From: an uncultured Chloroflexia bacterium
Lineage (GTDB): Bacteria > Chloroflexota > Limnocylindria > Limnocylindrales > CSP1-4
Assembly: GCA_963736545.1 (NCBI GenBank)
Contig: CAVTPA010000001.1
Span: 1,467,248 to 1,531,247 of the forward strand
Length of the DNA stretch: 64,000 nucleotides
Direction: 5' to 3'
Shown here in pieces: positions 1-64,000 of the stretch. The notes under the pieces are model-generated. The model was given only the letters and a program-made list of their open reading frames with translations. It did no database searches and was not told the DNA's origin. A program made the translations under genes and the position numbers. Each line of letters starts with the position of its first letter. Within the stretch, counting starts at the first letter, position 1.

Positions 1-599
1 GCGAACTCCCCAGGGAGGGCAACGTCGGCGACGTCGCCGGTCGACAGGATGCCGAAGCTGGATCCCGCCAGGGGGAAGCCGCCGAGGCCGGAGCTCCGCG
101 CCTGGGCGGTGGTCACGCCCACCGGGATCGCCACCCACGAGGCGCCCGTGACCGTCACCGTTCCGGCGGCCATCGCCTGGGCGATCGGCAGCGGGTCCGG
201 CGGCGGCGGAGAAACCGTGAGGGTTCCGCAGTCGAAGCCGTCGCTCGCGTTGGCGGCGGCGTCGGTGGCCCGAACGCAGACCTCGTACGAGCCGACGGCG
301 AGCGGCGCCGTCACCGCGGCCGTCGCCTCCTCGAACGTGCTGTCGAAGGCGCCGTCGACCGCCTGCATCGGGAGCCACGGTCCGCCGTCGACCTGCACGT
401 CGGCCGCGGCGAGGGCCGTCTCGTCATAGGCCGTGGCCGACACGGTGACGGATGCGCCCCCAAGCACCGCGGCCGGGCTCAGCTGGTCCAGGTAGATCAC
501 CGGGGGATCCACGTCGGCGGCGAGCGCCGGCGCCGCGTAGAGGGACGTGAGCAGCGATCCCGCCACCAACGCACGACCGAACCGACCCGTCCGACCCAT
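1..599 (-). CDS. Secreted protein with Ig-like domain; N-terminal ~200 aa only, because the ORF runs off the left edge and is therefore absent from the ORF track
   Basis: Manual reverse translation from ATG at 599, with SD GGTGGAGGGAG just upstream: MGRTGRFGRALVAGSLLTSLYAAPALAADVDPPVIYLDQLSPAAVLGGASVTVSATAYDE... It has a signal peptide with an A-x-A site, G/C-rich third codon positions, and stays open to position 1. Confidence 0.6.
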   Translation of the reverse strand, partial: MGRTGRFGRALVAGSLLTSLYAAPALAADVDPPVIYLDQLSPAAVLGGASVTVSATAYDETALAAADVQVDGGPWLPMQAVDGAFDSTFEEATAAVTAPLAVGSYEVCVRATDAAANASDGFDCGTLTVSPPPPDPLPIAQAMAAGTVTVTGASWVAIPVGVTTAQARSSGLGGFPLAGSSFGILSTGDVADVALPGEF

Positions 600-809
600 C
601 GGGAGCTCCCTCCACCCTGTTCCCCACGCCCGGGGCGCGCAGCGTAGTCCTGTCGTGGCTCCCCGAACAGCCCCCAGTTTCGCGGGGTGGACCCCGGATC
701 TCGCGCTCGACGGACGTCGCGCGGCGGCCACGGGTGGGGCCGCGCAGCGGGCCCCGGGTGGGGCCGCGCAGTGGGCCCCGGGTGGGGCCCGCGGACCGGC
801 GCCGAAGGC

Positions 810-1631
810 TCACCAGTCCTCGGTGATGTCGACCTCCTCGATCGCGTCGAAATTGATCGCGGCGTCGCACTCGAGGCAGATCGGCGGGTCCCAGCCGCCT
901 GCCTCGGGGAGATCCGTGCGGCCGCAGGTCGAGCAGGCGAATGCGTCGCCGTCGTCGAATGCGCCGTCGTCGTCCTGGGTGTCGGTGTCCCGCGCCTCGC
1001 CACCGGACCGGGCCGGCGGCGCAGCTCCCAGGCCGAGGAGGCGCCGCAGCCGGCTCACGGCACGCCCCACAGGCCGCGCTCGGCCTGCGCGCGCGACCTG
1101 CTGCGCCTTCAGCAGCGCGTCGACGTACCTCACGTCGGGCGGGTACGTCGTGACCCGGGCGTATCCCTCCGCCACGAGAGCGTGGTTGACGAGCGTCCAG
1201 TGCTCGCCGTCCTCGACCCAGACGTGGCGGAGCAGCCGCCCGAACCGGTCGACCTCGGAGACGTCCCGCTCCAGGAGGAGCCGCCCACCGCTCCCGAGGA
1301 GCCGGGCGTTGGCCGCCGTCGCCTCGTCCGCGAACGGCTCGGGGGTTGCCTCCGACGTCGGGTTCGGCTCGGGCGTGTCGATCCCGATGTAGCGGACGTT
1401 CCTCTCGGCCCCGTCGAGGAGGACCCGGATCGTGTCGCCGTCGACGACGTCGACGAGGACCGCCTCCTCGGCGGCCCCGGTCGGGCGCGCCGGCGTCCCG
1501 GGGATCGGCGACGGCGTCGCGGTGACGGGACCGGCCGACGGATCGGTGGACGGCAACGCACAGCCGGCCGCGAGGGCGAGAGCCAGCGCCAGCACGATGG
1601 CGGCGAGGGCGCGGCGGCGGTGATCGGGCAC
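810..1631 (-). CDS. Thermonuclease (staphylococcal nuclease/SNase-like) lipoprotein with a C-terminal Cys-rich tail
   Basis: 273 aa ORF. Lipobox LAAGC. SNase-like core: VVDGDTIRV...RYIGIDTPE...GRLLRHVWV...LVAEGYARV. Confidence 0.8.
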   Translation of the reverse strand: MPDHRRRALAAIVLALALALAAGCALPSTDPSAGPVTATPSPIPGTPARPTGAAEEAVLVDVVDGDTIRVLLDGAERNVRYIGIDTPEPNPTSEATPEPFADEATAANARLLGSGGRLLLERDVSEVDRFGRLLRHVWVEDGEHWTLVNHALVAEGYARVTTYPPDVRYVDALLKAQQVARAGRARPVGRAVSRLRRLLGLGAAPPARSGGEARDTDTQDDDGAFDDGDAFACSTCGRTDLPEAGGWDPPICLECDAAINFDAIEEVDITEDW

Positions 1632-1723
1632 GCGCCAAGTGTCGCCGCCGGGGCCGGCGCCCGCACGCGGTCAGCGCGTCGGTCGGACGGTCCTGGAGGC
1701 ACGCCCGGGCCGGGCAGCGACGG

Positions 1724-2164
1724 TCAGGGCACGGGCAGCGTCGGGTCGACGACGATGCTCCCCTTCATCGACGGGTGGATCCCGCAGCTGTACGCGAGCG
1801 TGCCCGCTGCCGCGCCGCTGAAGACGCGCTCCGTGGTGTCTCCCGTTGCGAGCGTCGCGCTCGTCGGCGTGCCGTCGGCCCAGGCGATCGAGTGGGCCGT
1901 GCCGTCCTCGTTGACGAACACGACGCGCGCCGAGGTCGGGATCGTGATCGTCGGCGGGTCGAACGCGAAGTCGCGGATCACCACCTCGAAGCAGAGCGTG
2001 CCGGTCGGCTCGGGGACCTCGGGGCAGCGGGCGGCCGGCAGGGGCGACTCGGGCCCGGGGGTCGTCGGCACGGCGGTTGGCGGGGGCGTCGGCGTGCCTC
2101 CTCCCGCGCACGCGGCGACGACGAACAGCAGCAGGAGCCCTGCCATGTACACCCGAGCACGCAT
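1724..2164 (-). CDS. Cupredoxin (plastocyanin/amicyanin-like type-1 copper) lipoprotein
   Basis: 146 aa. Lipobox VAACAG, PT-rich linker, His in NEDGTAHS, and the C-terminal ligand motif YSCGIHPSMKG (C-x2-H-x2-M). Confidence 0.8.
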   Translation of the reverse strand: MRARVYMAGLLLLFVVAACAGGGTPTPPPTAVPTTPGPESPLPAARCPEVPEPTGTLCFEVVIRDFAFDPPTITIPTSARVVFVNEDGTAHSIAWADGTPTSATLATGDTTERVFSGAAAGTLAYSCGIHPSMKGSIVVDPTLPVP

Positions 2165-2406
2165 GGATCGCCCCCTCGAGCCGGCGGAGCCGCGGGCGGA
2201 CAGCCGCGGTGCACCGGGTCAACGGAGGGTACCGACCACCGGTGCGGGGCGCAATGGACGCGTGGCGACCGTTCGCGATCGGTGCACCGGACGGCCGGGC
2301 GGGGCAGTCGCGCGCCCCGGGCGACGGCGAGCCGAGTGGTTCGGCTCACCACTCCCGGCTGGAAGCGCTACTGTCCTCCTGCCCGAGCATACGAGGAGGC
2401 GAAGCG

Positions 2407-3150
2407 ATGGACTGGCGCGTCGCCCTGGTCGTCGCGGCCGCCGGCTACCTGGTCGGCTCGATCTCGTTCGCCCGGCTCGTCGTCCGGCTCGCACGGCCCG
2501 GCTCGTCGGTCGCGCGCATCGAGGTTCCCCTTGCGAGCGGCGACGTCTTCGTCAGCGACATGGTCAGCGCGACCGCCGTCCGCGTCGCGCTCGGGCCGCG
2601 CTACGGCCTGCTGACGGCGGCCCTCGACATGGCCAAGGCAGCCGTCCCGACGCTGGCACTCCGCCTGTGGGCCCCCGACGAGCCGTACTTCCTCATCGTC
2701 GCCGCGGCGGTCGTCGCCGGCCACAACCTGCCCGTCTTCCATGGCTTCCGGGGCGGCCGCGGGGAGTCTCCGATGTACGGCGGGCTCCTCGTGATCGACC
2801 CGCTGGCCGCCGTCGGGACCACCCTGATCGGCGCGCTCGTCGGGTTCCTCGTCGGGAACATCCTCGTCCTGCGCTGGGCCGGCATGGTCCTCCTCGTCCC
2901 GTGGCTCTGGGTCGCGACCGGGAGCCCGTGGTATCTCGCGTACGCCGTCTTCGTGGTCGGCGCCTACTTCGTCGCGCTGCGCCCCGAGCTCGCCCAGTAC
3001 GCCCGATTGCTGCGCGAGGGACGCGACCCGACGAACGAGGAGATCGCGGGGGTCTTCGCGATGGGCCGCCGGCTGGGTCGGGCCATCGACCGCCACGCGC
3101 CGCTGCCGGCCCTCGCGCGCCGGATCCGCGGTCCCGCGGGAGCCGAGTGA
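2407..3150 (+). CDS. PlsY-family (glycerol-3-phosphate acyltransferase-like) membrane protein, divergent
   Basis: Internal ATG of ORF 2077..3150. N-terminus GYLVGSISFARL and GHNLPVFHGFRGGRG match PlsY hallmarks. The canonical GSGNxGATN block is not recognisable (SDMVSATAV occupies that position). Confidence 0.6.
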   Translation: MDWRVALVVAAAGYLVGSISFARLVVRLARPGSSVARIEVPLASGDVFVSDMVSATAVRVALGPRYGLLTAALDMAKAAVPTLALRLWAPDEPYFLIVAAAVVAGHNLPVFHGFRGGRGESPMYGGLLVIDPLAAVGTTLIGALVGFLVGNILVLRWAGMVLLVPWLWVATGSPWYLAYAVFVVGAYFVALRPELAQYARLLREGRDPTNEEIAGVFAMGRRLGRAIDRHAPLPALARRIRGPAGAE

Positions 3151-5612
3151 TGGCGAGCGTCCGCTGGCGCAAGGTCGGCCGCGACCTCACCGCGTACCCG
3201 GCGCGCTCGGCATCGGTGATCGCCTCGATCGCCGTCGGCGTCTTCGCGATCGGGACGATCGCCGGGGCGAATGCGCTGCTCGACGCGAGCCTGACCGAGG
3301 CCTACGCGCTCGGACGGCCGGCTGCGGCCACGTTCTACGCCGCCACCGGGTTCGACCGCAGCCTCGTCGACGCGGTGGAGCGCGTGCCGGGCGTGGAGGA
3401 GGCGGAGGGCCGCCGTGGCGTCGTCGCCTGGCTCGAGCCGCCGGCGGGCGAGACCGCGGGCGACGGCGAGGCGGCAGAGGTCGGCGCGTCCCGCCCGGGC
3501 GCCGGAGCGGATGCCGGCCCGTCGAGCGGCGCCCGGGAGATCCAGCTCCTCGCCCTGCCCGACTTCGACGACCAGCGGATGGACCGGGTCCTGCCCCGCG
3601 AGGGCCGCTTCCCGCCGCGGCGGGGCGAGATCGTCTTCGAGCGCTCCGCCCTCCGGCTCGTCGACCTGGAGGTTGGCGACGAGGTCGTCGTCCGCACGGC
3701 GAGCGGCCGCGAGCGGGCGCTGCGCGTCGCCGGCCTGGCCTACGAGCCGGGCGCGTCGCCCGCCTACTACTTCGGCCGCCTGAATGCCTACGTCACGTTC
3801 GAGACGCTCGCCGACCTGGGCTGGCCCAATTCGTTCAACGAGCTGCGGATCCGGGCCGACAGCTCGGTCACCGGCCGTGCGGCGATGCAGCAGCTCGCCG
3901 ACAGCGTCCGCCAGCGGATCGAACGGGCCGGCGCGGCCGTCACGTTCGCCCTCGTGCCCGAGCCCGGCCGCCATCCCGCCCAGGAGCTCGTGGCCGCGGT
4001 CTTCATCGTCCTCGGCGCGATCGGCTTCCTCTCGCTCTTCGTGGCCGGCTTCCTCATCGTCAACACGGTCAACGTCCTCATGGCCCAGCAGGTCCGCCAG
4101 ATCGGGATCCTCAAGGTCGTCGGCGCCCGCGAGCGTCAGATCGCCGGCCTGTACCTGGGCCTCGTGGCCCTCTACGCGGGGGTCGGGCTGGCGATCGCGA
4201 TCCCCCTGGCTGCCGTTGCCTCGGTCGGGCTCACGGCCGTGGCCACGGGGCTGCTCAACGTCGACCTCGCGACGGTCGTCGTGCCGGCGCAGGTCGTCGC
4301 ACTCGAGGTCGCCGCCGGCCTCGCGATCCCGCTCCTCGCCGCGCTCGTCCCCGTCCACCGGGGCAGCCGGACCACGGTCCACGAGGCGCTGACGTCGACG
4401 GGGATGGACGAGCACTTCGGGCGCGGCGCGTTCGACCGCCTCCTCGTCGGGGTGCGCGGCCTGTCGCGGCCGTTCCTGCTCGCCCTCCGGAGCACGTTCC
4501 GCCGCAAGGGGCGGCTCGCGCTCACGCTCGCTGCGCTGACGCTGGGCGGCGCGGTGTTCATGACGATCTTCACGGTCCGCGGGTCGCTCTTCGCGACGCT
4601 GGCCGACACGGTCCGCTACTTCGACTACGACGTGCAGGTCCAGCTGGCCGAGCCGGCCCGGGCGGAGACGGTCGCGGCGGAGGTGCTCAGCGTGCCGGGG
4701 ACGACCGCGGCGGAGACGTGGCGCTTCGCCAGCGCCCAGCGGATCCGGCCGGACGGCACGGAGAGCGGGGCGCTCGTGACGTTCGGCCTCCCGGCCGAGA
4801 CCGACACGGTCCAGCCCATCGTCATGGAGGGCCGCTGGCTGCTGCCCGGGGAGGGCAACGCCCTCGTGGTCACGGCGAACCTCCGGCGGGACGAACCGGA
4901 CCTGCAGGTCGGCGACCGGCTGACGATGCGGATCGCCGGCCGGGACTCGGAGTGGACGCTCGTCGGGATCGTCCAGTCGCCCACGTTCGCCCCGTTCCTC
5001 TACGTCGACGCCGACACGCTCGGGCGGCACCTCGGCGACGCCGAGCGCGCCGGGATGGTCATGGTCAAGACGGCCGCCCACGATGCGCCGGCCCAGGCCG
5101 CGGCGGCCAGGGCGCTCCGCGATCACCTCGAGCGGTCGGGGATCGGCGTCGCCTCGACGACGACGACGCAGGACGTCATGGGCACGCTGTACACGGTCTT
5201 CGACACGCTGGTCGTCGTCGTCTCGGTGATGGCGGTCCTGCTCGGCGTCGTCGGCGGGCTCGGCCTGGCCGGGACGATGACGATGAACGTCGTCGAGCGC
5301 TCCCGGGAGATCGGCGTCATGCGGGCGATCGGGGCCACCGACGGCACCGTCCGCGGGATCTTCGTCGGGGAGGGCGCCCTCATCGGGCTCCTCGCCTGGC
5401 TTTCCGGAGCGCTCCTCTCCCTCCCGCTCAGCAAGGTCCTGTCCGACCTCCTCGGCGACGCGTTCGTCCAGCGCCCGCTCGCCTTCGAGCCGTCGCTCGC
5501 GGGTCTCCTCCTGTGGCTCGCGGTGGTGCTCTCGCTGTCCGTCGCGGGGAGCTTCGTGCCCGCCTGGCGGGCCTCGCGGATCGCCGTGCGCGAGGTGCTG
5601 GCGTATGAGTGA
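3150..5612 (+). CDS. ABC transporter permease, FtsX/MacB-like with two FtsX domains (820 aa)
   Basis: Real start is the ATG at 3150 inside artefactual ORF 687..5612; it overlaps the upstream TGA. Sequence MASVRWRKVGRDLTAYPARS..., a large periplasmic loop, and two copies of the 4-TM FtsX module (GILKVVGARERQI..., GVMRAIGATDGTV...). Confidence 0.8.
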   Translation: MASVRWRKVGRDLTAYPARSASVIASIAVGVFAIGTIAGANALLDASLTEAYALGRPAAATFYAATGFDRSLVDAVERVPGVEEAEGRRGVVAWLEPPAGETAGDGEAAEVGASRPGAGADAGPSSGAREIQLLALPDFDDQRMDRVLPREGRFPPRRGEIVFERSALRLVDLEVGDEVVVRTASGRERALRVAGLAYEPGASPAYYFGRLNAYVTFETLADLGWPNSFNELRIRADSSVTGRAAMQQLADSVRQRIERAGAAVTFALVPEPGRHPAQELVAAVFIVLGAIGFLSLFVAGFLIVNTVNVLMAQQVRQIGILKVVGARERQIAGLYLGLVALYAGVGLAIAIPLAAVASVGLTAVATGLLNVDLATVVVPAQVVALEVAAGLAIPLLAALVPVHRGSRTTVHEALTSTGMDEHFGRGAFDRLLVGVRGLSRPFLLALRSTFRRKGRLALTLAALTLGGAVFMTIFTVRGSLFATLADTVRYFDYDVQVQLAEPARAETVAAEVLSVPGTTAAETWRFASAQRIRPDGTESGALVTFGLPAETDTVQPIVMEGRWLLPGEGNALVVTANLRRDEPDLQVGDRLTMRIAGRDSEWTLVGIVQSPTFAPFLYVDADTLGRHLGDAERAGMVMVKTAAHDAPAQAAAARALRDHLERSGIGVASTTTTQDVMGTLYTVFDTLVVVVSVMAVLLGVVGGLGLAGTMTMNVVERSREIGVMRAIGATDGTVRGIFVGEGALIGLLAWLSGALLSLPLSKVLSDLLGDAFVQRPLAFEPSLAGLLLWLAVVLSLSVAGSFVPAWRASRIAVREVLAYE

Positions 5613-6366
5613 GCGGCGGGTGCGCGAGGCGGCCCGGGTCGACGCGGCCTGGCGCCACGCGGCCCGGGCGGGCATCGGCCTGCTCGCGATCGCGCTCGCC
5701 GCGACCGGGTGCGCCTCCACCCCCCAGACGGCGACCCCCGGGCCGACCCCGACGCCGACCCCGACGGCCGCGCCCACCGCGGCGGCGACGCTCGCGACAG
5801 CTCCGCCCGGGACGTCGATGGTCGACGTCCCCGAGGCCGGCATCGCCCTCCCGGTCCCATCGGCCTGGGAGACCATTGGTGCGGCCCCACTGTCCGATCC
5901 GGCGGTGCGAGCCGAGCTCGCCGCGACGTACCCGGGGGCGGCCGAGCTGCTGGCCGCGGTCGACGAGCTGAATGGGCGGGCCGAGCCGGCGTTCATCGCC
6001 GTCGACCCCGCCGCGGCCGGCTCCGACGGCCCGCTGGCGGCGAACCTCAGCGTCCTGGTCGCCCAGCCGTCGGTCGGCGGTCCGCTGCTCGACCTCGTCG
6101 CCGGGTTCATCTGCGACTCGCTCACGGACGCCCTGGGCGCTCCTGGAAGCCCGGAGCGGGAGCGCGAGCGGCTGCCGATCGGCGACGCCGTCCGCTGCAC
6201 GTACGACCTGCCGACGGACGGCGGCGAGCCGCTCGTCGCCGAGGCATGGGTCATCGGGGCGCCGTCCGCGACGGTCCTCGTCACGCTCCTCGGGCCGGCC
6301 GCGGCCACCCACGGGGTGACCGCCCGCGCGATCGTGGAGGCGATCACGCCGCTGTCGCAACCCTGA
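5605..6366 (+). CDS. Lipoprotein of unknown function
   Basis: 253 aa. Lipobox LAATGC followed by a PT-rich linker. The start overlaps the FtsX stop (ATGAGTGA). I recognise no family. Confidence 0.6.
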   Translation: MSERRVREAARVDAAWRHAARAGIGLLAIALAATGCASTPQTATPGPTPTPTPTAAPTAAATLATAPPGTSMVDVPEAGIALPVPSAWETIGAAPLSDPAVRAELAATYPGAAELLAAVDELNGRAEPAFIAVDPAAAGSDGPLAANLSVLVAQPSVGGPLLDLVAGFICDSLTDALGAPGSPERERERLPIGDAVRCTYDLPTDGGEPLVAEAWVIGAPSATVLVTLLGPAAATHGVTARAIVEAITPLSQP

Positions 6367-6569
6367 CGCGCGTGGCCACCCGGTGCGTCGGCACACCGCC
6401 AGAAGGTACGGGACCCCCGTAGCGGTGCGGGGTGTGGCAGGATCACCCGGATCGGTCTGCCGACCTCGAGCCGCCGGCGCTCCCCAGGGCGCGGGTGTGG
6501 CGCCGGTCCGATCGTCGCTCGCCGTGCGCGGATGCCGTGCCGGTGGAGCCGACGCGAACCGGAGGGATC

Positions 6570-7634
6570 ATGAGCAAGACCGGGTCGGGAGCGACCCACT
6601 CCCACGACGGCGACGACGCAGCCCACCAGCACGAGGCCGAGCACGGAGAGCGCGTCGCCGTCCTCCTGTGCGGGTACGGCGAGGTGGAGACGAACGACGA
6701 TCTCGCCGAGTACAACGCGTCCTCGCTCCGCCTCCTCGTGCGCAAATCGGTGCCGATCCCGGAGGTCGCGGTCCCCTTCCTCGCCCGCCGCCTGGCGAAG
6801 AAGGCGCGCGCGGAGTACGAGCGGGCAAACCGCTTCGTCTCCCCGCACAACGCGATCTTCGAGCGGCAGCGGGCGGGCATCGCCGCCGCCCTCCACGAGC
6901 GATACGGCGACCGTGTCGACGTCTTCACCGCGCTCAACTTCTGCGAGGGCTCCATGCCGGCGGACGTGCTCCCGCGGATCCGCGCGGCCGGCTACGAGCG
7001 GCTCGTCGTCTACCCATTCCTCGTCGTCGATTCCGTCTACACGGGAGGGCTCTCCCTCGAGCAGGTGAACCGGGCGCTCGGCGACGACGGCGGCTGGCTC
7101 CGGGCGATCCGCTACCTCCCGGCGTTCCACGAGCGACCGGCCTATCACGAGCGCCTCGCCCGGCACATCCGCGATGGCGTGGCCCCCCTCCGCGCCCGCC
7201 ACGCGTCCTCGCAGATCGGCGTCGTCCTCCTCAACCACGGCTGCCCCTACAAGGCGAAGGGGTTCGAGACCGGGATCCGGGACAGCCGGGCGCTCTACCA
7301 CGCGGTGAAGGAGCGGCTCTGGCACGAGTTCCCGAACATCAGCGTGGGCTGGATGAACCACCCGACCCCCGGGCGCTGGACCCAGCCGGACATGCTCCAG
7401 GCGGCGAAGAACCTCGTGACCACCGGGGCCCGCGCGATCGCCTTCGCGCCGATCGGCTTCGTCACCGACAACCACGAGACGATCCTCGACGTCGGCTACA
7501 CGATGGAGCGCCTCGGGAAGGTGCACCCGGAGGTCGAGGTGATCCGGCTCCCGAGCCTCAACGACGATCCGGACCTCCTCCACCTCGCGGCGGAGTGGAT
7601 CGCGCCCCTGGTCGACGATGCTGCGTCCGCGTAG
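6570..7634 (+). CDS. hemH: Ferrochelatase (possibly the coproporphyrin ferrochelatase type)
   Basis: ATG at 6570 preceded by GGAGGG. Motifs VAVLLCGYGE, VVLLNHGCPY and FAPIGFVTDNHETILDVGY are typical of ferrochelatase. Confidence 0.8.
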   Translation: MSKTGSGATHSHDGDDAAHQHEAEHGERVAVLLCGYGEVETNDDLAEYNASSLRLLVRKSVPIPEVAVPFLARRLAKKARAEYERANRFVSPHNAIFERQRAGIAAALHERYGDRVDVFTALNFCEGSMPADVLPRIRAAGYERLVVYPFLVVDSVYTGGLSLEQVNRALGDDGGWLRAIRYLPAFHERPAYHERLARHIRDGVAPLRARHASSQIGVVLLNHGCPYKAKGFETGIRDSRALYHAVKERLWHEFPNISVGWMNHPTPGRWTQPDMLQAAKNLVTTGARAIAFAPIGFVTDNHETILDVGYTMERLGKVHPEVEVIRLPSLNDDPDLLHLAAEWIAPLVDDAASA

Positions 7635-9759
7635 GCGACCGGTCCTCCCCGGCCTCCCGGGGCTCCGGCCACGGATCGTCGTCCTCGCCCACGGCGGCGG
7701 CCACGGGTCGCACGGCTCACGAGTACCGGCAGGACACGGCCCGACCAGGGTCGGAGCCGGGGCCGGCCCGACGGCGCCCACTCCGGTCCGTCCCACCGCC
7801 GACGGCCAGGCGGCATCCGGGGTTGCCTTCAGCCGCAACCCGCTGACCGGCCTCCACGAGGTGGTCGTCGAGGCTGTGGCGCTGCGCGAGGCCCTGCCCA
7901 CCGGAGGTGACGGCAGCGCAGCGGCCGGTCCGACCGCCGGCGCGACACCGGAGCGGTGGGTCCACCGCTGGGGCGCCTTCACCCAGGTGCCGGAGCACCC
8001 CCGCGTCTCGCAGGCGGCGATCGAGGAGGTCGTCCGCGAGACGGCCCGCCAGGCGCGCGCTCGAGGCCGACCCGTCGAGATCGACTGGTCCCACGAAGAG
8101 GGAACGACGACGTGGTCCGGGGTCCGGGCGATGACCGGGCTCGACGGCCTGCGGGTCTACTCCAACCGCATCGCCCGTGACGTGCTGCCGGGCGTGATCG
8201 TCCCGCTCGTCTGGTCCGTGAACGTGCCGCTCGTCAACGCGGCCTGGATCGACCTCCTGGAGGAGCTCGTCGGTCCGCTCGACATCCGCCCCGAGGACCT
8301 CGCCCGTCCGTTCGGCCACCGGGCGTACTTCGACATGACGACGCTCGGCACCGTCTTCGAGGCGCTCGGGATGCCGCGCGACAGCCTCGAGCTGCTCCTC
8401 GGGCTGCCGAAGGGCCCGGAGGCGCCCCGCTTCCGACCCGGGGTGGCGACCTTCCGCCACCTCCCGCGCGTCGTGGGGTACATGCGGCGGACGCTCCGGC
8501 GCGGGCGCTGGGCGCGGGCCGAGACCCGCGAGCTCGAGGCGCGCCACGCCGTTCTTGCCTCGATCGATCCCGCGACCCTCGACGAGGCCGCGCTCCTCGC
8601 CCGGGTCGACGAGCTCCTCGTCCTCGGCCGGCGCGCGGCCTACGCCAACATCGTGGTGCCGCTGGTCATGCACGGCTACGACCGGGCCCTCGGGCTCCAG
8701 CTGGGCGCCGCCGGGATCGACCCGGTCGCCGCCGACCCGACGGTCGGACGGGGAGACCGGGCGGGCTTCAACCCGTTTGGCGTCCTCGACGACCTCCGGT
8801 CGCACGTGGAGGCGCTCGCCCCGGACGCTCGCGAGGCGCTCGCGGCCGGTCGCTGGGCCGCGCTCGAGGCCCGGCCCGGTCTCCTCGGCCTGCGCCGGGA
8901 GATCGACGACGCGCTCGCCCGGTTCGGCCACATCTCGGAGAGCGCCAACGACTTCTCGCGCCCGACCTGGCGCGAGGACCGGGACGCGGTCGTGGACCTC
9001 GTCCTCGCCCACCCCGAGCGCGGCGCACCGGTCGAACGTCTCGACCTCGCGGCCGTCGAGGCCCGCATGCCGCGCGCCCGCCGGCCGCTCGTCCGCCTGC
9101 TGTGGCGGCGGAGCGGCGCGTTCCACGTCTACCGCGATGCGATCGGGGGCGCATGGACGCGCTGCTACGGGCTGTTCCGGGGGACGTTCCTCGCCCTCGG
9201 GACCCGGCTCGTCGAGCGTGGAGTCGTCGACCTGCCCGATGACGTCTTCTACCTTGCCCTCGACGAGCTCCGGGCGATCGTGGCCGGCGTTCCCCTCGCG
9301 GCGGGAGCGCCGCGGTCACTCGTGGCCCGCCGTCGGGCGGAGATCGCCGAGGCAGCCGACCTCGTCGTGCCGGAGGTCGTCTACGGCGACGCGTTCGTGC
9401 CGATCCGCCGGGATGAGATCGTCCGAGCGACGCTTGTGGGGATCCCGACGTCCCGCGGCAGCGCTCGCGGGCCGGCCCGCGTCGTGCGGGGCACGGCCGA
9501 CTTCGGGCGGGTCGGGGCCGGCGACGTGATCGTCATCCCCTACTCCGACGTGGCCTGGACGCCGCTCTTCGCCCGTGCCGCGGGGGTGGTCGCCGAGTCG
9601 GGCGGGGTTCTCTCGCACTCGTCGATCGTCGCCCGCGAGTACGGCATCCCGTGCGTCGCCTCGGTGGCTGACGCGTGCAGCCGCATCCCGGACGGTGCGG
9701 AGGTGGTCGTCGACGGAGTCGCGGGGACGGTCCTCGTCGAGGACGAGCCCGCGGCCTGA
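7618..9759 (+). CDS. PEP-utilising enzyme family protein (PpsA/rifampicin-phosphotransferase-like) lacking most of the N-terminal ATP-grasp domain; start uncertain
   Basis: C-terminal swivel His domain (VIVIPYSDVAWTPLFARAAGVVAESGGVLSHSSIVAREYGIPCV) and a central domain are present. Only the tail of the PPDK_N domain (GVAFSRNPLTG) is present, about 190 nt after the hemH stop. Confidence 0.6.
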   Translation: MLRPRRRPVLPGLPGLRPRIVVLAHGGGHGSHGSRVPAGHGPTRVGAGAGPTAPTPVRPTADGQAASGVAFSRNPLTGLHEVVVEAVALREALPTGGDGSAAAGPTAGATPERWVHRWGAFTQVPEHPRVSQAAIEEVVRETARQARARGRPVEIDWSHEEGTTTWSGVRAMTGLDGLRVYSNRIARDVLPGVIVPLVWSVNVPLVNAAWIDLLEELVGPLDIRPEDLARPFGHRAYFDMTTLGTVFEALGMPRDSLELLLGLPKGPEAPRFRPGVATFRHLPRVVGYMRRTLRRGRWARAETRELEARHAVLASIDPATLDEAALLARVDELLVLGRRAAYANIVVPLVMHGYDRALGLQLGAAGIDPVAADPTVGRGDRAGFNPFGVLDDLRSHVEALAPDAREALAAGRWAALEARPGLLGLRREIDDALARFGHISESANDFSRPTWREDRDAVVDLVLAHPERGAPVERLDLAAVEARMPRARRPLVRLLWRRSGAFHVYRDAIGGAWTRCYGLFRGTFLALGTRLVERGVVDLPDDVFYLALDELRAIVAGVPLAAGAPRSLVARRRAEIAEAADLVVPEVVYGDAFVPIRRDEIVRATLVGIPTSRGSARGPARVVRGTADFGRVGAGDVIVIPYSDVAWTPLFARAAGVVAESGGVLSHSSIVAREYGIPCVASVADACSRIPDGAEVVVDGVAGTVLVEDEPAA

Positions 9760-9795
9760 AGGGGACGAGCGCCCCGCGGCGCGGCCCGACGGCTC

Positions 9796-11403
9796 CTACG
9801 CGCGCAGAAGGCCCACGATCCCCTGGAGCGGGATCCCCACCCAGGCGGGGCGATTGTTGAGCTCGTACTCGAGCTCGTAGAGCGCCTTCTGCAGGAGGAA
9901 CGCCTCCAGGAGCGTCGCCCAGCCCTCGTCGTCGGGCGGGAGCATCGGCGCGGCGCCCACGGTCGACCGGTAGCCGGCCAGGAAGGCCGCCGAGACCCAC
10001 GCCGTCCAGGCGTGCACCCACGGTTCCAGGCGGGTGATGGTCGCGGCTCCCACCTCGCCCCCGCCGGCCCGCCGGACGAGGGTGCCCGACGCCGCGTACG
10101 AGAACGACCGCAGCATCCCCGCCACGTCGACGAGCGGCGACTGCTTCACCCGCCGCTCCGCCAGCGGGCGACCGGGCTCGCCCTCGAAGTCGATGATCGC
10201 GAAGTCGCGGACGGTGTCGAGCACCTGGCCCAGGTGGTAGTCGCCGTGGACCCGGATCCGGAGGCCGCCGGAGGGACGCTCGAGGAGCCGGGCCAGCCGG
10301 TCGTCGACGCCCGTGCGGAGGGCAAGAGCGGCCTCCGCGTCCGCTCGGGCCGCCTCCGGCAGCGTCGCCAGGCGGCGCCGGAGGAGGTCGAAGCCCCGGC
10401 GGGTCGCCATGCGGACGGCGCGGTGGACGGCACGGTGGTAGGCGGCGTCCGCCGGCTCGGGCGCGAAGGCCGGATCGTCGCCGACCGCGGCGAGCACGAG
10501 GTGGAGCTCGCCGGTCCGCTCCCCGAGGAGGCGGACGCGATCGAGGAACCCGCCCGCAACGTCGCGGATGGCGGCCGGCGGCCGCTGCCCGGCGAGCGCA
10601 AGAAGCCCGGCGGCCGACGTGGCCGCCGGCGGCGGGGCCTCGCCCCGGGTGGCCACAGCCTCGAGAACCTCCGCGAGCGTGTCGAGCGTCGACGACCAGG
10701 CGTCGCCTTCGTTGGGCACGAACGCCTGGAGGATCGCGGCCGCGCCCGCCTCCCCGCCGGCCGGCTCGTACTCGAGCGCGCCGGCGACGGCGGGTGCGTG
10801 CGCGAAGCCGCGGCGCGTCAGGATGCGGCCAACCTCGAGGTCGGGGCTCAGGCCGGCCTCCAGGCGCCGGTAGACCTTGAGGATGAGCCGCTCGCCGAGG
10901 ACGATCGAGGTGTTGCTCTGCTCGATGCGCGACGGGATCGCCCGCAGCCGCCGGCGCGCGTCGCCGCGCAGCTCTCGATAGGCTCCCGTTGGCCGTGCCA
11001 CGAGCTCGCCGCCGACCCCCTGCCAGCGGTCGCCGCGCCCGATCCCGGCCGCGAGCCGCTCGGCGACAGCCGGGATCCAGAGGGCGTCGACGAGGACGTC
11101 GCCCGCGGTCCCGGCCGGACCCACGACGGCCGCCGGCCGATCCGCCGCGATCGAGGCCGCGGCCGCGCCGTCGACGCGCGCCAGGGGCACGAGGTAGTCC
11201 TCGGCCTCTCCCTCGGCGTACTGGACGCCGAGCACGACGAGCGCCGCGTCCAGCCCGGCGACGTCGAGTGGCACGACGGCCGCGACCGCGGCAGCCGCCA
11301 CCCGACGGGCCTTGCCGCGGAACCAGCGCCGGTCGCGCGCCCAGGCGACGAGGACGTCGGCGATCCCGTCGCTCTGGAGCACGGCCGCAAGCCCCGGCGT
11401 CAT
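9796..11403 (-). CDS. mak: Maltokinase (Pep2/Mak; makes maltose-1-phosphate for GlgE)
   Basis: 535 aa, intact. Contains ...RDRRWFRGK..., HGDYHLGQVL and DFEGEPGRPLAERRVKQSPLVDVAGMLRSFSYA, characteristic of actinobacterial maltokinase. Confidence 0.75.
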   Translation of the reverse strand: MTPGLAAVLQSDGIADVLVAWARDRRWFRGKARRVAAAAVAAVVPLDVAGLDAALVVLGVQYAEGEAEDYLVPLARVDGAAAASIAADRPAAVVGPAGTAGDVLVDALWIPAVAERLAAGIGRGDRWQGVGGELVARPTGAYRELRGDARRRLRAIPSRIEQSNTSIVLGERLILKVYRRLEAGLSPDLEVGRILTRRGFAHAPAVAGALEYEPAGGEAGAAAILQAFVPNEGDAWSSTLDTLAEVLEAVATRGEAPPPAATSAAGLLALAGQRPPAAIRDVAGGFLDRVRLLGERTGELHLVLAAVGDDPAFAPEPADAAYHRAVHRAVRMATRRGFDLLRRRLATLPEAARADAEAALALRTGVDDRLARLLERPSGGLRIRVHGDYHLGQVLDTVRDFAIIDFEGEPGRPLAERRVKQSPLVDVAGMLRSFSYAASGTLVRRAGGGEVGAATITRLEPWVHAWTAWVSAAFLAGYRSTVGAAPMLPPDDEGWATLLEAFLLQKALYELEYELNNRPAWVGIPLQGIVGLLRA

Positions 11404-11407
11404 ACGG

Positions 11408-12223
11408 TCAGGCCGACCGCAGGTCGCGCCGGACGAACCCTGCGACGCCGATGCCGACGAGGATCGCCGTCGGCACGACCAGGGCGGCGTAGCGCCACGG
11501 CTCGCCCCCGTTCACGAGGGGATCGCCGGCGAGCGCCCAGTCCCAGGGAGAGAGGCCGGCCCACGGGCGCAGGTCGGCGCTCAACGGGAGGAGCGCCGCG
11601 ACGACGAACCCGCCGACGAGCACGCCGAGCCCGATCCCCAGCACCGCCGACGGCCGCGGCAGCCAGCCCGCGACCGCCAGCGCCAGGCCGCCGTGGAAGG
11701 CGCCGAGCAGGCCGCAGAGGACGATCGTGGTCGCGAGGCGGTCGGTGGCGATCTCGAGGCCGAACACCGCGTCGGAGGCGACCTGCGCAACCAGGGTCGC
11801 CGCCACGAGCACGACGAGCCAGACCAGCACCGCGCCGCCCCGCCCCAGGAAGACGGCCGCGCGGGAGACCGGCTGGGAGACGACGAGCTCGAGGCGACCG
11901 GCGTCCTCCTCGCCCGCCGTCATGCCGCCGGCGAACACGACCGCGGCCGCGCCGAAGAGCAGCGGGACGAGCAGGTCGTAGAGGTTGCCACGCAGGTAGC
12001 CGGCCGGCGAACTGAAGTCCTGCATCCCGAACGCCTCGATCAGCCCCGGCGGGACCTGCTCGAGCATCTGCTCGAGCATTGCTCCGAGCTCGGTTGCCCC
12101 CTTGAACGCCGGCCAGAACGCCACCGTCACCACGACGAGGGAGGCGATCGACGCCGCCCAGGCCATCGCGCTGCGCCAGCTGGCTCGCAGCGGGTCGAGG
12201 ACGAGGCCTGGCGCGCGGCTCAC
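11408..12223 (-). CDS. ABC-2 type transporter permease
   Basis: C-terminal 271 aa of ORF 11408..13174. GTG start at 12223 overlaps the ATPase stop (GTGA). Six predicted TM segments; downstream partner of the ATPase. Confidence 0.7.
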   Translation of the reverse strand: MSRAPGLVLDPLRASWRSAMAWAASIASLVVVTVAFWPAFKGATELGAMLEQMLEQVPPGLIEAFGMQDFSSPAGYLRGNLYDLLVPLLFGAAAVVFAGGMTAGEEDAGRLELVVSQPVSRAAVFLGRGGAVLVWLVVLVAATLVAQVASDAVFGLEIATDRLATTIVLCGLLGAFHGGLALAVAGWLPRPSAVLGIGLGVLVGGFVVAALLPLSADLRPWAGLSPWDWALAGDPLVNGGEPWRYAALVVPTAILVGIGVAGFVRRDLRSA

Positions 12224-13131
12224 GACCGGCCCCCGTCGTAGAGGCGGAGGACCGCCTCCTCGAGATCCGGTTCCTCGACGAGCAGGGCCGTGACCTCGTG
12301 GTCCGCGAGGGTCCGGACCAGCGGGCCGATCGGGCCCGTCAGCGTGGCAGTGAACCGGCGACCCTCGGCCTCCTGGTCGACGAGCCCCGCCACCGCCGCG
12401 AGCGCAGCGACCGGAGCCTCCCCCTCGAACCAGGCCTCCACCCGCTGGCTGACGCGCCCCCGGAGCTCGTCCACGGTGCCGTCGGCGACGACCCGTCCCT
12501 CCCGGAGGACGACGACACGGTCCGCGGCCCGCTGGACCTCGCTGAGCACGTGCGAGGAGAGCAGGACCGTGGCTCCGCCGTCCCGGGCCTCGCGCGCGAG
12601 GCGCAGGAACTCGCGTTGCATGAGGGGGTCGAGCCCATTCGTCGGCTCGTCGAGCACGAGGAGCTCGACCGGCCACAGGAAGGCCAGCATGAGGGCAACC
12701 TTGCGGCGGTTGCCGGACGAGAGCGACCGCATCGGCCGTCCCAGGTCGAGCTCGAGGCGCGCGGCGAGCTCGTCCCGCCGGGCGAGGTCGAACGGGCCCC
12801 GCAGGCGACCGAGCGACTCGGCGAGCTGGGCCGCCGTCGGCCGCTCGGGAAGTCGCAGCTCGCCGGGCAGATATGCCAGGCGCGAGCGCACCGCGACCCC
12901 GTTGCGCCGCACGTCGAGGCCGAAGACGCGGACGTGCCCCGACGTCGGACGCAGCAGGTCGAGCAGGCAACGGATCGTCGTCGACTTGCCGGCCCCGTTC
13001 GGGCCGAGGAATCCGAGGATCTCGCCGCGCCGCACCGTGAACGAGATGCCCCGGACGGCGTGCGTCGAGCCATAGTCCTTGACCAGGTCCTCGACCGCGA
13101 CGACCTCGGGGGGAGCGACTGCGGGCGCCAT
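12220..13131 (-). CDS. ABC transporter ATP-binding protein
   Basis: 303 aa. Walker A GPNGAGKST, signature LSSGNRRK, Walker B LLVLDEPTNGLD. Confidence 0.9.
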   Translation of the reverse strand: MAPAVAPPEVVAVEDLVKDYGSTHAVRGISFTVRRGEILGFLGPNGAGKSTTIRCLLDLLRPTSGHVRVFGLDVRRNGVAVRSRLAYLPGELRLPERPTAAQLAESLGRLRGPFDLARRDELAARLELDLGRPMRSLSSGNRRKVALMLAFLWPVELLVLDEPTNGLDPLMQREFLRLAREARDGGATVLLSSHVLSEVQRAADRVVVLREGRVVADGTVDELRGRVSQRVEAWFEGEAPVAALAAVAGLVDQEAEGRRFTATLTGPIGPLVRTLADHEVTALLVEEPDLEEAVLRLYDGGRS

Positions 13132-13282
13132 GGTGCCTCCGCCGCGGCGGGCCTGGCGGCCCGCGCCCGCCCATTATCCGCGCCGGGAGGACCGCGCCGC
13201 CGTCTCGAACCGGCTAGCCTTGTGGCATCGGCCGCGGGTTCGGCGCTCCCGACCCGCGCCGCCCAGGCGGAGGTGGCTGCCC

Positions 13283-14504
13283 GTGTCGTCCGTCGAGAAG
13301 GTCGCGCTCTTCACGAACGAGTACCCGCCGCACGTGTACGGCGGGGCCGGCGTGCACGTCGAGTACCTGAGCCGCGAGCTGGCCCGCCTCGTCCCGGTCG
13401 AGGTGCGCTGCTTCGGCGACCAGGACGTCGACCGAGCCGAACCTGCGCGTCCGCGGCTACGGCCCTGGGCCGAGGCGCGCGAGAACACCGACCCGCGGTT
13501 CGGCGGCGCGCTCGACGCCCTCCAGCGCAGCCTGGCGATGGCCAAGGACACGCTCGACGCCGACGTCGTCCACTGCCACACCTGGTACACCCACATGGGC
13601 GGCTTCCTCGCCAAGCCGGCTGTGGGACGTGCCGCTCGTCATCACGACCCACTCGCTCGAGCCGCTGCGACCCTGGAAGGTCGAGCAGCTCGGCAACGCC
13701 TACGGCCTGTCGGCCTGGATCGAGCGGACGGCGATCGAGAGCGCCGACGCCGTCATCGCGGTGTCGCAGGAGACCCGCGCCGACGTCCTCCGCCACTTCG
13801 CGGTGCCGGCGGAGCGGGTCCACGTCATCCACAACGGCATCGACCTCGACGAGTACCGGCCGGACCCCGGCGTGGACGCCCTGGTCCGGTACGGCATCGA
13901 CCCCGACCGCCCGTACGTGCTCTTCGTCGGCCGGATCACCCGCCAGAAGGGGATCATCCACCTCGTCAACGCGATCCCGGCGATCGACCCGTCGCTGCAG
14001 GTCGTGCTCTGCGCCGGTGCCCCCGACACCCCGGAGATCGGCGAGGAGATGGCAGACCGGGTGGCCGAGGTCGAGCGCCGACCGTGCGGACGTGATCTGG
14101 GTCCGGGAGATGGTCCCCCGGGCGGATGCCGATCCAGCTCTACTCCCACGCCGCGGTCTTCTGCTGCCCGTCGGTCTACGAGCCGTTCGGCATCATCAAC
14201 CTCGAGGCGATGGCCTGCGAGACGGCCGTCGTCGCGTCCGCGGTCGGCGGCATCCCCGAGGTCGTCGTCCCGGAGGAGACCGGGCTGCTCGTCGATCTCG
14301 AGATCCGCGCCGGGGACCTTCGACCCAGTCGACCCGGCGCGCTTCTCCGCCGACCTCGCCGCCGCCGTCAACCGCGTCGGCCTCGACCCGGCGCTCCGCG
14401 AGCGGTTCGGGCGGGCCGGCCGGCGGCGCGTCGAGGAGCACTTCAGCTGGGCCGCCATCGCCCGGGAGACGATGGACCTGTACCGATCGGTCGCCGGCGG
14501 CTGA
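13283..14504 (+). pseudogene. glgA: GT4 glycogen synthase / maltose-1-phosphate synthase (GlgA/GlgM-like), reading frame broken several times
   Basis: Homologous pieces lie in three frames: VALFTNEYPPHVYGGAGVHV (13079 frame), VITTHSLEPLRPWK...FVGRITRQKG (13629 frame), [26 protein letters not shown] (14126 frame), then back to the 13629 frame for the C-terminus. Shifts are near 13480, 13620, 14090 and 14320. Confidence 0.75.
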
Positions 14505-14553
14505 CCGTTCGGGCCGACCTACAGTCACGCTGCACGATCTCGGAGGAGCACCT

Positions 14554-16553
<2,000 letters not shown>

Positions 16554-16654
16554 CGGCGCGGCGGGTCCCGCCGGCCGGCACCCGCGGGCACGGCCGTTCG
16601 GCACTCCCCGGTGACGCCGGCCGCGGCGTTCAATCGACGCGGAAGGAGTCAGCC

Positions 16655-16966
16655 ATGGCCGAGACATCCGCCGCCACGGGATCCGACGAGGCCCCGCAGG
16701 ACTTCGCGGTCGAGGAGGTGATCGAGGACGGCCTCGTCGCCGGCCGCCCGGTGGAGGACCGCAGCTTCGAGATCGTCGAGGTCGCCACCGGCGCGTCCCT
16801 GGGGATCGCGATCGGCGCCGTCGTCGGTGGCCCGATCGGGGCCGGGATCGGCGGCGTCGTCGGGGCGGCCGCGGGGTTCATCGCCGGCGAGTCGCTCGAG
16901 CACGCGGTCGGACGCGCCGCCGAGACGACCGACGCGACGGAGACCGAGCCGGCGACGAGCGCCTGA
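16655..16966 (+). CDS. Small acidic protein with a glycine-zipper membrane segment
   Basis: ATG at 16655 after GGAAGGAG. 103 aa with GASLGIAIGAVVGGPIGAGIGGVVGAAAGFIAG. Confidence 0.5.
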   Translation: MAETSAATGSDEAPQDFAVEEVIEDGLVAGRPVEDRSFEIVEVATGASLGIAIGAVVGGPIGAGIGGVVGAAAGFIAGESLEHAVGRAAETTDATETEPATSA

Positions 16967-17074
16967 ACCGGCGCGCCACCGGCGCGCCCTCCCCTCGGCG
17001 CGCGAACCGCGGTCGCCCACGAATGCGTTCGTGGTCACGGAGCGTGGCCGGGGCGCCTGCGCCCCCGGACGCGA

Positions 17075-17109
17075 GAACGCCCGGCGAGTGCCGGGCGTTC
17101 CTTCCTTCT
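17075..17109. terminator. Intrinsic terminator hairpin between convergent genes
   Basis: Perfect 11-bp stem GAACGCCCGGC-GAGT-GCCGGGCGTTC (17075-17100) followed by CTTCCTTCT. It lies between the stops at 16966 (+) and 17123 (-). Confidence 0.55.
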
Positions 17110-17122
17110 GCGGAGCGGCTGG

Positions 17123-18717
<1,595 letters not shown>

Positions 18718-18898
18718 GAGGGCTGTCTCCTCCGGGTCTCGCGGATCGCGGCGCGATCGGCTGTTGACGATGGGACAAGATGCGATGAGTGCGGCGTGAG
18801 CGTGGCGGGTCGTGGCTCCCGTCGGCACCACCCATTGGTCCTGCCCGGGTACCGGGCCAGGCCGATGCGGCGGCGGCCGCGGGGGCTGCGGCCGCGAG

Positions 18899-21871
18899 TC
18901 AGGGGATCGGAACGAGGTCGAGCAGTGAGCTGCGCGCCGGGGGATCGCCGGCCGGGCGCTTCGCGTTGAAGACGGAGACGAAGACGTCGCCCGAGACGGT
19001 CTTCGACCCGCCGGATCCGACGAGCGTCACGCTGACGAGGCGGCCAGAGACGCCGCGGTTCCGGAGGTCGAGGGCCGACAGCGTCCCGACGTTGGTCCGG
19101 CTGTCCGCGCCGAAGATCGCCGAGAGCTGGGCCCGCGTGTACGTCGCCGTCTTCCACGTGGCGTACGGCGCGTCCTTGTCGTACGCGACACCGGACGCCG
19201 TGCGGTCGGCGCTGCCGCGGAGGTAGCTCACCGGCCCGGCGACGGTCGCCCCCGTGGCCGAGACGAACACGTTCTCGTTGTGCTCGGTCGCGCCGCCGCC
19301 GGTCGAGTGGAACAGGGCGTTGACGATCGCGGAGCCGCTCCGCAGCACCTGGCCCGCGGTCGCGTTGACGACTGCGTCCGCCGCAGCCGTCTCGCGACGG
19401 ACGCCCTGGTACACCTGGGAGCGCGTGTCGTCGTACACGTCGAACGTGGAGGCGCCCGGGCGGAGCCGGTAGGCCGCGTACGATCGGGCTGCGATCGTCT
19501 GCGCCGTCCTCGCGGCCACGGGCCAGGACGACGGCATCTCGGCGGGCACGACGCCGCGGAGGTACGTCTCGAGTGGGAGCTCGTTGACGACGTCGACCTT
19601 CGCCCCGCCGACGAGGATCCGCAGGGTGCCGCGGTACAGGTCGTAGGTCGCCGATCGCGCTGGCAGCTGGAAGGTCGTGGCCGCGGTCGTCCCGCGGACC
19701 CGCAGATCGAGCGGGGCAGCCGCGTCGCGGATCACCGTTCCCGTCGGCCCGTCGACGACGAGGCGCCAGGTGGTCGCCGTGCCGACCGTCGTCGGGACCA
19801 GGCGGAGCCGGGCGTCCTTCGGGAACGTCGCGTCGATGCCGTCGATCGACCAGGTCCCTCCCCGGCCGGTCACGACGAGAGGGCTCGCCGCGGTGGGCCG
19901 GTGGTCGTCGAGGAGGAGGACGCGGATCGTCGTGCTCGCGGGGATCGACCCGATCGTCGTGTTGCGGTAGTAGTGGGCGAGGATCGCGGCGGCGTCCTGG
20001 CCCGCGAGGGCACGCCCACGCGCTCCGTGCTGCGACAGGCCGACGCCGTGACCCCAGCCGCGGCCATGGAAGGTGACGCTCGCCGGGAGGGTCGTCCCGC
20101 CGGCCGAGCCTGTCGGGGCGGCCCTGAGCACGCCCGTGGCGGCATAGAGGTAGGTGACGCCGTAGAGGGAGCCGACGGACCTGCCGTTGACGTGGGTGAC
20201 CCGGTACCACGACGAGCCCGACTTCGTGCCCGCGCAGACGGTGCTCCACGAGGAGCCGGCGACGGTGGCGGCGACGGTCACCGTGGCGCTCGTGGCGAGC
20301 GTGACCTTGATCGGCCTGCTCGTCGACGTCCCCGTCCGGAGGTTCACCCCGCTGCAGGCGGGGACCATCGCGGTGGACGCGGCCGGGGTCGGCGTCGGGC
20401 TGGGCGTGGGCGTCGGCGTGGGTGTGGGTGTGGGGGTGGGAGCCGGGGTCGGCGTCGGCGTTGGCGTCGGGGTCGGGGTTGGAGCCGCCGCCGGTGCCGC
20501 CTTGAGGACGCCCCTGGCGGCGTACAGGGCCGCGACCCCGTAGAGGGAGCGCACCGTCTTCCCGTTGACGTGGGTGACGCGGTACCACCTCGAGCCCGAC
20601 GTCGGCCCCGCGCACACGGTGTTCCACGTCGAGCCGACGACCGTCGCGCTCACGATGACGCGGGCGCCGGCGCCGAGGCGGGCTTTGACCGCGTGGCTCG
20701 TCGAGGTCCCCGTCCGGAGGTTGACGCCGCTGCAGGCCGTCACCATCGCGGTCGCAGCTGGGGAGGGAGCCGGCGTCGGTGTCGCCGCAGGCGTCGGGGT
20801 GGGCGGGGGCTTCGGTGTTGGCGCGGGGGTCGGCTTCGGCGTGGGAGTGCGGGCAGGGCCGGGCCTGAACGTCGTCGAGGCGGCGTCGGCGAAGAGGCAG
20901 GCGAAGTACGTCTTCGTCGTGCCGGGTACGGTCGCCGTGCCGCAGCCGAAACGCTTGTACGTCGCCAGCTCCGACGTGCGGTGCGGCGACGAGCTCATGA
21001 AGCTGCGCTGGGCCAGCGCGACCGTCCGGGGTGCCGATGTCGTCCCGCCCTTGCAGCTCGCCCCGTCGATGTCGCAGCCGAGGCGGTACGTCGCGGCCGC
21101 GGTGTCGCGGTCGTTCCAGTGGAGGATCTCGCTGCGGGCCTGCGTGTACCCGAACACCGTGCGGACGATGTCGAGCGCTCGGTACGGTGTCGTGGTCCCG
21201 GCCACGTTGCAGCCCTTGACCGAGTGCGCGAAGTACGAGCGCGCGGCAAGGTCCGCGGCCCGGCCCCGCAACACGAGCGACGGCTTCGTGGGGCAGGCAA
21301 AGGGGGCGTCGCGCGCGATCGCGACCAGACCGGCGTCGACGACGAAGGCGGGCTTCCCGAGCGCCTTGCGGTCGAGGTTCACGAGGCGCATGAGCTCCGC
21401 GCCGAGCTTGTCCGACGAGGCGGCGGGTGTCGGCGCGGGTGTCGGGAGCGGCGTGGCGGCGGGCGTCGGGGACGGACTCGACGACGCGGCAGGGGCGGCC
21501 CTGAGCACGCCCGTGGCGGCATAGAGGTAGGTGACGCCGTAGAGGGAGCCGACGGACGTGCCGTTGACGTGGGTGACCCGGTACCACGACGAGCCCGACT
21601 TCGTGCCCGCGCAGACGGTGCTCCACGAGGAGCCGGCGACGGTGGCGGCGACGGTCACCGTGGCGCTCGTGGCGAGCGTGACCTTGATCGGCCTGCTCGT
21701 CGACGTCCCCGTCCGGAGGTTCACCCCGCTGCAGGCGGGGACCATCGCGGTCGACGCGGCCCGGACGCCGGCCGGGGCGAGCACGGGCACGGCCAGGAGC
21801 ACGGCCAGCCCGATCGCCGCCCAGGCTGCGGACAAGCGGCTCCGCGGGGCGCGGGGATGGGGGAATGGCAC
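18899..21871 (-). CDS. Secreted mosaic cell-wall protein: three SH3b-like repeats, a CAP/SCP-like domain and a C-terminal SpoIID/LytB domain
   Basis: GTG at 21871 with GGAGGA 5 nt upstream. Signal peptide [19 protein letters not shown]. Repeat [14 protein letters not shown]...WYRVTHVNG...LYAA occurs three times. CAP-like segment follows [12 protein letters not shown]. SpoIID-type region: [17 protein letters not shown]...[12 protein letters not shown]. Confidence 0.8.
20115..20384. repeat. Intragenic 270-bp direct repeat, copy A (third SH3-like module)
   Basis: 268/270 identical to 21492-21761 (offset 1377 bp). Mismatches are only at 20181 and 20375. The same antisense peptide appears in ORFs 20187..20543 and 21558..21959. 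Confidence 0.9.
21492..21761. repeat. Intragenic 270-bp direct repeat, copy B (first SH3-like module)
   Basis: See copy A. The middle module (about 20535-20760) is clearly diverged from both. Confidence 0.9.
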
Positions 21872-21998
21872 GAACGTCCTCCTTCGACGCTGCCAAGAGT
21901 GGCGAGCGCCGGAGGTCCTGCCTACGACCCAACGGGGCCACACCGGACCCCACCCATAGGTGCTAGTGCCGGTCGCACGTGGGGCGTTGCTTGCGCCG

Positions 21999-22028
21999 TT
22001 GCGCAAACACGCAATCCCGACGTATCAT
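21999..22028 (+). promoter_or_regulatory. Candidate sigma-70-type promoter (TTGCGC-18 nt-TATCAT) with overlapping TTGCGC-CG-TTGCGC-AA repeat/palindrome
   Basis: Lies in the divergent 199-bp intergenic region, 42 nt upstream of the DUF302 ATG. The TTGCGC(21991)/GCGCAA(22001) inverted repeat could be an operator. Pattern match only. Confidence 0.3.
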
Positions 22029-22069
22029 CCGGGCGTCGACCGCACGTCCCGCCACCTGCCGGAGCTCCG

Positions 22070-22477
22070 ATGAACGTCCAGACCCGCTACTCGTTCGGGA
22101 CCCGCGTCGCCGGGTCCGTCGCCGACCTTCGCCCCGCCGTCGAGGCCGCCCTCCGATCCGAGGGCTTCGGCATCCTCACCGAGATCGACGTCGCGGCGAC
22201 GCTGAAGGCGAAGCTGGGCGTCGAACGGCCGCCGTACGTGATCCTCGGCGCCTGCAACCCTCCGCTCGCCCATCGCGCCATCGAGGCCGAGGCGTCGATC
22301 GGGACGCTCCTCCCGTGCAACGTCGTCCTGCGCGCCGACGGCGACGGGACGATCGTCGAGGCGATGGACCCGGCCGCCGCGATGGCGATGAGCGACGCCC
22401 CGGGCCTCGCCGACGTCGCCGCGGACGTCCGGTCGCGGCTGGAGCGGGTCATCGCCGCGGTCGAGGCGGGCGCGTGA
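22070..22477 (+). CDS. DUF302 domain protein
   Basis: 135 aa at the end of artefactual ORF 19280..22477: MNVQTRYSF...GFGILTEIDVAATLKAKLG...YVILGACNPPLAHRA...LLPCNVVL, the typical DUF302 pattern. Confidence 0.7.
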   Translation: MNVQTRYSFGTRVAGSVADLRPAVEAALRSEGFGILTEIDVAATLKAKLGVERPPYVILGACNPPLAHRAIEAEASIGTLLPCNVVLRADGDGTIVEAMDPAAAMAMSDAPGLADVAADVRSRLERVIAAVEAGA

Positions 22478-23037
22478 CCGACGGCACGCCCGGCGTGTCC
22501 CGCGCAAACGCCACCGCGCCGGGCGCGGGGGTCCGGGAGCTCCTGGCCGACCCACGGTTCCTCGCTTGGGCGGCAATCGCCACGGTCGGCTCGCTCCTGG
22601 CCTTCGGGCTCGTCAGCGCGATCATCCCGAACCCCGTCTTCGGCCGGGAGATCCCGCCGGAGCCGTTCGCCATCGCCGTCTGGCTGATCTCGGCACCGCT
22701 CATGGGCGTGATCGTGGCGACGTACCTCGCCCCGCCGCCGGGCGTGCCCGTGGCGCTCGGGGACGGGCGTGCGGCGGTCCCGCCGCCCCGGCAGGTCGAC
22801 GCCGCCGAGCAGCGCCGCTCGCTCCTCGGCTACGCGGGCGGCTTCGCCGCGTTCCTCGCGATCGGCTGCCCCGTCTGCAACAAGATCGCGCTCGTCGCCC
22901 TCGGCACGAGCGGGGCCCTGACGATCTGGGCGCCGCTCCAGCCGATCGTCGGCGCCGCTTCGCTCGTCCTGCTCGCCGGCACCGTCGCCTGGCGGCTGCG
23001 CGCGCGTGCTCGCGGAGGCGCCTGCGCGGTCGCCTGA
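22474..23037 (+). CDS. Membrane protein with intramembrane CPVC (CxxC) motif, translationally coupled to DUF302
   Basis: GTG at 22474 overlaps the DUF302 stop (GTGA). Four predicted TM segments; FLAIGCPVCNKIALVALG. Family not recognised. Confidence 0.55.
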   Translation: MTDGTPGVSRANATAPGAGVRELLADPRFLAWAAIATVGSLLAFGLVSAIIPNPVFGREIPPEPFAIAVWLISAPLMGVIVATYLAPPPGVPVALGDGRAAVPPPRQVDAAEQRRSLLGYAGGFAAFLAIGCPVCNKIALVALGTSGALTIWAPLQPIVGAASLVLLAGTVAWRLRARARGGACAVA

Positions 23038-24134
23038 CGTCGGGCGCGGACGGCGCGTTCGCGGTCAGGCGCGATCGCGCGCCCAGCCGGTCACCGCGGC
23101 CACGGCGCGCCGCCACTCCGCGTCGCCCTCGGCCCGGGCATCGTCGCCGAGCCGCGGCTCGAACACCGTCGTCGTCCCGGGGAGCGGCGGCAGGTCCGCC
23201 TCCCCGGCCCACGTGCCGGCGCCGATCCCGGCGAGGAGCGCCGCCGCGCGCGCGGTCGTCTCGCCGAAGGACGAGCGGAGGACGGGGATCCCCAACCGGT
23301 CGGCCTGGATCGCGCAGGCCGCGTCGCTCGCGGCAAGGCCGCCGCCGACGCGGAGCGACGTCACCGTCACGCCCGTCCGACCCCGGATCTCGGCGAGGAT
23401 CGCGGCGACCTGGAAGCCGATGGAGTCGAGGAAGGCCCGCGCGACGTGGGCCCGGGTGTGACCGAGGGTGAGGCCGAGGATCGTCCCCCGGGCGTCGCGG
23501 ACGTCGTACGGGACGTTCAGGCCGGTGAACGCCGGCACGAAGACGACGCCGCCCGCATCCGGGACCGAGGCTGCCAGCTCGCCGAGCTCCTCGTCGCGGT
23601 CGATGATGCGGGCGCCTTCGCGGAGCCAGCGGACGGCCGCCCCGGTGACGGTCGTGTCGGCCTCGAGGCAGTGCGATGCCCGATCGTCGAGCAGCCAGGC
23701 GAGGTACACCTTGATCGTCGCCAGGTCCGGCGCCGCCTCGCCCAGGCAGACGTTCACGAAGGATGCTGTCCCGTGGGTCGCCTCCGCGTCGCCGACCTGC
23801 CGGCAGTCGTAGCCGAAGAGGGCGCCCTGCTGGTCGGCGATCATCGCCCGGACCGGCACCCGGACGCCGTCGACCTCGAGCCAGCCGAAGTCCGCGACGG
23901 TGGGGGCGACCTCGGGCAACGCGGCCCGGGGCACCTCGAGGTAGTCGAGCCAGTCCTGCCACCAGTCCCGGGCCCGGAAGTCCCACAGGCAGATGCTCTG
24001 GGCGAGCGAGACGTCGGTGCGCAGGCCGTCCTGGCCGCCGAGCGCGTGGACGACCCACGCGGCCGACGGCCCGATCCGCAGGGTGCCGTCGCGGGCGGCA
24101 TCGCGAACGACCGGGTCGTTGGCCATCCGCCACT

Positions 24135-28444
<4,310 letters not shown>

Positions 28445-28448
<4 letters not shown>

Positions 28449-29359
28449 CCCTTCGTGGAGCCCAGGGTGAGGCCGCTGATGAACTGCTTCTGGAGGGCGA
28501 AGAAGACGATGAGCGTCGGGATCGCGACCATGATGGCGCCGGCGGCGATCAGGTTGTTGTCGGTGAAGAACTGGCCCTTGAGGTTGGTTCAGGGCGGACG
28601 TGATCGGCCGCTTGTCGCCCGTGAACATGAGGACCAGGGCCCAGAAGAAGTCGTTGTAGATCCAGGTGAACTGGAGCGTGGCGAGGGCGGCCAGCGCCGG
28701 CCGCGTCAGCGGCATGATGACGCGTCCAGTACGTCCGCCAGACGCTCGCCCCGTCCACGACGGCCGCCTCGTTCAGCTCCTTCGGCAACGTCTTCATGTA
28801 GTTGCTGAGGACGAACGTGCAGAAGCCCAGCTGGAAGGCGACGTGGATCAGCCATGATCCCGAGGTACGAGTCGTAGACGCGCCCGTTGTCGTTCAGGAG
28901 CTCGGGCAGCGGCAGGAGGTTGTAGAGCCGGAACAGCGGGGTGATGATGACCTGCGGCGGCAGCAGGTTGCCCGCCGTGAAGATCATCAGCAAGACGAGG
29001 TTGAAGCGCCAGCTGTAGCGCGACACGGCGAACGCCATCATCGAGGCCAGCAGGAGCACGAGGATGACGGCCGGGACGACGATGATGAGCGTGTTGATGA
29101 AGTACTTGACGAGCTCGCCCTTGGTCCAGGCGTTGATGTAGTTGTCGAGGTTGTACACGCCCCCGATCGAGACGTAGCCGAGCCGGTTCGTCTCGTCGTA
29201 CGGGCGGAACGACGTGTAGACGGCCCACGCGATCGGGAAGAGCCAGACGAGGCTGATCGCGATCAGGAAGGCATGGAGGCCCCACCGCCGGAGCTGCTTC
29301 CTGCGCCGCGCCGCGCTGCCGTCGTAGGTGCCGGCCGGCTCGATCGCGATCTCGGTCAC
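28445..29359 (-). pseudogene. Carbohydrate ABC transporter permease (MalG/CUT1-type), frameshifted
   Basis: GTG at 29359 overlaps the upstream stop (GTGA). VTEIAIEP...LFPIAWAVYTSF..., MKTLPKELNEAAVVDGAS, FTWIYNDFFWALVLMFTGDKRPIT and the C-terminus ...[19 protein letters not shown] lie in different frames. Confidence 0.75.
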
Positions 29360-30331
29360 TCGTTCTCCTCCCGGAGGGCGCGGACGAGGTAGACGATGAT
29401 CGGGCCGACCGCGACCACGAGCAGGACGACGGCGATCGCCGACCCGAACCCGATCCGGCTCGTCTCGCCGATGATGTTGTTGGTCATGAGCGTGGAGAGC
29501 AGCTCCAGGCCGTTGAGGCCCTTGTTGATGATGAAGGCGATGTCGAACGCGCGGAGCGACTCGATCACCGTGATCACGAGGACCACGATGTTGATCGGCT
29601 TCATCACCGGGAAGACGACCCGGAAGAACGTCTGCGCTCGCTCGCGCCGTCGATCGCGGCGGCCTCCCGCAGGGCGGGGTCGACGGCCTTGAGGCCGGCC
29701 AGGTAGAGGACCATGATGTAGCCCGACGTGGCGCCAGCTCGCCGCGACGAGGACGGCCCACAGGTTGATGTTCGGGTCGCCGAGCCACGAGATCTGGTTG
29801 CCCTGCGCCGTCCTGCCCAGGATGTTGTTGATGAACCCCTGCTCCGGGGCGTAGATGAGGATCCAGATGAAGCCGACGATCGCCAGCGAGAGGACGACCG
29901 GCATGTAGAGCACGCTCTGGTAGATCCGGGTGCCGCGGATGTTCTTGTCGAGCAGGACCGCGAGGAACATGCCGAGCGGCGTCGCGATGAGCAGGAAGAA
30001 GATCAGCCAGATGATGTTGTGCCTGAGCGCCGGCCAGAACGGCGGGTAGACGTTGACGAGGTTCTCGTAGTTCTTCAGCCCGATGAACTTGATCGCGTCG
30101 AGCCCGCCGATGCCGTTCCAGCTGGTGAACGAGAGGACGACCGAGGCGAGGGTCGGCAGCCAGATGAGGACGACGACGAGGAACGTCGGGATGCCCACCA
30201 TGAGGCCGAGCGTGATCTTGTCGCGCCGGGTGAGCAGGCTGAAGCGCCGCCGACGGCGCGGCGAATGCTCCCGCCCCGCCGGCGGAGGCCGGCGGGGCGG
30301 GAGGCACCGAGGTCGTGCCTTGAGCGGTCAC
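29356..30331 (-). pseudogene. Carbohydrate ABC transporter permease (MalF/CUT1-type), frameshifted
   Basis: ORF 29356..30201 holds most of the protein. A compensated double shift at about 29640-29740 replaces the EAA-loop region, and the N-terminus (GTG at 30331) is in another frame. Confidence 0.7.
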
Positions 30332-30354
30332 GGTCGGTAGGTTACGGCGCCTGT

Positions 30355-31707
30355 CTACTCCTGCGGAGGCAGGGTGTCGTAGAAGGCCTGGATCTCACCC
30401 AGGAACACGTCGAGGTCCTGGTTCGGGTCGGTCAGGAAGTCGATGAGGAAGCCCTGCATGCCCGTTCGGCCCGGCGAAGTCGGCCCGCGTGTCGCGGTCG
30501 AGGAACTGGGCGATGTTGCCGGCGTTCTCCGATGACTTCGGCCGACATCTTCTGGACGTCGGTGTAGCCGCTCGTGTCGGCCATCGGCGAGACGGCGACG
30601 CTGCCGATGCCGGGGCTGGTCACGTAGACGACCTGGGCCTCGGGGGTGGCGAGGCACTCCAGGAAGGCCTTGGCGGCGTCGGGGTTCTTCGGGTTGGCGC
30701 TCAGCATGAAGCCGTCGATCGGGGCGTCGATCGCCTTCTCGCCGTCGAACTCGGTGCCGAGCAGCGGGAACGGGAAGAAGTCGAGTCGTCGGTGCCGAAC
30801 TCGACCGGCCTGCTCGACCGCGAACGTGCCGAGGAAGTACATGCCGGCGCCTTCTCGACGAGCGCGGCCTGCGCGGCGTCCTGCCACGTGCGGCCGGGAG
30901 CGCCCTCCTGGAAGTACGGGAGGAGGTCACGCCAGTACTCGAAGACGGCCTTGGTCTTCGGGTCGTTCCACTTCTCCGTGCCGGCCATCAGGCCGACGTG
31001 GAAGTCGTAGCCGTTCAGGCGCATGTTGAGGATGTCGAACGTGCCCATCGCCGGCCAGCCGTCCTGGTCGCCGAAGGCGAGCGGGACGAGGCCGTCGGCC
31101 TTCATCTTGTCGCCGAGGGTCTTGAACTCGTCGATCGTCGTCGGGATCGTGTAGCCCTTCTCCTCGAAGAGGCTCTTCCGGTAGAGGACGACCCACGGGT
31201 AGTTGTAGAACGGGATGAAGTACTGCTTCCCGTCGTCGCCGGCGACGCCGCCTTGAAGGCTCGGGGTAGTGTACTGCTCGATCTCGGCCCACACGTCGTG
31301 ATCGGCGACAGCGAGGCCCTGGACGGCGAAGAAGCGCATCGCGGTAGCCGGCGAACCACGTGAACGACGTCGTCCGGCGTGCCCTGGAGATACGAGCTGA
31401 TCTGGTCCTGGAACGTGCCGTGGTCGACGATGTTGATCTTGACGGTGATGCCCGTCTGCTCCTGGCAGTAGTCGACGATCGCCTGGACGGCGTTCTTCGG
31501 GCTCTCGTCGCTCTCGTTCGAGCCGAGGGTGGTCTCGCCGAGGCCCTCCGGCGGGGTGGACGGTGCCTCGGTCGCGGGCGCCGAGGTGTCGGACGGTGCC
31601 TCGGTCGCCGGCGCGTTCGTCGCGGCGTTCGAGCACGCGGTCACCAGCAGCGCCATGGTCGCCAGTCCGACCAGCGCGCGATGTCGCATGGTGATAGCTC
31701 CTGCCAT
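30355..31707 (-). pseudogene. Sugar ABC transporter substrate-binding lipoprotein, frameshifted
   Basis: ATG at 31707, 6 nt after GGAGGA. Lipobox LVTACS. Homologous segments lie in ORFs 31102..31707, 30701..31846, 30432..30887 and 30355..30930. Confidence 0.75.
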
Positions 31708-31866
31708 CGTTGCTCCTCCAAAGGGACCTGCGACAGAATCGAACAGGTTCGCTCGCAGTGTGCGCGCCCGCTTCGGTCCGTGTCAAGGCTGCTGCCCCGC
31801 TGAACGGCGGCATTCTGTGCGACTCCGTTGACTTTCGTGCGTTCATGGCGCACTCTTCCGTCCACC

Positions 31867-32746
31867 ATGCAGGAAGGACGCGTCGCCGAGTCGGGCCGAG
31901 GCGAGGCTGCGCCGCCGGTGGACGGCAGCCGCGTGCTGCTCGCCCGCCAGCGCCAGACCCGGATCCTCGAGCGGGTCCGCGAGGACGGTGCGGTCCGGGT
32001 CGCGGAGCTGGCCCGCGAGCTCGGCGTCTCCGACATGACGGTCCGGCGCGACCTGGAGGTCCTCAGCGATCGCGGGCTCCTGGAGAAGGTGCACGGCGGC
32101 GCGACCACCGCTCGACGGACCGCTCGCTCTTCGAGCCGAGGTTCGCGGCCAAGTCGTCTCTCCAGCAGGCCGAGAAGGACGCCATCGCCGCGGCCGCGGC
32201 GACCCTCGTCGAGCCGGGAATGGCGATCGCGCTCTCGGCCGGGACGACGACGTACGCGCTTGCCCGGCAGCTCGTCGACACTGCCCGGACTCACCGTGGT
32301 CACCAACTCGATCCCCGTCTCGGACGTCCTCCACCACGGACGGCCGGCCGGACCAGACGATCATCCTCACCGGCGGCGTCCGGACGCCGTCGGAGGCGCT
32401 CGTCGGGCCGTTCGCGGTGGCCGCCCTGCGCACGGTCCACGTCGACCTCGTGTTCATGGGCGTGCACGGCATGGACCCCCACTCGGGGTTCACCTGTCCC
32501 AACCTCCTCGAGGCCGACACGGACCGGGCGCTCATCGAGGCGGGGCGGCGCCTCGTGGTCGTCGCCGACCACACGAAGTGGGGCGTGATCGGGATCAGCT
32601 CGATCGCCCGGCTCGACCAGGCCGACGTCCTCATCACCGATCGCGGGATACCGAGGGAGGCGCGCCCGGAGCTCGAGCGCGCCGTCCGCCAGCTCGCCGT
32701 CGTCGATCCCGACGCGACCGAGAGGGCCACGATCGATGTCAGCTGA
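31867..32746 (+). pseudogene. DeoR-family transcriptional regulator, frameshifted; start uncertain
   Basis: HTH part (RQTRILERVREDGAVRVAELARELGVSDMTVRRDLEVL) is in the 31828 frame. Sugar-binding parts (AIALSAGTTTYALARQL, LTVVTNSIPV, VDLVFMGVHGMD...VVADHTKW) are in other frames. Confidence 0.7.
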
Positions 32747-33864
32747 CGGGACCACGCAGGACGGCCTCCTCCCGCCGGCGCTGGCCGGCGACCCACATCG
32801 CCGCTACAACCCGCTGCTCGACGAGTGGGTCCTCGTCTCCGCGGGGCGCGACGCGCGCCCCTGGCAGGGCGCCCGCGAGCCCGAGGTCGTCCGCGATCGC
32901 CCGACCTACCTGCCCGACTGCTATCTCTGCCCCGGCAACGTCCGGGCCAACGGGGAGACGGAACCCCGCCTACGAATCGACGTTCGTGTTCACCAACGAC
33001 TTCTCGGCCCTTCGACCCGACACGTCGGAGGCGACGGTGGAGATGGGCCTCCTGCGGGCGGAGGGCGAGCGCGGGACCTGCCGCGTCGTGTGCTTCTCGC
33101 CCCGCCACGACCTGACGCTCGGCGCGATGCCCACGGCGGACATCACCCGCGTCGTCGACGTCTGGGCGGAGCAGACGGCGGAGCTCGGCGCACGCTACCG
33201 GTGGGTGCAGGTCTTCGAGAACCGGGGGGCGGCGATGGGCGCCTCCAACCCGCACCCTCACGGCCAGATCTGGGCCGGCAGCGCGCTTCCGGTGGAGGCT
33301 CGCCGCGAGAGCGCCTCGCAGGCCGGGTACCTCGCGGCCACCGGCCGGCGCCTGCTCCTCGACTACGTCGCCCAGGAGTCCGGCGGCCCGCGCGTCGTCG
33401 TCGAGACGGACGAGTGGCTCGCGGTCGTTCCGTTCTGGGCGGCGTGGCCGTTCGAGACCCTCGTCGTCCCCAAGCGGCCGGCCGCCCGCCTGCCGGACCT
33501 CGACGGGAACGCGGCCCGCGACCTGGCGCGCGTCCTCGGCGAGCTGCTCGGTCGCTACGACGGGCTGTTCCGCCAGTCGTTCCCGTACTCGATGGGCTGG
33601 CACCAGGCGCCGTTCGCCGGCCCGGCGGTGGCCGCCGACCGGGCGGCGGCCGAGACCGTCGTGGCGGCCGACGGCGCGGACCCGACCGCCGGTTGGCAGG
33701 TCCACGCCCACTTCTACCCGCCGCTCCTCCGGGCCAGGGTCCGCAAGTTCATGGTCGGCTACGAGCTCCTCGCCGAGACGCAGCGCGACCTCACGCCCGA
33801 GGACGCCGCCGAGCGCCTCCGCGACGTCGCGGTGCCCGCCGGCCACGCCTCCGAACACCGCTGA
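32736..33864 (+). pseudogene. galT: Galactose-1-phosphate uridylyltransferase, one frameshift near 32960
   Basis: N-terminus (HRRYNPLLDEWVLVS...CYLCPGN) is in ORF 32736 frame. The rest (NPAYESTFVFTNDF...ASNPHPHGQIWA...) is in frame 31828..33864. An extra G in acgGaacccc explains the shift. Confidence 0.8.
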
Positions 33865-33870
33865 GGGGAC

Positions 33871-36096
33871 ATGCCCGCCACCTGGGACGCCGCGACGAGC
33901 GAGCTCCATCTCCACAACGGTCGCGTCAGCTACGTGGCCCGCATCCTCGAGGACGGGTCGTTCGGGCATCTCCACTTCGGCGCGCCGCTGGCGGCCGGAC
34001 GCTCGTACGCCCACGTCGCGCGGCGGCCCTTCAACGGGTTCACGAACCGGCTCGGCGACCCGGTGGCCCGCGAGTACCCGACGGGCGGCAGCGGCGACTT
34101 CCGCATCCCCGCCCTCGTCGTCGAGCCGGCCGACGGCTCGCCGGTCCTCCACCTCGCGTTCCGCGACGCGCGCGTGACCCCGGGCAAGCCGGCGCTTCCC
34201 GGCCTGCCGGCCACGTACGCCGAGGACGACCGCGAGGCGAGCACCGCCGAGATCGTGCTCGTCGACGAGCCGAGCGGGATCGAGGTGACCGTCCGCTACA
34301 CGATCTTCGCCGCGTACCCGGCGATTGTCCGCAGCGCCACGATCCGCAACCGCGGGACCGCTCCCGTCCGCGTCCGCTGCGCGATGAGCGCCTCGCTCGA
34401 CCTCCCGGACACCGACTGGGCGCTCGTCACGCTCGACGGTGCCTGGTCGCGGGAGCGCCACGTGGCGTCACGGCCGCTCGCCCCCGGCCGCCAGTCGGTG
34501 GGCAGCGGGCGCGGCACGTCGAGCGCCGAGCACAACCCGTTCATCGCGCTCCGCCGGCCGGCGACGACCGAGGAGCACGGCGAGGCCTACGGCTTCAGCC
34601 TCGTCTACTCCGGCAACTTCCGGGCGGAGGCGGAGGTCGAACCCTTCGGGACGGCACGGATCCGGATCGGGATCGAGCCCGACGGCTTCGCCTGGACGCT
34701 CGCGCCCGGCGAGGAGCTCACGACGCCCGAGGCCGTCCTGGTCTACAGCGGTGCCGGCCTCGACGAGCTCTCGGCGGCGTACCACGACCTCTTCGGGAAG
34801 CGGCTCGCGCGGGGCCCCTGGCGCGACCGGCCGCGGCCGGTCCTCCTCAACAGCTGGGAGGGCGTCTACTTCGACTTCGACGAGAACACCCTCGTCGACA
34901 TGGCGGCGGCCGCGCGCGACCTCGGTGTCGAGCTCTTCGTCCTCGACGACGGCTGGTTCGGCGAGCGGGACGACGACACGAGCTCGCTCGGCGACTGGTT
35001 CGTCGACCGGCGCAAGCTCCCCGGCGGCCTCGAGGCCGTCGCCCGCCGGGTCCGCGACCTGGGTCTCGACTTCGGCCTCTGGATCGAGCCGGAGATGGTC
35101 AACCCGCGGAGCCGGCTCTTCGAGGCGCATCCCGACTGGGCGATCGGCGTCCCCGGCCGCCCGCGGACGGAGAGCCGCCAGCAGCTCGTGCTCGACCTCT
35201 CGCGGCCGGAGGTCGTCGATCACCTGTTCGGGATGCTCCGCGACGTCCTCGCGAGCGCCCCGATCTCGTACGTCAAGTGGGACATGAACCGGGCCCTGAC
35301 CGAGCCGTACTCGGTCTCGCTCCCGCCGGACCGCCAGGGCGAGCTGTTCCACCGCCACATCCTCGGCGCGTACGAGCTGTGGCGGCGGCTCACGGAGGCG
35401 TTCCCCGACGTCCTTTTCGAGTCCTGCGCAAGCGGCGGCGCCCGCTTCGACCCCGGCCTCCTCGCCTTCGCGCCGCAGGCCTGGACGAGCGACGACACCG
35501 ACGCGATCGAGCGGCTGGCGATCCAGTGGGGGACGTCGCTGGCGTACCCCCTGAGCTCCATGGGGGCCCACGTCTCGGCCGTGCCGAATCACCAGGTCGG
35601 CCGCGTCACGCCCCTCGCGACGCGGGCCGCGGTCGCCTTCTTCGGGGTCTTCGGCTACGAGCTGGACCCGCGGCATCTCTCCGACACCGACCGCGCCGAG
35701 ATCCGCGACCAGGTCGCCTTCTACACGGACCACCGCGACGTCCTGCAGTTCGGCCGATTCCACCGGCTGCGGAGCCCGTTCGAGGGCGACGGCAACGCGA
35801 CGGCCTGGATGAGCGTGGCGCCCGACCGGTCCCGCGCGGTGGTCGGCTGGTACCGGGTCCTCAACCGGGCCGACCCGGGGCCGGAGCGGCTCCGCCTGCG
35901 CGGCCTCGACCCGGCGCGCCGGTACCGGGTGACCCCGTGGCCGCCGACCGGCGACCGCTTCGAGCGGGTCAACGCCCTCGTTCGCGGCGGCGACGACCTC
36001 ATGCACGTCGGGCTCTTCTTCGAGGCGACGCGCCACGAGGCCCCGGCCCTCGGCGACTTCCACGCCCGCATCTTCGCCCTCGACGCGGTGGACTGA
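33871..36096 (+). CDS. GH36 alpha-galactosidase (melibiase), intact
   Basis: 741 aa uninterrupted ORF with typical GH36 blocks: NSWEGVYFDFDE, LFVLDDGWF, YVKWDMNR, ESCASGGARFD. Confidence 0.85.
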   Translation: MPATWDAATSELHLHNGRVSYVARILEDGSFGHLHFGAPLAAGRSYAHVARRPFNGFTNRLGDPVAREYPTGGSGDFRIPALVVEPADGSPVLHLAFRDARVTPGKPALPGLPATYAEDDREASTAEIVLVDEPSGIEVTVRYTIFAAYPAIVRSATIRNRGTAPVRVRCAMSASLDLPDTDWALVTLDGAWSRERHVASRPLAPGRQSVGSGRGTSSAEHNPFIALRRPATTEEHGEAYGFSLVYSGNFRAEAEVEPFGTARIRIGIEPDGFAWTLAPGEELTTPEAVLVYSGAGLDELSAAYHDLFGKRLARGPWRDRPRPVLLNSWEGVYFDFDENTLVDMAAAARDLGVELFVLDDGWFGERDDDTSSLGDWFVDRRKLPGGLEAVARRVRDLGLDFGLWIEPEMVNPRSRLFEAHPDWAIGVPGRPRTESRQQLVLDLSRPEVVDHLFGMLRDVLASAPISYVKWDMNRALTEPYSVSLPPDRQGELFHRHILGAYELWRRLTEAFPDVLFESCASGGARFDPGLLAFAPQAWTSDDTDAIERLAIQWGTSLAYPLSSMGAHVSAVPNHQVGRVTPLATRAAVAFFGVFGYELDPRHLSDTDRAEIRDQVAFYTDHRDVLQFGRFHRLRSPFEGDGNATAWMSVAPDRSRAVVGWYRVLNRADPGPERLRLRGLDPARRYRVTPWPPTGDRFERVNALVRGGDDLMHVGLFFEATRHEAPALGDFHARIFALDAVD

Positions 36097-36191
36097 ACCC
36101 GGCGGCCGATGGCCGGCAGCGGCGGCGGCCCGGCGCGTCTCCGCGGCCGCCGGCGCCCGCGGGCGCCACCCTCAATCGCCGGACGATCGAC

Positions 36192-36500
36192 TCACCGGGA
36201 TTCGCCGAGGCGGAAGAGGTCCGCCGGGGTGCAGTCGAGCGCCTCGCAGATCGCCGTGAGCGTGGTGAACCGGATCGCGCGGGCCTTGCCGGTCTTCAGG
36301 ATCGAGAGGTTCGCCAGGGTGATCCCGGTCCTGGCGGACAGCTCCGTCAGCGTCACCCCACGGGCGTCGAGCACGGCGTCGAGGGTGCACACGATGCGAT
36401 GCGGGGGTGCGCCGAGCCCGTCATCGTCGGAGGCGGCGAGGGGCCCGGCGTCGGACGGGCCGGCGGGTCCGGCGACGTGGCCGTCCCGCTCAGACGACAC
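36192..36500 (-). CDS. XRE/YozG-type helix-turn-helix transcriptional regulator
   Basis: 102 aa. LDAVLDARGVTLTELSARTGITLANLSILKTGKARAIRFTTLTAICEALDCTPADLF. The start overlaps the upstream DUF2975 gene by 11 nt. Confidence 0.8.
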   Translation of the reverse strand: MSSERDGHVAGPAGPSDAGPLAASDDDGLGAPPHRIVCTLDAVLDARGVTLTELSARTGITLANLSILKTGKARAIRFTTLTAICEALDCTPADLFRLGESR

Positions 36501-37131
36501 CCTCGGCCTCCTCCGCCAGCTCGCCGCCCCGCCGGAAGGCGATCGCCAGGGCGCCGGCGACGGCGCCGAGCAGGAGAAGCCCGAGTTGCAGGTCCGGCTT
36601 GTCGAGGCTGATCCCGGACTCGCTCGTGCCCGGGCCGGACAAGCGCTCCTGGACCGCCGCCACCTCCGTGGCGATGGCGTCCCAGGCCGCGTCGTCGAGG
36701 AGGCCGTGCAGGATGGCGCCGCCGATGAGGACGACCGCGATCACCCGGAGCGCCCGGACGACGCCGGGGTGGAAGAAGTCCCCGGCATGCACGTGGCGGA
36801 AGATCTCGCCGAGCGCCACGGCGCTCACGACCAGCATCACGATCAGCAGCAGCGACGGCAGGGCAGAGAACCAGCGCACCGGCACGGAGATCTCCTCCGC
36901 CATGATGGCGTGGCCGTTGACCTCAGCGAAGCTGAACTGGGGCATTCCCGCGACGGGCAGCGGGCTCCACTCGGTGAAGGGCGGAACGCCGGCCCAGCGC
37001 TCGGCCCGGATCGTCTGGACGGCGCGCAACGCCGCCACGAAGATCATCCCGGCCGCGCCGAGCCATAGCAGCACGAACGCTGCGGCCAGGCCGGCCCGCG
37101 TCCGGCGGGGAGGGGTCTGGATCGAGCCCAT
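36490..37131 (-). CDS. DUF2975-like membrane protein (usual partner of YozG-type HTH regulators)
   Basis: 213 aa, 4-5 TM segments. The gene order DUF2975-HTH is a recurrent pair. Assignment rests on topology and context rather than on a strong motif. Confidence 0.55.
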   Translation of the reverse strand: MGSIQTPPRRTRAGLAAAFVLLWLGAAGMIFVAALRAVQTIRAERWAGVPPFTEWSPLPVAGMPQFSFAEVNGHAIMAEEISVPVRWFSALPSLLLIVMLVVSAVALGEIFRHVHAGDFFHPGVVRALRVIAVVLIGGAILHGLLDDAAWDAIATEVAAVQERLSGPGTSESGISLDKPDLQLGLLLLGAVAGALAIAFRRGGELAEEAEGVV

Positions 37132-37142
37132 GATGCCACTCC

Positions 37143-37159
37143 ATATCGATCATCGATAT
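37143..37159. promoter_or_regulatory. Perfect 17-bp palindrome ATATCGAT-C-ATCGATAT in an AT-rich island; candidate operator/promoter of the DUF2975-HTH operon
   Basis: Lies 12 nt upstream of the ATG at 37131. A third TATCGA half-site follows at 37160-37165. The segment 37141-37175 is about 70% AT within very GC-rich DNA. Confidence 0.5.
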
Positions 37160-37220
37160 TATCGACAAACAATAAGGGCGACCGGGACGGATGTCAAGTG
37201 GGCATACGGGGCCGGCTGCC

Positions 37221-37373
37221 GCGTTGCGTCGGGCGCGATCCTTCCTGCTCCGCGACGCCTGCGGCGGCCGCGTCGGGCCGGACCTGTGCGTGCCACGCGC
37301 CGGGCATGCCGGAACGGAGCTGTCGCGTCGAACCCCGGCGGTTCCAGGCAGGAAGGATGGCGTGGCACGCCAT
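37221..37373. repeat. Intergenic repeat with imperfect terminal inverted repeats (MITE/REP-like), copy 1
   Basis: Ends GCGTTGCGTCGGGCGCGATCCTTCCTGCT ... GCAGGAAGGATGGCGTGGCACGCCAT. Same end signature as the copies at 53385 and 55173. Confidence 0.55.
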
Positions 37374-37468
37374 CGGCGGCGAGGATCGCGGCGCAACGAG
37401 GCCGCGCCCGCCTCCCCGCACGACGAGGGCCGTGCACCCACCCGGGACGAGGGTCGCGGTCGCCTGGT

Positions 37469-38629
37469 CTACCGAAGGTTCGCGGATGGGATCCCCAGGA
37501 CCGACCGGACCTCGCGGGTGATCTCCAGGTCCTCGCGAGCCCGCAGGACGACGGCCCGGACGGCCGCCCCCGCCGCCCCGATGTCGGCGTCCGGCACGGC
37601 CGCGGCGTTCGCCGCCTCGTCGAGGGCGATCCCGAGGAAGCCGAGCCCGGCGGCGGCCAGACCACGGATCGCGGGGGCGTTCTCCCCCACCCCGCCGGTG
37701 AAGAGGATGACGTCGAGGCCGCCCATCGCCGCGGCCATCGCCGCGATCGAGCCGCGCAGGCGGTGGACGTACGCGTCGCGAGCGATCGTCGCGACCTCGT
37801 CGCCGGCGTCGGCGCGGGCGAGGACCTCGCGCATGTCGGCCGTCCCCGCGAGCCCGAGGAGCCCGGAGCGGTGCTCCAGGGTCGCGGCCAGCTCGGCCGG
37901 CGGCATCCCGACGTGCTCGAGGAGCCAGATCACGAGGCCCGGGTCCACGTTCCCGGAGCGGGTCGCCATGACCAGCCCCTCGAGCGGCGTGAAGCCCATG
38001 GTCGTGTCGACCGAGCGGCCGCCGGCGACCGCCGCGAGCGAGGCCCCGGCACCCAGGTGGCACGACACGATCCGGAGGTCCTCCGCCGGCCGCCCGACCA
38101 TCTCCGCGGCGCGCCGCGAGGCGTAGGCGTGGGAGAGGCCGTGGAATCCGTACCGTCGCAGGTCCCAGCGCTTCCGCCACTGGGGCGGCAGCGCGTACGT
38201 CGTCGCGGCCGGCGGCATCGCGGCGTGGAACGCGGTGTCGAAGCAGGCGACGGCCGGGACGTCGGGGAGCGCCGAGCGCACGGCCGCGAGGGCGGCGAGC
38301 GACTTCGGCTGGTGGAGCGGGGCGAGGTCGGTGAGCGCAGCGAGGCGCTCCTCCACCGCCTCGTCGAGGAGGACCGGGCCGCTGAAGAACGTGCCGCCGT
38401 GGACGATCCGGTGGCCGACCGCGTCCACGGGGCCGAGCTCGCGCATCGCCGCCGCGACGGCGGCGGCGTCGGTGGATCCACGCGGGGCCGGCAGATCGGC
38501 GGTGGCGGCCACCGTGTCGTCGGCGGCGAGGACGCGCAGCTTGAGGCTGCTCGACCCGGCGTTGACGACGAGGATCCGGCCGGCCTCCCCGGCCGCGGCG
38601 CCGCCGCCCTCAGCCACCTCCCCGCTCAA
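37469..38629 (-). CDS. ackA: Acetate kinase
   Basis: [39 protein letters not shown]. Start is either TTG at 38629 (TTGA overlap with the xfp stop) or GTG at 38617. Confidence 0.85.
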
Positions 38630-41013
38630 TGCGGCCACGCCCAGTCGCGGATCTCGGGCGCGTCCTCGCCCTCGCGGGTGTACGCCCGGGCCTCGATCCG
38701 CTTGTCGACCATCAGCTGGCGGACGTGCGCGGCACGCGGGCCCAGCCCCGGCACGCGGTCGATGACGTCGATGACGAGGTGGAAGCGGTCGAGGTCGTTG
38801 AGCATGACCATGTCGAACGGCGTCGTCGTCGTGCCCTCCTCCTTGTAGCCGCGGACGTGGAGGTTGTCGTGGTTGGTCCGCCGGTAGGTGAGGCGGTGGA
38901 TCAGCCACGGGTAGCCGTGGTAGGCGAAGATGACCGGCTGGTCGCGTCGTGAACAGCGCGTCGAACTCCGCGTCCGAGAGGCCGTGCGGGTGCTCGCGTC
39001 GCGTCCTGGAGGCGCATGAGGTCGACGACGTTGACGACGCGGACCTTGAGGTCCGGCAGGTGCTGGCGGAGCAGGTCGACGGCCGCCAGCGTCTCGAGCG
39101 TCGGGACGTCGCCGGCGCAGGCCATGACCACGTCCGGCTCGCCGCCCTCGTCGTTGCTGGCCCAGTCCCAGATGCCGATGCCGCGGGTGCAGTGGAGGAT
39201 CGCCTCGTCCATCGACAGCCAGCTGCGGCGCCGGCTGCTTGCCGGCGACGATGACGTTGACGTAGTGGCGGCTGCGCAGGCAGTGGTCGGCGACCGAGAG
39301 CAGCGTGTTCGCGTCCGGCGGCAGGTAGACGCGGATGATCTCCGCCTTCTTGTTGACGACGTGGTCGATGAAGCCGGGGTCCTGGTGGGAGAAGCCGTTG
39401 TGGTCCTGGCGCCAGACGTGCGAGGTGAGCAGGTAGTTGAGCGACGCGATCGGGCGCCGCCACGGGATGCTCGCGCGTGACCTTCAGCCACTTCGCGTGC
39501 TGGTTGAACATCGAGTCGACGATGTGGATGAACGCCTCGTAGCAGTTGAAGAGGCCGTGCCGGCCGGTGAGCAGGTAGCCCTCCAGCCAGCCCTGGCACA
39601 GGTGCTCGGAGAGGACCTCCATCACCCGCCCGTCGGGCGCGAGGTGGTCGTCGTCGGGCTCGATCTCGGCCATCCACGCCCGGTCGGTCACCTCGAAGAC
39701 GGCGCCCAGGCGGTTCGAGGCGGTCTCGTCGGGCCCGAAGATGCGGAAGTTCGTCCGGGTTGCGGGCCATGACGTCGCGCAGGAACGCGCCCAGCACCCG
39801 GGTCGCCTCGGCGGTCGTGGCGCCCGGGCGCGGGACGTCGACGGCGTAGTCGCGGAAGTCCGGCAGGCGCGAGGTCGCGCAGGAGCAGGCCGCCGTTGGC
39901 GTGCGGGTTCGCGCTCATCCGCCGGTCGCCCTTCGGCGCCAGCGTCGGCGAGCTCCGGGATCGAGCGCCCCGCTCTCGTCGAACAGCTCCTCCGGCCGGT
40001 AGCTGCGCAGCCAGTCCTCGAGCATCTGCCGGTTCTCGGCGTTCGTCGCGGACCTCGCCCAGCGGCACCTGGTGCGAGCGCCAGGTGCCCTCGACCGGCT
40101 TGCCGTCGACCTCCTTCGGGCCGGTCCAGCCCTTCGGCGTCCGCAGCACGATCATCGGCCAGCGCGGCCGCTCGGTGGCGCCGCCCTCGCGGGCCGCCTT
40201 CTGGATCGCGCGGATCCTCTCGACGACCGTGTCCATGCGCCGCCGCCATCTGCTGGTGCACGCGCGGCCGGGTCGTCGCCCTCGACGAAGTACGGCTCGT
40301 AGCCGTAGCCCTCCAGCAGGGCTGCGCAGCTCGTCCTGCGGGATCCGGGCGAGGACCGTCGGGTTCGCGATCTTGTAGCCGTTGAGGTGCAGGATCGGCA
40401 GGACCGCGCCGTCGCGCGCCGGGTCGAGGAACTTGTTCGAGTGCCAGCTCGTGGCCAGCGGGCCGGTCTCGGCCTCGCCGTCGCCGACGACGCAGCAGAC
40501 GAGCAGGTCGGGGTTGTCGAACGCGGCGCCGTAGGCGTGCGAGAGCGCGTAGCCGAGCTCGCCGCCCTCGTGGATCGAGCCCGGCGTCTCCGGCGCGACG
40601 TGGCTCGGGATGCCGCCGGGGAACGAGAACTGGCGGAAGAGCTTCCGCATCCCGTCCGTCGTCGCGCGTGATGCTCGGGTAGACCTCGCTGTAGGTGCCC
40701 TCGAGGTAGGCGTTCGCGACGATCGCCGGGCCGCCGTGCCCGGGCCCGGTGACGTAGATCGCGTCGAGGTCCCGCTCCGGATGACCCGGTTCAGGTGGGC
40801 GTAGATGAAGTTCAGGCCGGGCGTCGTGCCCCAGTGGCCGAGCAGGCGCGGCTTGACGTGCTCCGGGCGGAGCGGCTCGCGCAGCAGCGGGTTGTCGAGC
40901 AGGTAGATCTGGCCGACCGAGAGGTAGTTCGCGGCGCGCCAGTAGGCGTCGATCCGGTCCAGGTCGACCGCGGACAGGGGTCCCGACGGGCCCGCGCCGG
41001 TTTCGATGGTCAC
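38626..41013 (-). pseudogene. xfp: Xylulose-5-P/fructose-6-P phosphoketolase, many frameshifts
   Basis: GTG at 41013 after GGAAGGAG. Motifs are split across frames: [78 protein letters not shown], and the C-terminus [14 protein letters not shown]...IRDWAWPH. Confidence 0.8.
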
Positions 41014-41132
41014 GTCCGCGCTCCTTCCGGGTGATGTCGGTGTGCTCGCGACGAGTGTAGGCCGGTCCGGGTCCGGCATGATGGGCGGGACCCGGCAGCC
41101 ACGGAGCCAACCGGCCCGCGCAGGAGAGCAGG

Positions 41133-43248
41133 ATGAGCGAGCACACCATCGACCGGCGGGCCGCCCGTCCGACCCGGGCCGTCGTGGCGATCGTCGCCGT
41201 CGTCGCCGCCCTCCTCCTGATCGCGCTCGTCGCGACGGGCATCGCCGCGAGCCCGACGCGCAACCTCCCCGCCTGGAGCGACCTCGACACGCGGTGGGGC
41301 ACGTACCTCTCCGAGCGCGAGTGGGGCACGCCCCGCGAGGCGGTCGGCGGCAACGGCTGGGGCCTCGACTACCTCGACGCGGTCAAGACCGACTACCGCT
41401 TCGGCGAGGACGGGATCGCCGGCCTCACGACGCGGGACGGCGAGTTCGCGATCGGCTGGGCCGTCTGGGACGGCCGCCAGGTCGTCGTGGCGGAGCGCCT
41501 CTTCGGGTGGGGCAACCCGTCCGGAGAGCACGGCGAGGAGATCGTCGACCGGCGGACGTTCGGCCCGAACACGCCGACCAGCAGCTACCACCGCTACGTG
41601 CTCGAGTACCCGGCCGCCGAGCCGACGTTCGAGATCGCCTTCGAGGGCGCCCGCGCCGACGCCGCATCGGGCGTCCTGCGGGCGACCGCGACGAACACCG
41701 GCGACGAGACGCCGCACCCTCGACGTCGTCCTCAAGGGCTGGTTCCACGACCGCGAGCAGCGCGTCGAGCTGACGCCCGACGGTCTCCTCCTCCACGGGG
41801 CCGCGTCCGTGGTCGCGATCGTCGGGCTCGACCCGGCGAGCGCCCAGGTCAGCGACGAGAAGCGGGCGCTCGACAGGAACCTCCGGGACGGCGGGCTCTC
41901 CGGCGAGGGCCCCGGGCACATCGGCGCCCTCGCCTATCGCCCGGAGCTGGCGGCGGGAGCCACCGAGGTCGTCGACCTCGCCTGGGCCGAAGCCGCCGAC
42001 GCGGACGCGGCGGTGAAGCGGGCGAAGGAGCTGCTGGGCGGGGTGGGCGACGTGCTCGCCGTTCGGCGGGACGAGGCCGACGGCCTCTTCCGGGGCCGGG
42101 TCGCCGAGCACGAGGATGTCCACCGCCAGGCGCTGATGAGCCTCCTCTGGAGCCAGAGCCTCTACACGTGGGACGGCACGTCGTCCTACGACCCGGCCTG
42201 GGCCGGGAAGGTCGATGCGCGCGACGTCCTGATCATGCCCGACAAGTGGGAGTTCCCCTGGCTCGCCTCCTGGGACACCGCCTTCCAGGCCGTGACGGCG
42301 GCGCTCGTCGATCCCGAGCTCGGCGCCGACCAGCTGCGCTTCCTCCTCGGCGACCGCTGGCAGCAGCCCGACGGCGCCATCCCCTGCGCGGAGTGGGTCA
42401 TGGGCGTCGAGTGCCCGCCCGTCTTCGCCTGGTCGGCCCTGCGCGTCCACCGGGCCGGCGCGAGCCTCGACTTCCTGCGCGAGGTCTACCCCGGCCTGCA
42501 GCGCAGCTACGACCACTGGTGGGACGTCAACGCCGTCGAGCCGGCGGGGCTCTTCACCGGCGGCTTCCTCGGCATGGACAACCTGCCCCGCGGCCCGGGC
42601 CAGGCCCAGGCCGACGCCTCCGGCTGGATGGCGTTCTTCGCCCGCGACATGGCGACCATCGCGACGGCCCTCGGCGACACGGCGGCAGCGGACCGCTACG
42701 GGGCCGACGTCGCCCGGATCGCCGACGCGGTGAACGCCAACCTGTGGGACGAGGAGGCCGGCTTCTACTTCGACCTCGACGCGGAGGGCGACGGGTTCAT
42801 CCCCACGAAGTCGTACAGCGGCCTCATCCCGCTCGTGGCCGGGATCGTGCCGCCCGACCGGCTGGAGCGGGTCCTCGAGGCGCTCCGCGACCCGGCCCAG
42901 ATGCTCTCGGAGCACGGGGTCCGCTCCGTCTCGCGGAGCAGCGTGATCTACCAGCCCGGCTACGCGAAACAGCGGGGCGTCAACTCGAACTGGCGCGGCC
43001 CCGTCTGGGTGCCGATCAACTACCTGATCGTCGAGGCGCTCGAACCGCTCGACCCGGAGCTCGCGGCGACGATCCGGGAGCGGGTGGTCGACACGGTCGA
43101 GGCGGACTGGCAGGCCACCGGCCGCTTCCACGAGTACTTCCACGCCGACACGGGCGAGGGGATCGGCGCCGACGCGCAGGCCGGCTGGACGGCGCTCGTG
43201 GCGAACCTCGTCGAGGAGGGCTGGCCGGCGCCGGCGTCGGTCGAGTAG
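41133..43248 (+). pseudogene. GH63-like (MGH1/YgjK-type) glycoside hydrolase with N-terminal membrane anchor, one frameshift near 41715
   Basis: N-terminus is in the ORF starting at 41133; the remainder is in the 41809..43248 frame (WEFPWLASWDTAFQ, GFLGMDN, SNWRGPVWVPINYL). The join lies between NTGDET and TLDVVLKGWFHD. Confidence 0.7.
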
Positions 43249-43314
43249 AAGGCGGCAGCGGCTGGGTCGGCCCGCGATCGCACGGACGATCGCCGTCCCG
43301 ACGGCGACGACCCG

Positions 43315-45540
43315 TCAGGACGTGGCGGGTTCCATGGCTCCCACGCCCGCCGGCACAGCGGAGTCGGCCAGGCCGTCGGCGGGGCCGGGGCCCGCGGCCT
43401 CGTCGCCGTCGACGTCGGCAGGCTCGCTGCCGAAGACCCGGAGCACCGTCCGCCAGGTCGCCGCGATGACGCCGATGACCGGCACCGCCAGGAACATCCC
43501 GGCGATCCCCGCCACCGCCGCGCCGGCCGGGATCGCGAGCAGCACGACGGCCGGGTGGATGCTGACCGCCCGGCTGTAGACGAGCGGGGCCACGATGTTC
43601 CCCTGCACGATGTTGAAGACCAGCGTGAAGATGAGCATGATGAAGGCGTCCTGCGTCGAGCCGGTCGCGATCGTCACGAGCAGCGCGAGCCCCGTTGTCA
43701 GCGCGCTCCCGATGTACGGGATGAACCCGCCGAAGAACGACAGGACGGCGAGGGGCCAGGCGAGCGGGATCCCCAGCAGCCACATGACGAGGAACTGGGT
43801 CGCGGCGCCCACGGCGGAGATGGCGCCGGTCCCGATCATGTAGCCGCCGATCACGTTCGTGGCCTTTACCCCGGCCGCCTCGAGCTCGTCGTGGCGCCAC
43901 CGGCTCAGGGTCGCCGTCGCCGCCTCGAAGCCCCGGGCGCCGTCGCGCAGCAGGTAGAACGTCAGGATCGCCCCGAGGACGATGCTGATCGTGAAGGCGA
44001 CGAGGGCGCTCACGAGGACGACCGCGGCGTTGAGGAGGCTCGGCGCGATCGCGCTCACGACCGATGCAACAGACTGGCCTGAGTCGAGCAGGTCGTCCAC
44101 CTGGTCGGCCCCGATCCCCGCCTGCGCCACGATCTCCTGCATCGGTTCCACGAGCGCGGCCAGCGTGAGGACGAGGATCGCCAGGACGACGCCGAAGCCG
44201 CCGATGGTCATCGCCAGCGACGCGGTGGTCGGTGTCGCGCCCCGCTGCAGCAGGGCCCGCACGCCGGGAGCCAGCGTCGCGGCCAGCACCGCCGCGATGA
44301 CGAGCGGGACCAGGATGAGCGGCACCTGGAGGATCGCGGTGACGGCCGCGGCGCCCACGGCGACGAGGACGAGGAGGCGCCAGCCCCACTGGGCGAGCCG
44401 GTCCAGCCAGCGGGGCACGAGCCCTGCCCCCGGCTCCGGGGCGGCGGTCCCGTTCAACGCCCGGATGACCGCGGGCACCATCTCGACCAGGACGACCGCC
44501 ACGGGGACCGCGAGGATTAGGCCCACCATACCGGCGACCACGACGCCGATCGTCAGGGCCACGAGGACGAGCGCGGGATGCACGCCGTGTCCCTGCCAGC
44601 CGCCGGGCCGGACCAGCCGCGGCAGGAGGACGGTCGCGACGGCCAGGACCGCGACCGCCACGATGGCGGCCGCGCTGCCGCTCGACCCGAGCGCGATGAG
44701 GCCGACTGCCGCCGTCGCGGCGACGAGCCCGAGCAGCGGGACAAAGCCGCCGAGAAAGATGATGGCGCCGATCGCGAGGGGCGCCGGAAGGCCCAGGACG
44801 AGCGCGACGACGAGGGCGACCCCGCCCATCATGGTGGCCCGGAGCGCCGTCTCCCGGAGCGACCGGCCAAGGCGGCGTCGCGCGGTCGCCGTCGCGCCGC
44901 CGATCTCGTCCCGCTGCCGCTCGTCAGCGAGCTGGAGGGTCCAGTCGATCGCCCGGTCGGCGTCGGTCACGAGGAAGAAGAGGAGGAAGACGGCGAGGAG
45001 GAGGATCGTCGCCGTCGACGCGATCGCCGACACGGCGGTCGCCGCGGCCCCACCGACCCAGGAGGTGACGCCGTCGACGATGTCGCTCGCGAGCGTCTCG
45101 AGCTGCCGGGGGAGCACGTCCGTGTCCACCAGCCGCTGGAGCTGCTCCACCCCGTCGCGCAGGGCGCGCAGCAGGTCGGCGACGGCCGGGACGAAGGCGA
45201 TGACGAGCACGGCGATCACGGCAACGCCGATGCCGACGGCGGCCAGCGTCACGAGGCCGGCGACCTTCGTGGTCGAGCGGCCGCCGGCGCGCAGGCGCTC
45301 GGCAAGCGGATCGAAGGCGGCGGTCACGGCCGCCGCCAGCACCACCGATGCGACGACGGTGCCGAGGACGGCGGCTCCCGCGAGGACCACGAGGCCGAAG
45401 GCGACCACGACGAGGAGACGCCACCCGAGGCCCGCCGACTGGGCGAGCCAGTCGGGAACAACCGGTTGATCGGGCGGGCGATCGACAAACGAGGTCAGGG
45501 GGCGAGCCTCCGTGCGGCAGCAGGCCGGCGCATCGCGCAA
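43315..45540 (-). CDS. Tandem-fused AI-2E (PerM/UPF0118) family transporter: two complete modules in one 741-aa protein
   Basis: Each half begins with the same element (PDWLAQSAGLGWRLLVVVAFG / PRWLDRLAQWGWRLLVLVAVG). The second half carries FGGFIPYIGSAL and VFNIVQGNIVAPLVYS, typical of AI-2E. The exact start is uncertain. Confidence 0.7.
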   Translation of the reverse strand: MRDAPACCRTEARPLTSFVDRPPDQPVVPDWLAQSAGLGWRLLVVVAFGLVVLAGAAVLGTVVASVVLAAAVTAAFDPLAERLRAGGRSTTKVAGLVTLAAVGIGVAVIAVLVIAFVPAVADLLRALRDGVEQLQRLVDTDVLPRQLETLASDIVDGVTSWVGGAAATAVSAIASTATILLLAVFLLFFLVTDADRAIDWTLQLADERQRDEIGGATATARRRLGRSLRETALRATMMGGVALVVALVLGLPAPLAIGAIIFLGGFVPLLGLVAATAAVGLIALGSSGSAAAIVAVAVLAVATVLLPRLVRPGGWQGHGVHPALVLVALTIGVVVAGMVGLILAVPVAVVLVEMVPAVIRALNGTAAPEPGAGLVPRWLDRLAQWGWRLLVLVAVGAAAVTAILQVPLILVPLVIAAVLAATLAPGVRALLQRGATPTTASLAMTIGGFGVVLAILVLTLAALVEPMQEIVAQAGIGADQVDDLLDSGQSVASVVSAIAPSLLNAAVVLVSALVAFTISIVLGAILTFYLLRDGARGFEAATATLSRWRHDELEAAGVKATNVIGGYMIGTGAISAVGAATQFLVMWLLGIPLAWPLAVLSFFGGFIPYIGSALTTGLALLVTIATGSTQDAFIMLIFTLVFNIVQGNIVAPLVYSRAVSIHPAVVLLAIPAGAAVAGIAGMFLAVPVIGVIAATWRTVLRVFGSEPADVDGDEAAGPGPADGLADSAVPAGVGAMEPATS

Positions 45541-45748
45541 GGATGCGTCATGGCAGGTCCGCTGTCGAGGCGAGCATGCACGATCACGATCGGGGACGGG
45601 TCACCCGGACCGGGCGATCGTCGGCCCGCGCATTCGGGCGCGGAGGCGATCGCGCAGGCACGGCTCGACGAGCGCTTCTTCCGGCGCCCCGGCCTCGGGC
45701 CGACAGCAACCGACCCCTCGGCCGCCGGGGTTGGGGTGCGTCGGCCGC

Positions 45749-46903
45749 CTACGGGGCCGGCGGCGAGCCGGGGAAGATGATCCCCTTCACCGGGTACGTC
45801 CAGCCCGCCTCGGCGGTCGGAAGGACCGCCCACATGCCGTACGACAGCCCCTCGTACCCACCCGTCCCCTCGAACCAGAACAGGATGACGTCGCCGTTCT
45901 TCGTCGAGAACGAGCCGGTCAGCGTGCCGTCCCAGGCGCCGCCGGCGTTCTCCAGCCGCCCGCTGCCCCACTGCACGTGGGCGAACTCGGTGCCGCTGCC
46001 CCACATGTCGTAGTTCCACGAGTACGTGACGGGGCCGCTGACGCGCGGGTCGTTGCTCGTGTCGATGCAGGTGAGGACCCAGCCCCGGCTCTGTGTCGTG
46101 CCGTCCTCGGAGACGGTCTCGGTCCCCTCCGTCGCGGCGCAGGCCTCGGTGCCGGCGACGATCGTCGCCGGGCCGTAGTCGTACGGCTCGGGGGTCGGCT
46201 CGGGCGTCGCGACCCCCGGGGCGACCGTCGGCGTGGCGGCGGGTGCCGGCGAGCCGGCGGCGGCCTGGCGCAGGGCGGCATCGTCCCCGGGCTTCGGCGC
46301 CGGCGGCGAGCCGGGGAAGATGATCCCGTCGACCGGGTACGTCCAGGCCACCTCCGCCGGCGAGAGCAGCGCCCACATCGCGTAGGAGAGTCCCTCGTAG
46401 CCGCCGGATCCCTCGAACCAGAAGAGGAGGATGTCGCCCCTCGGCGTGGAGTACGAGCCGGTCATCGTGCCGTCCCAGGCGCCGCCCGCGTTCTCCAGCC
46501 GGCCGGTCCCCCATTGCACGTGGGCGCTCTGCGCCCACCCGTCGTACTCCCACGTGTACGTCACCGGGCCGCTGACGCGGGGGTCGTTCGACGTGTCGGT
46601 GCAGGACAGGACGGCACCGCGGTAGCGCCCGGTCCCGTCGGCGTCGGTCGTGGTCGTCCCCTGCTTCTCGAAGGTGCACGACTCGGTCCCGCTGACGACG
46701 GTCGCCGCGCCATAGGCGATCGGCTCGGGCGTGGGCGACGGGGCCGGGGTCTCGGTCGGCGCCGCGGTGGGAGCCGCCGGCGGCTTCGCCGTGGGGGGTG
46801 GCGTGGGTGCCCCGGTTGGCGTCGCGCCCGAGCCGCAGGCGCCCACGAGAAACGCGACGGCGAGCATCGACTGCACCCGACCGGCCACGTTCGGCCTGGT
46901 CAT
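45749..46903 (-). CDS. Lipoprotein with two tandem copies of an unassigned ~145-aa domain (NDPRVSG ... WG.GRLENAGGAW.G ... FWFEG.GGYEGLSY ... GIIFPGSPPAP)
   Basis: ATG at 46903 after GGAAGG. Lipobox LVGACG, PT/PA linker, and two repeats that each end in GIIFPGSPPAP; the second is followed directly by the stop. Confidence 0.75.
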   Translation of the reverse strand: MTRPNVAGRVQSMLAVAFLVGACGSGATPTGAPTPPPTAKPPAAPTAAPTETPAPSPTPEPIAYGAATVVSGTESCTFEKQGTTTTDADGTGRYRGAVLSCTDTSNDPRVSGPVTYTWEYDGWAQSAHVQWGTGRLENAGGAWDGTMTGSYSTPRGDILLFWFEGSGGYEGLSYAMWALLSPAEVAWTYPVDGIIFPGSPPAPKPGDDAALRQAAAGSPAPAATPTVAPGVATPEPTPEPYDYGPATIVAGTEACAATEGTETVSEDGTTQSRGWVLTCIDTSNDPRVSGPVTYSWNYDMWGSGTEFAHVQWGSGRLENAGGAWDGTLTGSFSTKNGDVILFWFEGTGGYEGLSYGMWAVLPTAEAGWTYPVKGIIFPGSPPAP

Positions 46904-46947
46904 GGCGAACCTTCCTTCTGCGTGGGGGCCATCAGGGGTCCGAACCC

Positions 46948-47568
46948 CTACCCCCCGGCGCGATCCGCCGCGGCGTAGGTGATGGCGCCCCGGAAGTCGA
47001 TGACCTCGGGCGACGGGGTGCCGATCGGCACCAGCGGCGCGGTCACCCGCGCGTCCCCCCCGCCCGTCGCGTGCGCGAAGCGGCCGGTCCCGCCGACGGC
47101 CCACCAGTCGAGGAGCCCCACGACCTCGCCCTTCGCCAGGTCGATCGCGAACGTGCCGCTGAACGACAGCTCGAGGACGTCGCCGTTGGCGGCCTGAAGG
47201 AACCACTGGGCGTCGCCGACGTCGCCGGTCAGCGTCGCGAAGTCGATCCGCGTGCAGTGCGAACCCCTCTCGACGACGGAGCCGAGGTGGCTCACGATCC
47301 CGGTGCCCTCGTAGGAGAGGACCCAGTTCGCCGCCGGGGAGCAGCGTCCTCCGAACGTGTCGCGCGCGAACGGGAAGCCGTCCGGCACCTGCGACTGCCA
47401 GGCGACATCCTCGATGTGACCCGCGATGGGCACGGTGCTCATCAACTGCCCGTTGGCGGCCATCGCCGGCGATACCGCGCCGAGCACGAGGGCCAGGGCC
47501 GAAAGAACGGCGACCGCGCGCGGAAGCCGTGCGTCCGGTGCCGGCAGCGCCGGCGTCGAGATCTTCAC
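46948..47568 (-). CDS. Secreted protein of unknown function (GGTGRFAHATG motif)
   Basis: GTG at 47568, 9 nt after AGGAGG. Signal peptide AVAVLSALALVLGAVSPAMA. No confident family. The GTGRFA motif recalls dirigent/AOC-barrel-like folds, from memory only. Confidence 0.55.
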   Translation of the reverse strand: MKISTPALPAPDARLPRAVAVLSALALVLGAVSPAMAANGQLMSTVPIAGHIEDVAWQSQVPDGFPFARDTFGGRCSPAANWVLSYEGTGIVSHLGSVVERGSHCTRIDFATLTGDVGDAQWFLQAANGDVLELSFSGTFAIDLAKGEVVGLLDWWAVGGTGRFAHATGGGDARVTAPLVPIGTPSPEVIDFRGAITYAAADRAGG

Positions 47569-47629
47569 ACCACCCTGCCTCCTTGGCTTCGGGACGCGAG
47601 CGGGTGCTGCGACCGACAGCGTCGGCCGC

Positions 47630-48886
47630 CTACGGGGCCGGGGGCGAGCCCGGGAAGACGATCCCGTCGACCTCGGCGGCGCTGGCTCCTGCCGCCTTGT
47701 CGAGCGCCAGGTAGAAGGTCGAGCCCTCATGGGCACCGCCGCCCACGAGCCAGCACGACATGACGAGGGCGTCACCGTCCTGCCACGTCTCGCCGCTGCA
47801 GGGACCTTCCCATGAGCCCCCGTCGCTCTGGAGGCGGAACGGTCCCCACTCGGGGCCGAGAGCCCCGGACCTGAGTGGACCGTAGAGGTCGATGTCGAAG
47901 TCCCACGTCGCCACGCCGGTGACCCGCGGGTCGTTCATCGAGATCGTGAGCAGCGCCACCCCGTCGCGGATCTGGGTGACATCGCCGACTGTCCTCGTCG
48001 TGTACTGCGTCTGCAGGTTCGCCGCCGCGGTTCCCACGACGCGTTCCGCGCCCTCCCCGTCTGTCGGGAGTGCCGGCGTGGCGGTCGGCGTCCGCGCAGC
48101 CGCCGGCGTTGCCGTAGCTGCCGGAGTCGCGGCGACGACCGGGACCGGTGCTGTCGCCGGAGCAGGCGCCGGCGCAGGGGGCGAGCCCCGGAAGATGATC
48201 CCGTCGATCTCCAGGACGTTCGATCCGCGGGCGCGGAAGTAGTAGGTGTAGCCCTCGTAGGCGCCGCTGCCGACGAGCCATGCCGTCACCTGCGACGCGT
48301 TGCCGGTGTTCCACAGCGCTCCGGTCCAGGTGCCCTCCCAGGCCCCGTCGGCGTTCTCCAGCCGATATGTCCCCCACTGCGGGCCGACGACCCCGTAGGA
48401 GTCGTTCGCGCCGCGGATGGTCCCCCTTCCGGTGACGCGCGGGTCGTTCATCGTGTCGACGGTGCTTGCCGCGACTCCGCGCATCCGGACGACGTCCCCG
48501 GCCTTCTCCGAGGTCCCGAACGTCTCCACCGAGACGACCTCGGTCCCCGTGACGACCGCGTTGCCCAGATGGCTCCGTTCCGGCGTCGCCGGCGTGGTCG
48601 TTGCTGGAGCTGCTGTCGGCGCGGGGACCGGCACGAGCGACGTGCGCTGGCCCCACGGCGCTCCTGCCCCAACCGACCAGGCGAGCAGCGCAGCGAGGAG
48701 GGCAGCCGAGATGACGACCGAGGCCGGCACCGGCAGCGGGACACCGAGCCAGGCGAAGACACCGCGGCGTCGCGGCCGAACGGCGTGGGCTGCGACCGCC
48801 GTGGCGTCCACGCTCGTCTCCGCACGATCGGCGAAGGCGCGGACCGCGGCTGTGAGCTGCGCGTCGAAGCCGTCGAGCTCAGGCAT
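47630..48886 (-). CDS. Anti-sigma-factor-like single-pass membrane protein whose extracytoplasmic part is two copies of the same unassigned domain
   Basis: ATG at 48886 overlaps the sigma stop (ATGCCTGA). About 55 cytoplasmic residues, one TM (VVISAALLAALLAWSV), then two repeats with MNDPRVTG, WG..RL...G.WEG, LVG.GA.EG and DGI(I/V)F(R/P)GSPPAP. The protein ends ...FPGSPPAP. Confidence 0.65.
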   Translation of the reverse strand: MPELDGFDAQLTAAVRAFADRAETSVDATAVAAHAVRPRRRGVFAWLGVPLPVPASVVISAALLAALLAWSVGAGAPWGQRTSLVPVPAPTAAPATTTPATPERSHLGNAVVTGTEVVSVETFGTSEKAGDVVRMRGVAASTVDTMNDPRVTGRGTIRGANDSYGVVGPQWGTYRLENADGAWEGTWTGALWNTGNASQVTAWLVGSGAYEGYTYYFRARGSNVLEIDGIIFRGSPPAPAPAPATAPVPVVAATPAATATPAAARTPTATPALPTDGEGAERVVGTAAANLQTQYTTRTVGDVTQIRDGVALLTISMNDPRVTGVATWDFDIDLYGPLRSGALGPEWGPFRLQSDGGSWEGPCSGETWQDGDALVMSCWLVGGGAHEGSTFYLALDKAAGASAAEVDGIVFPGSPPAP

Positions 48887-49424
48887 CGGAGAGCTCCCTC
48901 CGCAGGTGCGCGAGGAGGCGGGCGAGCCGCCAGCGGACGGTCGCGGCCGGTCGGCCGGCAAGAGCGCCGATCTCTGTCGAGTCGAGACCCGCCTCGTAGC
49001 GGAGGGCGAGGAGGGCACGCTCGTCGGGAGAGAGGTGGCGAAGGGCAGCCTCGAGGTCGAGCGCGGCGGCCCGGTCGGCCGGGTCGCGGGCGAAGCCTTC
49101 GGGTGGGTCGACGTCGATCTCGACGACGGCCCTACGGCGCTGCCGGCGGCATGCCTGGCGCGCCTCGTTGGCCGCCACGGAAACGAGCCACGGCTTCAAA
49201 CGATCCGGGTCGCGGAGCGAGCCGAGCTTCCGCCAGGCCACCGACCATGCTGCCTGCACGGCGTCGTCGGCGAGCTCCTGGTCGCCGCTCGCAACGACGT
49301 AGGCCACGCGCGTCATGTCGCCGTGATAGGCGGCCACGATCCGGGCGAAGGCGACCGTATCGCCGGCCGCCGCCAGGCGGATCGTCGAGGTGGCCATCGC
49401 GGCGTCCCGCGCCAGACCTGTCAT
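48879..49424 (-). CDS. ECF-type RNA polymerase sigma-70 family factor; start uncertain (49397, 49424 or 49472)
   Basis: Region 2 (DDAVQAAWSVAWRKLGSLRDPDRLKPWLVSVAANEAR) and region 4 (LSPDERALLALRYEAGLDSTEIGALAGRPAATVRWRLARL). Confidence 0.8.
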   Translation of the reverse strand: MTGLARDAAMATSTIRLAAAGDTVAFARIVAAYHGDMTRVAYVVASGDQELADDAVQAAWSVAWRKLGSLRDPDRLKPWLVSVAANEARQACRRQRRRAVVEIDVDPPEGFARDPADRAAALDLEAALRHLSPDERALLALRYEAGLDSTEIGALAGRPAATVRWRLARLLAHLRRELSDA

Positions 49425-49800
49425 ATCCAGTAGATGCCGGGAGGCCGTCGGGTGTTGGAGGCGGCCCCGCATCCCGCGGGCAGTCTGGGCGCGGCCGGCA
49501 TCCCGACCAGTGCCGGAGGGCCCCGCCCTCGAGCAGGCTGTCAGCGCGTGGTGGGCGGTCGGGGTGGCCGGCCCGTTCTCGATACGGCAGCGTCGGCTTC
49601 ACGCACGGAAGTGCCATCGCACCGGCGGTCTGCGGGGAGAGCCGGGGACTTACGTGCTCGACGCGGCCCTCTTCGTATCGGCGCTCGGCCTCCGGCCATC
49701 GGCGCCGCCACGGCGGACCCTTCACGCTCAGAGCGCCGGGCGGACCTCCTCGGGACGCGGCTCCGGCGCGCCCGGCTTCGGGGCGCTCGTCGCGGCGCGA

Positions 49801-50703
49801 TCAGGCGCGGGTCGCCATCTCCGCCTCACCCGCCCCCGCCGGGGTGTAGTAGCGCCGGTACTCGCCCGGCGACATGGCGAAGGCGCGGTAGAAGACCCGG
49901 TAGAACTGGTGGAGGTTCGTGTAGCTGACCGCGCGGGCGATCTCCGCCACCGACAGGTCGGTCGAGAGGAGGAGGCGCTTCGCCTCGGCCAGGCGGACGT
50001 TCGTCACGTACTCCTTGAAGCCGACCCCGGTGACGTCCTTGAAGACGTGGCGCACCCGCGACGGGCTGACGTGCACCACGTGGGCCACGTCGTCGAGGGT
50101 GATGCTCTCGCGGCAGTGGCGGTCGACGTAGGCGAGCACCGGCCGGATCTGCTCGCGGCGGTCGGCGGCGGCCCGGGCGGCCGCGTCCGCGGAGCCGGCG
50201 CCCCGGTCGCGGATGACCAGCCCGAGGGCCCGGCGGAGCGTCGCGTCGAGCAGGTGCCGCTCGGTCGGGTCGTGCCGCGCCGACGCCTCGTGGAGCTCTG
50301 CCAGGACCGGCGCCAGCTCGGCAGCGAGGCATGTGCCGCCGCAGACCCGCGGCGACGCCACGCGCTCGTCGACGCGGAACGGGGCGAGGTAGCCGAGGTC
50401 GAGCTCGCGGCAGCCGGGGCCGGCGATGAGCTCCGGGCGGAAGAGGACGAGGAGGAGCCGCAGCGGCGCGTCCGGGTCCGCCACCGCCACGTGCGGCTGC
50501 GAGTTGTCGATGAAGAAGACGTCGCCCGGCTCGGCCGGCAGCTCCCGTCGTCCGAACAGGAACGCCCCGCTCCCCTCCAGCACGAGCGCGATCTCGAGGT
50601 GGTCGTGCCAGTGCATCCGGTCGTCGCCGTCGCCGGTGCGGTACTCGAGGACGGCGAGCGGGAAGGCCGGGTCGAGCTCGAACGGCCAGACGTGGACGGC
50701 CAC
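49801..50703 (-). CDS. AraC-family transcriptional regulator with N-terminal cupin domain
   Basis: GTG at 50703 inside ORF 49801..51195. MHWHDHLEIALVLEG, then the double HTH (ITLDDVAHVVHVSPSRVRHVFK ... LSVAEIARAVSYTNLHQFYRVFYRAF). Divergent from the reductase gene. Confidence 0.8.
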   Translation of the reverse strand: MAVHVWPFELDPAFPLAVLEYRTGDGDDRMHWHDHLEIALVLEGSGAFLFGRRELPAEPGDVFFIDNSQPHVAVADPDAPLRLLLVLFRPELIAGPGCRELDLGYLAPFRVDERVASPRVCGGTCLAAELAPVLAELHEASARHDPTERHLLDATLRRALGLVIRDRGAGSADAAARAAADRREQIRPVLAYVDRHCRESITLDDVAHVVHVSPSRVRHVFKDVTGVGFKEYVTNVRLAEAKRLLLSTDLSVAEIARAVSYTNLHQFYRVFYRAFAMSPGEYRRYYTPAGAGEAEMATRA

Positions 50704-50953
50704 GGCGTGTCTCGGGCTCAGCCGGCGGGGACGCGAGGGGAGGCGGTCGGCATGGACGGATCGTCCGGGCCGGACAGCCGCGTCCGACAGGGCCACATGG
50801 ATCGATCTGCGCGCCCCCAGCGGCCCTCGCAGCCGGTTCTGCCAGTCAATCGGCCCGCTCTGGCATTGCCGTCGGGCGCTTGCGGGGCGAGCATCGGGCC
50901 AACGCGAACGCCCCGCGGCATCGAGCGCTGCCGCGCGACCAGGAGGCCCGGCG

Positions 50954-53146
50954 ATGCCCTTCCCGCATCTCTTCAGCCCGCTCCAGCTCGGCACCATGGA
51001 GCTCCCCAACCGGATCGTCCACGTGCCGACCGACATCAGCTCGTCGCACGCGGACGGCGAGGTGAGCGAGCGCGACATCCACCACCACACCGACATCGCC
51101 CGCGGTGGGACCGGCTTCGTCATCGTCGGCGCGACGACCCCCGACATGAAGACCGGGCGCCCCACGGTCACCTGCCTCGTGGCCGACGGCGACAACTACA
51201 TCCCCGGCCTCGCCCGGCTTGCCGAAGGGATGCACCGCTACGGCGCGAAGTGCGCGGTCCAGCTCCAGCACCCCGGCCGGCAGTGCGCGATCCCGCGCTA
51301 CAACACGCTCGGCGCCACCGACCGCGTCCTCAAGCTCCCCTGGTCGGCCGGGCACGAGATCATCTACGAGAACGCCGAGGAGAAGGGCAAGGAGATCCGC
51401 GAGGCCTCGATCGCCGAGATCCTGGAGCTCGTCGACCTCTTCAGCGAGGCCGCCTGGCGGGTGAAGCAGGCCGGCTTCGACGCCGTCGAGCTCCACGCGG
51501 CCCATGGCTACCTGCTCTCCGAGTTCATGAGCCCGTACCTCAACATGCGGACCGATCGCTTCGGCGGGTCGTTCGAGAACCGGATGCGCTTCCCCCTCGC
51601 CGTCATCGACTCGATCAGGAAGAAGTGCGGGAAGGGCTACCCGATCCTCGTCCGCTACTCGTTCGAGGAGTGGTGCGAGGGCGGCCGCGGCATGGAGGAG
51701 GGCCTCGAGACGGCCCGGGTCCTCGAGCGCGCCGGCTGCGCTGCGCTCGACCTCTCGCAGGGCATGCAGGAGAGCCCCGGCGCCGGCTTCGACCCGCCCC
51801 CCTACCCGCAGGGCTGGGCGACGTACGCGGCCGAGGCGACGAAGAAGGTCGTGAAGATCCCGATCATCACGAGCCACTCGCTGCGCGACCCCGAGTACTG
51901 CGAGCAGATCCTCGCCGAGGGCAAGACCGACCTCGTCGGCCTCGCCCGCCAGCTCCTCGCCGACCCGTACTGGCCGGTGAAGGCGAAGATGGGCCGGGTC
52001 AAGTCGATCCGCCGCTGCATCTCCTGCCTCGGCGGCTGCTGGCAGGAGTCGCTGATGGCGAAGAAGGAGATCGCCTGCTCGATCAACGCGGCCTGCGGCA
52101 ACCCGGCCTTCGCGAAGATGAAGCCGACGTCGCGACCGGTGAACGTTGCGATCGTCGGCGGCGGGCCGGCCGGCATGGAGGCGGCGCGCGTCGCCGCCGA
52201 GCGCGGCCACCGCGTCACCCTCTTCGAGAAGCACGACGAGCTTGGCGGGGCGATGCTCTACGTCTGCCTCGTCCCCGGCAAGGAGAAGATGCGCTGGTAC
52301 CTGGACTGGATCCGGGACCAGGTCCTCGAGCTCGGCGTCACGGTCCGGCTCGGCCACGCCCCGACGGTCGACGAGCTGCGCGGCTTCGACATCGTCCTCA
52401 ACGCGACCGGCGCCGTCTCGTACGTGCCCGAGGTCGCCGGCGACGCTTCGCGGGTCGTGCCATTCGAGGAGTCGATGGCCTGCCCGAAGATCGCCTGCGA
52501 GTGTCACCCGGGCGGGCGGCGGATGCGCAAGCTCGGGGCGCGGGTGCTCCTCTGGGGCGACAGCTACGCCGCGACCGACACGGCGGCCTTCCTGGCCGAC
52601 ATCGGCCGGGACCTCACGATCGTCACGGAGAACCGCGAGTTCGCCGCCGACTGCGAGGTCATCCACATGTACGTCCTGCGCAAGCGGTTCGAGCAGGGCG
52701 ATGCCGAGGTACTCAGCTCCCGGCCGTACAAGCACCCCGTGAAGGTGATCACGAGCACGACGGTCGAGTCGATCGACGGGACGACGGTCGTCCTCCGCGA
52801 CCGCGACTTCAACCGCACGACCATCGAGGTCGACGACGTCGTCACCTGCCACACCCGCCCGGAGCCCGGGATCTTCGGCGAGCTGCGCGCGGCCGGCGTC
52901 AACGTGATCACGGTCGGCGACGCGATCAAGCCGCGGAACCTCTACCAGGCCGTGAAGGAGGGCGCCACGTTCGGCCTCATGGTCGACGAGCACCTCCTCT
53001 TCAACCCGAACGGCGCGATCCTCAACGAGCTGCCGATGGACGTCCTCGGCCAGCTCACCCGCGTCGAGGCTCCGTCCTACACCGCCGAGCGGATGCGCGA
53101 GCTCGTCGCCGCGGCCGCCGGCGGCAACGGGTCGGCCACCGAGTAG
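50954..53146 (+). CDS. FMN/FAD/[4Fe-4S] oxidoreductase of the 2,4-dienoyl-CoA reductase / 2-enoate reductase (OYE-fusion) family
   Basis: ATG at 50954, 7 nt after AGGAGG. OYE TIM-barrel (HAAHGYLLSEFMSP), Cys cluster CISCLGGCWQ...C, Rossmann VAIVGGGPAGMEAA. 730 aa, intact. Confidence 0.8.
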   Translation: MPFPHLFSPLQLGTMELPNRIVHVPTDISSSHADGEVSERDIHHHTDIARGGTGFVIVGATTPDMKTGRPTVTCLVADGDNYIPGLARLAEGMHRYGAKCAVQLQHPGRQCAIPRYNTLGATDRVLKLPWSAGHEIIYENAEEKGKEIREASIAEILELVDLFSEAAWRVKQAGFDAVELHAAHGYLLSEFMSPYLNMRTDRFGGSFENRMRFPLAVIDSIRKKCGKGYPILVRYSFEEWCEGGRGMEEGLETARVLERAGCAALDLSQGMQESPGAGFDPPPYPQGWATYAAEATKKVVKIPIITSHSLRDPEYCEQILAEGKTDLVGLARQLLADPYWPVKAKMGRVKSIRRCISCLGGCWQESLMAKKEIACSINAACGNPAFAKMKPTSRPVNVAIVGGGPAGMEAARVAAERGHRVTLFEKHDELGGAMLYVCLVPGKEKMRWYLDWIRDQVLELGVTVRLGHAPTVDELRGFDIVLNATGAVSYVPEVAGDASRVVPFEESMACPKIACECHPGGRRMRKLGARVLLWGDSYAATDTAAFLADIGRDLTIVTENREFAADCEVIHMYVLRKRFEQGDAEVLSSRPYKHPVKVITSTTVESIDGTTVVLRDRDFNRTTIEVDDVVTCHTRPEPGIFGELRAAGVNVITVGDAIKPRNLYQAVKEGATFGLMVDEHLLFNPNGAILNELPMDVLGQLTRVEAPSYTAERMRELVAAAAGGNGSATE

Positions 53147-53260
53147 CGCCTTTCCCCGGCCGCGGCGTTGGTCCCCCCGCCGACGCCGCGGCCGACTCAC
53201 GAGCGACCGGGCGGCCCGGATGGGGTCGCCCGGTCGCATCGCTTCTCACCGTCCGGTCGT

Positions 53261-53384
53261 CGCCCCGGGGCACGTCTCTCGCCCCGGGGCACGTCTCTCG
53301 TCCCGGGGGCACGTCTCTCGCGCCGGCCTCGCCCCGGGGGCACGTCTCTCGTCCCGGGGGCACGTCTCTCGCGCCGGCCTCGCC
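53261..53384. repeat. Tandem array: five copies of (C/T)CCCGGGG(G)CACGTCTCTCG organised as a 51-bp higher-order repeat
   Basis: Core units at 53261, 53281, 53300, 53331 and 53351, with GCGCCGGCCTC spacers after the third and fifth. It abuts the left end of the TIR repeat at 53385. Confidence 0.85.
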
Positions 53385-53545
53385 CGTCGCGTGGGACGCC
53401 ATGTTTCCTGCTTCCAAAGCGGTGAGGCAGCCGGAGCGGCACCCGCTGCGCGTCGCACGCAATGATCCCGGCCTGACGCCGCCCGATCGGGGCCCCGCGA
53501 GCCCCTGGACCACTCCCGGCGCAGGAAGGATTGCGCGCGATGCAC
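53385..53545. repeat. Intergenic TIR repeat (MITE/REP-like), copy 2, immediately downstream of the MFS gene
   Basis: Left end CGTCGCGTGGGACGCCATGTTTCCTGCT, right end GCAGGAAGGATTGCGCGCGATGCAC. It shares an internal block GCGCGTC(G/C)CACGCAA(T/C)GATC with copy 3. Confidence 0.65.
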
Positions 53546-53562
53546 CGGGACCCGGTCCGAGC

Positions 53563-55071
53563 TCATTCGCGCGTCAGCGCCACCTCCGCGGCCCCGGCGT
53601 CCCGGTCCACGGGCGCGGCGTCCCGGTCCGCGGGCGCGGCGTCCCGGTCCGCTGCCCGGCCGCTGCCCCCGCCCCGAACGAGGCTCGTCACGATCCCGAC
53701 GCAGCAGATGAGCGCGGCGACGACGAACGCATCGTGGATCGCGGCCACGAAGGCCTGGCTCGCCACGTCGCCGGCGCCCCCGCCGCCGGCCCCCCCGCCC
53801 GTTCCCGCCGCCTCCGCCAGGTGGACCGGCAGCCGGACGGCCACGACCGCCGCGCTGACCACGATCCCCAGCGCCTGGCCCACGACTCGCGTCTCCGCGG
53901 CCATCCCCGACGCGGTCCCCAGCCGCGGCCGCGGCACCGCGCCCAGCACGGCGCTGCTGTTCGGCGACATGAACAGCCCGTGGCCAACGCCGATGAGGGC
54001 GAGGCGCCAGACGAGGTCGACCGGGGCGAAGTCCGGCGGCAGGGTCGTCAGGCTCAGCAGGCCGACCGCCTGAAAGGCCATCCCGAGGCTCGCCGGCAGA
54101 CGCGGCCCGATCCGGTCGGACAGCGCGCCGCTGAACGGCGCGACGACCGCGGCCCCGATCGGGATCGGCGTGATGAGGAGCCCGGCCTCGAGCGGGCTCA
54201 GGCCCGACCCCTCCTGGAGCAGGAACGGGAGCAGGAAGGTCGCCGTGAAGAGCGCGGCAAAGGCGGCGAAGGCGCTCGCCAGGCCGGCCGAGAACGCCCG
54301 GATGCGGAACAGCCCGAGATCCATCATCGGCACCGCGGTCCGTCGCTCGACCACGAGGAACGCGAGCCCGAGGCCGCCGGCCAGGACCAGCAGCCCCACG
54401 GTCGCCGGGCTCGACCAACCCCACGCGCCGCCCTGGTTCAGCGCGAGCAGCAGGGCGAACAGGCCGCCGGATGCGAGAACCGCTCCGACGACGTCGAACG
54501 ACTCCCGCCGGCCGGGTCGGTCGACCGGCAGGACGCGGGCGGCCCAGGCGATCGCGATCAGGCCGATCGGGAGGTTGACGAAGAAGATCGCCCGCCACGT
54601 CGCCAGCTCGGTCAGCAGGCCGCCGAGCGCCGGCCCCAGGCTGAGCCCGATCGAGACGCTGATCGCGTTGAGGCCAAGCGCCCGGCCGCGCTCGCCGGGG
54701 CCGAAGGTCCGAGCCACGATCGCCGGCCCCATCGCCATGAGCATCGCGGCCCCGATCCCCTGGACGGCCCGGAACCCGACCAGCGCCCTGATCTCCGGCG
54801 CCGCGCCGCACAGGACGCTGGCCCCGGTGAAGACCGCGAAGCCGGCGAGGTAGACGCGCCGGAACGAGACGACCTCGCCGAGGCGGCCGAACGGCAGGAG
54901 GAGGCTGCCGATGACGAGGAGGTAGGCGACGACGACCCACTCGACGACCGCGAGGTCCACGCCGAAGGCGCGCCCGATGCTCGGCAGGGCGATGTTGACG
55001 ATCGAGCCGTCCAGCGTCGCCATGAACGTCCCGAGCGAGACGGCCGAGAGGACGAGCCAGCGTCGATCCAC
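53563..55071 (-). CDS. MFS transporter, DHA2/EmrB-like 14-TM drug:H+ antiporter family
   Basis: GTG at 55071 inside ORF 53563..56421. LGTFMATLDGSIVNIALPSI, GRLGEVVSFRRVYL. The C-terminal tail has a 3 x 21-bp repeat (DRDAAPA) at about 53596-53658. Confidence 0.8.
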   Translation of the reverse strand: MDRRWLVLSAVSLGTFMATLDGSIVNIALPSIGRAFGVDLAVVEWVVVAYLLVIGSLLLPFGRLGEVVSFRRVYLAGFAVFTGASVLCGAAPEIRALVGFRAVQGIGAAMLMAMGPAIVARTFGPGERGRALGLNAISVSIGLSLGPALGGLLTELATWRAIFFVNLPIGLIAIAWAARVLPVDRPGRRESFDVVGAVLASGGLFALLLALNQGGAWGWSSPATVGLLVLAGGLGLAFLVVERRTAVPMMDLGLFRIRAFSAGLASAFAAFAALFTATFLLPFLLQEGSGLSPLEAGLLITPIPIGAAVVAPFSGALSDRIGPRLPASLGMAFQAVGLLSLTTLPPDFAPVDLVWRLALIGVGHGLFMSPNSSAVLGAVPRPRLGTASGMAAETRVVGQALGIVVSAAVVAVRLPVHLAEAAGTGGGAGGGGAGDVASQAFVAAIHDAFVVAALICCVGIVTSLVRGGGSGRAADRDAAPADRDAAPVDRDAGAAEVALTRE

Positions 55072-55172
55072 TGGCGAACCGTACAACCGCGCAGGGGCCC
55101 CGAGGGACGGGTCGGCGTCGCGTGACCCGCCGGGCGGCGGCGCCGGGCGTTCGTGCCGGCACCCGTGGTCGG

Positions 55173-55334
55173 CGTCGCGTGGCACGCCATGTTTCCTGCT
55201 CGGGAGGCCGCACGCCGACCCCACCCGCATCCGATCGCGCGTCCCACGCAACGATCGGTGGCCGACGCCCGCCGAAGGGCCATGGGTGCGGCGCTCGTGA
55301 CCCCGCCAAGCAGAAAGGATGGCGCGCAACGCAC
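55173..55334. repeat. Intergenic TIR repeat (MITE/REP-like), copy 3, immediately upstream of the MFS gene
   Basis: Left end CGTCGCGTGGCACGCCATGTTTCCTGCT, right end GCAGAAAGGATGGCGCGCAACGCAC. Same orientation as copy 2, and 27/28 identity in the left end. Confidence 0.65.
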
Positions 55335-55509
55335 GCCCGCGCCACGGACGGATTCCAGCGCCCCGGTGGCAGCCACGCCCTCCGGGCTCTGCGGCGGCAG
55401 CCACGCAGGCCGGCGGCAGCCACGCAGGCCGGCGCCGGGCACGGACTCGACCCGGCGGCGGCCGCGCTCGACCTATGCTCTCGCCACGCAGCGCCCAGGG
55501 AGCAGCCGC

Positions 55510-55932
55510 ATGCAGTCGTACGTCAGCCTCGGCCAGCGCGAGGCCGCCATCGCCACGGACGCGATCCGCGCCGAGCTCGCGCGAACGGGACGGGCCGCCG
55601 TCGTCGCCGTCGCCGACGCCCACGGCGAGCTGATCAGCCTCGTCCGGCTCGACGGGGCGCCTCCCGCGTCGATCCTCATCGCCGCCAACAAGGCCTGGAC
55701 GGCGGCGCGCGAGCGACGGCCGACCCGCGAGATCGGGCAGGCCGCGCGCGACCCGGAGTCCGGCTTCGACATCGCCTACTACGGCGATCCCCGCTACGTC
55801 GGGTGGGGCGGCGGCGTCCCGGTCGTGGTCGACGGCGCGGTCGTCGGCTCCGTCGCCGTCAGCGGTCTCCCGGAGCACGAGGACATGGCCCTGGCCGAGA
55901 TCGGCGTCACGGCGATCGCGACGGAGCGGTGA
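55510..55932 (+). CDS. GlcG/HbpS-like (DUF336) haem-binding family protein
   Basis: 140 aa. AAVVAVADAHGELISLVRLDGAPPASILIAANKAWTAA ... GGGVPVVVDGAVVGSVAVSGLPEHEDMALA. Confidence 0.75.
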   Translation: MQSYVSLGQREAAIATDAIRAELARTGRAAVVAVADAHGELISLVRLDGAPPASILIAANKAWTAARERRPTREIGQAARDPESGFDIAYYGDPRYVGWGGGVPVVVDGAVVGSVAVSGLPEHEDMALAEIGVTAIATER

Positions 55933-56018
55933 CGCGGCGCGGCTGAGCTCGTGGCGCCGCGACGGAGCGGTGACGCGGCGCGGCTGAGCTCGTGGCGCCG
56001 CGACGGAGCGGTGACGCG
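55917..56018. repeat. 41-bp tandem repeat, 2.5 copies, duplicating the last codons and stop of the GlcG-like gene
   Basis: The unit CGCGACGGAGCGGTGACGCGGCGCGGCTGAGCTCGTGGCGC occurs at 55917 and 55958, with a partial copy at 55999. Confidence 0.85.
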
Positions 56019-56044
56019 CGCCCGGTGGTCCGAGCCGCATCCCG

Positions 56045-56818
56045 CTACCAGCGGTCGTTTCGCGCGATGTCCTCGACTGCGGCCCGGCGCACCACCGGTC
56101 CGAACCGGCCCACCGGCCATCCGACCGGGATGATCGCGTACGTCCGGACGTCCTTCGGGATCCCGAGGATCGCCCGGACCTCGCCCTCGGCGAGGAGGTG
56201 CCACGTCGTGAGCGTGGCGCCCAGGCCGAGGGCCCGCGCCGCGAGCAGGAGATTCTGGAGGGCGGGATACACGCACGCGGCCTCGGAGCGATCACGGAAC
56301 GGTCGGGAGCCACGGAGCAGGGCGACGGCGCGACGGGGGCCGGCTGCGCGCAGGTTCGCGAGGTGGGCGCGGTACTGTCGCCCAGCGGCCCGGAGGTACG
56401 CGCGCTCGTCGTAGCAGGCAACGATGACCACGGGGATCTCGGCGAAGTGATCGGCCTGGTAGTCGATGTTCGCCGCCATCCGGGCCATCACCGGGTCGCT
56501 CGCCACCGGGCGCCCGTCGCTGGCCGACCGGCGGTACGAGTCCACCACGTGGCGCCAGACCCCGGCCAGCGCGGCCATCCGGCGGCGATCGCGCACGACG
56601 ATCAGGCGCAGGCCCTCGATGAGCCGGCCGCTGGGGCCCCAGATCGCTGCCTGGACGAGCTGGTCGATGAGCTCGTCGGGCACCGGGTCCGGCCGGAGGC
56701 GGCGCATCGCCCGGGTCGTGGCCATGATCTCGAAGAGCGGGGCGTCCGGTCCGAACGCCACGTCGCCCGAAGCGGGCCCTCCGGGTTCCCCCGCCTGCTC
56801 GGCTTCGGCTGTCGTCAT
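56045..56818 (-). CDS. Nitroreductase family protein
   Basis: ATG at 56818 after GGGAGGTGGAG. TTRAMRRLRPDPVPDELI...AAIWGPSG...YPALQNLLLAARALGLGATLT...IIPVGWP. Confidence 0.75.
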   Translation of the reverse strand: MTTAEAEQAGEPGGPASGDVAFGPDAPLFEIMATTRAMRRLRPDPVPDELIDQLVQAAIWGPSGRLIEGLRLIVVRDRRRMAALAGVWRHVVDSYRRSASDGRPVASDPVMARMAANIDYQADHFAEIPVVIVACYDERAYLRAAGRQYRAHLANLRAAGPRRAVALLRGSRPFRDRSEAACVYPALQNLLLAARALGLGATLTTWHLLAEGEVRAILGIPKDVRTYAIIPVGWPVGRFGPVVRRAAVEDIARNDRW

Positions 56819-57011
56819 CGCTCCACCTCCCGCCGCCCGCAGCGCTCCACGCCGGCAACGATATGCCGCGTCCACTGGCTGGACAGGGCCGAAGGACACC
56901 GGTGGGCTCGGGGTCCGCGCGTGCTGCGGAGCCGTCGCCGGTATCGTTCCGGTCGCGGCACACGTCTTCCCGCTGACGGCGGTGTCGGCGCCGGCAGCAG
57001 GTGGAGGGTTC

Positions 57012-58124
57012 ATGGCAACGAGCTCGCGATCGCGGGAAACGCGTGGCGAGCCGGCGCGCGCGGCGCCCGGCCCGCTTCTCACCACCCGTGCGCTCCGTCG
57101 CTGGCTCCCGCCGCTCGCTCGGCGCTCGCCGGACCTCCTGACCGCCTACCTCGTGCCGGGGCGGGTGTCGCCAAGGGTCCGCGAGGCGGCGATGCTCGGG
57201 GTCACCTCGGTCAACCGCTGCACGGCCTGCCAGTCCGTCCACGATCGGTGGGGCCGCGCGGTCGGGCTGGAGGCGGCTCGGCTGACGCCCGACGAGGCCG
57301 CCGCCTTCGCGTTCGGGCAGGAGCTCGCCGTCCTAGGCCCGGGCGACGCGCGTCCGCCACGGCACCTGGACGCCCGTCATCGCCGCGAGCTCGAGGCGTC
57401 GGCCCTCGCAATGGAGCTGGCGAATCTCGCCGGCAACCGTGCCGCCGACCTCCGCCGCCGCCGCCTGGACCGGGCGCATGGCGCTTCCGCCGTCGCGCGC
57501 CCCGGTCTGGACGCCGCAACCCAACCGCGCCAGGCCGCCGACGCGCGCGGCGCCCGTCTCCTCGACGTCGTCATGGCCGGCCTCGACCGCGCGGGCGTGG
57601 CCCGCGCCCGCCACCGGGTGGCCGGCGCGGCGCGCGGCGACGTGCTCGAGATCGGGATCGGGAGCGGGCGGAACCTCCACGTCTACCCGGCCGACGCCAC
57701 CGTCCACGGGATCGACCCGAGCGCCGCCGTCCTCGCCCTGGCCGAGGCGCGCGGCCGCGACCTGGGGCGTGAGCCGGTCCTCGCGATCGGCGACGCCGGG
57801 CGCCTCCCCTACCCCGACGCCTCGTTCGACACCGTCGTCGCGACGTTCGTCCTCTGCTCGGTCGACGACGTCGACGCCACGCTCCGCGAGGCTCGGCGCG
57901 TCCTCCGACCCGGCGGCACGGTGCGCCTCCTGGAGCACGCGCGCTCGCACCACCCACGTCTCGCGCGCGCGCAGGGCCGGCTCGCCCCGGCCTGGGCGCG
58001 CGCGAGCGGCGGCTGCCGCCTCGACCACGACGTCCGCGAGTCTGTCCGCGCTGCCGGCTTCCGCGTCGTCTCCGAGCGCCATCGCGCCGGCGGGCTGCTG
58101 GTCGAGCAGGTCGTCACGGCGTAG
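57012..58124 (+). CDS. Fusion protein: AhpD/carboxymuconolactone-decarboxylase-like domain plus class I SAM-dependent methyltransferase
   Basis: ATG at 57012 after GGTGGAGGG. AhpD-core motif VNRCTACQSVH (N-x-C-x2-C-x3-H). Methyltransferase motif I VLEIGIGSGRN, then LRPGGTVRLLEH. Confidence 0.7.
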   Translation: MATSSRSRETRGEPARAAPGPLLTTRALRRWLPPLARRSPDLLTAYLVPGRVSPRVREAAMLGVTSVNRCTACQSVHDRWGRAVGLEAARLTPDEAAAFAFGQELAVLGPGDARPPRHLDARHRRELEASALAMELANLAGNRAADLRRRRLDRAHGASAVARPGLDAATQPRQAADARGARLLDVVMAGLDRAGVARARHRVAGAARGDVLEIGIGSGRNLHVYPADATVHGIDPSAAVLALAEARGRDLGREPVLAIGDAGRLPYPDASFDTVVATFVLCSVDDVDATLREARRVLRPGGTVRLLEHARSHHPRLARAQGRLAPAWARASGGCRLDHDVRESVRAAGFRVVSERHRAGGLLVEQVVTA

Positions 58125-58136
58125 GGCAGGAACGGC

Positions 58137-58162
58137 GAAGCCCCGGCCGGAGCCGGGGCTTC
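58137..58162. terminator. Intrinsic terminator-like hairpin between convergent genes
   Basis: Perfect 11-bp stem GAAGCCCCGGC-CGGA-GCCGGGGCTTC, 13 nt after the stop at 58124 and 50 nt from the minus-strand stop at 58212. There is no clear U-tract. Confidence 0.5.
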
Positions 58163-58211
58163 GTGAGTTACACGCTCGATCGCCCGGACCCGCCGGGCTG
58201 CGGAGGGCGAG

Positions 58212-61200
58212 CTACCTCTCCGCCGGCGTGTGTGGCACGGCGATGTTGCCGCCCGTCAGCGTTGCGCGGTTGGCGGGCAACGACGCCGGGCTCGGCATCG
58301 CCAGGAGCCCGGGGCCGCGGACCCACATCGTGTCGGTCCCGATGCCAGGGGTGCCACAGTCGTCGGCGCGGACCGCGAACGCCTGGTTGCCGACGGTGGC
58401 GTAGGCGCCGTAGCCGCCGTTCGCCGCCGGGTCCCACGTCGTGTACGTCGCCTTCCCGTTGAAGGTCGCGATGCCGCAGCCGCCCGAGTCGAGGATCGCG
58501 AGGCCGCCGAGCGCGTTGCTCTTGAGGCGCGTCACGGTCCCGTCGTCGTGGTGGCGCACGGCGATGAAGCTGCCCTTCAGGTTCGTGAGCTTCTTCGTGT
58601 ACTTCATGACGAAGCCGAACGTGACGTCGTCGCCCTCGTACACGAAGCGGCCGCCGCCGGTGGCGAAGCCGAGGCTCGGGTCGTAGACCGTGAACGCGTC
58701 GCCGTAGGTCGCCGTGTAGTAGCCGCCGGTCACATCGAGGACGACCTCGTAGGTGCCCAGCGGGATCGGGCCGACGAACGTGCAGCGTGAACGGCACGGT
58801 CTTGGCGTAGCCGGTCCCGATCGGCGGCGCCGGGCGCACAGGCGAGGTTGAGCGTGCCCCCGCCGAGCGAGCGGGACGAGCCTTGCCGACGAGGCCCGGC
58901 GAGGGTGATGTCGCCGAGGCCGGCCGAGCCGGTGCCGGCGCTGGTCGGGCTCGCGCTCCTTCACGCCGATGGCCAGGCGCAGCGGGCCGGTCCACGAGCC
59001 GCTCACCGGGCGTCGTCAACCTGGCTGCGCCACGAGGTTGGCGGGGTCGTAGAGGATGATGGCGTCCTCCTTGGTGACCGTGACGTCCTGCGGTGCCGCT
59101 CGAGTCCATGTAGTCGTCGGTGCCGTCGAAGACCGCCCGGAAGCGCAGCGGCGTGCCGGCGCGCATCGAGGATCTGCTGCGGTCGGCCGAGCGTGCAACG
59201 CCGTCGACGACCGTGCACCGGGCTGCCCGACGTTCGTGTAGCGTCGACCCCGTCGTCGGTCAGACTCTGGAACTGGACGCTGCCGGTCGCGCTCGCTCGG
59301 CGTGATCGTCGCGCTGAGCGTGACCGTGTCGCTGTACTGCTGGGTCGACGGCGTGATCGGTCAGGGTCGGTCGTCGTGTCGATCGCCGAGGTCGAGCCCG
59401 ACGACGATCGGGTCGTGGTCGGACACCCGGAACTCGTCCGGCGCGTAGAGCGAGAGTGATCTGTCCAGCCGTCTTGAAGTCCGTGTTGTAGTCCAGAACC
59501 GACGGCTCGTCGGCGTTGATGTGGTACTCGGCGGTGCCGGTCACGCGCCCGAGGATCGACGCGGATCCGAGCGCCTGGTCGAGGTAGCCCCACTGGCCGT
59601 CGAAGACGTACGAGTAGGCGCTCGGCCCGCCGAACTGCTCGACGAGGTTCGTGAAGCCGGCGGTCTCGAAGACCCGGATCGGGTCTTCCTTCGCGTACGA
59701 GTTGTAGTCGCCGATCGAGGAGGACGTCGGGGTCGCCGACACCCGTCGGGTCGGTCGCGAGCCAGCCGACGAGCTCGGTCGCCGCGTTGACCCGGACCTC
59801 GTTGCAGTTGCCCTGCCCATCGCCCGCGTCGGGCGTGTCGCAAGCACTGCCCTTGCTCTTCAGGTGGTTGACGACAGCGATGAACCGCGCGCCGGTGTCG
59901 TTCTCCTCGAACGCCTGGGCGAGGGCCGGCCGGTTGCGCGGGGCACCGTCGCCGCCGTTGACGAACTCGACCGAGTTGAGGGCCGCCGTCTGGCCGACCG
60001 GCGTGACTGTCGCCCGGCTTGTAGATGAGCCCGACCTTGATCGCGTCGACGCCGAGCGCGTTGACCTGCCCGGTCGCCGCGTCGGCGTCGATGAAGCGCA
60101 TACGTCCCCGGCGCCGTCGCGGCGTTGAGCTGGCTCGACGAGCGTCGCGATCGCGCTCGACGCGCCGTACCCGTCGTTCTCCATCTCGGTGAACCCGAGG
60201 ACGTCGGGGTTCATCGCGAGGATCGCCGCGACGGTCTTCGGCCACTGCCGGTCGAACTCGGCCTGCGTGTCCGGCACCGCGGCAGTCGGCTGCGCCGCCG
60301 CCGACGCCGAGGGTGCAGTTGTCGACGTTGTCGGGCAGCCCGTCAAACGTGTTGAAGTAGTTGAGGTAGTTCATGCCGACCACCGTCAGCGTGCCGCCGA
60401 CGTCGGGCGCGGAGGCCGGCCGCGGGTTCGTCGGCTCGAAGTTGACGTAGCCGTTCAGGGCGTTGATCGGCCGGATGCGATAGGCGTTGCCGCTCGCCGC
60501 GTTGCCGGCCCAGGTGTAGTTCAGGACGCCGACGATGTTCGTCGCCGTGTCGCCGCCGCGGAGCGTGTTGCTCGCCGAGAGCGGCTGGCCGCCGCGCGCG
60601 AAGACGATCGGGTCGGGGTTCTGGGCCTGCGAGTGCGTCGTCGAGGATGATCCGGTTGAGGTTGTTGGCCGCCTGCAGGGCGAGCGCGGCGGCGCCCGGG
60701 ATCGACGACGTTCGTCGGCTGCTGCGAGCCGGCCGCCGGACGAGAGCACCACCTGGCCGAAGCCGCCCGAGCTGGAAGTGCTCGGTCACGTACATCGTCT
60801 GCGGGCAGGCGGACGAGCATGCCCTCGTACCGCTCGAGGAAGTCCGGCGAGGCGACCGGGAACGTGACGTCGGTCGGCGTCACAGTCTCGCCGTGCCGCA
60901 GCTCGACGATGGTGCCGACGCTGCTGATCTGCGACTGGCCCTGGTTCTCGCCGGCGGTGCCGGTCACGCGGACGACGTCGCCGAGGCTGACGGTGTTCGC
61001 GTTGCTGCCGTTGAACACGAAGATGCCGTCCGACGTGGCCGGGTCGGCGTCGCCGACGGGATCCTGGATGAAGAAGCCGCGGAGCGCCGGCGAGGCACCC
61101 TCGTAGTCGCCGACGACGACGCCCTGTGGTCACGACCGGTCCGGTGATCGCGACGGTCGCGCCGCTGCCCTGGATGGCGTAGATCGGCGTGTAGGGCAGG

Positions 61201-62732
61201 GTGCGACGGATCGACGGCCGCTCGTGAACGCCCCGACGAAGTCGGCTGCCATGTCGTCCGGCGGGTCGTTGGCGTCCTGGTCGCTCACGTTCGCCGCGAC
61301 GACGTCACGGTGCACGTGCTCGCTCGCCGACGAAGTCGGTCGTCGGATTGAGCGTGAACGTCGTCGGGCCACCGGTGACCGAGCGCGGCGACGGGCGCCG
61401 CTGGTGGTGCACGCGAGGGTGAACCACGGGTCGCTCACGTTGACCGGCTCGGAGAACGTGAGGGTGAGGTTCGCGTCGACCGCGACGTCGGTCGCACCGG
61501 CCCCGGGGGTCGTCGACGCGACGAACGGCGCGACTTCCGGGACCACGGTGCTGTTCGGCGCCCCCGGCGTGTTCAGCGCCTCGCCGGCCACGAGCGTGCC
61601 GATGAAGCCGGGGATGCCGGCCAGGTCGAAGTCGTTGCGGACCCAGTCGTCGGCGGCGTCCGTGTCGACGCCGTCGGGGATGCGCGACGCGCCGCCGGGG
61701 GCGAAGGCAGCCCGTCGTACGCGACGCCGAGGGCCGGGACACCGTAGGTGAGGTCGCCGGCGCCGCCGTCGTTCACGGCGACGGCGTCGACGATCGCCGA
61801 CCACGGCGTCGTGTCGAACGCCCCGTCGTTGTTCGTGTCGAGGTCGGCATCGAGCGCGCCGCTGAAGCCCTTGACCAGGAGGAGGGTGATGGTGCCGTTC
61901 TCCAGGGCGTTCGCCGCGAGGTTGACGAGGTACAGGCGGTTCGCGCCAGTCGTGCCGAGGGCGATGACCTCGTCGATCGTGCCGACGGCGCGCCGGTGTC
62001 ACCCTCGATCTCGAGGATCGTGTAGGCGGCGTAGCTGGTGGAGGCGGCCCCGTAGATCTCGACGTACTCGACATCGGTGCCAGTGGTGCTCGCCGAGAAC
62101 TCGTTGATCACCGGGTCCGGTGGAACGTAGGCATGAGAGCCGAGACCGCCGAACGTGTCGGTCGCGAAGCCGTCCCACTCGATCGACGGGTCGAAGGCGT
62201 CGGTGCCGTTCGTGTCGCCAGCGCCGATCGCCGCCTTGCGGCGAAGCGTGTTGTCGGCCGTGCTGGTGAGGCCGGTGCCCCACTCCGTGCCGGGGTCGAC
62301 ACCGATCTGACCGATCACGTCGATCACCGTCGTGCCCTTGCGCAGCACGGCGGCATCGTCGCCGTTGAACCAGCCCGATCCGTTGGTCTGGTCCGCCTGG
62401 GCGAGGATCGTCGCGTTCGCGCTGCTCTGGGCAAGCACGAAGACGTCCCCGTTGGCCACGGTGCCAGTCAAGTTGATCGTCAGCCCGGCGGTCGCCGAGC
62501 CGTTGAAGAACATCTGGACGTTGTAGCCGCCGGTCGCGAGGTTCACGGCCGCGCCCGTCCCGTTGTAGATCTCGAGCGCCTTGTTGTTGCTCGACCCCTC
62601 GATGTACTCGGAGAAGAAGAGCTCCGTCGGCGAAGCCGCCCGCACGGGGCTCGCGGCGGCGGGCAGGAGCCCCACCACCAGCAGCGCGGCAACGGCGAGC
62701 GCGCCGAATCGACGGACAAGGAGAGCTGGCAT
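58212..62732 (-). pseudogene. ExeM/NucH-family extracellular endonuclease (LTD domains, OB-like region, endonuclease/exonuclease/phosphatase domain, C-terminal extension), about 1500 aa, many frameshifts
   Basis: ATG at 62732, 9 nt after GGAGGA, with a signal peptide. LTD: [29 protein letters not shown]. Then FNGSNANTVSLGDVVRVTG..., MYVTEHFQLGR, WPKTVAAILAMNPDVLGFTEMENDG, EYHINADEPSVLDYN. These lie in at least 8 ORF fragments across all three frames. Confidence 0.75.
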
Positions 62733-63020
62733 GGGGCGTCGTCCTCCGCAACCGCTGGCCCGGCCGCCCGCATCTGGGGCGCAGCATCGGCTTGGGGGCT
62801 GAGCCCCAGGGCCAACGCGCCGCGGGCGACCGGTGATCGATTCGCTCGGCGACGGCCCCCGACCGCCGCATCCTCGAGTAGGCCAATCCTCCGCCCGCCG
62901 GGCCGTCCGACACAAGGGCCGTTCGGGCACACCTGCAGGTGGCGAACTCCCCGGGCGGCCGCCAACGGCGCGACGTTCGGCCGTAGAATCGTCTCAGCCC
63001 ACCCGCACGGAGGTCCGCCC

Positions 63021-63854
63021 TTGCGATTCAGCTGCCAGACCATCACCTGGGGCGGCGTCGTCGGGCACCCGGTCGGGGTCACGAGCGTCAAGGACCTCTT
63101 CTACCTCGCCAACGGCTCCACGGAGGCGGCCGCGCGGGACATCGCCGCTGCGGGCTACGGCGGGATCGAGCTGTTCGACGGCAACCTGCGCCAGTACGAG
63201 GACCGCCCGGACGACCTGCTCGACCTCCTGGCCGACCTCGGCCTCGAGCTGGTCGCGGTCTACTCGGGAGCCAACTTCGTCTACCGCGAGATCCTGGACG
63301 ACGAGATGTGGCGGATCGGGAAGGCCGCCGAGCTCGCAGCGAGGTTCGGGGCCACGAACCTCGTCGTCGGGGGCGGCGCGAAACGAGCCGGCGGCACCAC
63401 GGACGACGACTATCGCCGCCTCGCCGTGGGCCTCGACCGGGTCGCCGACATCGCCGACCGCCACGGCCTGCGGGCCGGCTACCACCCGCACCTGACGACG
63501 ATCGTCGAGGGGCCCGAGCAGGTCGACCGGATCCTCGAGATGTCGCGAATCGGCTTCTGCCCGGACACCGCTCACCTGGCGGCCGGCGGCGGCGATCCCG
63601 TCGACCTGGTCCGCCGGCATGCCGGCCGCATCACGCACGTCCACCTGAAGGACCTGCGGCCGGAGCCGTTCGCCTTCCTCCCGCTCGGGCGCGGCACGGT
63701 CGACATCGCGGGCGTGGTGCGGGTGCTGGAGGAGGCCGGCTACGACGGCTGGGTGACGGTCGAGCTCGATGCGTTCGACGGCGCGCCGGGCGACGCGGCC
63801 CGGGAGAGCCTCGCCTACCTCGAGATGCTCCCGGCAGGCCCGCCCTCAGGCTGA
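63021..63854 (+). CDS. Sugar phosphate isomerase/epimerase (xylose-isomerase-like TIM barrel, IolE-like)
   Basis: TTG at 63021, 7 nt after GGAGG. GYGGIELF..., GYHPHLTTIVE, DTAHLAAGGGD, HVHLKDL, WVTVELD. Confidence 0.7.
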   Translation: MRFSCQTITWGGVVGHPVGVTSVKDLFYLANGSTEAAARDIAAAGYGGIELFDGNLRQYEDRPDDLLDLLADLGLELVAVYSGANFVYREILDDEMWRIGKAAELAARFGATNLVVGGGAKRAGGTTDDDYRRLAVGLDRVADIADRHGLRAGYHPHLTTIVEGPEQVDRILEMSRIGFCPDTAHLAAGGGDPVDLVRRHAGRITHVHLKDLRPEPFAFLPLGRGTVDIAGVVRVLEEAGYDGWVTVELDAFDGAPGDAARESLAYLEMLPAGPPSG

Positions 63855-64000
63855 CTCGCCGACCACGGCCGGGGGCGCCTCCGGCCCGGCGCCTGTCGAC
63901 CGCGCGCGGTCGAGGGCTGCCCAGGTGAGGGTCGCCGCCACCACGAGGAGCGGGAAGACCGTCCCGACGAGCAGGCCGACGCGAAGGCCCGAGCCGCCGT
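63846..64000 (-). CDS. C-terminal end of a membrane protein whose gene starts beyond the right edge (tentative)
   Basis: Manual reverse translation: ...GLLVGTVFPLLVVAATLTWAALDRARSTGAGPEAPPAVVGESA*. G/C-rich third positions; the stop overlaps the isomerase stop region. Not in the ORF track because it is truncated by the window. Confidence 0.3.
   Translation of the reverse strand, partial: GGSGLRVGLLVGTVFPLLVVAATLTWAALDRARSTGAGPEAPPAVVGESA

Follow-up and report, generated by a model that had tools for sequence, protein, structure and literature searches.

Background

In the envelope stress system sigmaE-RseA-RseB of E. coli, the genes for an ECF sigma factor, a single-pass anti-sigma factor and an exported partner are transcribed together from an autoregulated promoter. 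The partner acts on the ectodomain of the anti-sigma factor, and the sigma factor is released through regulated proteolysis. The CnrH-CnrY-CnrX system of Cupriavidus combines a class II short anti-sigma factor with a separate membrane-anchored sensor, and CnrY is one example of the short anti-sigma segments that exist. In S. coelicolor, the lipoprotein CseA is encoded in the sigE-cseA-cseBC operon, and the sigE promoter becomes more active when CseA is lost (PMC6767563). For sigmaV-RsiV of B. subtilis, the anti-sigma ectodomain is described as the ligand receptor (PMC6066255). Here we compare these systems with a putative stress-signalling gene cluster of an uncultured, soil-type, high-GC Chloroflexota bacterium, located in a stretch of DNA of 64 kb that was analysed as a whole (the window).

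Gene cluster, sigma factor and promoter

Four co-directional genes, all on the minus strand, lie within 45749-49424:

48879-49424, minus strand: ECF (group 4) sigma factor, 181 aa, ATG start, Sigma70_r2 and Sigma70_r4_2 domains
47630-48886, minus strand: single-pass membrane protein, ATG in ATGCCTGA, 8-nt overlap with the sigma stop
46948-47568, minus strand: secreted protein, 206 aa, GTG start behind AAGGAGG, 61-nt gap upstream
45749-46903, minus strand: lipoprotein, ATG behind GAAGGAAGG, 44-nt gap upstream

Our re-derived gene calls match the coordinates and the co-directional four-gene arrangement of a preliminary description of this DNA, and the GC3 of 0.86-0.96 across all four genes supports real coding. 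That description also regarded many neighbouring genes as broken. This may apply to a region of ABC sugar-transporter and GH2 genes (about 27-32 kb), whose Pfam matches are partial and may reflect pseudogenes or assembly frameshifts, but not to the three immediate neighbours, which look intact:

41221-43248: GH63-like gene
43315-45540: AI-2E transporter
49801-51195: AraC-type regulator

The identification of the first gene product as an ECF sigma factor is borne out by its Pfam domains (Sigma70_r2, E = 2e-11; Sigma70_r4_2, E = 3e-8) and by a score of 78.4 bits with TIGR02937 (cutoff 42.9). None of the named sigma subfamilies in NCBIfam scores above its own cutoff; the second-best NCBIfam match, TIGR02983 (SigE family), stays below with 78 against 141.6. 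Orthologues of the sigma factor with 53-89% identity are present in 12 related loci. The three other proteins have no match in Pfam.

A promoter of this sigma factor had been considered upstream of 46903, 47568 and 49424, and a conserved motif was found at the last of these positions:

49431..49458, minus strand: putative autoregulated ECF-type promoter, CCAACAC-N16-GCATCTA

The identical motif at an equal distance from the ATG occurs in five loci (L001, L015, L017, L030, L031), and variants of it in five others (L004, L005, L007, L010, L019). This is the only strict copy in the 64-kb window (0.1 expected from shuffles); no sigma-70-type promoter was found in 45300-49800. The sigma factor may therefore control its own operon through this element. 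Since the -10-like element ends 6 nt upstream of the sigma ATG, the mRNA probably has no leader or almost none. A Shine-Dalgarno sequence is absent before this ATG, unlike at two downstream genes.

A repeated module and a gene fusion

The membrane protein and the lipoprotein each contain two copies of a module of about 140 aa:

48170..48574, minus strand: anti-sigma module 1 (aa 105-239), the original ectodomain; profile E = 1e-64
48062..48169, minus strand: Pro/Ala/Thr-rich linker, the fusion junction according to the DNA alignment with L030/L031
47633..48061, minus strand: anti-sigma module 2 (aa 276-418), a captured one-module lipoprotein, judged by identity to the lipoprotein of relatives
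46835..46903, minus strand: lipoprotein signal peptide and lipobox AFLVGAC with Cys23, read from the sequence
46295..46717, minus strand: lipoprotein module 1 (aa 63-203); profile E = 1e-68, 87% identity to L001 module 1
45752..46180, minus strand: lipoprotein module 2 (aa 242-384); profile E = 1e-69, 90% identity to L001 module 2

The aligned copies share 37 invariant columns and are 42-45% identical to the first copy, the lipoprotein pair being 71% identical to each other. The family profile matches each copy with E = 1e-38 to 1e-52, and the likeness of the four copies is far beyond chance. All conserved blocks proposed before, namely NDPRV(S/T)G, WG..RL(E/Q)..G.W(D/E)G, W..G.G.(Y/H)EG and GI(I/V)F(P/R)GSPPAP, were recovered, and both proteins indeed terminate directly after ...FPGSPPAP, as do 105 of 120 family members. 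The module had been called unassigned, and searches of Pfam, NCBIfam and PDB sequences yielded no family for it. The family comprises at least 2,000 clusters, every one annotated "hypothetical", and most of its members are free lipoproteins that lack a neighbouring sigma factor; a lipoprotein signal peptide and lipobox were present in 148 of the 254 members examined. The module also forms the ectodomain of proteins that carry a second, unrelated N-terminus of anti-sigma type, and likewise of the tandem sigma/anti-sigma pairs of L024. We infer that it is a new sensor domain of a sigma/anti-sigma system.

The two anti-sigma modules have different closest relatives. Module 1 is 79% identical to the single anti-sigma module of L030 and 70% to that of L001. 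Module 2 shows 74% identity to the one-module lipoprotein of L030, 51% to that of L017 and 44% to module 1 of the window. Compared with the DNA of L030/L031, about 100 nt are missing at the linker. In the relatives, these contain the stop codon together with the overlapping start codon (ATG) of a separate lipoprotein gene and its signal peptide with lipobox. Module 2 is thus a one-module lipoprotein captured by in-frame fusion. In L015, L017 and L030/L031, an anti-sigma gene with one module is followed by a separate one-module lipoprotein gene, and an equivalent pairing with a different anti-sigma N-terminus is found in L025 and L029. Fused forms also occur independently in P0094, P0102 and P0103, which stem from several independent metagenomes; P0204, P0229, P0235 and P0247 are unfused. 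The two-module ectodomain of the preliminary description is therefore present in the window, but it is not the basic design: relatives mostly have one module, and the form with two is derived. The gene fusion supports the suggestion that the sensor ectodomain is linked, functionally and physically, to its free lipoprotein paralogue, which may serve as co-sensor, decoy or ligand carrier, as had been proposed.

The genes are also co-conserved. In related loci, the module lipoprotein remains linked to the sigma factor and to the short anti-sigma N-terminus despite swaps of the ectodomain. In 13 of the 29 genome loci gathered through the module alone, the module gene has a sigma orthologue or another ECF sigma factor upstream of it on its own strand. 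The secreted protein does not belong to this conserved unit, as it is restricted to the operons of the window and its close relatives L030-L032.

Sensor pair or regulated surface proteins

We assign a probability of about 0.55 to the overall proposal of an autoregulated ECF sigma/anti-sigma operon with a paired barrel sensor and lipoprotein. The sigma gene would be transcribed from its own ECF-type promoter, with the three downstream genes on the same transcript, and the two-helix cytoplasmic segment of about 43 aa in the membrane protein would hold the sigma factor. One transmembrane helix would lead to external AOC/calycin-like beta barrels, and outside the membrane the anti-sigma barrel would pair with a barrel lipoprotein that belongs to the same family and is anchored in the membrane; in the window, this partner has been fused to the anti-sigma chain as a second module. 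The barrels might bind a small ligand from the envelope or environment, probably a hydrophobic or amphipathic one. This binding, or loss of the barrel-barrel contact, might then make the anti-sigma factor accessible to regulated proteolysis, which would free the sigma factor. The freed sigma factor would increase expression of the operon and thus of the lipoprotein with its two modules and of the secreted dirigent-like barrel; these two could bind or process the same compound and thereby feed back on the signal.

It is also possible, albeit with a lower probability, that the sigma/anti-sigma pair is real but that the lipoprotein and the secreted barrel are outputs only and not sensors, the fusion being accidental. 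They would then be surface proteins, produced on demand, that bind, sequester or modify a compound or alter surface properties. Both are co-transcribed with the sigma factor and would thus be induced by it. In L033, L007 and L005, a module lipoprotein is still encoded downstream of an anti-sigma factor whose ectodomain is a large, module-free repeat domain, so that barrel-barrel pairing is not a general sensing principle there. Among the sampled loci, module genes that are unlinked to sigma factors are under a riboswitch: in nine of them (L003, L006, L008, L012, L013, L014, L016, L018, L034), the same lipoproteins are encoded alone, directly behind c-di-GMP-II-GAG aptamers (RF03169) that end 11-23 nt before the start codon, which marks them as regulated effectors. 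Since the free lipoproteins are mostly sigma-less and many are riboswitch-controlled, an effector role is no less plausible for them than a sensor role. No such RNA was found in the window itself, and the literature searched names no ligand for the GAG variant. However, three observations speak for sensing: the pairing of a one-module anti-sigma factor with an exported one-module protein is seen in two lineages whose anti-sigma N-termini differ, the fused form has been retained in several independent metagenomes, and the module is the sole ectodomain of many anti-sigma-type proteins.

Fold of the module and of the secreted protein

The AlphaFold2 model of lipoprotein module 2 is confident (pLDDT 94.9, pTM 0.86) and predicts a small all-beta, AOC/calycin-like barrel of nine antiparallel strands, with weak likeness to DUF3224, dirigent and Diels-Alderase barrels. 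In Foldseek, DUF3224 was nearest (TM 0.60-0.65), besides Diels-Alderases, dirigent proteins, avidins and lipocalins; these matches are weak (best E = 7e-3, none ≤ 1e-3). As the neighbours are ligand-holding barrels, it is the fold class that suggests ligand binding by the module. The secreted protein, with a signal peptide ending in ..SPAMA/AN and the motif GGTGRFAHATG, is predicted to adopt a dirigent/AOC-barrel-like fold as well (AlphaFold2 pLDDT 89), with the dirigent proteins PsPTS2 and GePTS1 (E = 1e-5 to 1e-4) and the PloI4 cyclase as Foldseek matches in the PDB. No homology between it and the module was detectable with hhalign (probability 1.8%).

The structural neighbours include the cyclases PloI4, PyrI4 and AbnU and pterocarpan-synthase dirigent proteins, and the family member P0147 matches a GDSL/SGNH-type hydrolase domain weakly and below threshold (25.1 bits, cutoff 32.9). 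One could assume from this that the barrels are cyclase-, dirigent- or Diels-Alderase-like enzymes, with a lipid of the envelope or a secreted metabolite as substrate, instead of binding or sensor domains. We consider this improbable, given the sequence identity of only 12-15% to such enzymes, the weak E-values of the module, its use as anti-sigma ectodomain and in tandem lipoprotein copies, which is typical of binding modules, and an operon with no biosynthetic genes beside it.

The cytoplasmic segment of the membrane protein

48758..48886, minus strand: cytoplasmic N-terminus (aa 1-43), putative sigma-binding segment, translationally coupled through ATGCCTGA
48671..48757, minus strand: transmembrane segment (about aa 44-72), from sequence and hydropathy

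The block MPELDxF(D/E)xRLxxAVxxFADxAxTxVDAxxVA is kept in 11 aligned proteins regardless of the ectodomain and adjoins an orthologous sigma factor in L001, L004, L005, L007, L015, L017, L026, L030 and L033. The short N-terminus is conserved beside sigma orthologues in 12 other loci, which agrees with the earlier view of a translationally coupled single-pass partner, and the start of the membrane protein overlaps or abuts the sigma stop at every mapped locus. Conserved prolines (LPVPAS) are located at the cytoplasmic edge of the transmembrane segment, and P52 and W46 are almost invariant in the alignment of the N-terminal region. This pattern suggests that the membrane protein is an anti-sigma factor that holds the sigma factor with its N-terminus.

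That it is a co-transcribed envelope protein or a sigma activator instead seems unlikely to us. Such a role would be in line with the small cytoplasmic part of about 43 residues, which in length falls far short of a class I anti-sigma domain, and with its single His and zero Cys, which leave no room for the zinc motif HxxxCxxC, as had been noted before. Furthermore, the segment matched nothing in Pfam, including the anti-sigma families, nor any anti-sigma family of NCBIfam, and a homology search with the segment alone gave no matches. However, short segments of the CnrY type do serve as anti-sigma factors, and both the translational coupling and this N-terminus are kept with this sigma clade despite the ectodomain swaps. 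It is very unlikely, finally, that the module is a diverged member of the mycobacterial Rv2253/PknI extracellular sensor-like domain family, since the match of lipoprotein residues 75-157 to NCBIfam NF052447 (E = 1.8e-4; NF052301, E = 0.013) reaches 21.5 bits at a cutoff of 35 and recurs in none of the other modules (1 of 42 diverse ones), the family profile finds nothing among PDB sequences at E ≤ 10, and, with PknI ectodomain structures deposited according to one paper, no PknI chain is among the top Foldseek matches.

Comparison with known systems

DUF3224 (PDB 2ooj, 2q03) and AOC-barrel-like proteins are eight- to nine-stranded antiparallel barrels like the module. However, DUF3224, dirigent proteins, PloI4, PyrI4 and AbnU have no sequence-level relationship to it, and they are cytosolic proteins of unknown function or plant or biosynthetic enzymes, whereas the module forms ectodomains of anti-sigma factors and lipoproteins. 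Genes for relatives of the window lipoprotein are directly controlled by c-di-GMP-II riboswitches (RF03169, GAG variant), in contrast to the operon of the window, which lacks such an RNA.

As proposed here for the window, the ectodomain of the single-pass anti-sigma factor RsiV binds the inducer directly, but RsiV has a different fold, lysozyme as known ligand and no paralogous lipoprotein. The sigE-cseA-cseBC operon shares with the window that an ECF sigma operon encodes a lipoprotein, and CseA modulates its pathway from outside; however, this operon is under two-component control without an anti-sigma factor, and CseA is not a paralogue of a sensor domain. CnrY resembles the window anti-sigma factor in its very short cytoplasmic segment, and CnrX resembles the lipoprotein as a second exported protein from a separate gene, which would add sensing capacity to the anti-sigma factor. 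Nevertheless, CnrX is a helical metal sensor, CnrY and CnrX share no domain, unlike the window barrels, and no sequence similarity between Cnr and window proteins was detected (Pfam/NCBIfam).

The sigmaE-RseA-RseB system likewise combines a co-transcribed sigma factor, single-pass anti-sigma factor and exported partner with an autoregulated promoter, which is putative in the window; release is presumed to be proteolytic there as well. RseA possesses a full class I anti-sigma domain in place of the short segment. The window system belongs to Chloroflexota and not to E. coli, and its partner is a lipoprotein. Moreover, RseB is LolA-like and no paralogue of the RseA ectodomain, whereas partner and sensor of the window share one barrel domain of an unnamed family and are fused here.

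Results

Organization of the operon and its promoter

The ECF sigma factor, the membrane protein (the putative anti-sigma factor), the secreted protein and the lipoprotein are encoded by four genes on the same strand, and their coordinates and the 8-nt overlap put forward in the preliminary description were reproduced from the window sequence.

49431-49458, minus strand: putative ECF-type promoter CCAACAC-N16-GCATCTA (CCAACACCCGACGGCCTCCCGGCATCTA), followed by CTGGAT and then the sigma ATG
48879-49424, minus strand: ECF sigma factor gene
47630-48886, minus strand: membrane protein gene, ATG within ATGCCTGA, 8-nt overlap with the sigma stop
46948-47568, minus strand: secreted protein gene, GTG start with AAGGAGG ahead
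45749-46903, minus strand: lipoprotein gene, ATG start with GAAGGAAGG ahead, lipobox LVGAC

The two intergenic gaps measure 61 and 44 nt. The G+C content of the window is about 74% throughout, and a GC3 of 0.86-0.96 in each of the four genes speaks for their coding status. No sigma-70-type promoter is predicted within 45300-49800, the two terminator-like matches in this stretch both lie within the lipoprotein coding sequence, and no further copy of the sigma promoter precedes the secreted protein or lipoprotein genes or occurs elsewhere in the window. On these grounds the four genes are taken to form a single operon.

The sigma factor comprises 181 aa with regions 2 and 4 but without regions 1 or 3, as expected of an ECF (group 4) sigma factor, for which a size of about 170-200 aa is typical. 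PF04542 and PF08281/PF04545 score above their Pfam cutoffs, and TIGR02937 reaches 78.4 bits (cutoff 42.9). An assignment to a named ECF subfamily was not obtained, since TIGR02983 (SigE family) reached 78.4 bits where 141.55 are required, and all other named NCBIfam models also stayed below their cutoffs.

An ECF-type promoter was sought upstream of 49424, 47568 and 46903; a conserved motif is present at the first position and absent before the secreted protein and lipoprotein genes. Its strict form occurs once in the window (0.1 copies expected in shuffled sequences). The identical motif is found at an equal distance to the sigma ATG in five loci of related genomes (L001, L015, L017, L030 and L031), and variants of the form (G/T)(C/A)AACA-N16-G(C/T)(C/A)TCT(C/A) occur in L004, L005, L007, L010 and L019. 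Since only 6 nt separate the -10-like element from the ATG and the sigma gene has no Shine-Dalgarno sequence, its transcript is probably leaderless. An alternative sigma start at 49472 was rejected in favor of 49424 because of the promoter position and the 6-nt spacing. The overlap with the following gene and the putative promoter, both of them conserved, would fit the ECF pattern of a cognate regulator on the same transcript and an AAC-type promoter under autoregulation.

A second conserved block, TCCGGCACTGG, precedes the sigma promoter, about 85-95 nt before the sigma ATG (49507-49517, minus strand), and is common to the window, L001, L015, L017, L019 and L030. A different conserved block, CCGTTCGCCTCTCG, stands at a comparable position in L004, L005, L007 and L010. 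These blocks might serve to bind a regulator or act as a second promoter. The last approximately 45 nt of the anti-sigma and lipoprotein genes are almost identical as DNA (47616-47632 and 45735-45751, minus strand); the identity extends 11 nt beyond the stop, with TAGGCGGCCGACGC at both places, and could result from gene conversion or reflect a common 3' element. The sequence past the anti-sigma stop is able to fold as a hairpin (GCGGCCGAC-GCT-GTCGGTCGC). A small GC hairpin (GGGGT-TCGG-ACCCC) without a following T-run is situated right after the secreted-protein stop, ahead of the lipoprotein ribosome binding site (46904-46947, minus strand). Just downstream of the lipoprotein gene, a gene at 43315-45540 (minus strand) encodes a protein of 741 aa with two tandem AI-2E-family transporter domains, seen as two matched stretches in Pfam.

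The module defines a large family outside the named ones

The preliminary description had recognized four copies of one module in the membrane protein and the lipoprotein, and this is borne out by 37 invariant columns in their alignment and by matches of each copy to the family profile with E = 1e-38 to 1e-52. Both proteins end directly after FPGSPPAP. With the lipoprotein as query, we retrieved 159 proteins, which are annotated as hypothetical throughout and lack Pfam domains. Almost every one is a lipoprotein, with either one module (about 212 aa) or two (330-390 aa), and among the matches listed, 105 of 120 terminate exactly after F-P-G-x-x-P-x-x. A profile built from 42 diverse modules and scored against 1.84 billion cluster representatives matched 2,073 proteins at E ≤ 1e-3 (831 at E ≤ 1e-10). 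That the module fits no named family likewise stands: the Pfam and NCBIfam libraries returned only sigma domains for the four operon proteins and the 42 modules, and the profile had no match among PDB sequences at E ≤ 10. A match to Rv2253/PknI sensor-like domains (NF052447, NF052301) came from a single one of the 42 modules and remained below the cutoff (21.5 of 35 bits), so that the module was not filed there.

The second module of the lipoprotein, modeled by AlphaFold2 with the 42-module alignment, is predicted with high confidence (pLDDT 94.9, pTM 0.86) to fold into nine antiparallel strands. A Foldseek search of this model against the PDB gave no match at E ≤ 1e-3 (best E 7e-3); the best neighbors, all of them weak matches, are the DUF3224 structures 2ooj and 2q03 (TM 0.60-0.65), followed by the cyclases PloI4, PyrI4 and AbnU, DUF3237, a dirigent protein, avidins and lipocalins. 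The model thus supports a resemblance to DUF3224/AOC-barrel-like proteins as a fold class only. Small closed barrels of this class hold a ligand inside, and we infer from the predicted fold class that the ligand of the module would be small and hydrophobic or amphipathic.

A scan of one genome per species with an alignment of eight modules yielded 29 loci, almost all from metagenome-assembled genomes labeled Chloroflexia, Chloroflexota or Limnocylindrales. Some of the module-bearing genomes are labeled with 72-73% G+C, and a few distant copies are present in Actinomycetota. By this distribution, an uncultured Chloroflexota bacterium of high G+C is the most likely source of the window. The apparent combination of a STAND NTPase with modules in one family member (P0133) was discarded as a new architecture, because a lipoprotein signal peptide in the middle of the protein points to a chimeric gene call.

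The lipoprotein and the secreted protein

The predicted signal peptide of the lipoprotein ends in a lipobox (MTRPNVAGRVQSMLAVAFLVGAC, Cys23), as expected of a bacterial lipoprotein, and 148 of 254 family members possess a signal peptide with a lipobox. The secreted protein, which carries the motif GGTGRFAHATG, has no Pfam match, including Dirigent. Its AlphaFold2 model (pLDDT 89) retrieved the dirigent proteins PsPTS2 and GePTS1 (E 1.3e-5 to 1e-4, probability 1.0, TM 0.51-0.59), so that a dirigent-like similarity is present at the level of the predicted fold. Profile-profile comparison detected no homology between the module and the secreted protein (probability 1.8%). The common ground of the three exported proteins is thus a fold class, with no detectable shared ancestry. 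Within this operon the dirigent-like protein was found only in the window and in L030-L032, and none of its remote homologs that were checked adjoins a sigma factor.

A short, putative anti-sigma N-terminus is conserved together with the sigma factor

The cytoplasmic part of the membrane protein comprises only about 43 aa and contains no cysteine, in accordance with the earlier remark that the zinc anti-sigma motif HxxxCxxC is missing. A classification as ZAS or class I anti-sigma factor (about 80-90 aa, four helices, HxxxCxxC) was rejected for the same reasons. Neither Pfam nor NCBIfam gave an anti-sigma family match, and a homolog search with the 88-aa N-terminus alone returned zero matches.

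All loci were translated in six frames, and the positions of sigma factor, anti-sigma N-terminus, module and secreted protein were mapped on these translations. Although the loci had been found via the module alone, an ECF sigma gene is located just upstream in 13 of the 29. Orthologs of the window sigma factor (53-89% identity) are encoded upstream of module genes and on the same strand in L001, L004, L005, L007, L010, L015, L017, L019, L026, L030/L031, L033 and L035. In L001, L004, L005, L007, L015, L017, L026, L030/L031 and L033, the gene that follows has its start at the sigma stop or inside it, and its product carries the block MPELDxF(D/E)xRLxxAVxxFADxAxTxVDAxxVA at the N-terminus and, after it, a transmembrane helix edged by prolines. 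The CnrY type offers known examples of short anti-sigma segments. The coupling of the two genes and their co-conservation point to the N-terminal 43 residues as the part that would bind the sigma factor.

A second, unrelated N-terminal type (..WL(E/D)EGP..PDR..QRR..) is found on module proteins in L021, L024, L025 and L029, where the preceding ECF sigma factors are more distant (33-41% identity). L024 contains a tandem of three ECF sigma genes (3436-7023); a one-module membrane protein follows each of the first two, which indicates local amplification of such pairs. One protein from the profile search (P0234, 416 aa) unites ECF sigma regions 2 and 4 with an anti-sigma-like linker, a transmembrane helix and a single module, and represents either a genuine fusion of sigma and anti-sigma factor or a read-through in gene calling.

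The two-module membrane protein is a gene fusion

In L015, L017 and L030/L031, an anti-sigma factor with one module is followed immediately by a separate one-module lipoprotein (in L030 with an ATGA overlap), and L001 has the order anti-sigma factor (one module), lipoprotein (two modules), lipoprotein (one module). The first module of the window membrane protein is 79% identical to the module of the L030 anti-sigma factor. Its second module shares 74% identity with the L030 lipoprotein module, in contrast to 44% with the first module of its own protein. In a DNA alignment, approximately 100 nt are absent from the window that in L030/L031 contain the stop and start codons together with the lipobox-bearing signal peptide, and the linker sequence flanking this gap is conserved. 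By these comparisons of sequence, the membrane protein of the window is an in-frame fusion of the anti-sigma gene with the neighboring lipoprotein gene. Since fused (407-427 aa; P0094, P0102, P0103) and unfused forms (237-250 aa; P0204, P0229, P0235, P0247) both exist in independent data sets, the fusion is not an assembly artefact. Such a gene fusion is classical evidence of two parts acting together, and it leads to the testable prediction that the lipoprotein and the anti-sigma ectodomain form one receptor.

Other relatives vary the arrangement. L025 and L029, with the second N-terminal type, encode an anti-sigma factor with one module and then an exported one-module protein. The lipoprotein and sigma factor of L033 each share 83% identity with their window counterparts, and the same flavin oxidoreductase gene is nearby. 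The anti-sigma factor of L033 is a 797-aa protein whose ectodomain is a duplicated repeat without any module, and it is followed by a two-module and a one-module lipoprotein. L007 and L005 resemble L033 in their module-less ectodomain. The anti-sigma proteins that combine a large repeat ectodomain with an N-terminus like that of the window are:

L033, 3577-5970
L007, 3653-5803
L005, 1003-2910

In L033 this ectodomain is made of two copies of a unit of about 330 aa, and in L007 of a 716-aa WxF/DG-repeat region; the precomputed Pfam record of the L033 protein has no match. Such repeats are candidates for another sensor domain of this sigma clade that awaits characterization. Judged by gene content, L033, L007 and L005 thus indicate that the constant set is the sigma factor, the short anti-sigma N-terminus and a module lipoprotein. 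The co-conservation of the operon holds for these three parts, but not for the secreted protein.

Module genes without sigma linkage lie behind riboswitch aptamers

A conserved leader precedes module genes without sigma linkage, and Rfam identifies it as a c-di-GMP-II-GAG aptamer (RF03169, 49-79 bits, gathering score 40), with one copy being the GCG variant (RF03170). The aptamer ends 11-23 nt before the start of a module gene in L003, L006, L008, L012, L013, L014, L016, L018 and L034 (two genes in the latter), and 10 of the 22 aptamers in related Chloroflexota are placed in this way before module-family genes. Other genes behind aptamers encode alpha/beta hydrolase, DUF4386, Polyketide_cyc2/SRPBCC-like, flavodoxin-like and methyltransferase-like proteins.

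Aptamer positions (ranges for L034 and L003, single positions for the other loci)
L034 (six in 11 kb): 1308-1392, 3520-3604, 4897-4981, 6826-6904, 10175-10259, 10923-11007
L003: 5689-5773
L006: 2917, 4872, 5729
L008: 2472, 3721
L012: 5685
L013: 1916
L014: 5761
L016: 4976
L018: 5819, 8288
L020: 1556, 4175, 5660, 7640

The 12 other sigma-linked loci scanned (a set leaving out L031) contain no aptamer, and the window has no Rfam match at the gathering score and none at E ≤ 1 within 45000-50200. The GAG variant reportedly stems from a riboswitch-variant survey of 2017 and is not known to have been validated; its ligand was not found in the literature searched.

Gene integrity in the window and in related assemblies

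The preliminary description regarded many neighboring genes as broken. Matches to parts of Pfam profiles in the ORFs at about 26900-32000 agree with this (a GH2 N-terminal domain, positions 88-230 of a solute-binding protein profile and a weak partial ABC permease), and the G+C content falls to 0.675 at 28-32 kb. These ORFs look like frameshifted or decayed sugar-uptake genes, although sequencing errors may also account for the pattern. A GC3 frame plot of neighbor decay gave an overly noisy signal. Module genes are split across reading frames in L008 (2683-3082), L011 (6550-6907), L016 (71-347) and L019 (5932-6313), and further splits occur in L020 (5977-6851), L026 (5959-6789) and L035 (2683-3231, here in the sigma gene). 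In these long-contig metagenome assemblies they are probably assembly frameshifts and not biology, and pseudogene calls in this lineage should therefore be made with caution. A 273-nt segment is present three times in the window (20115-20387, 20493-20765 and 21492-21764), with 99% and 76% identity of the later copies to the first. The copies are spaced by 12-nt periodic GGNGTN repeats, corresponding to Pro/Thr-rich linkers on the other strand, a pattern resembling either an exported protein with repeat domains or genes duplicated recently.

Discussion

The best reading of the operon is an autoregulated ECF sigma/anti-sigma system with a new barrel domain as its outside sensor. The sensor barrel would act jointly with a lipoprotein of the same family, and part of this partnership would have been fused into one chain here. 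By analogy with RseA and RsiV, the sigma factor might be freed by regulated proteolysis, and the conserved prolines at the membrane edge fit a site-2 protease substrate without proving it.

The main rival explanation is that the lipoproteins are outputs only, as would be suggested by the riboswitch control of module lipoproteins and by the anti-sigma factors that lack a module in L033 and L007; however, the recurrent pairing of anti-sigma and lipoprotein modules, together with their fusion, favors a role in sensing. The lipoproteins may also be both, a sensor partner and an induced sink.

The sensing role might be extended to the whole family. The barrel would then be a new extracellular receptor domain wired in three forms: as the sensor of anti-sigma factors, as a membrane-anchored partner docking to it (a two-piece receptor, fused here), and as free surface lipoproteins forming the principal target of c-di-GMP-II-GAG riboswitches in Chloroflexota. 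This extension is tentative, and we give it about one chance in five. If it is true, one surface protein family is under two control systems, one responding to an outside signal and one to an inside, nucleotide-like signal, and knowing the ligand of the barrel family would hint directly at the compound sensed by the variant riboswitch.

A domain family with 2,000 or more sequence clusters, nameless in Pfam and NCBIfam, is defined here, together with its confident predicted fold and its recurrent use as ectodomain of ECF anti-sigma factors. The riboswitch control of the same family offers a handle on the variant c-di-GMP-II riboswitch, and a compact orthogonal regulatory switch might be built from the conserved, probably leaderless promoter and the short anti-sigma segment. 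The signaling of such Chloroflexota, which are uncultured and abundant in soil, is essentially unstudied. The family libraries and the literature searched contain no description of the sensor domain, of its sharing between anti-sigma factor and lipoprotein, of the fusion or of the alternative riboswitch control. The logic of the operon is shared with the known systems sigmaE-RseA-RseB, CnrYXH and sigE-cseA (for CseA, see PMC6767563).
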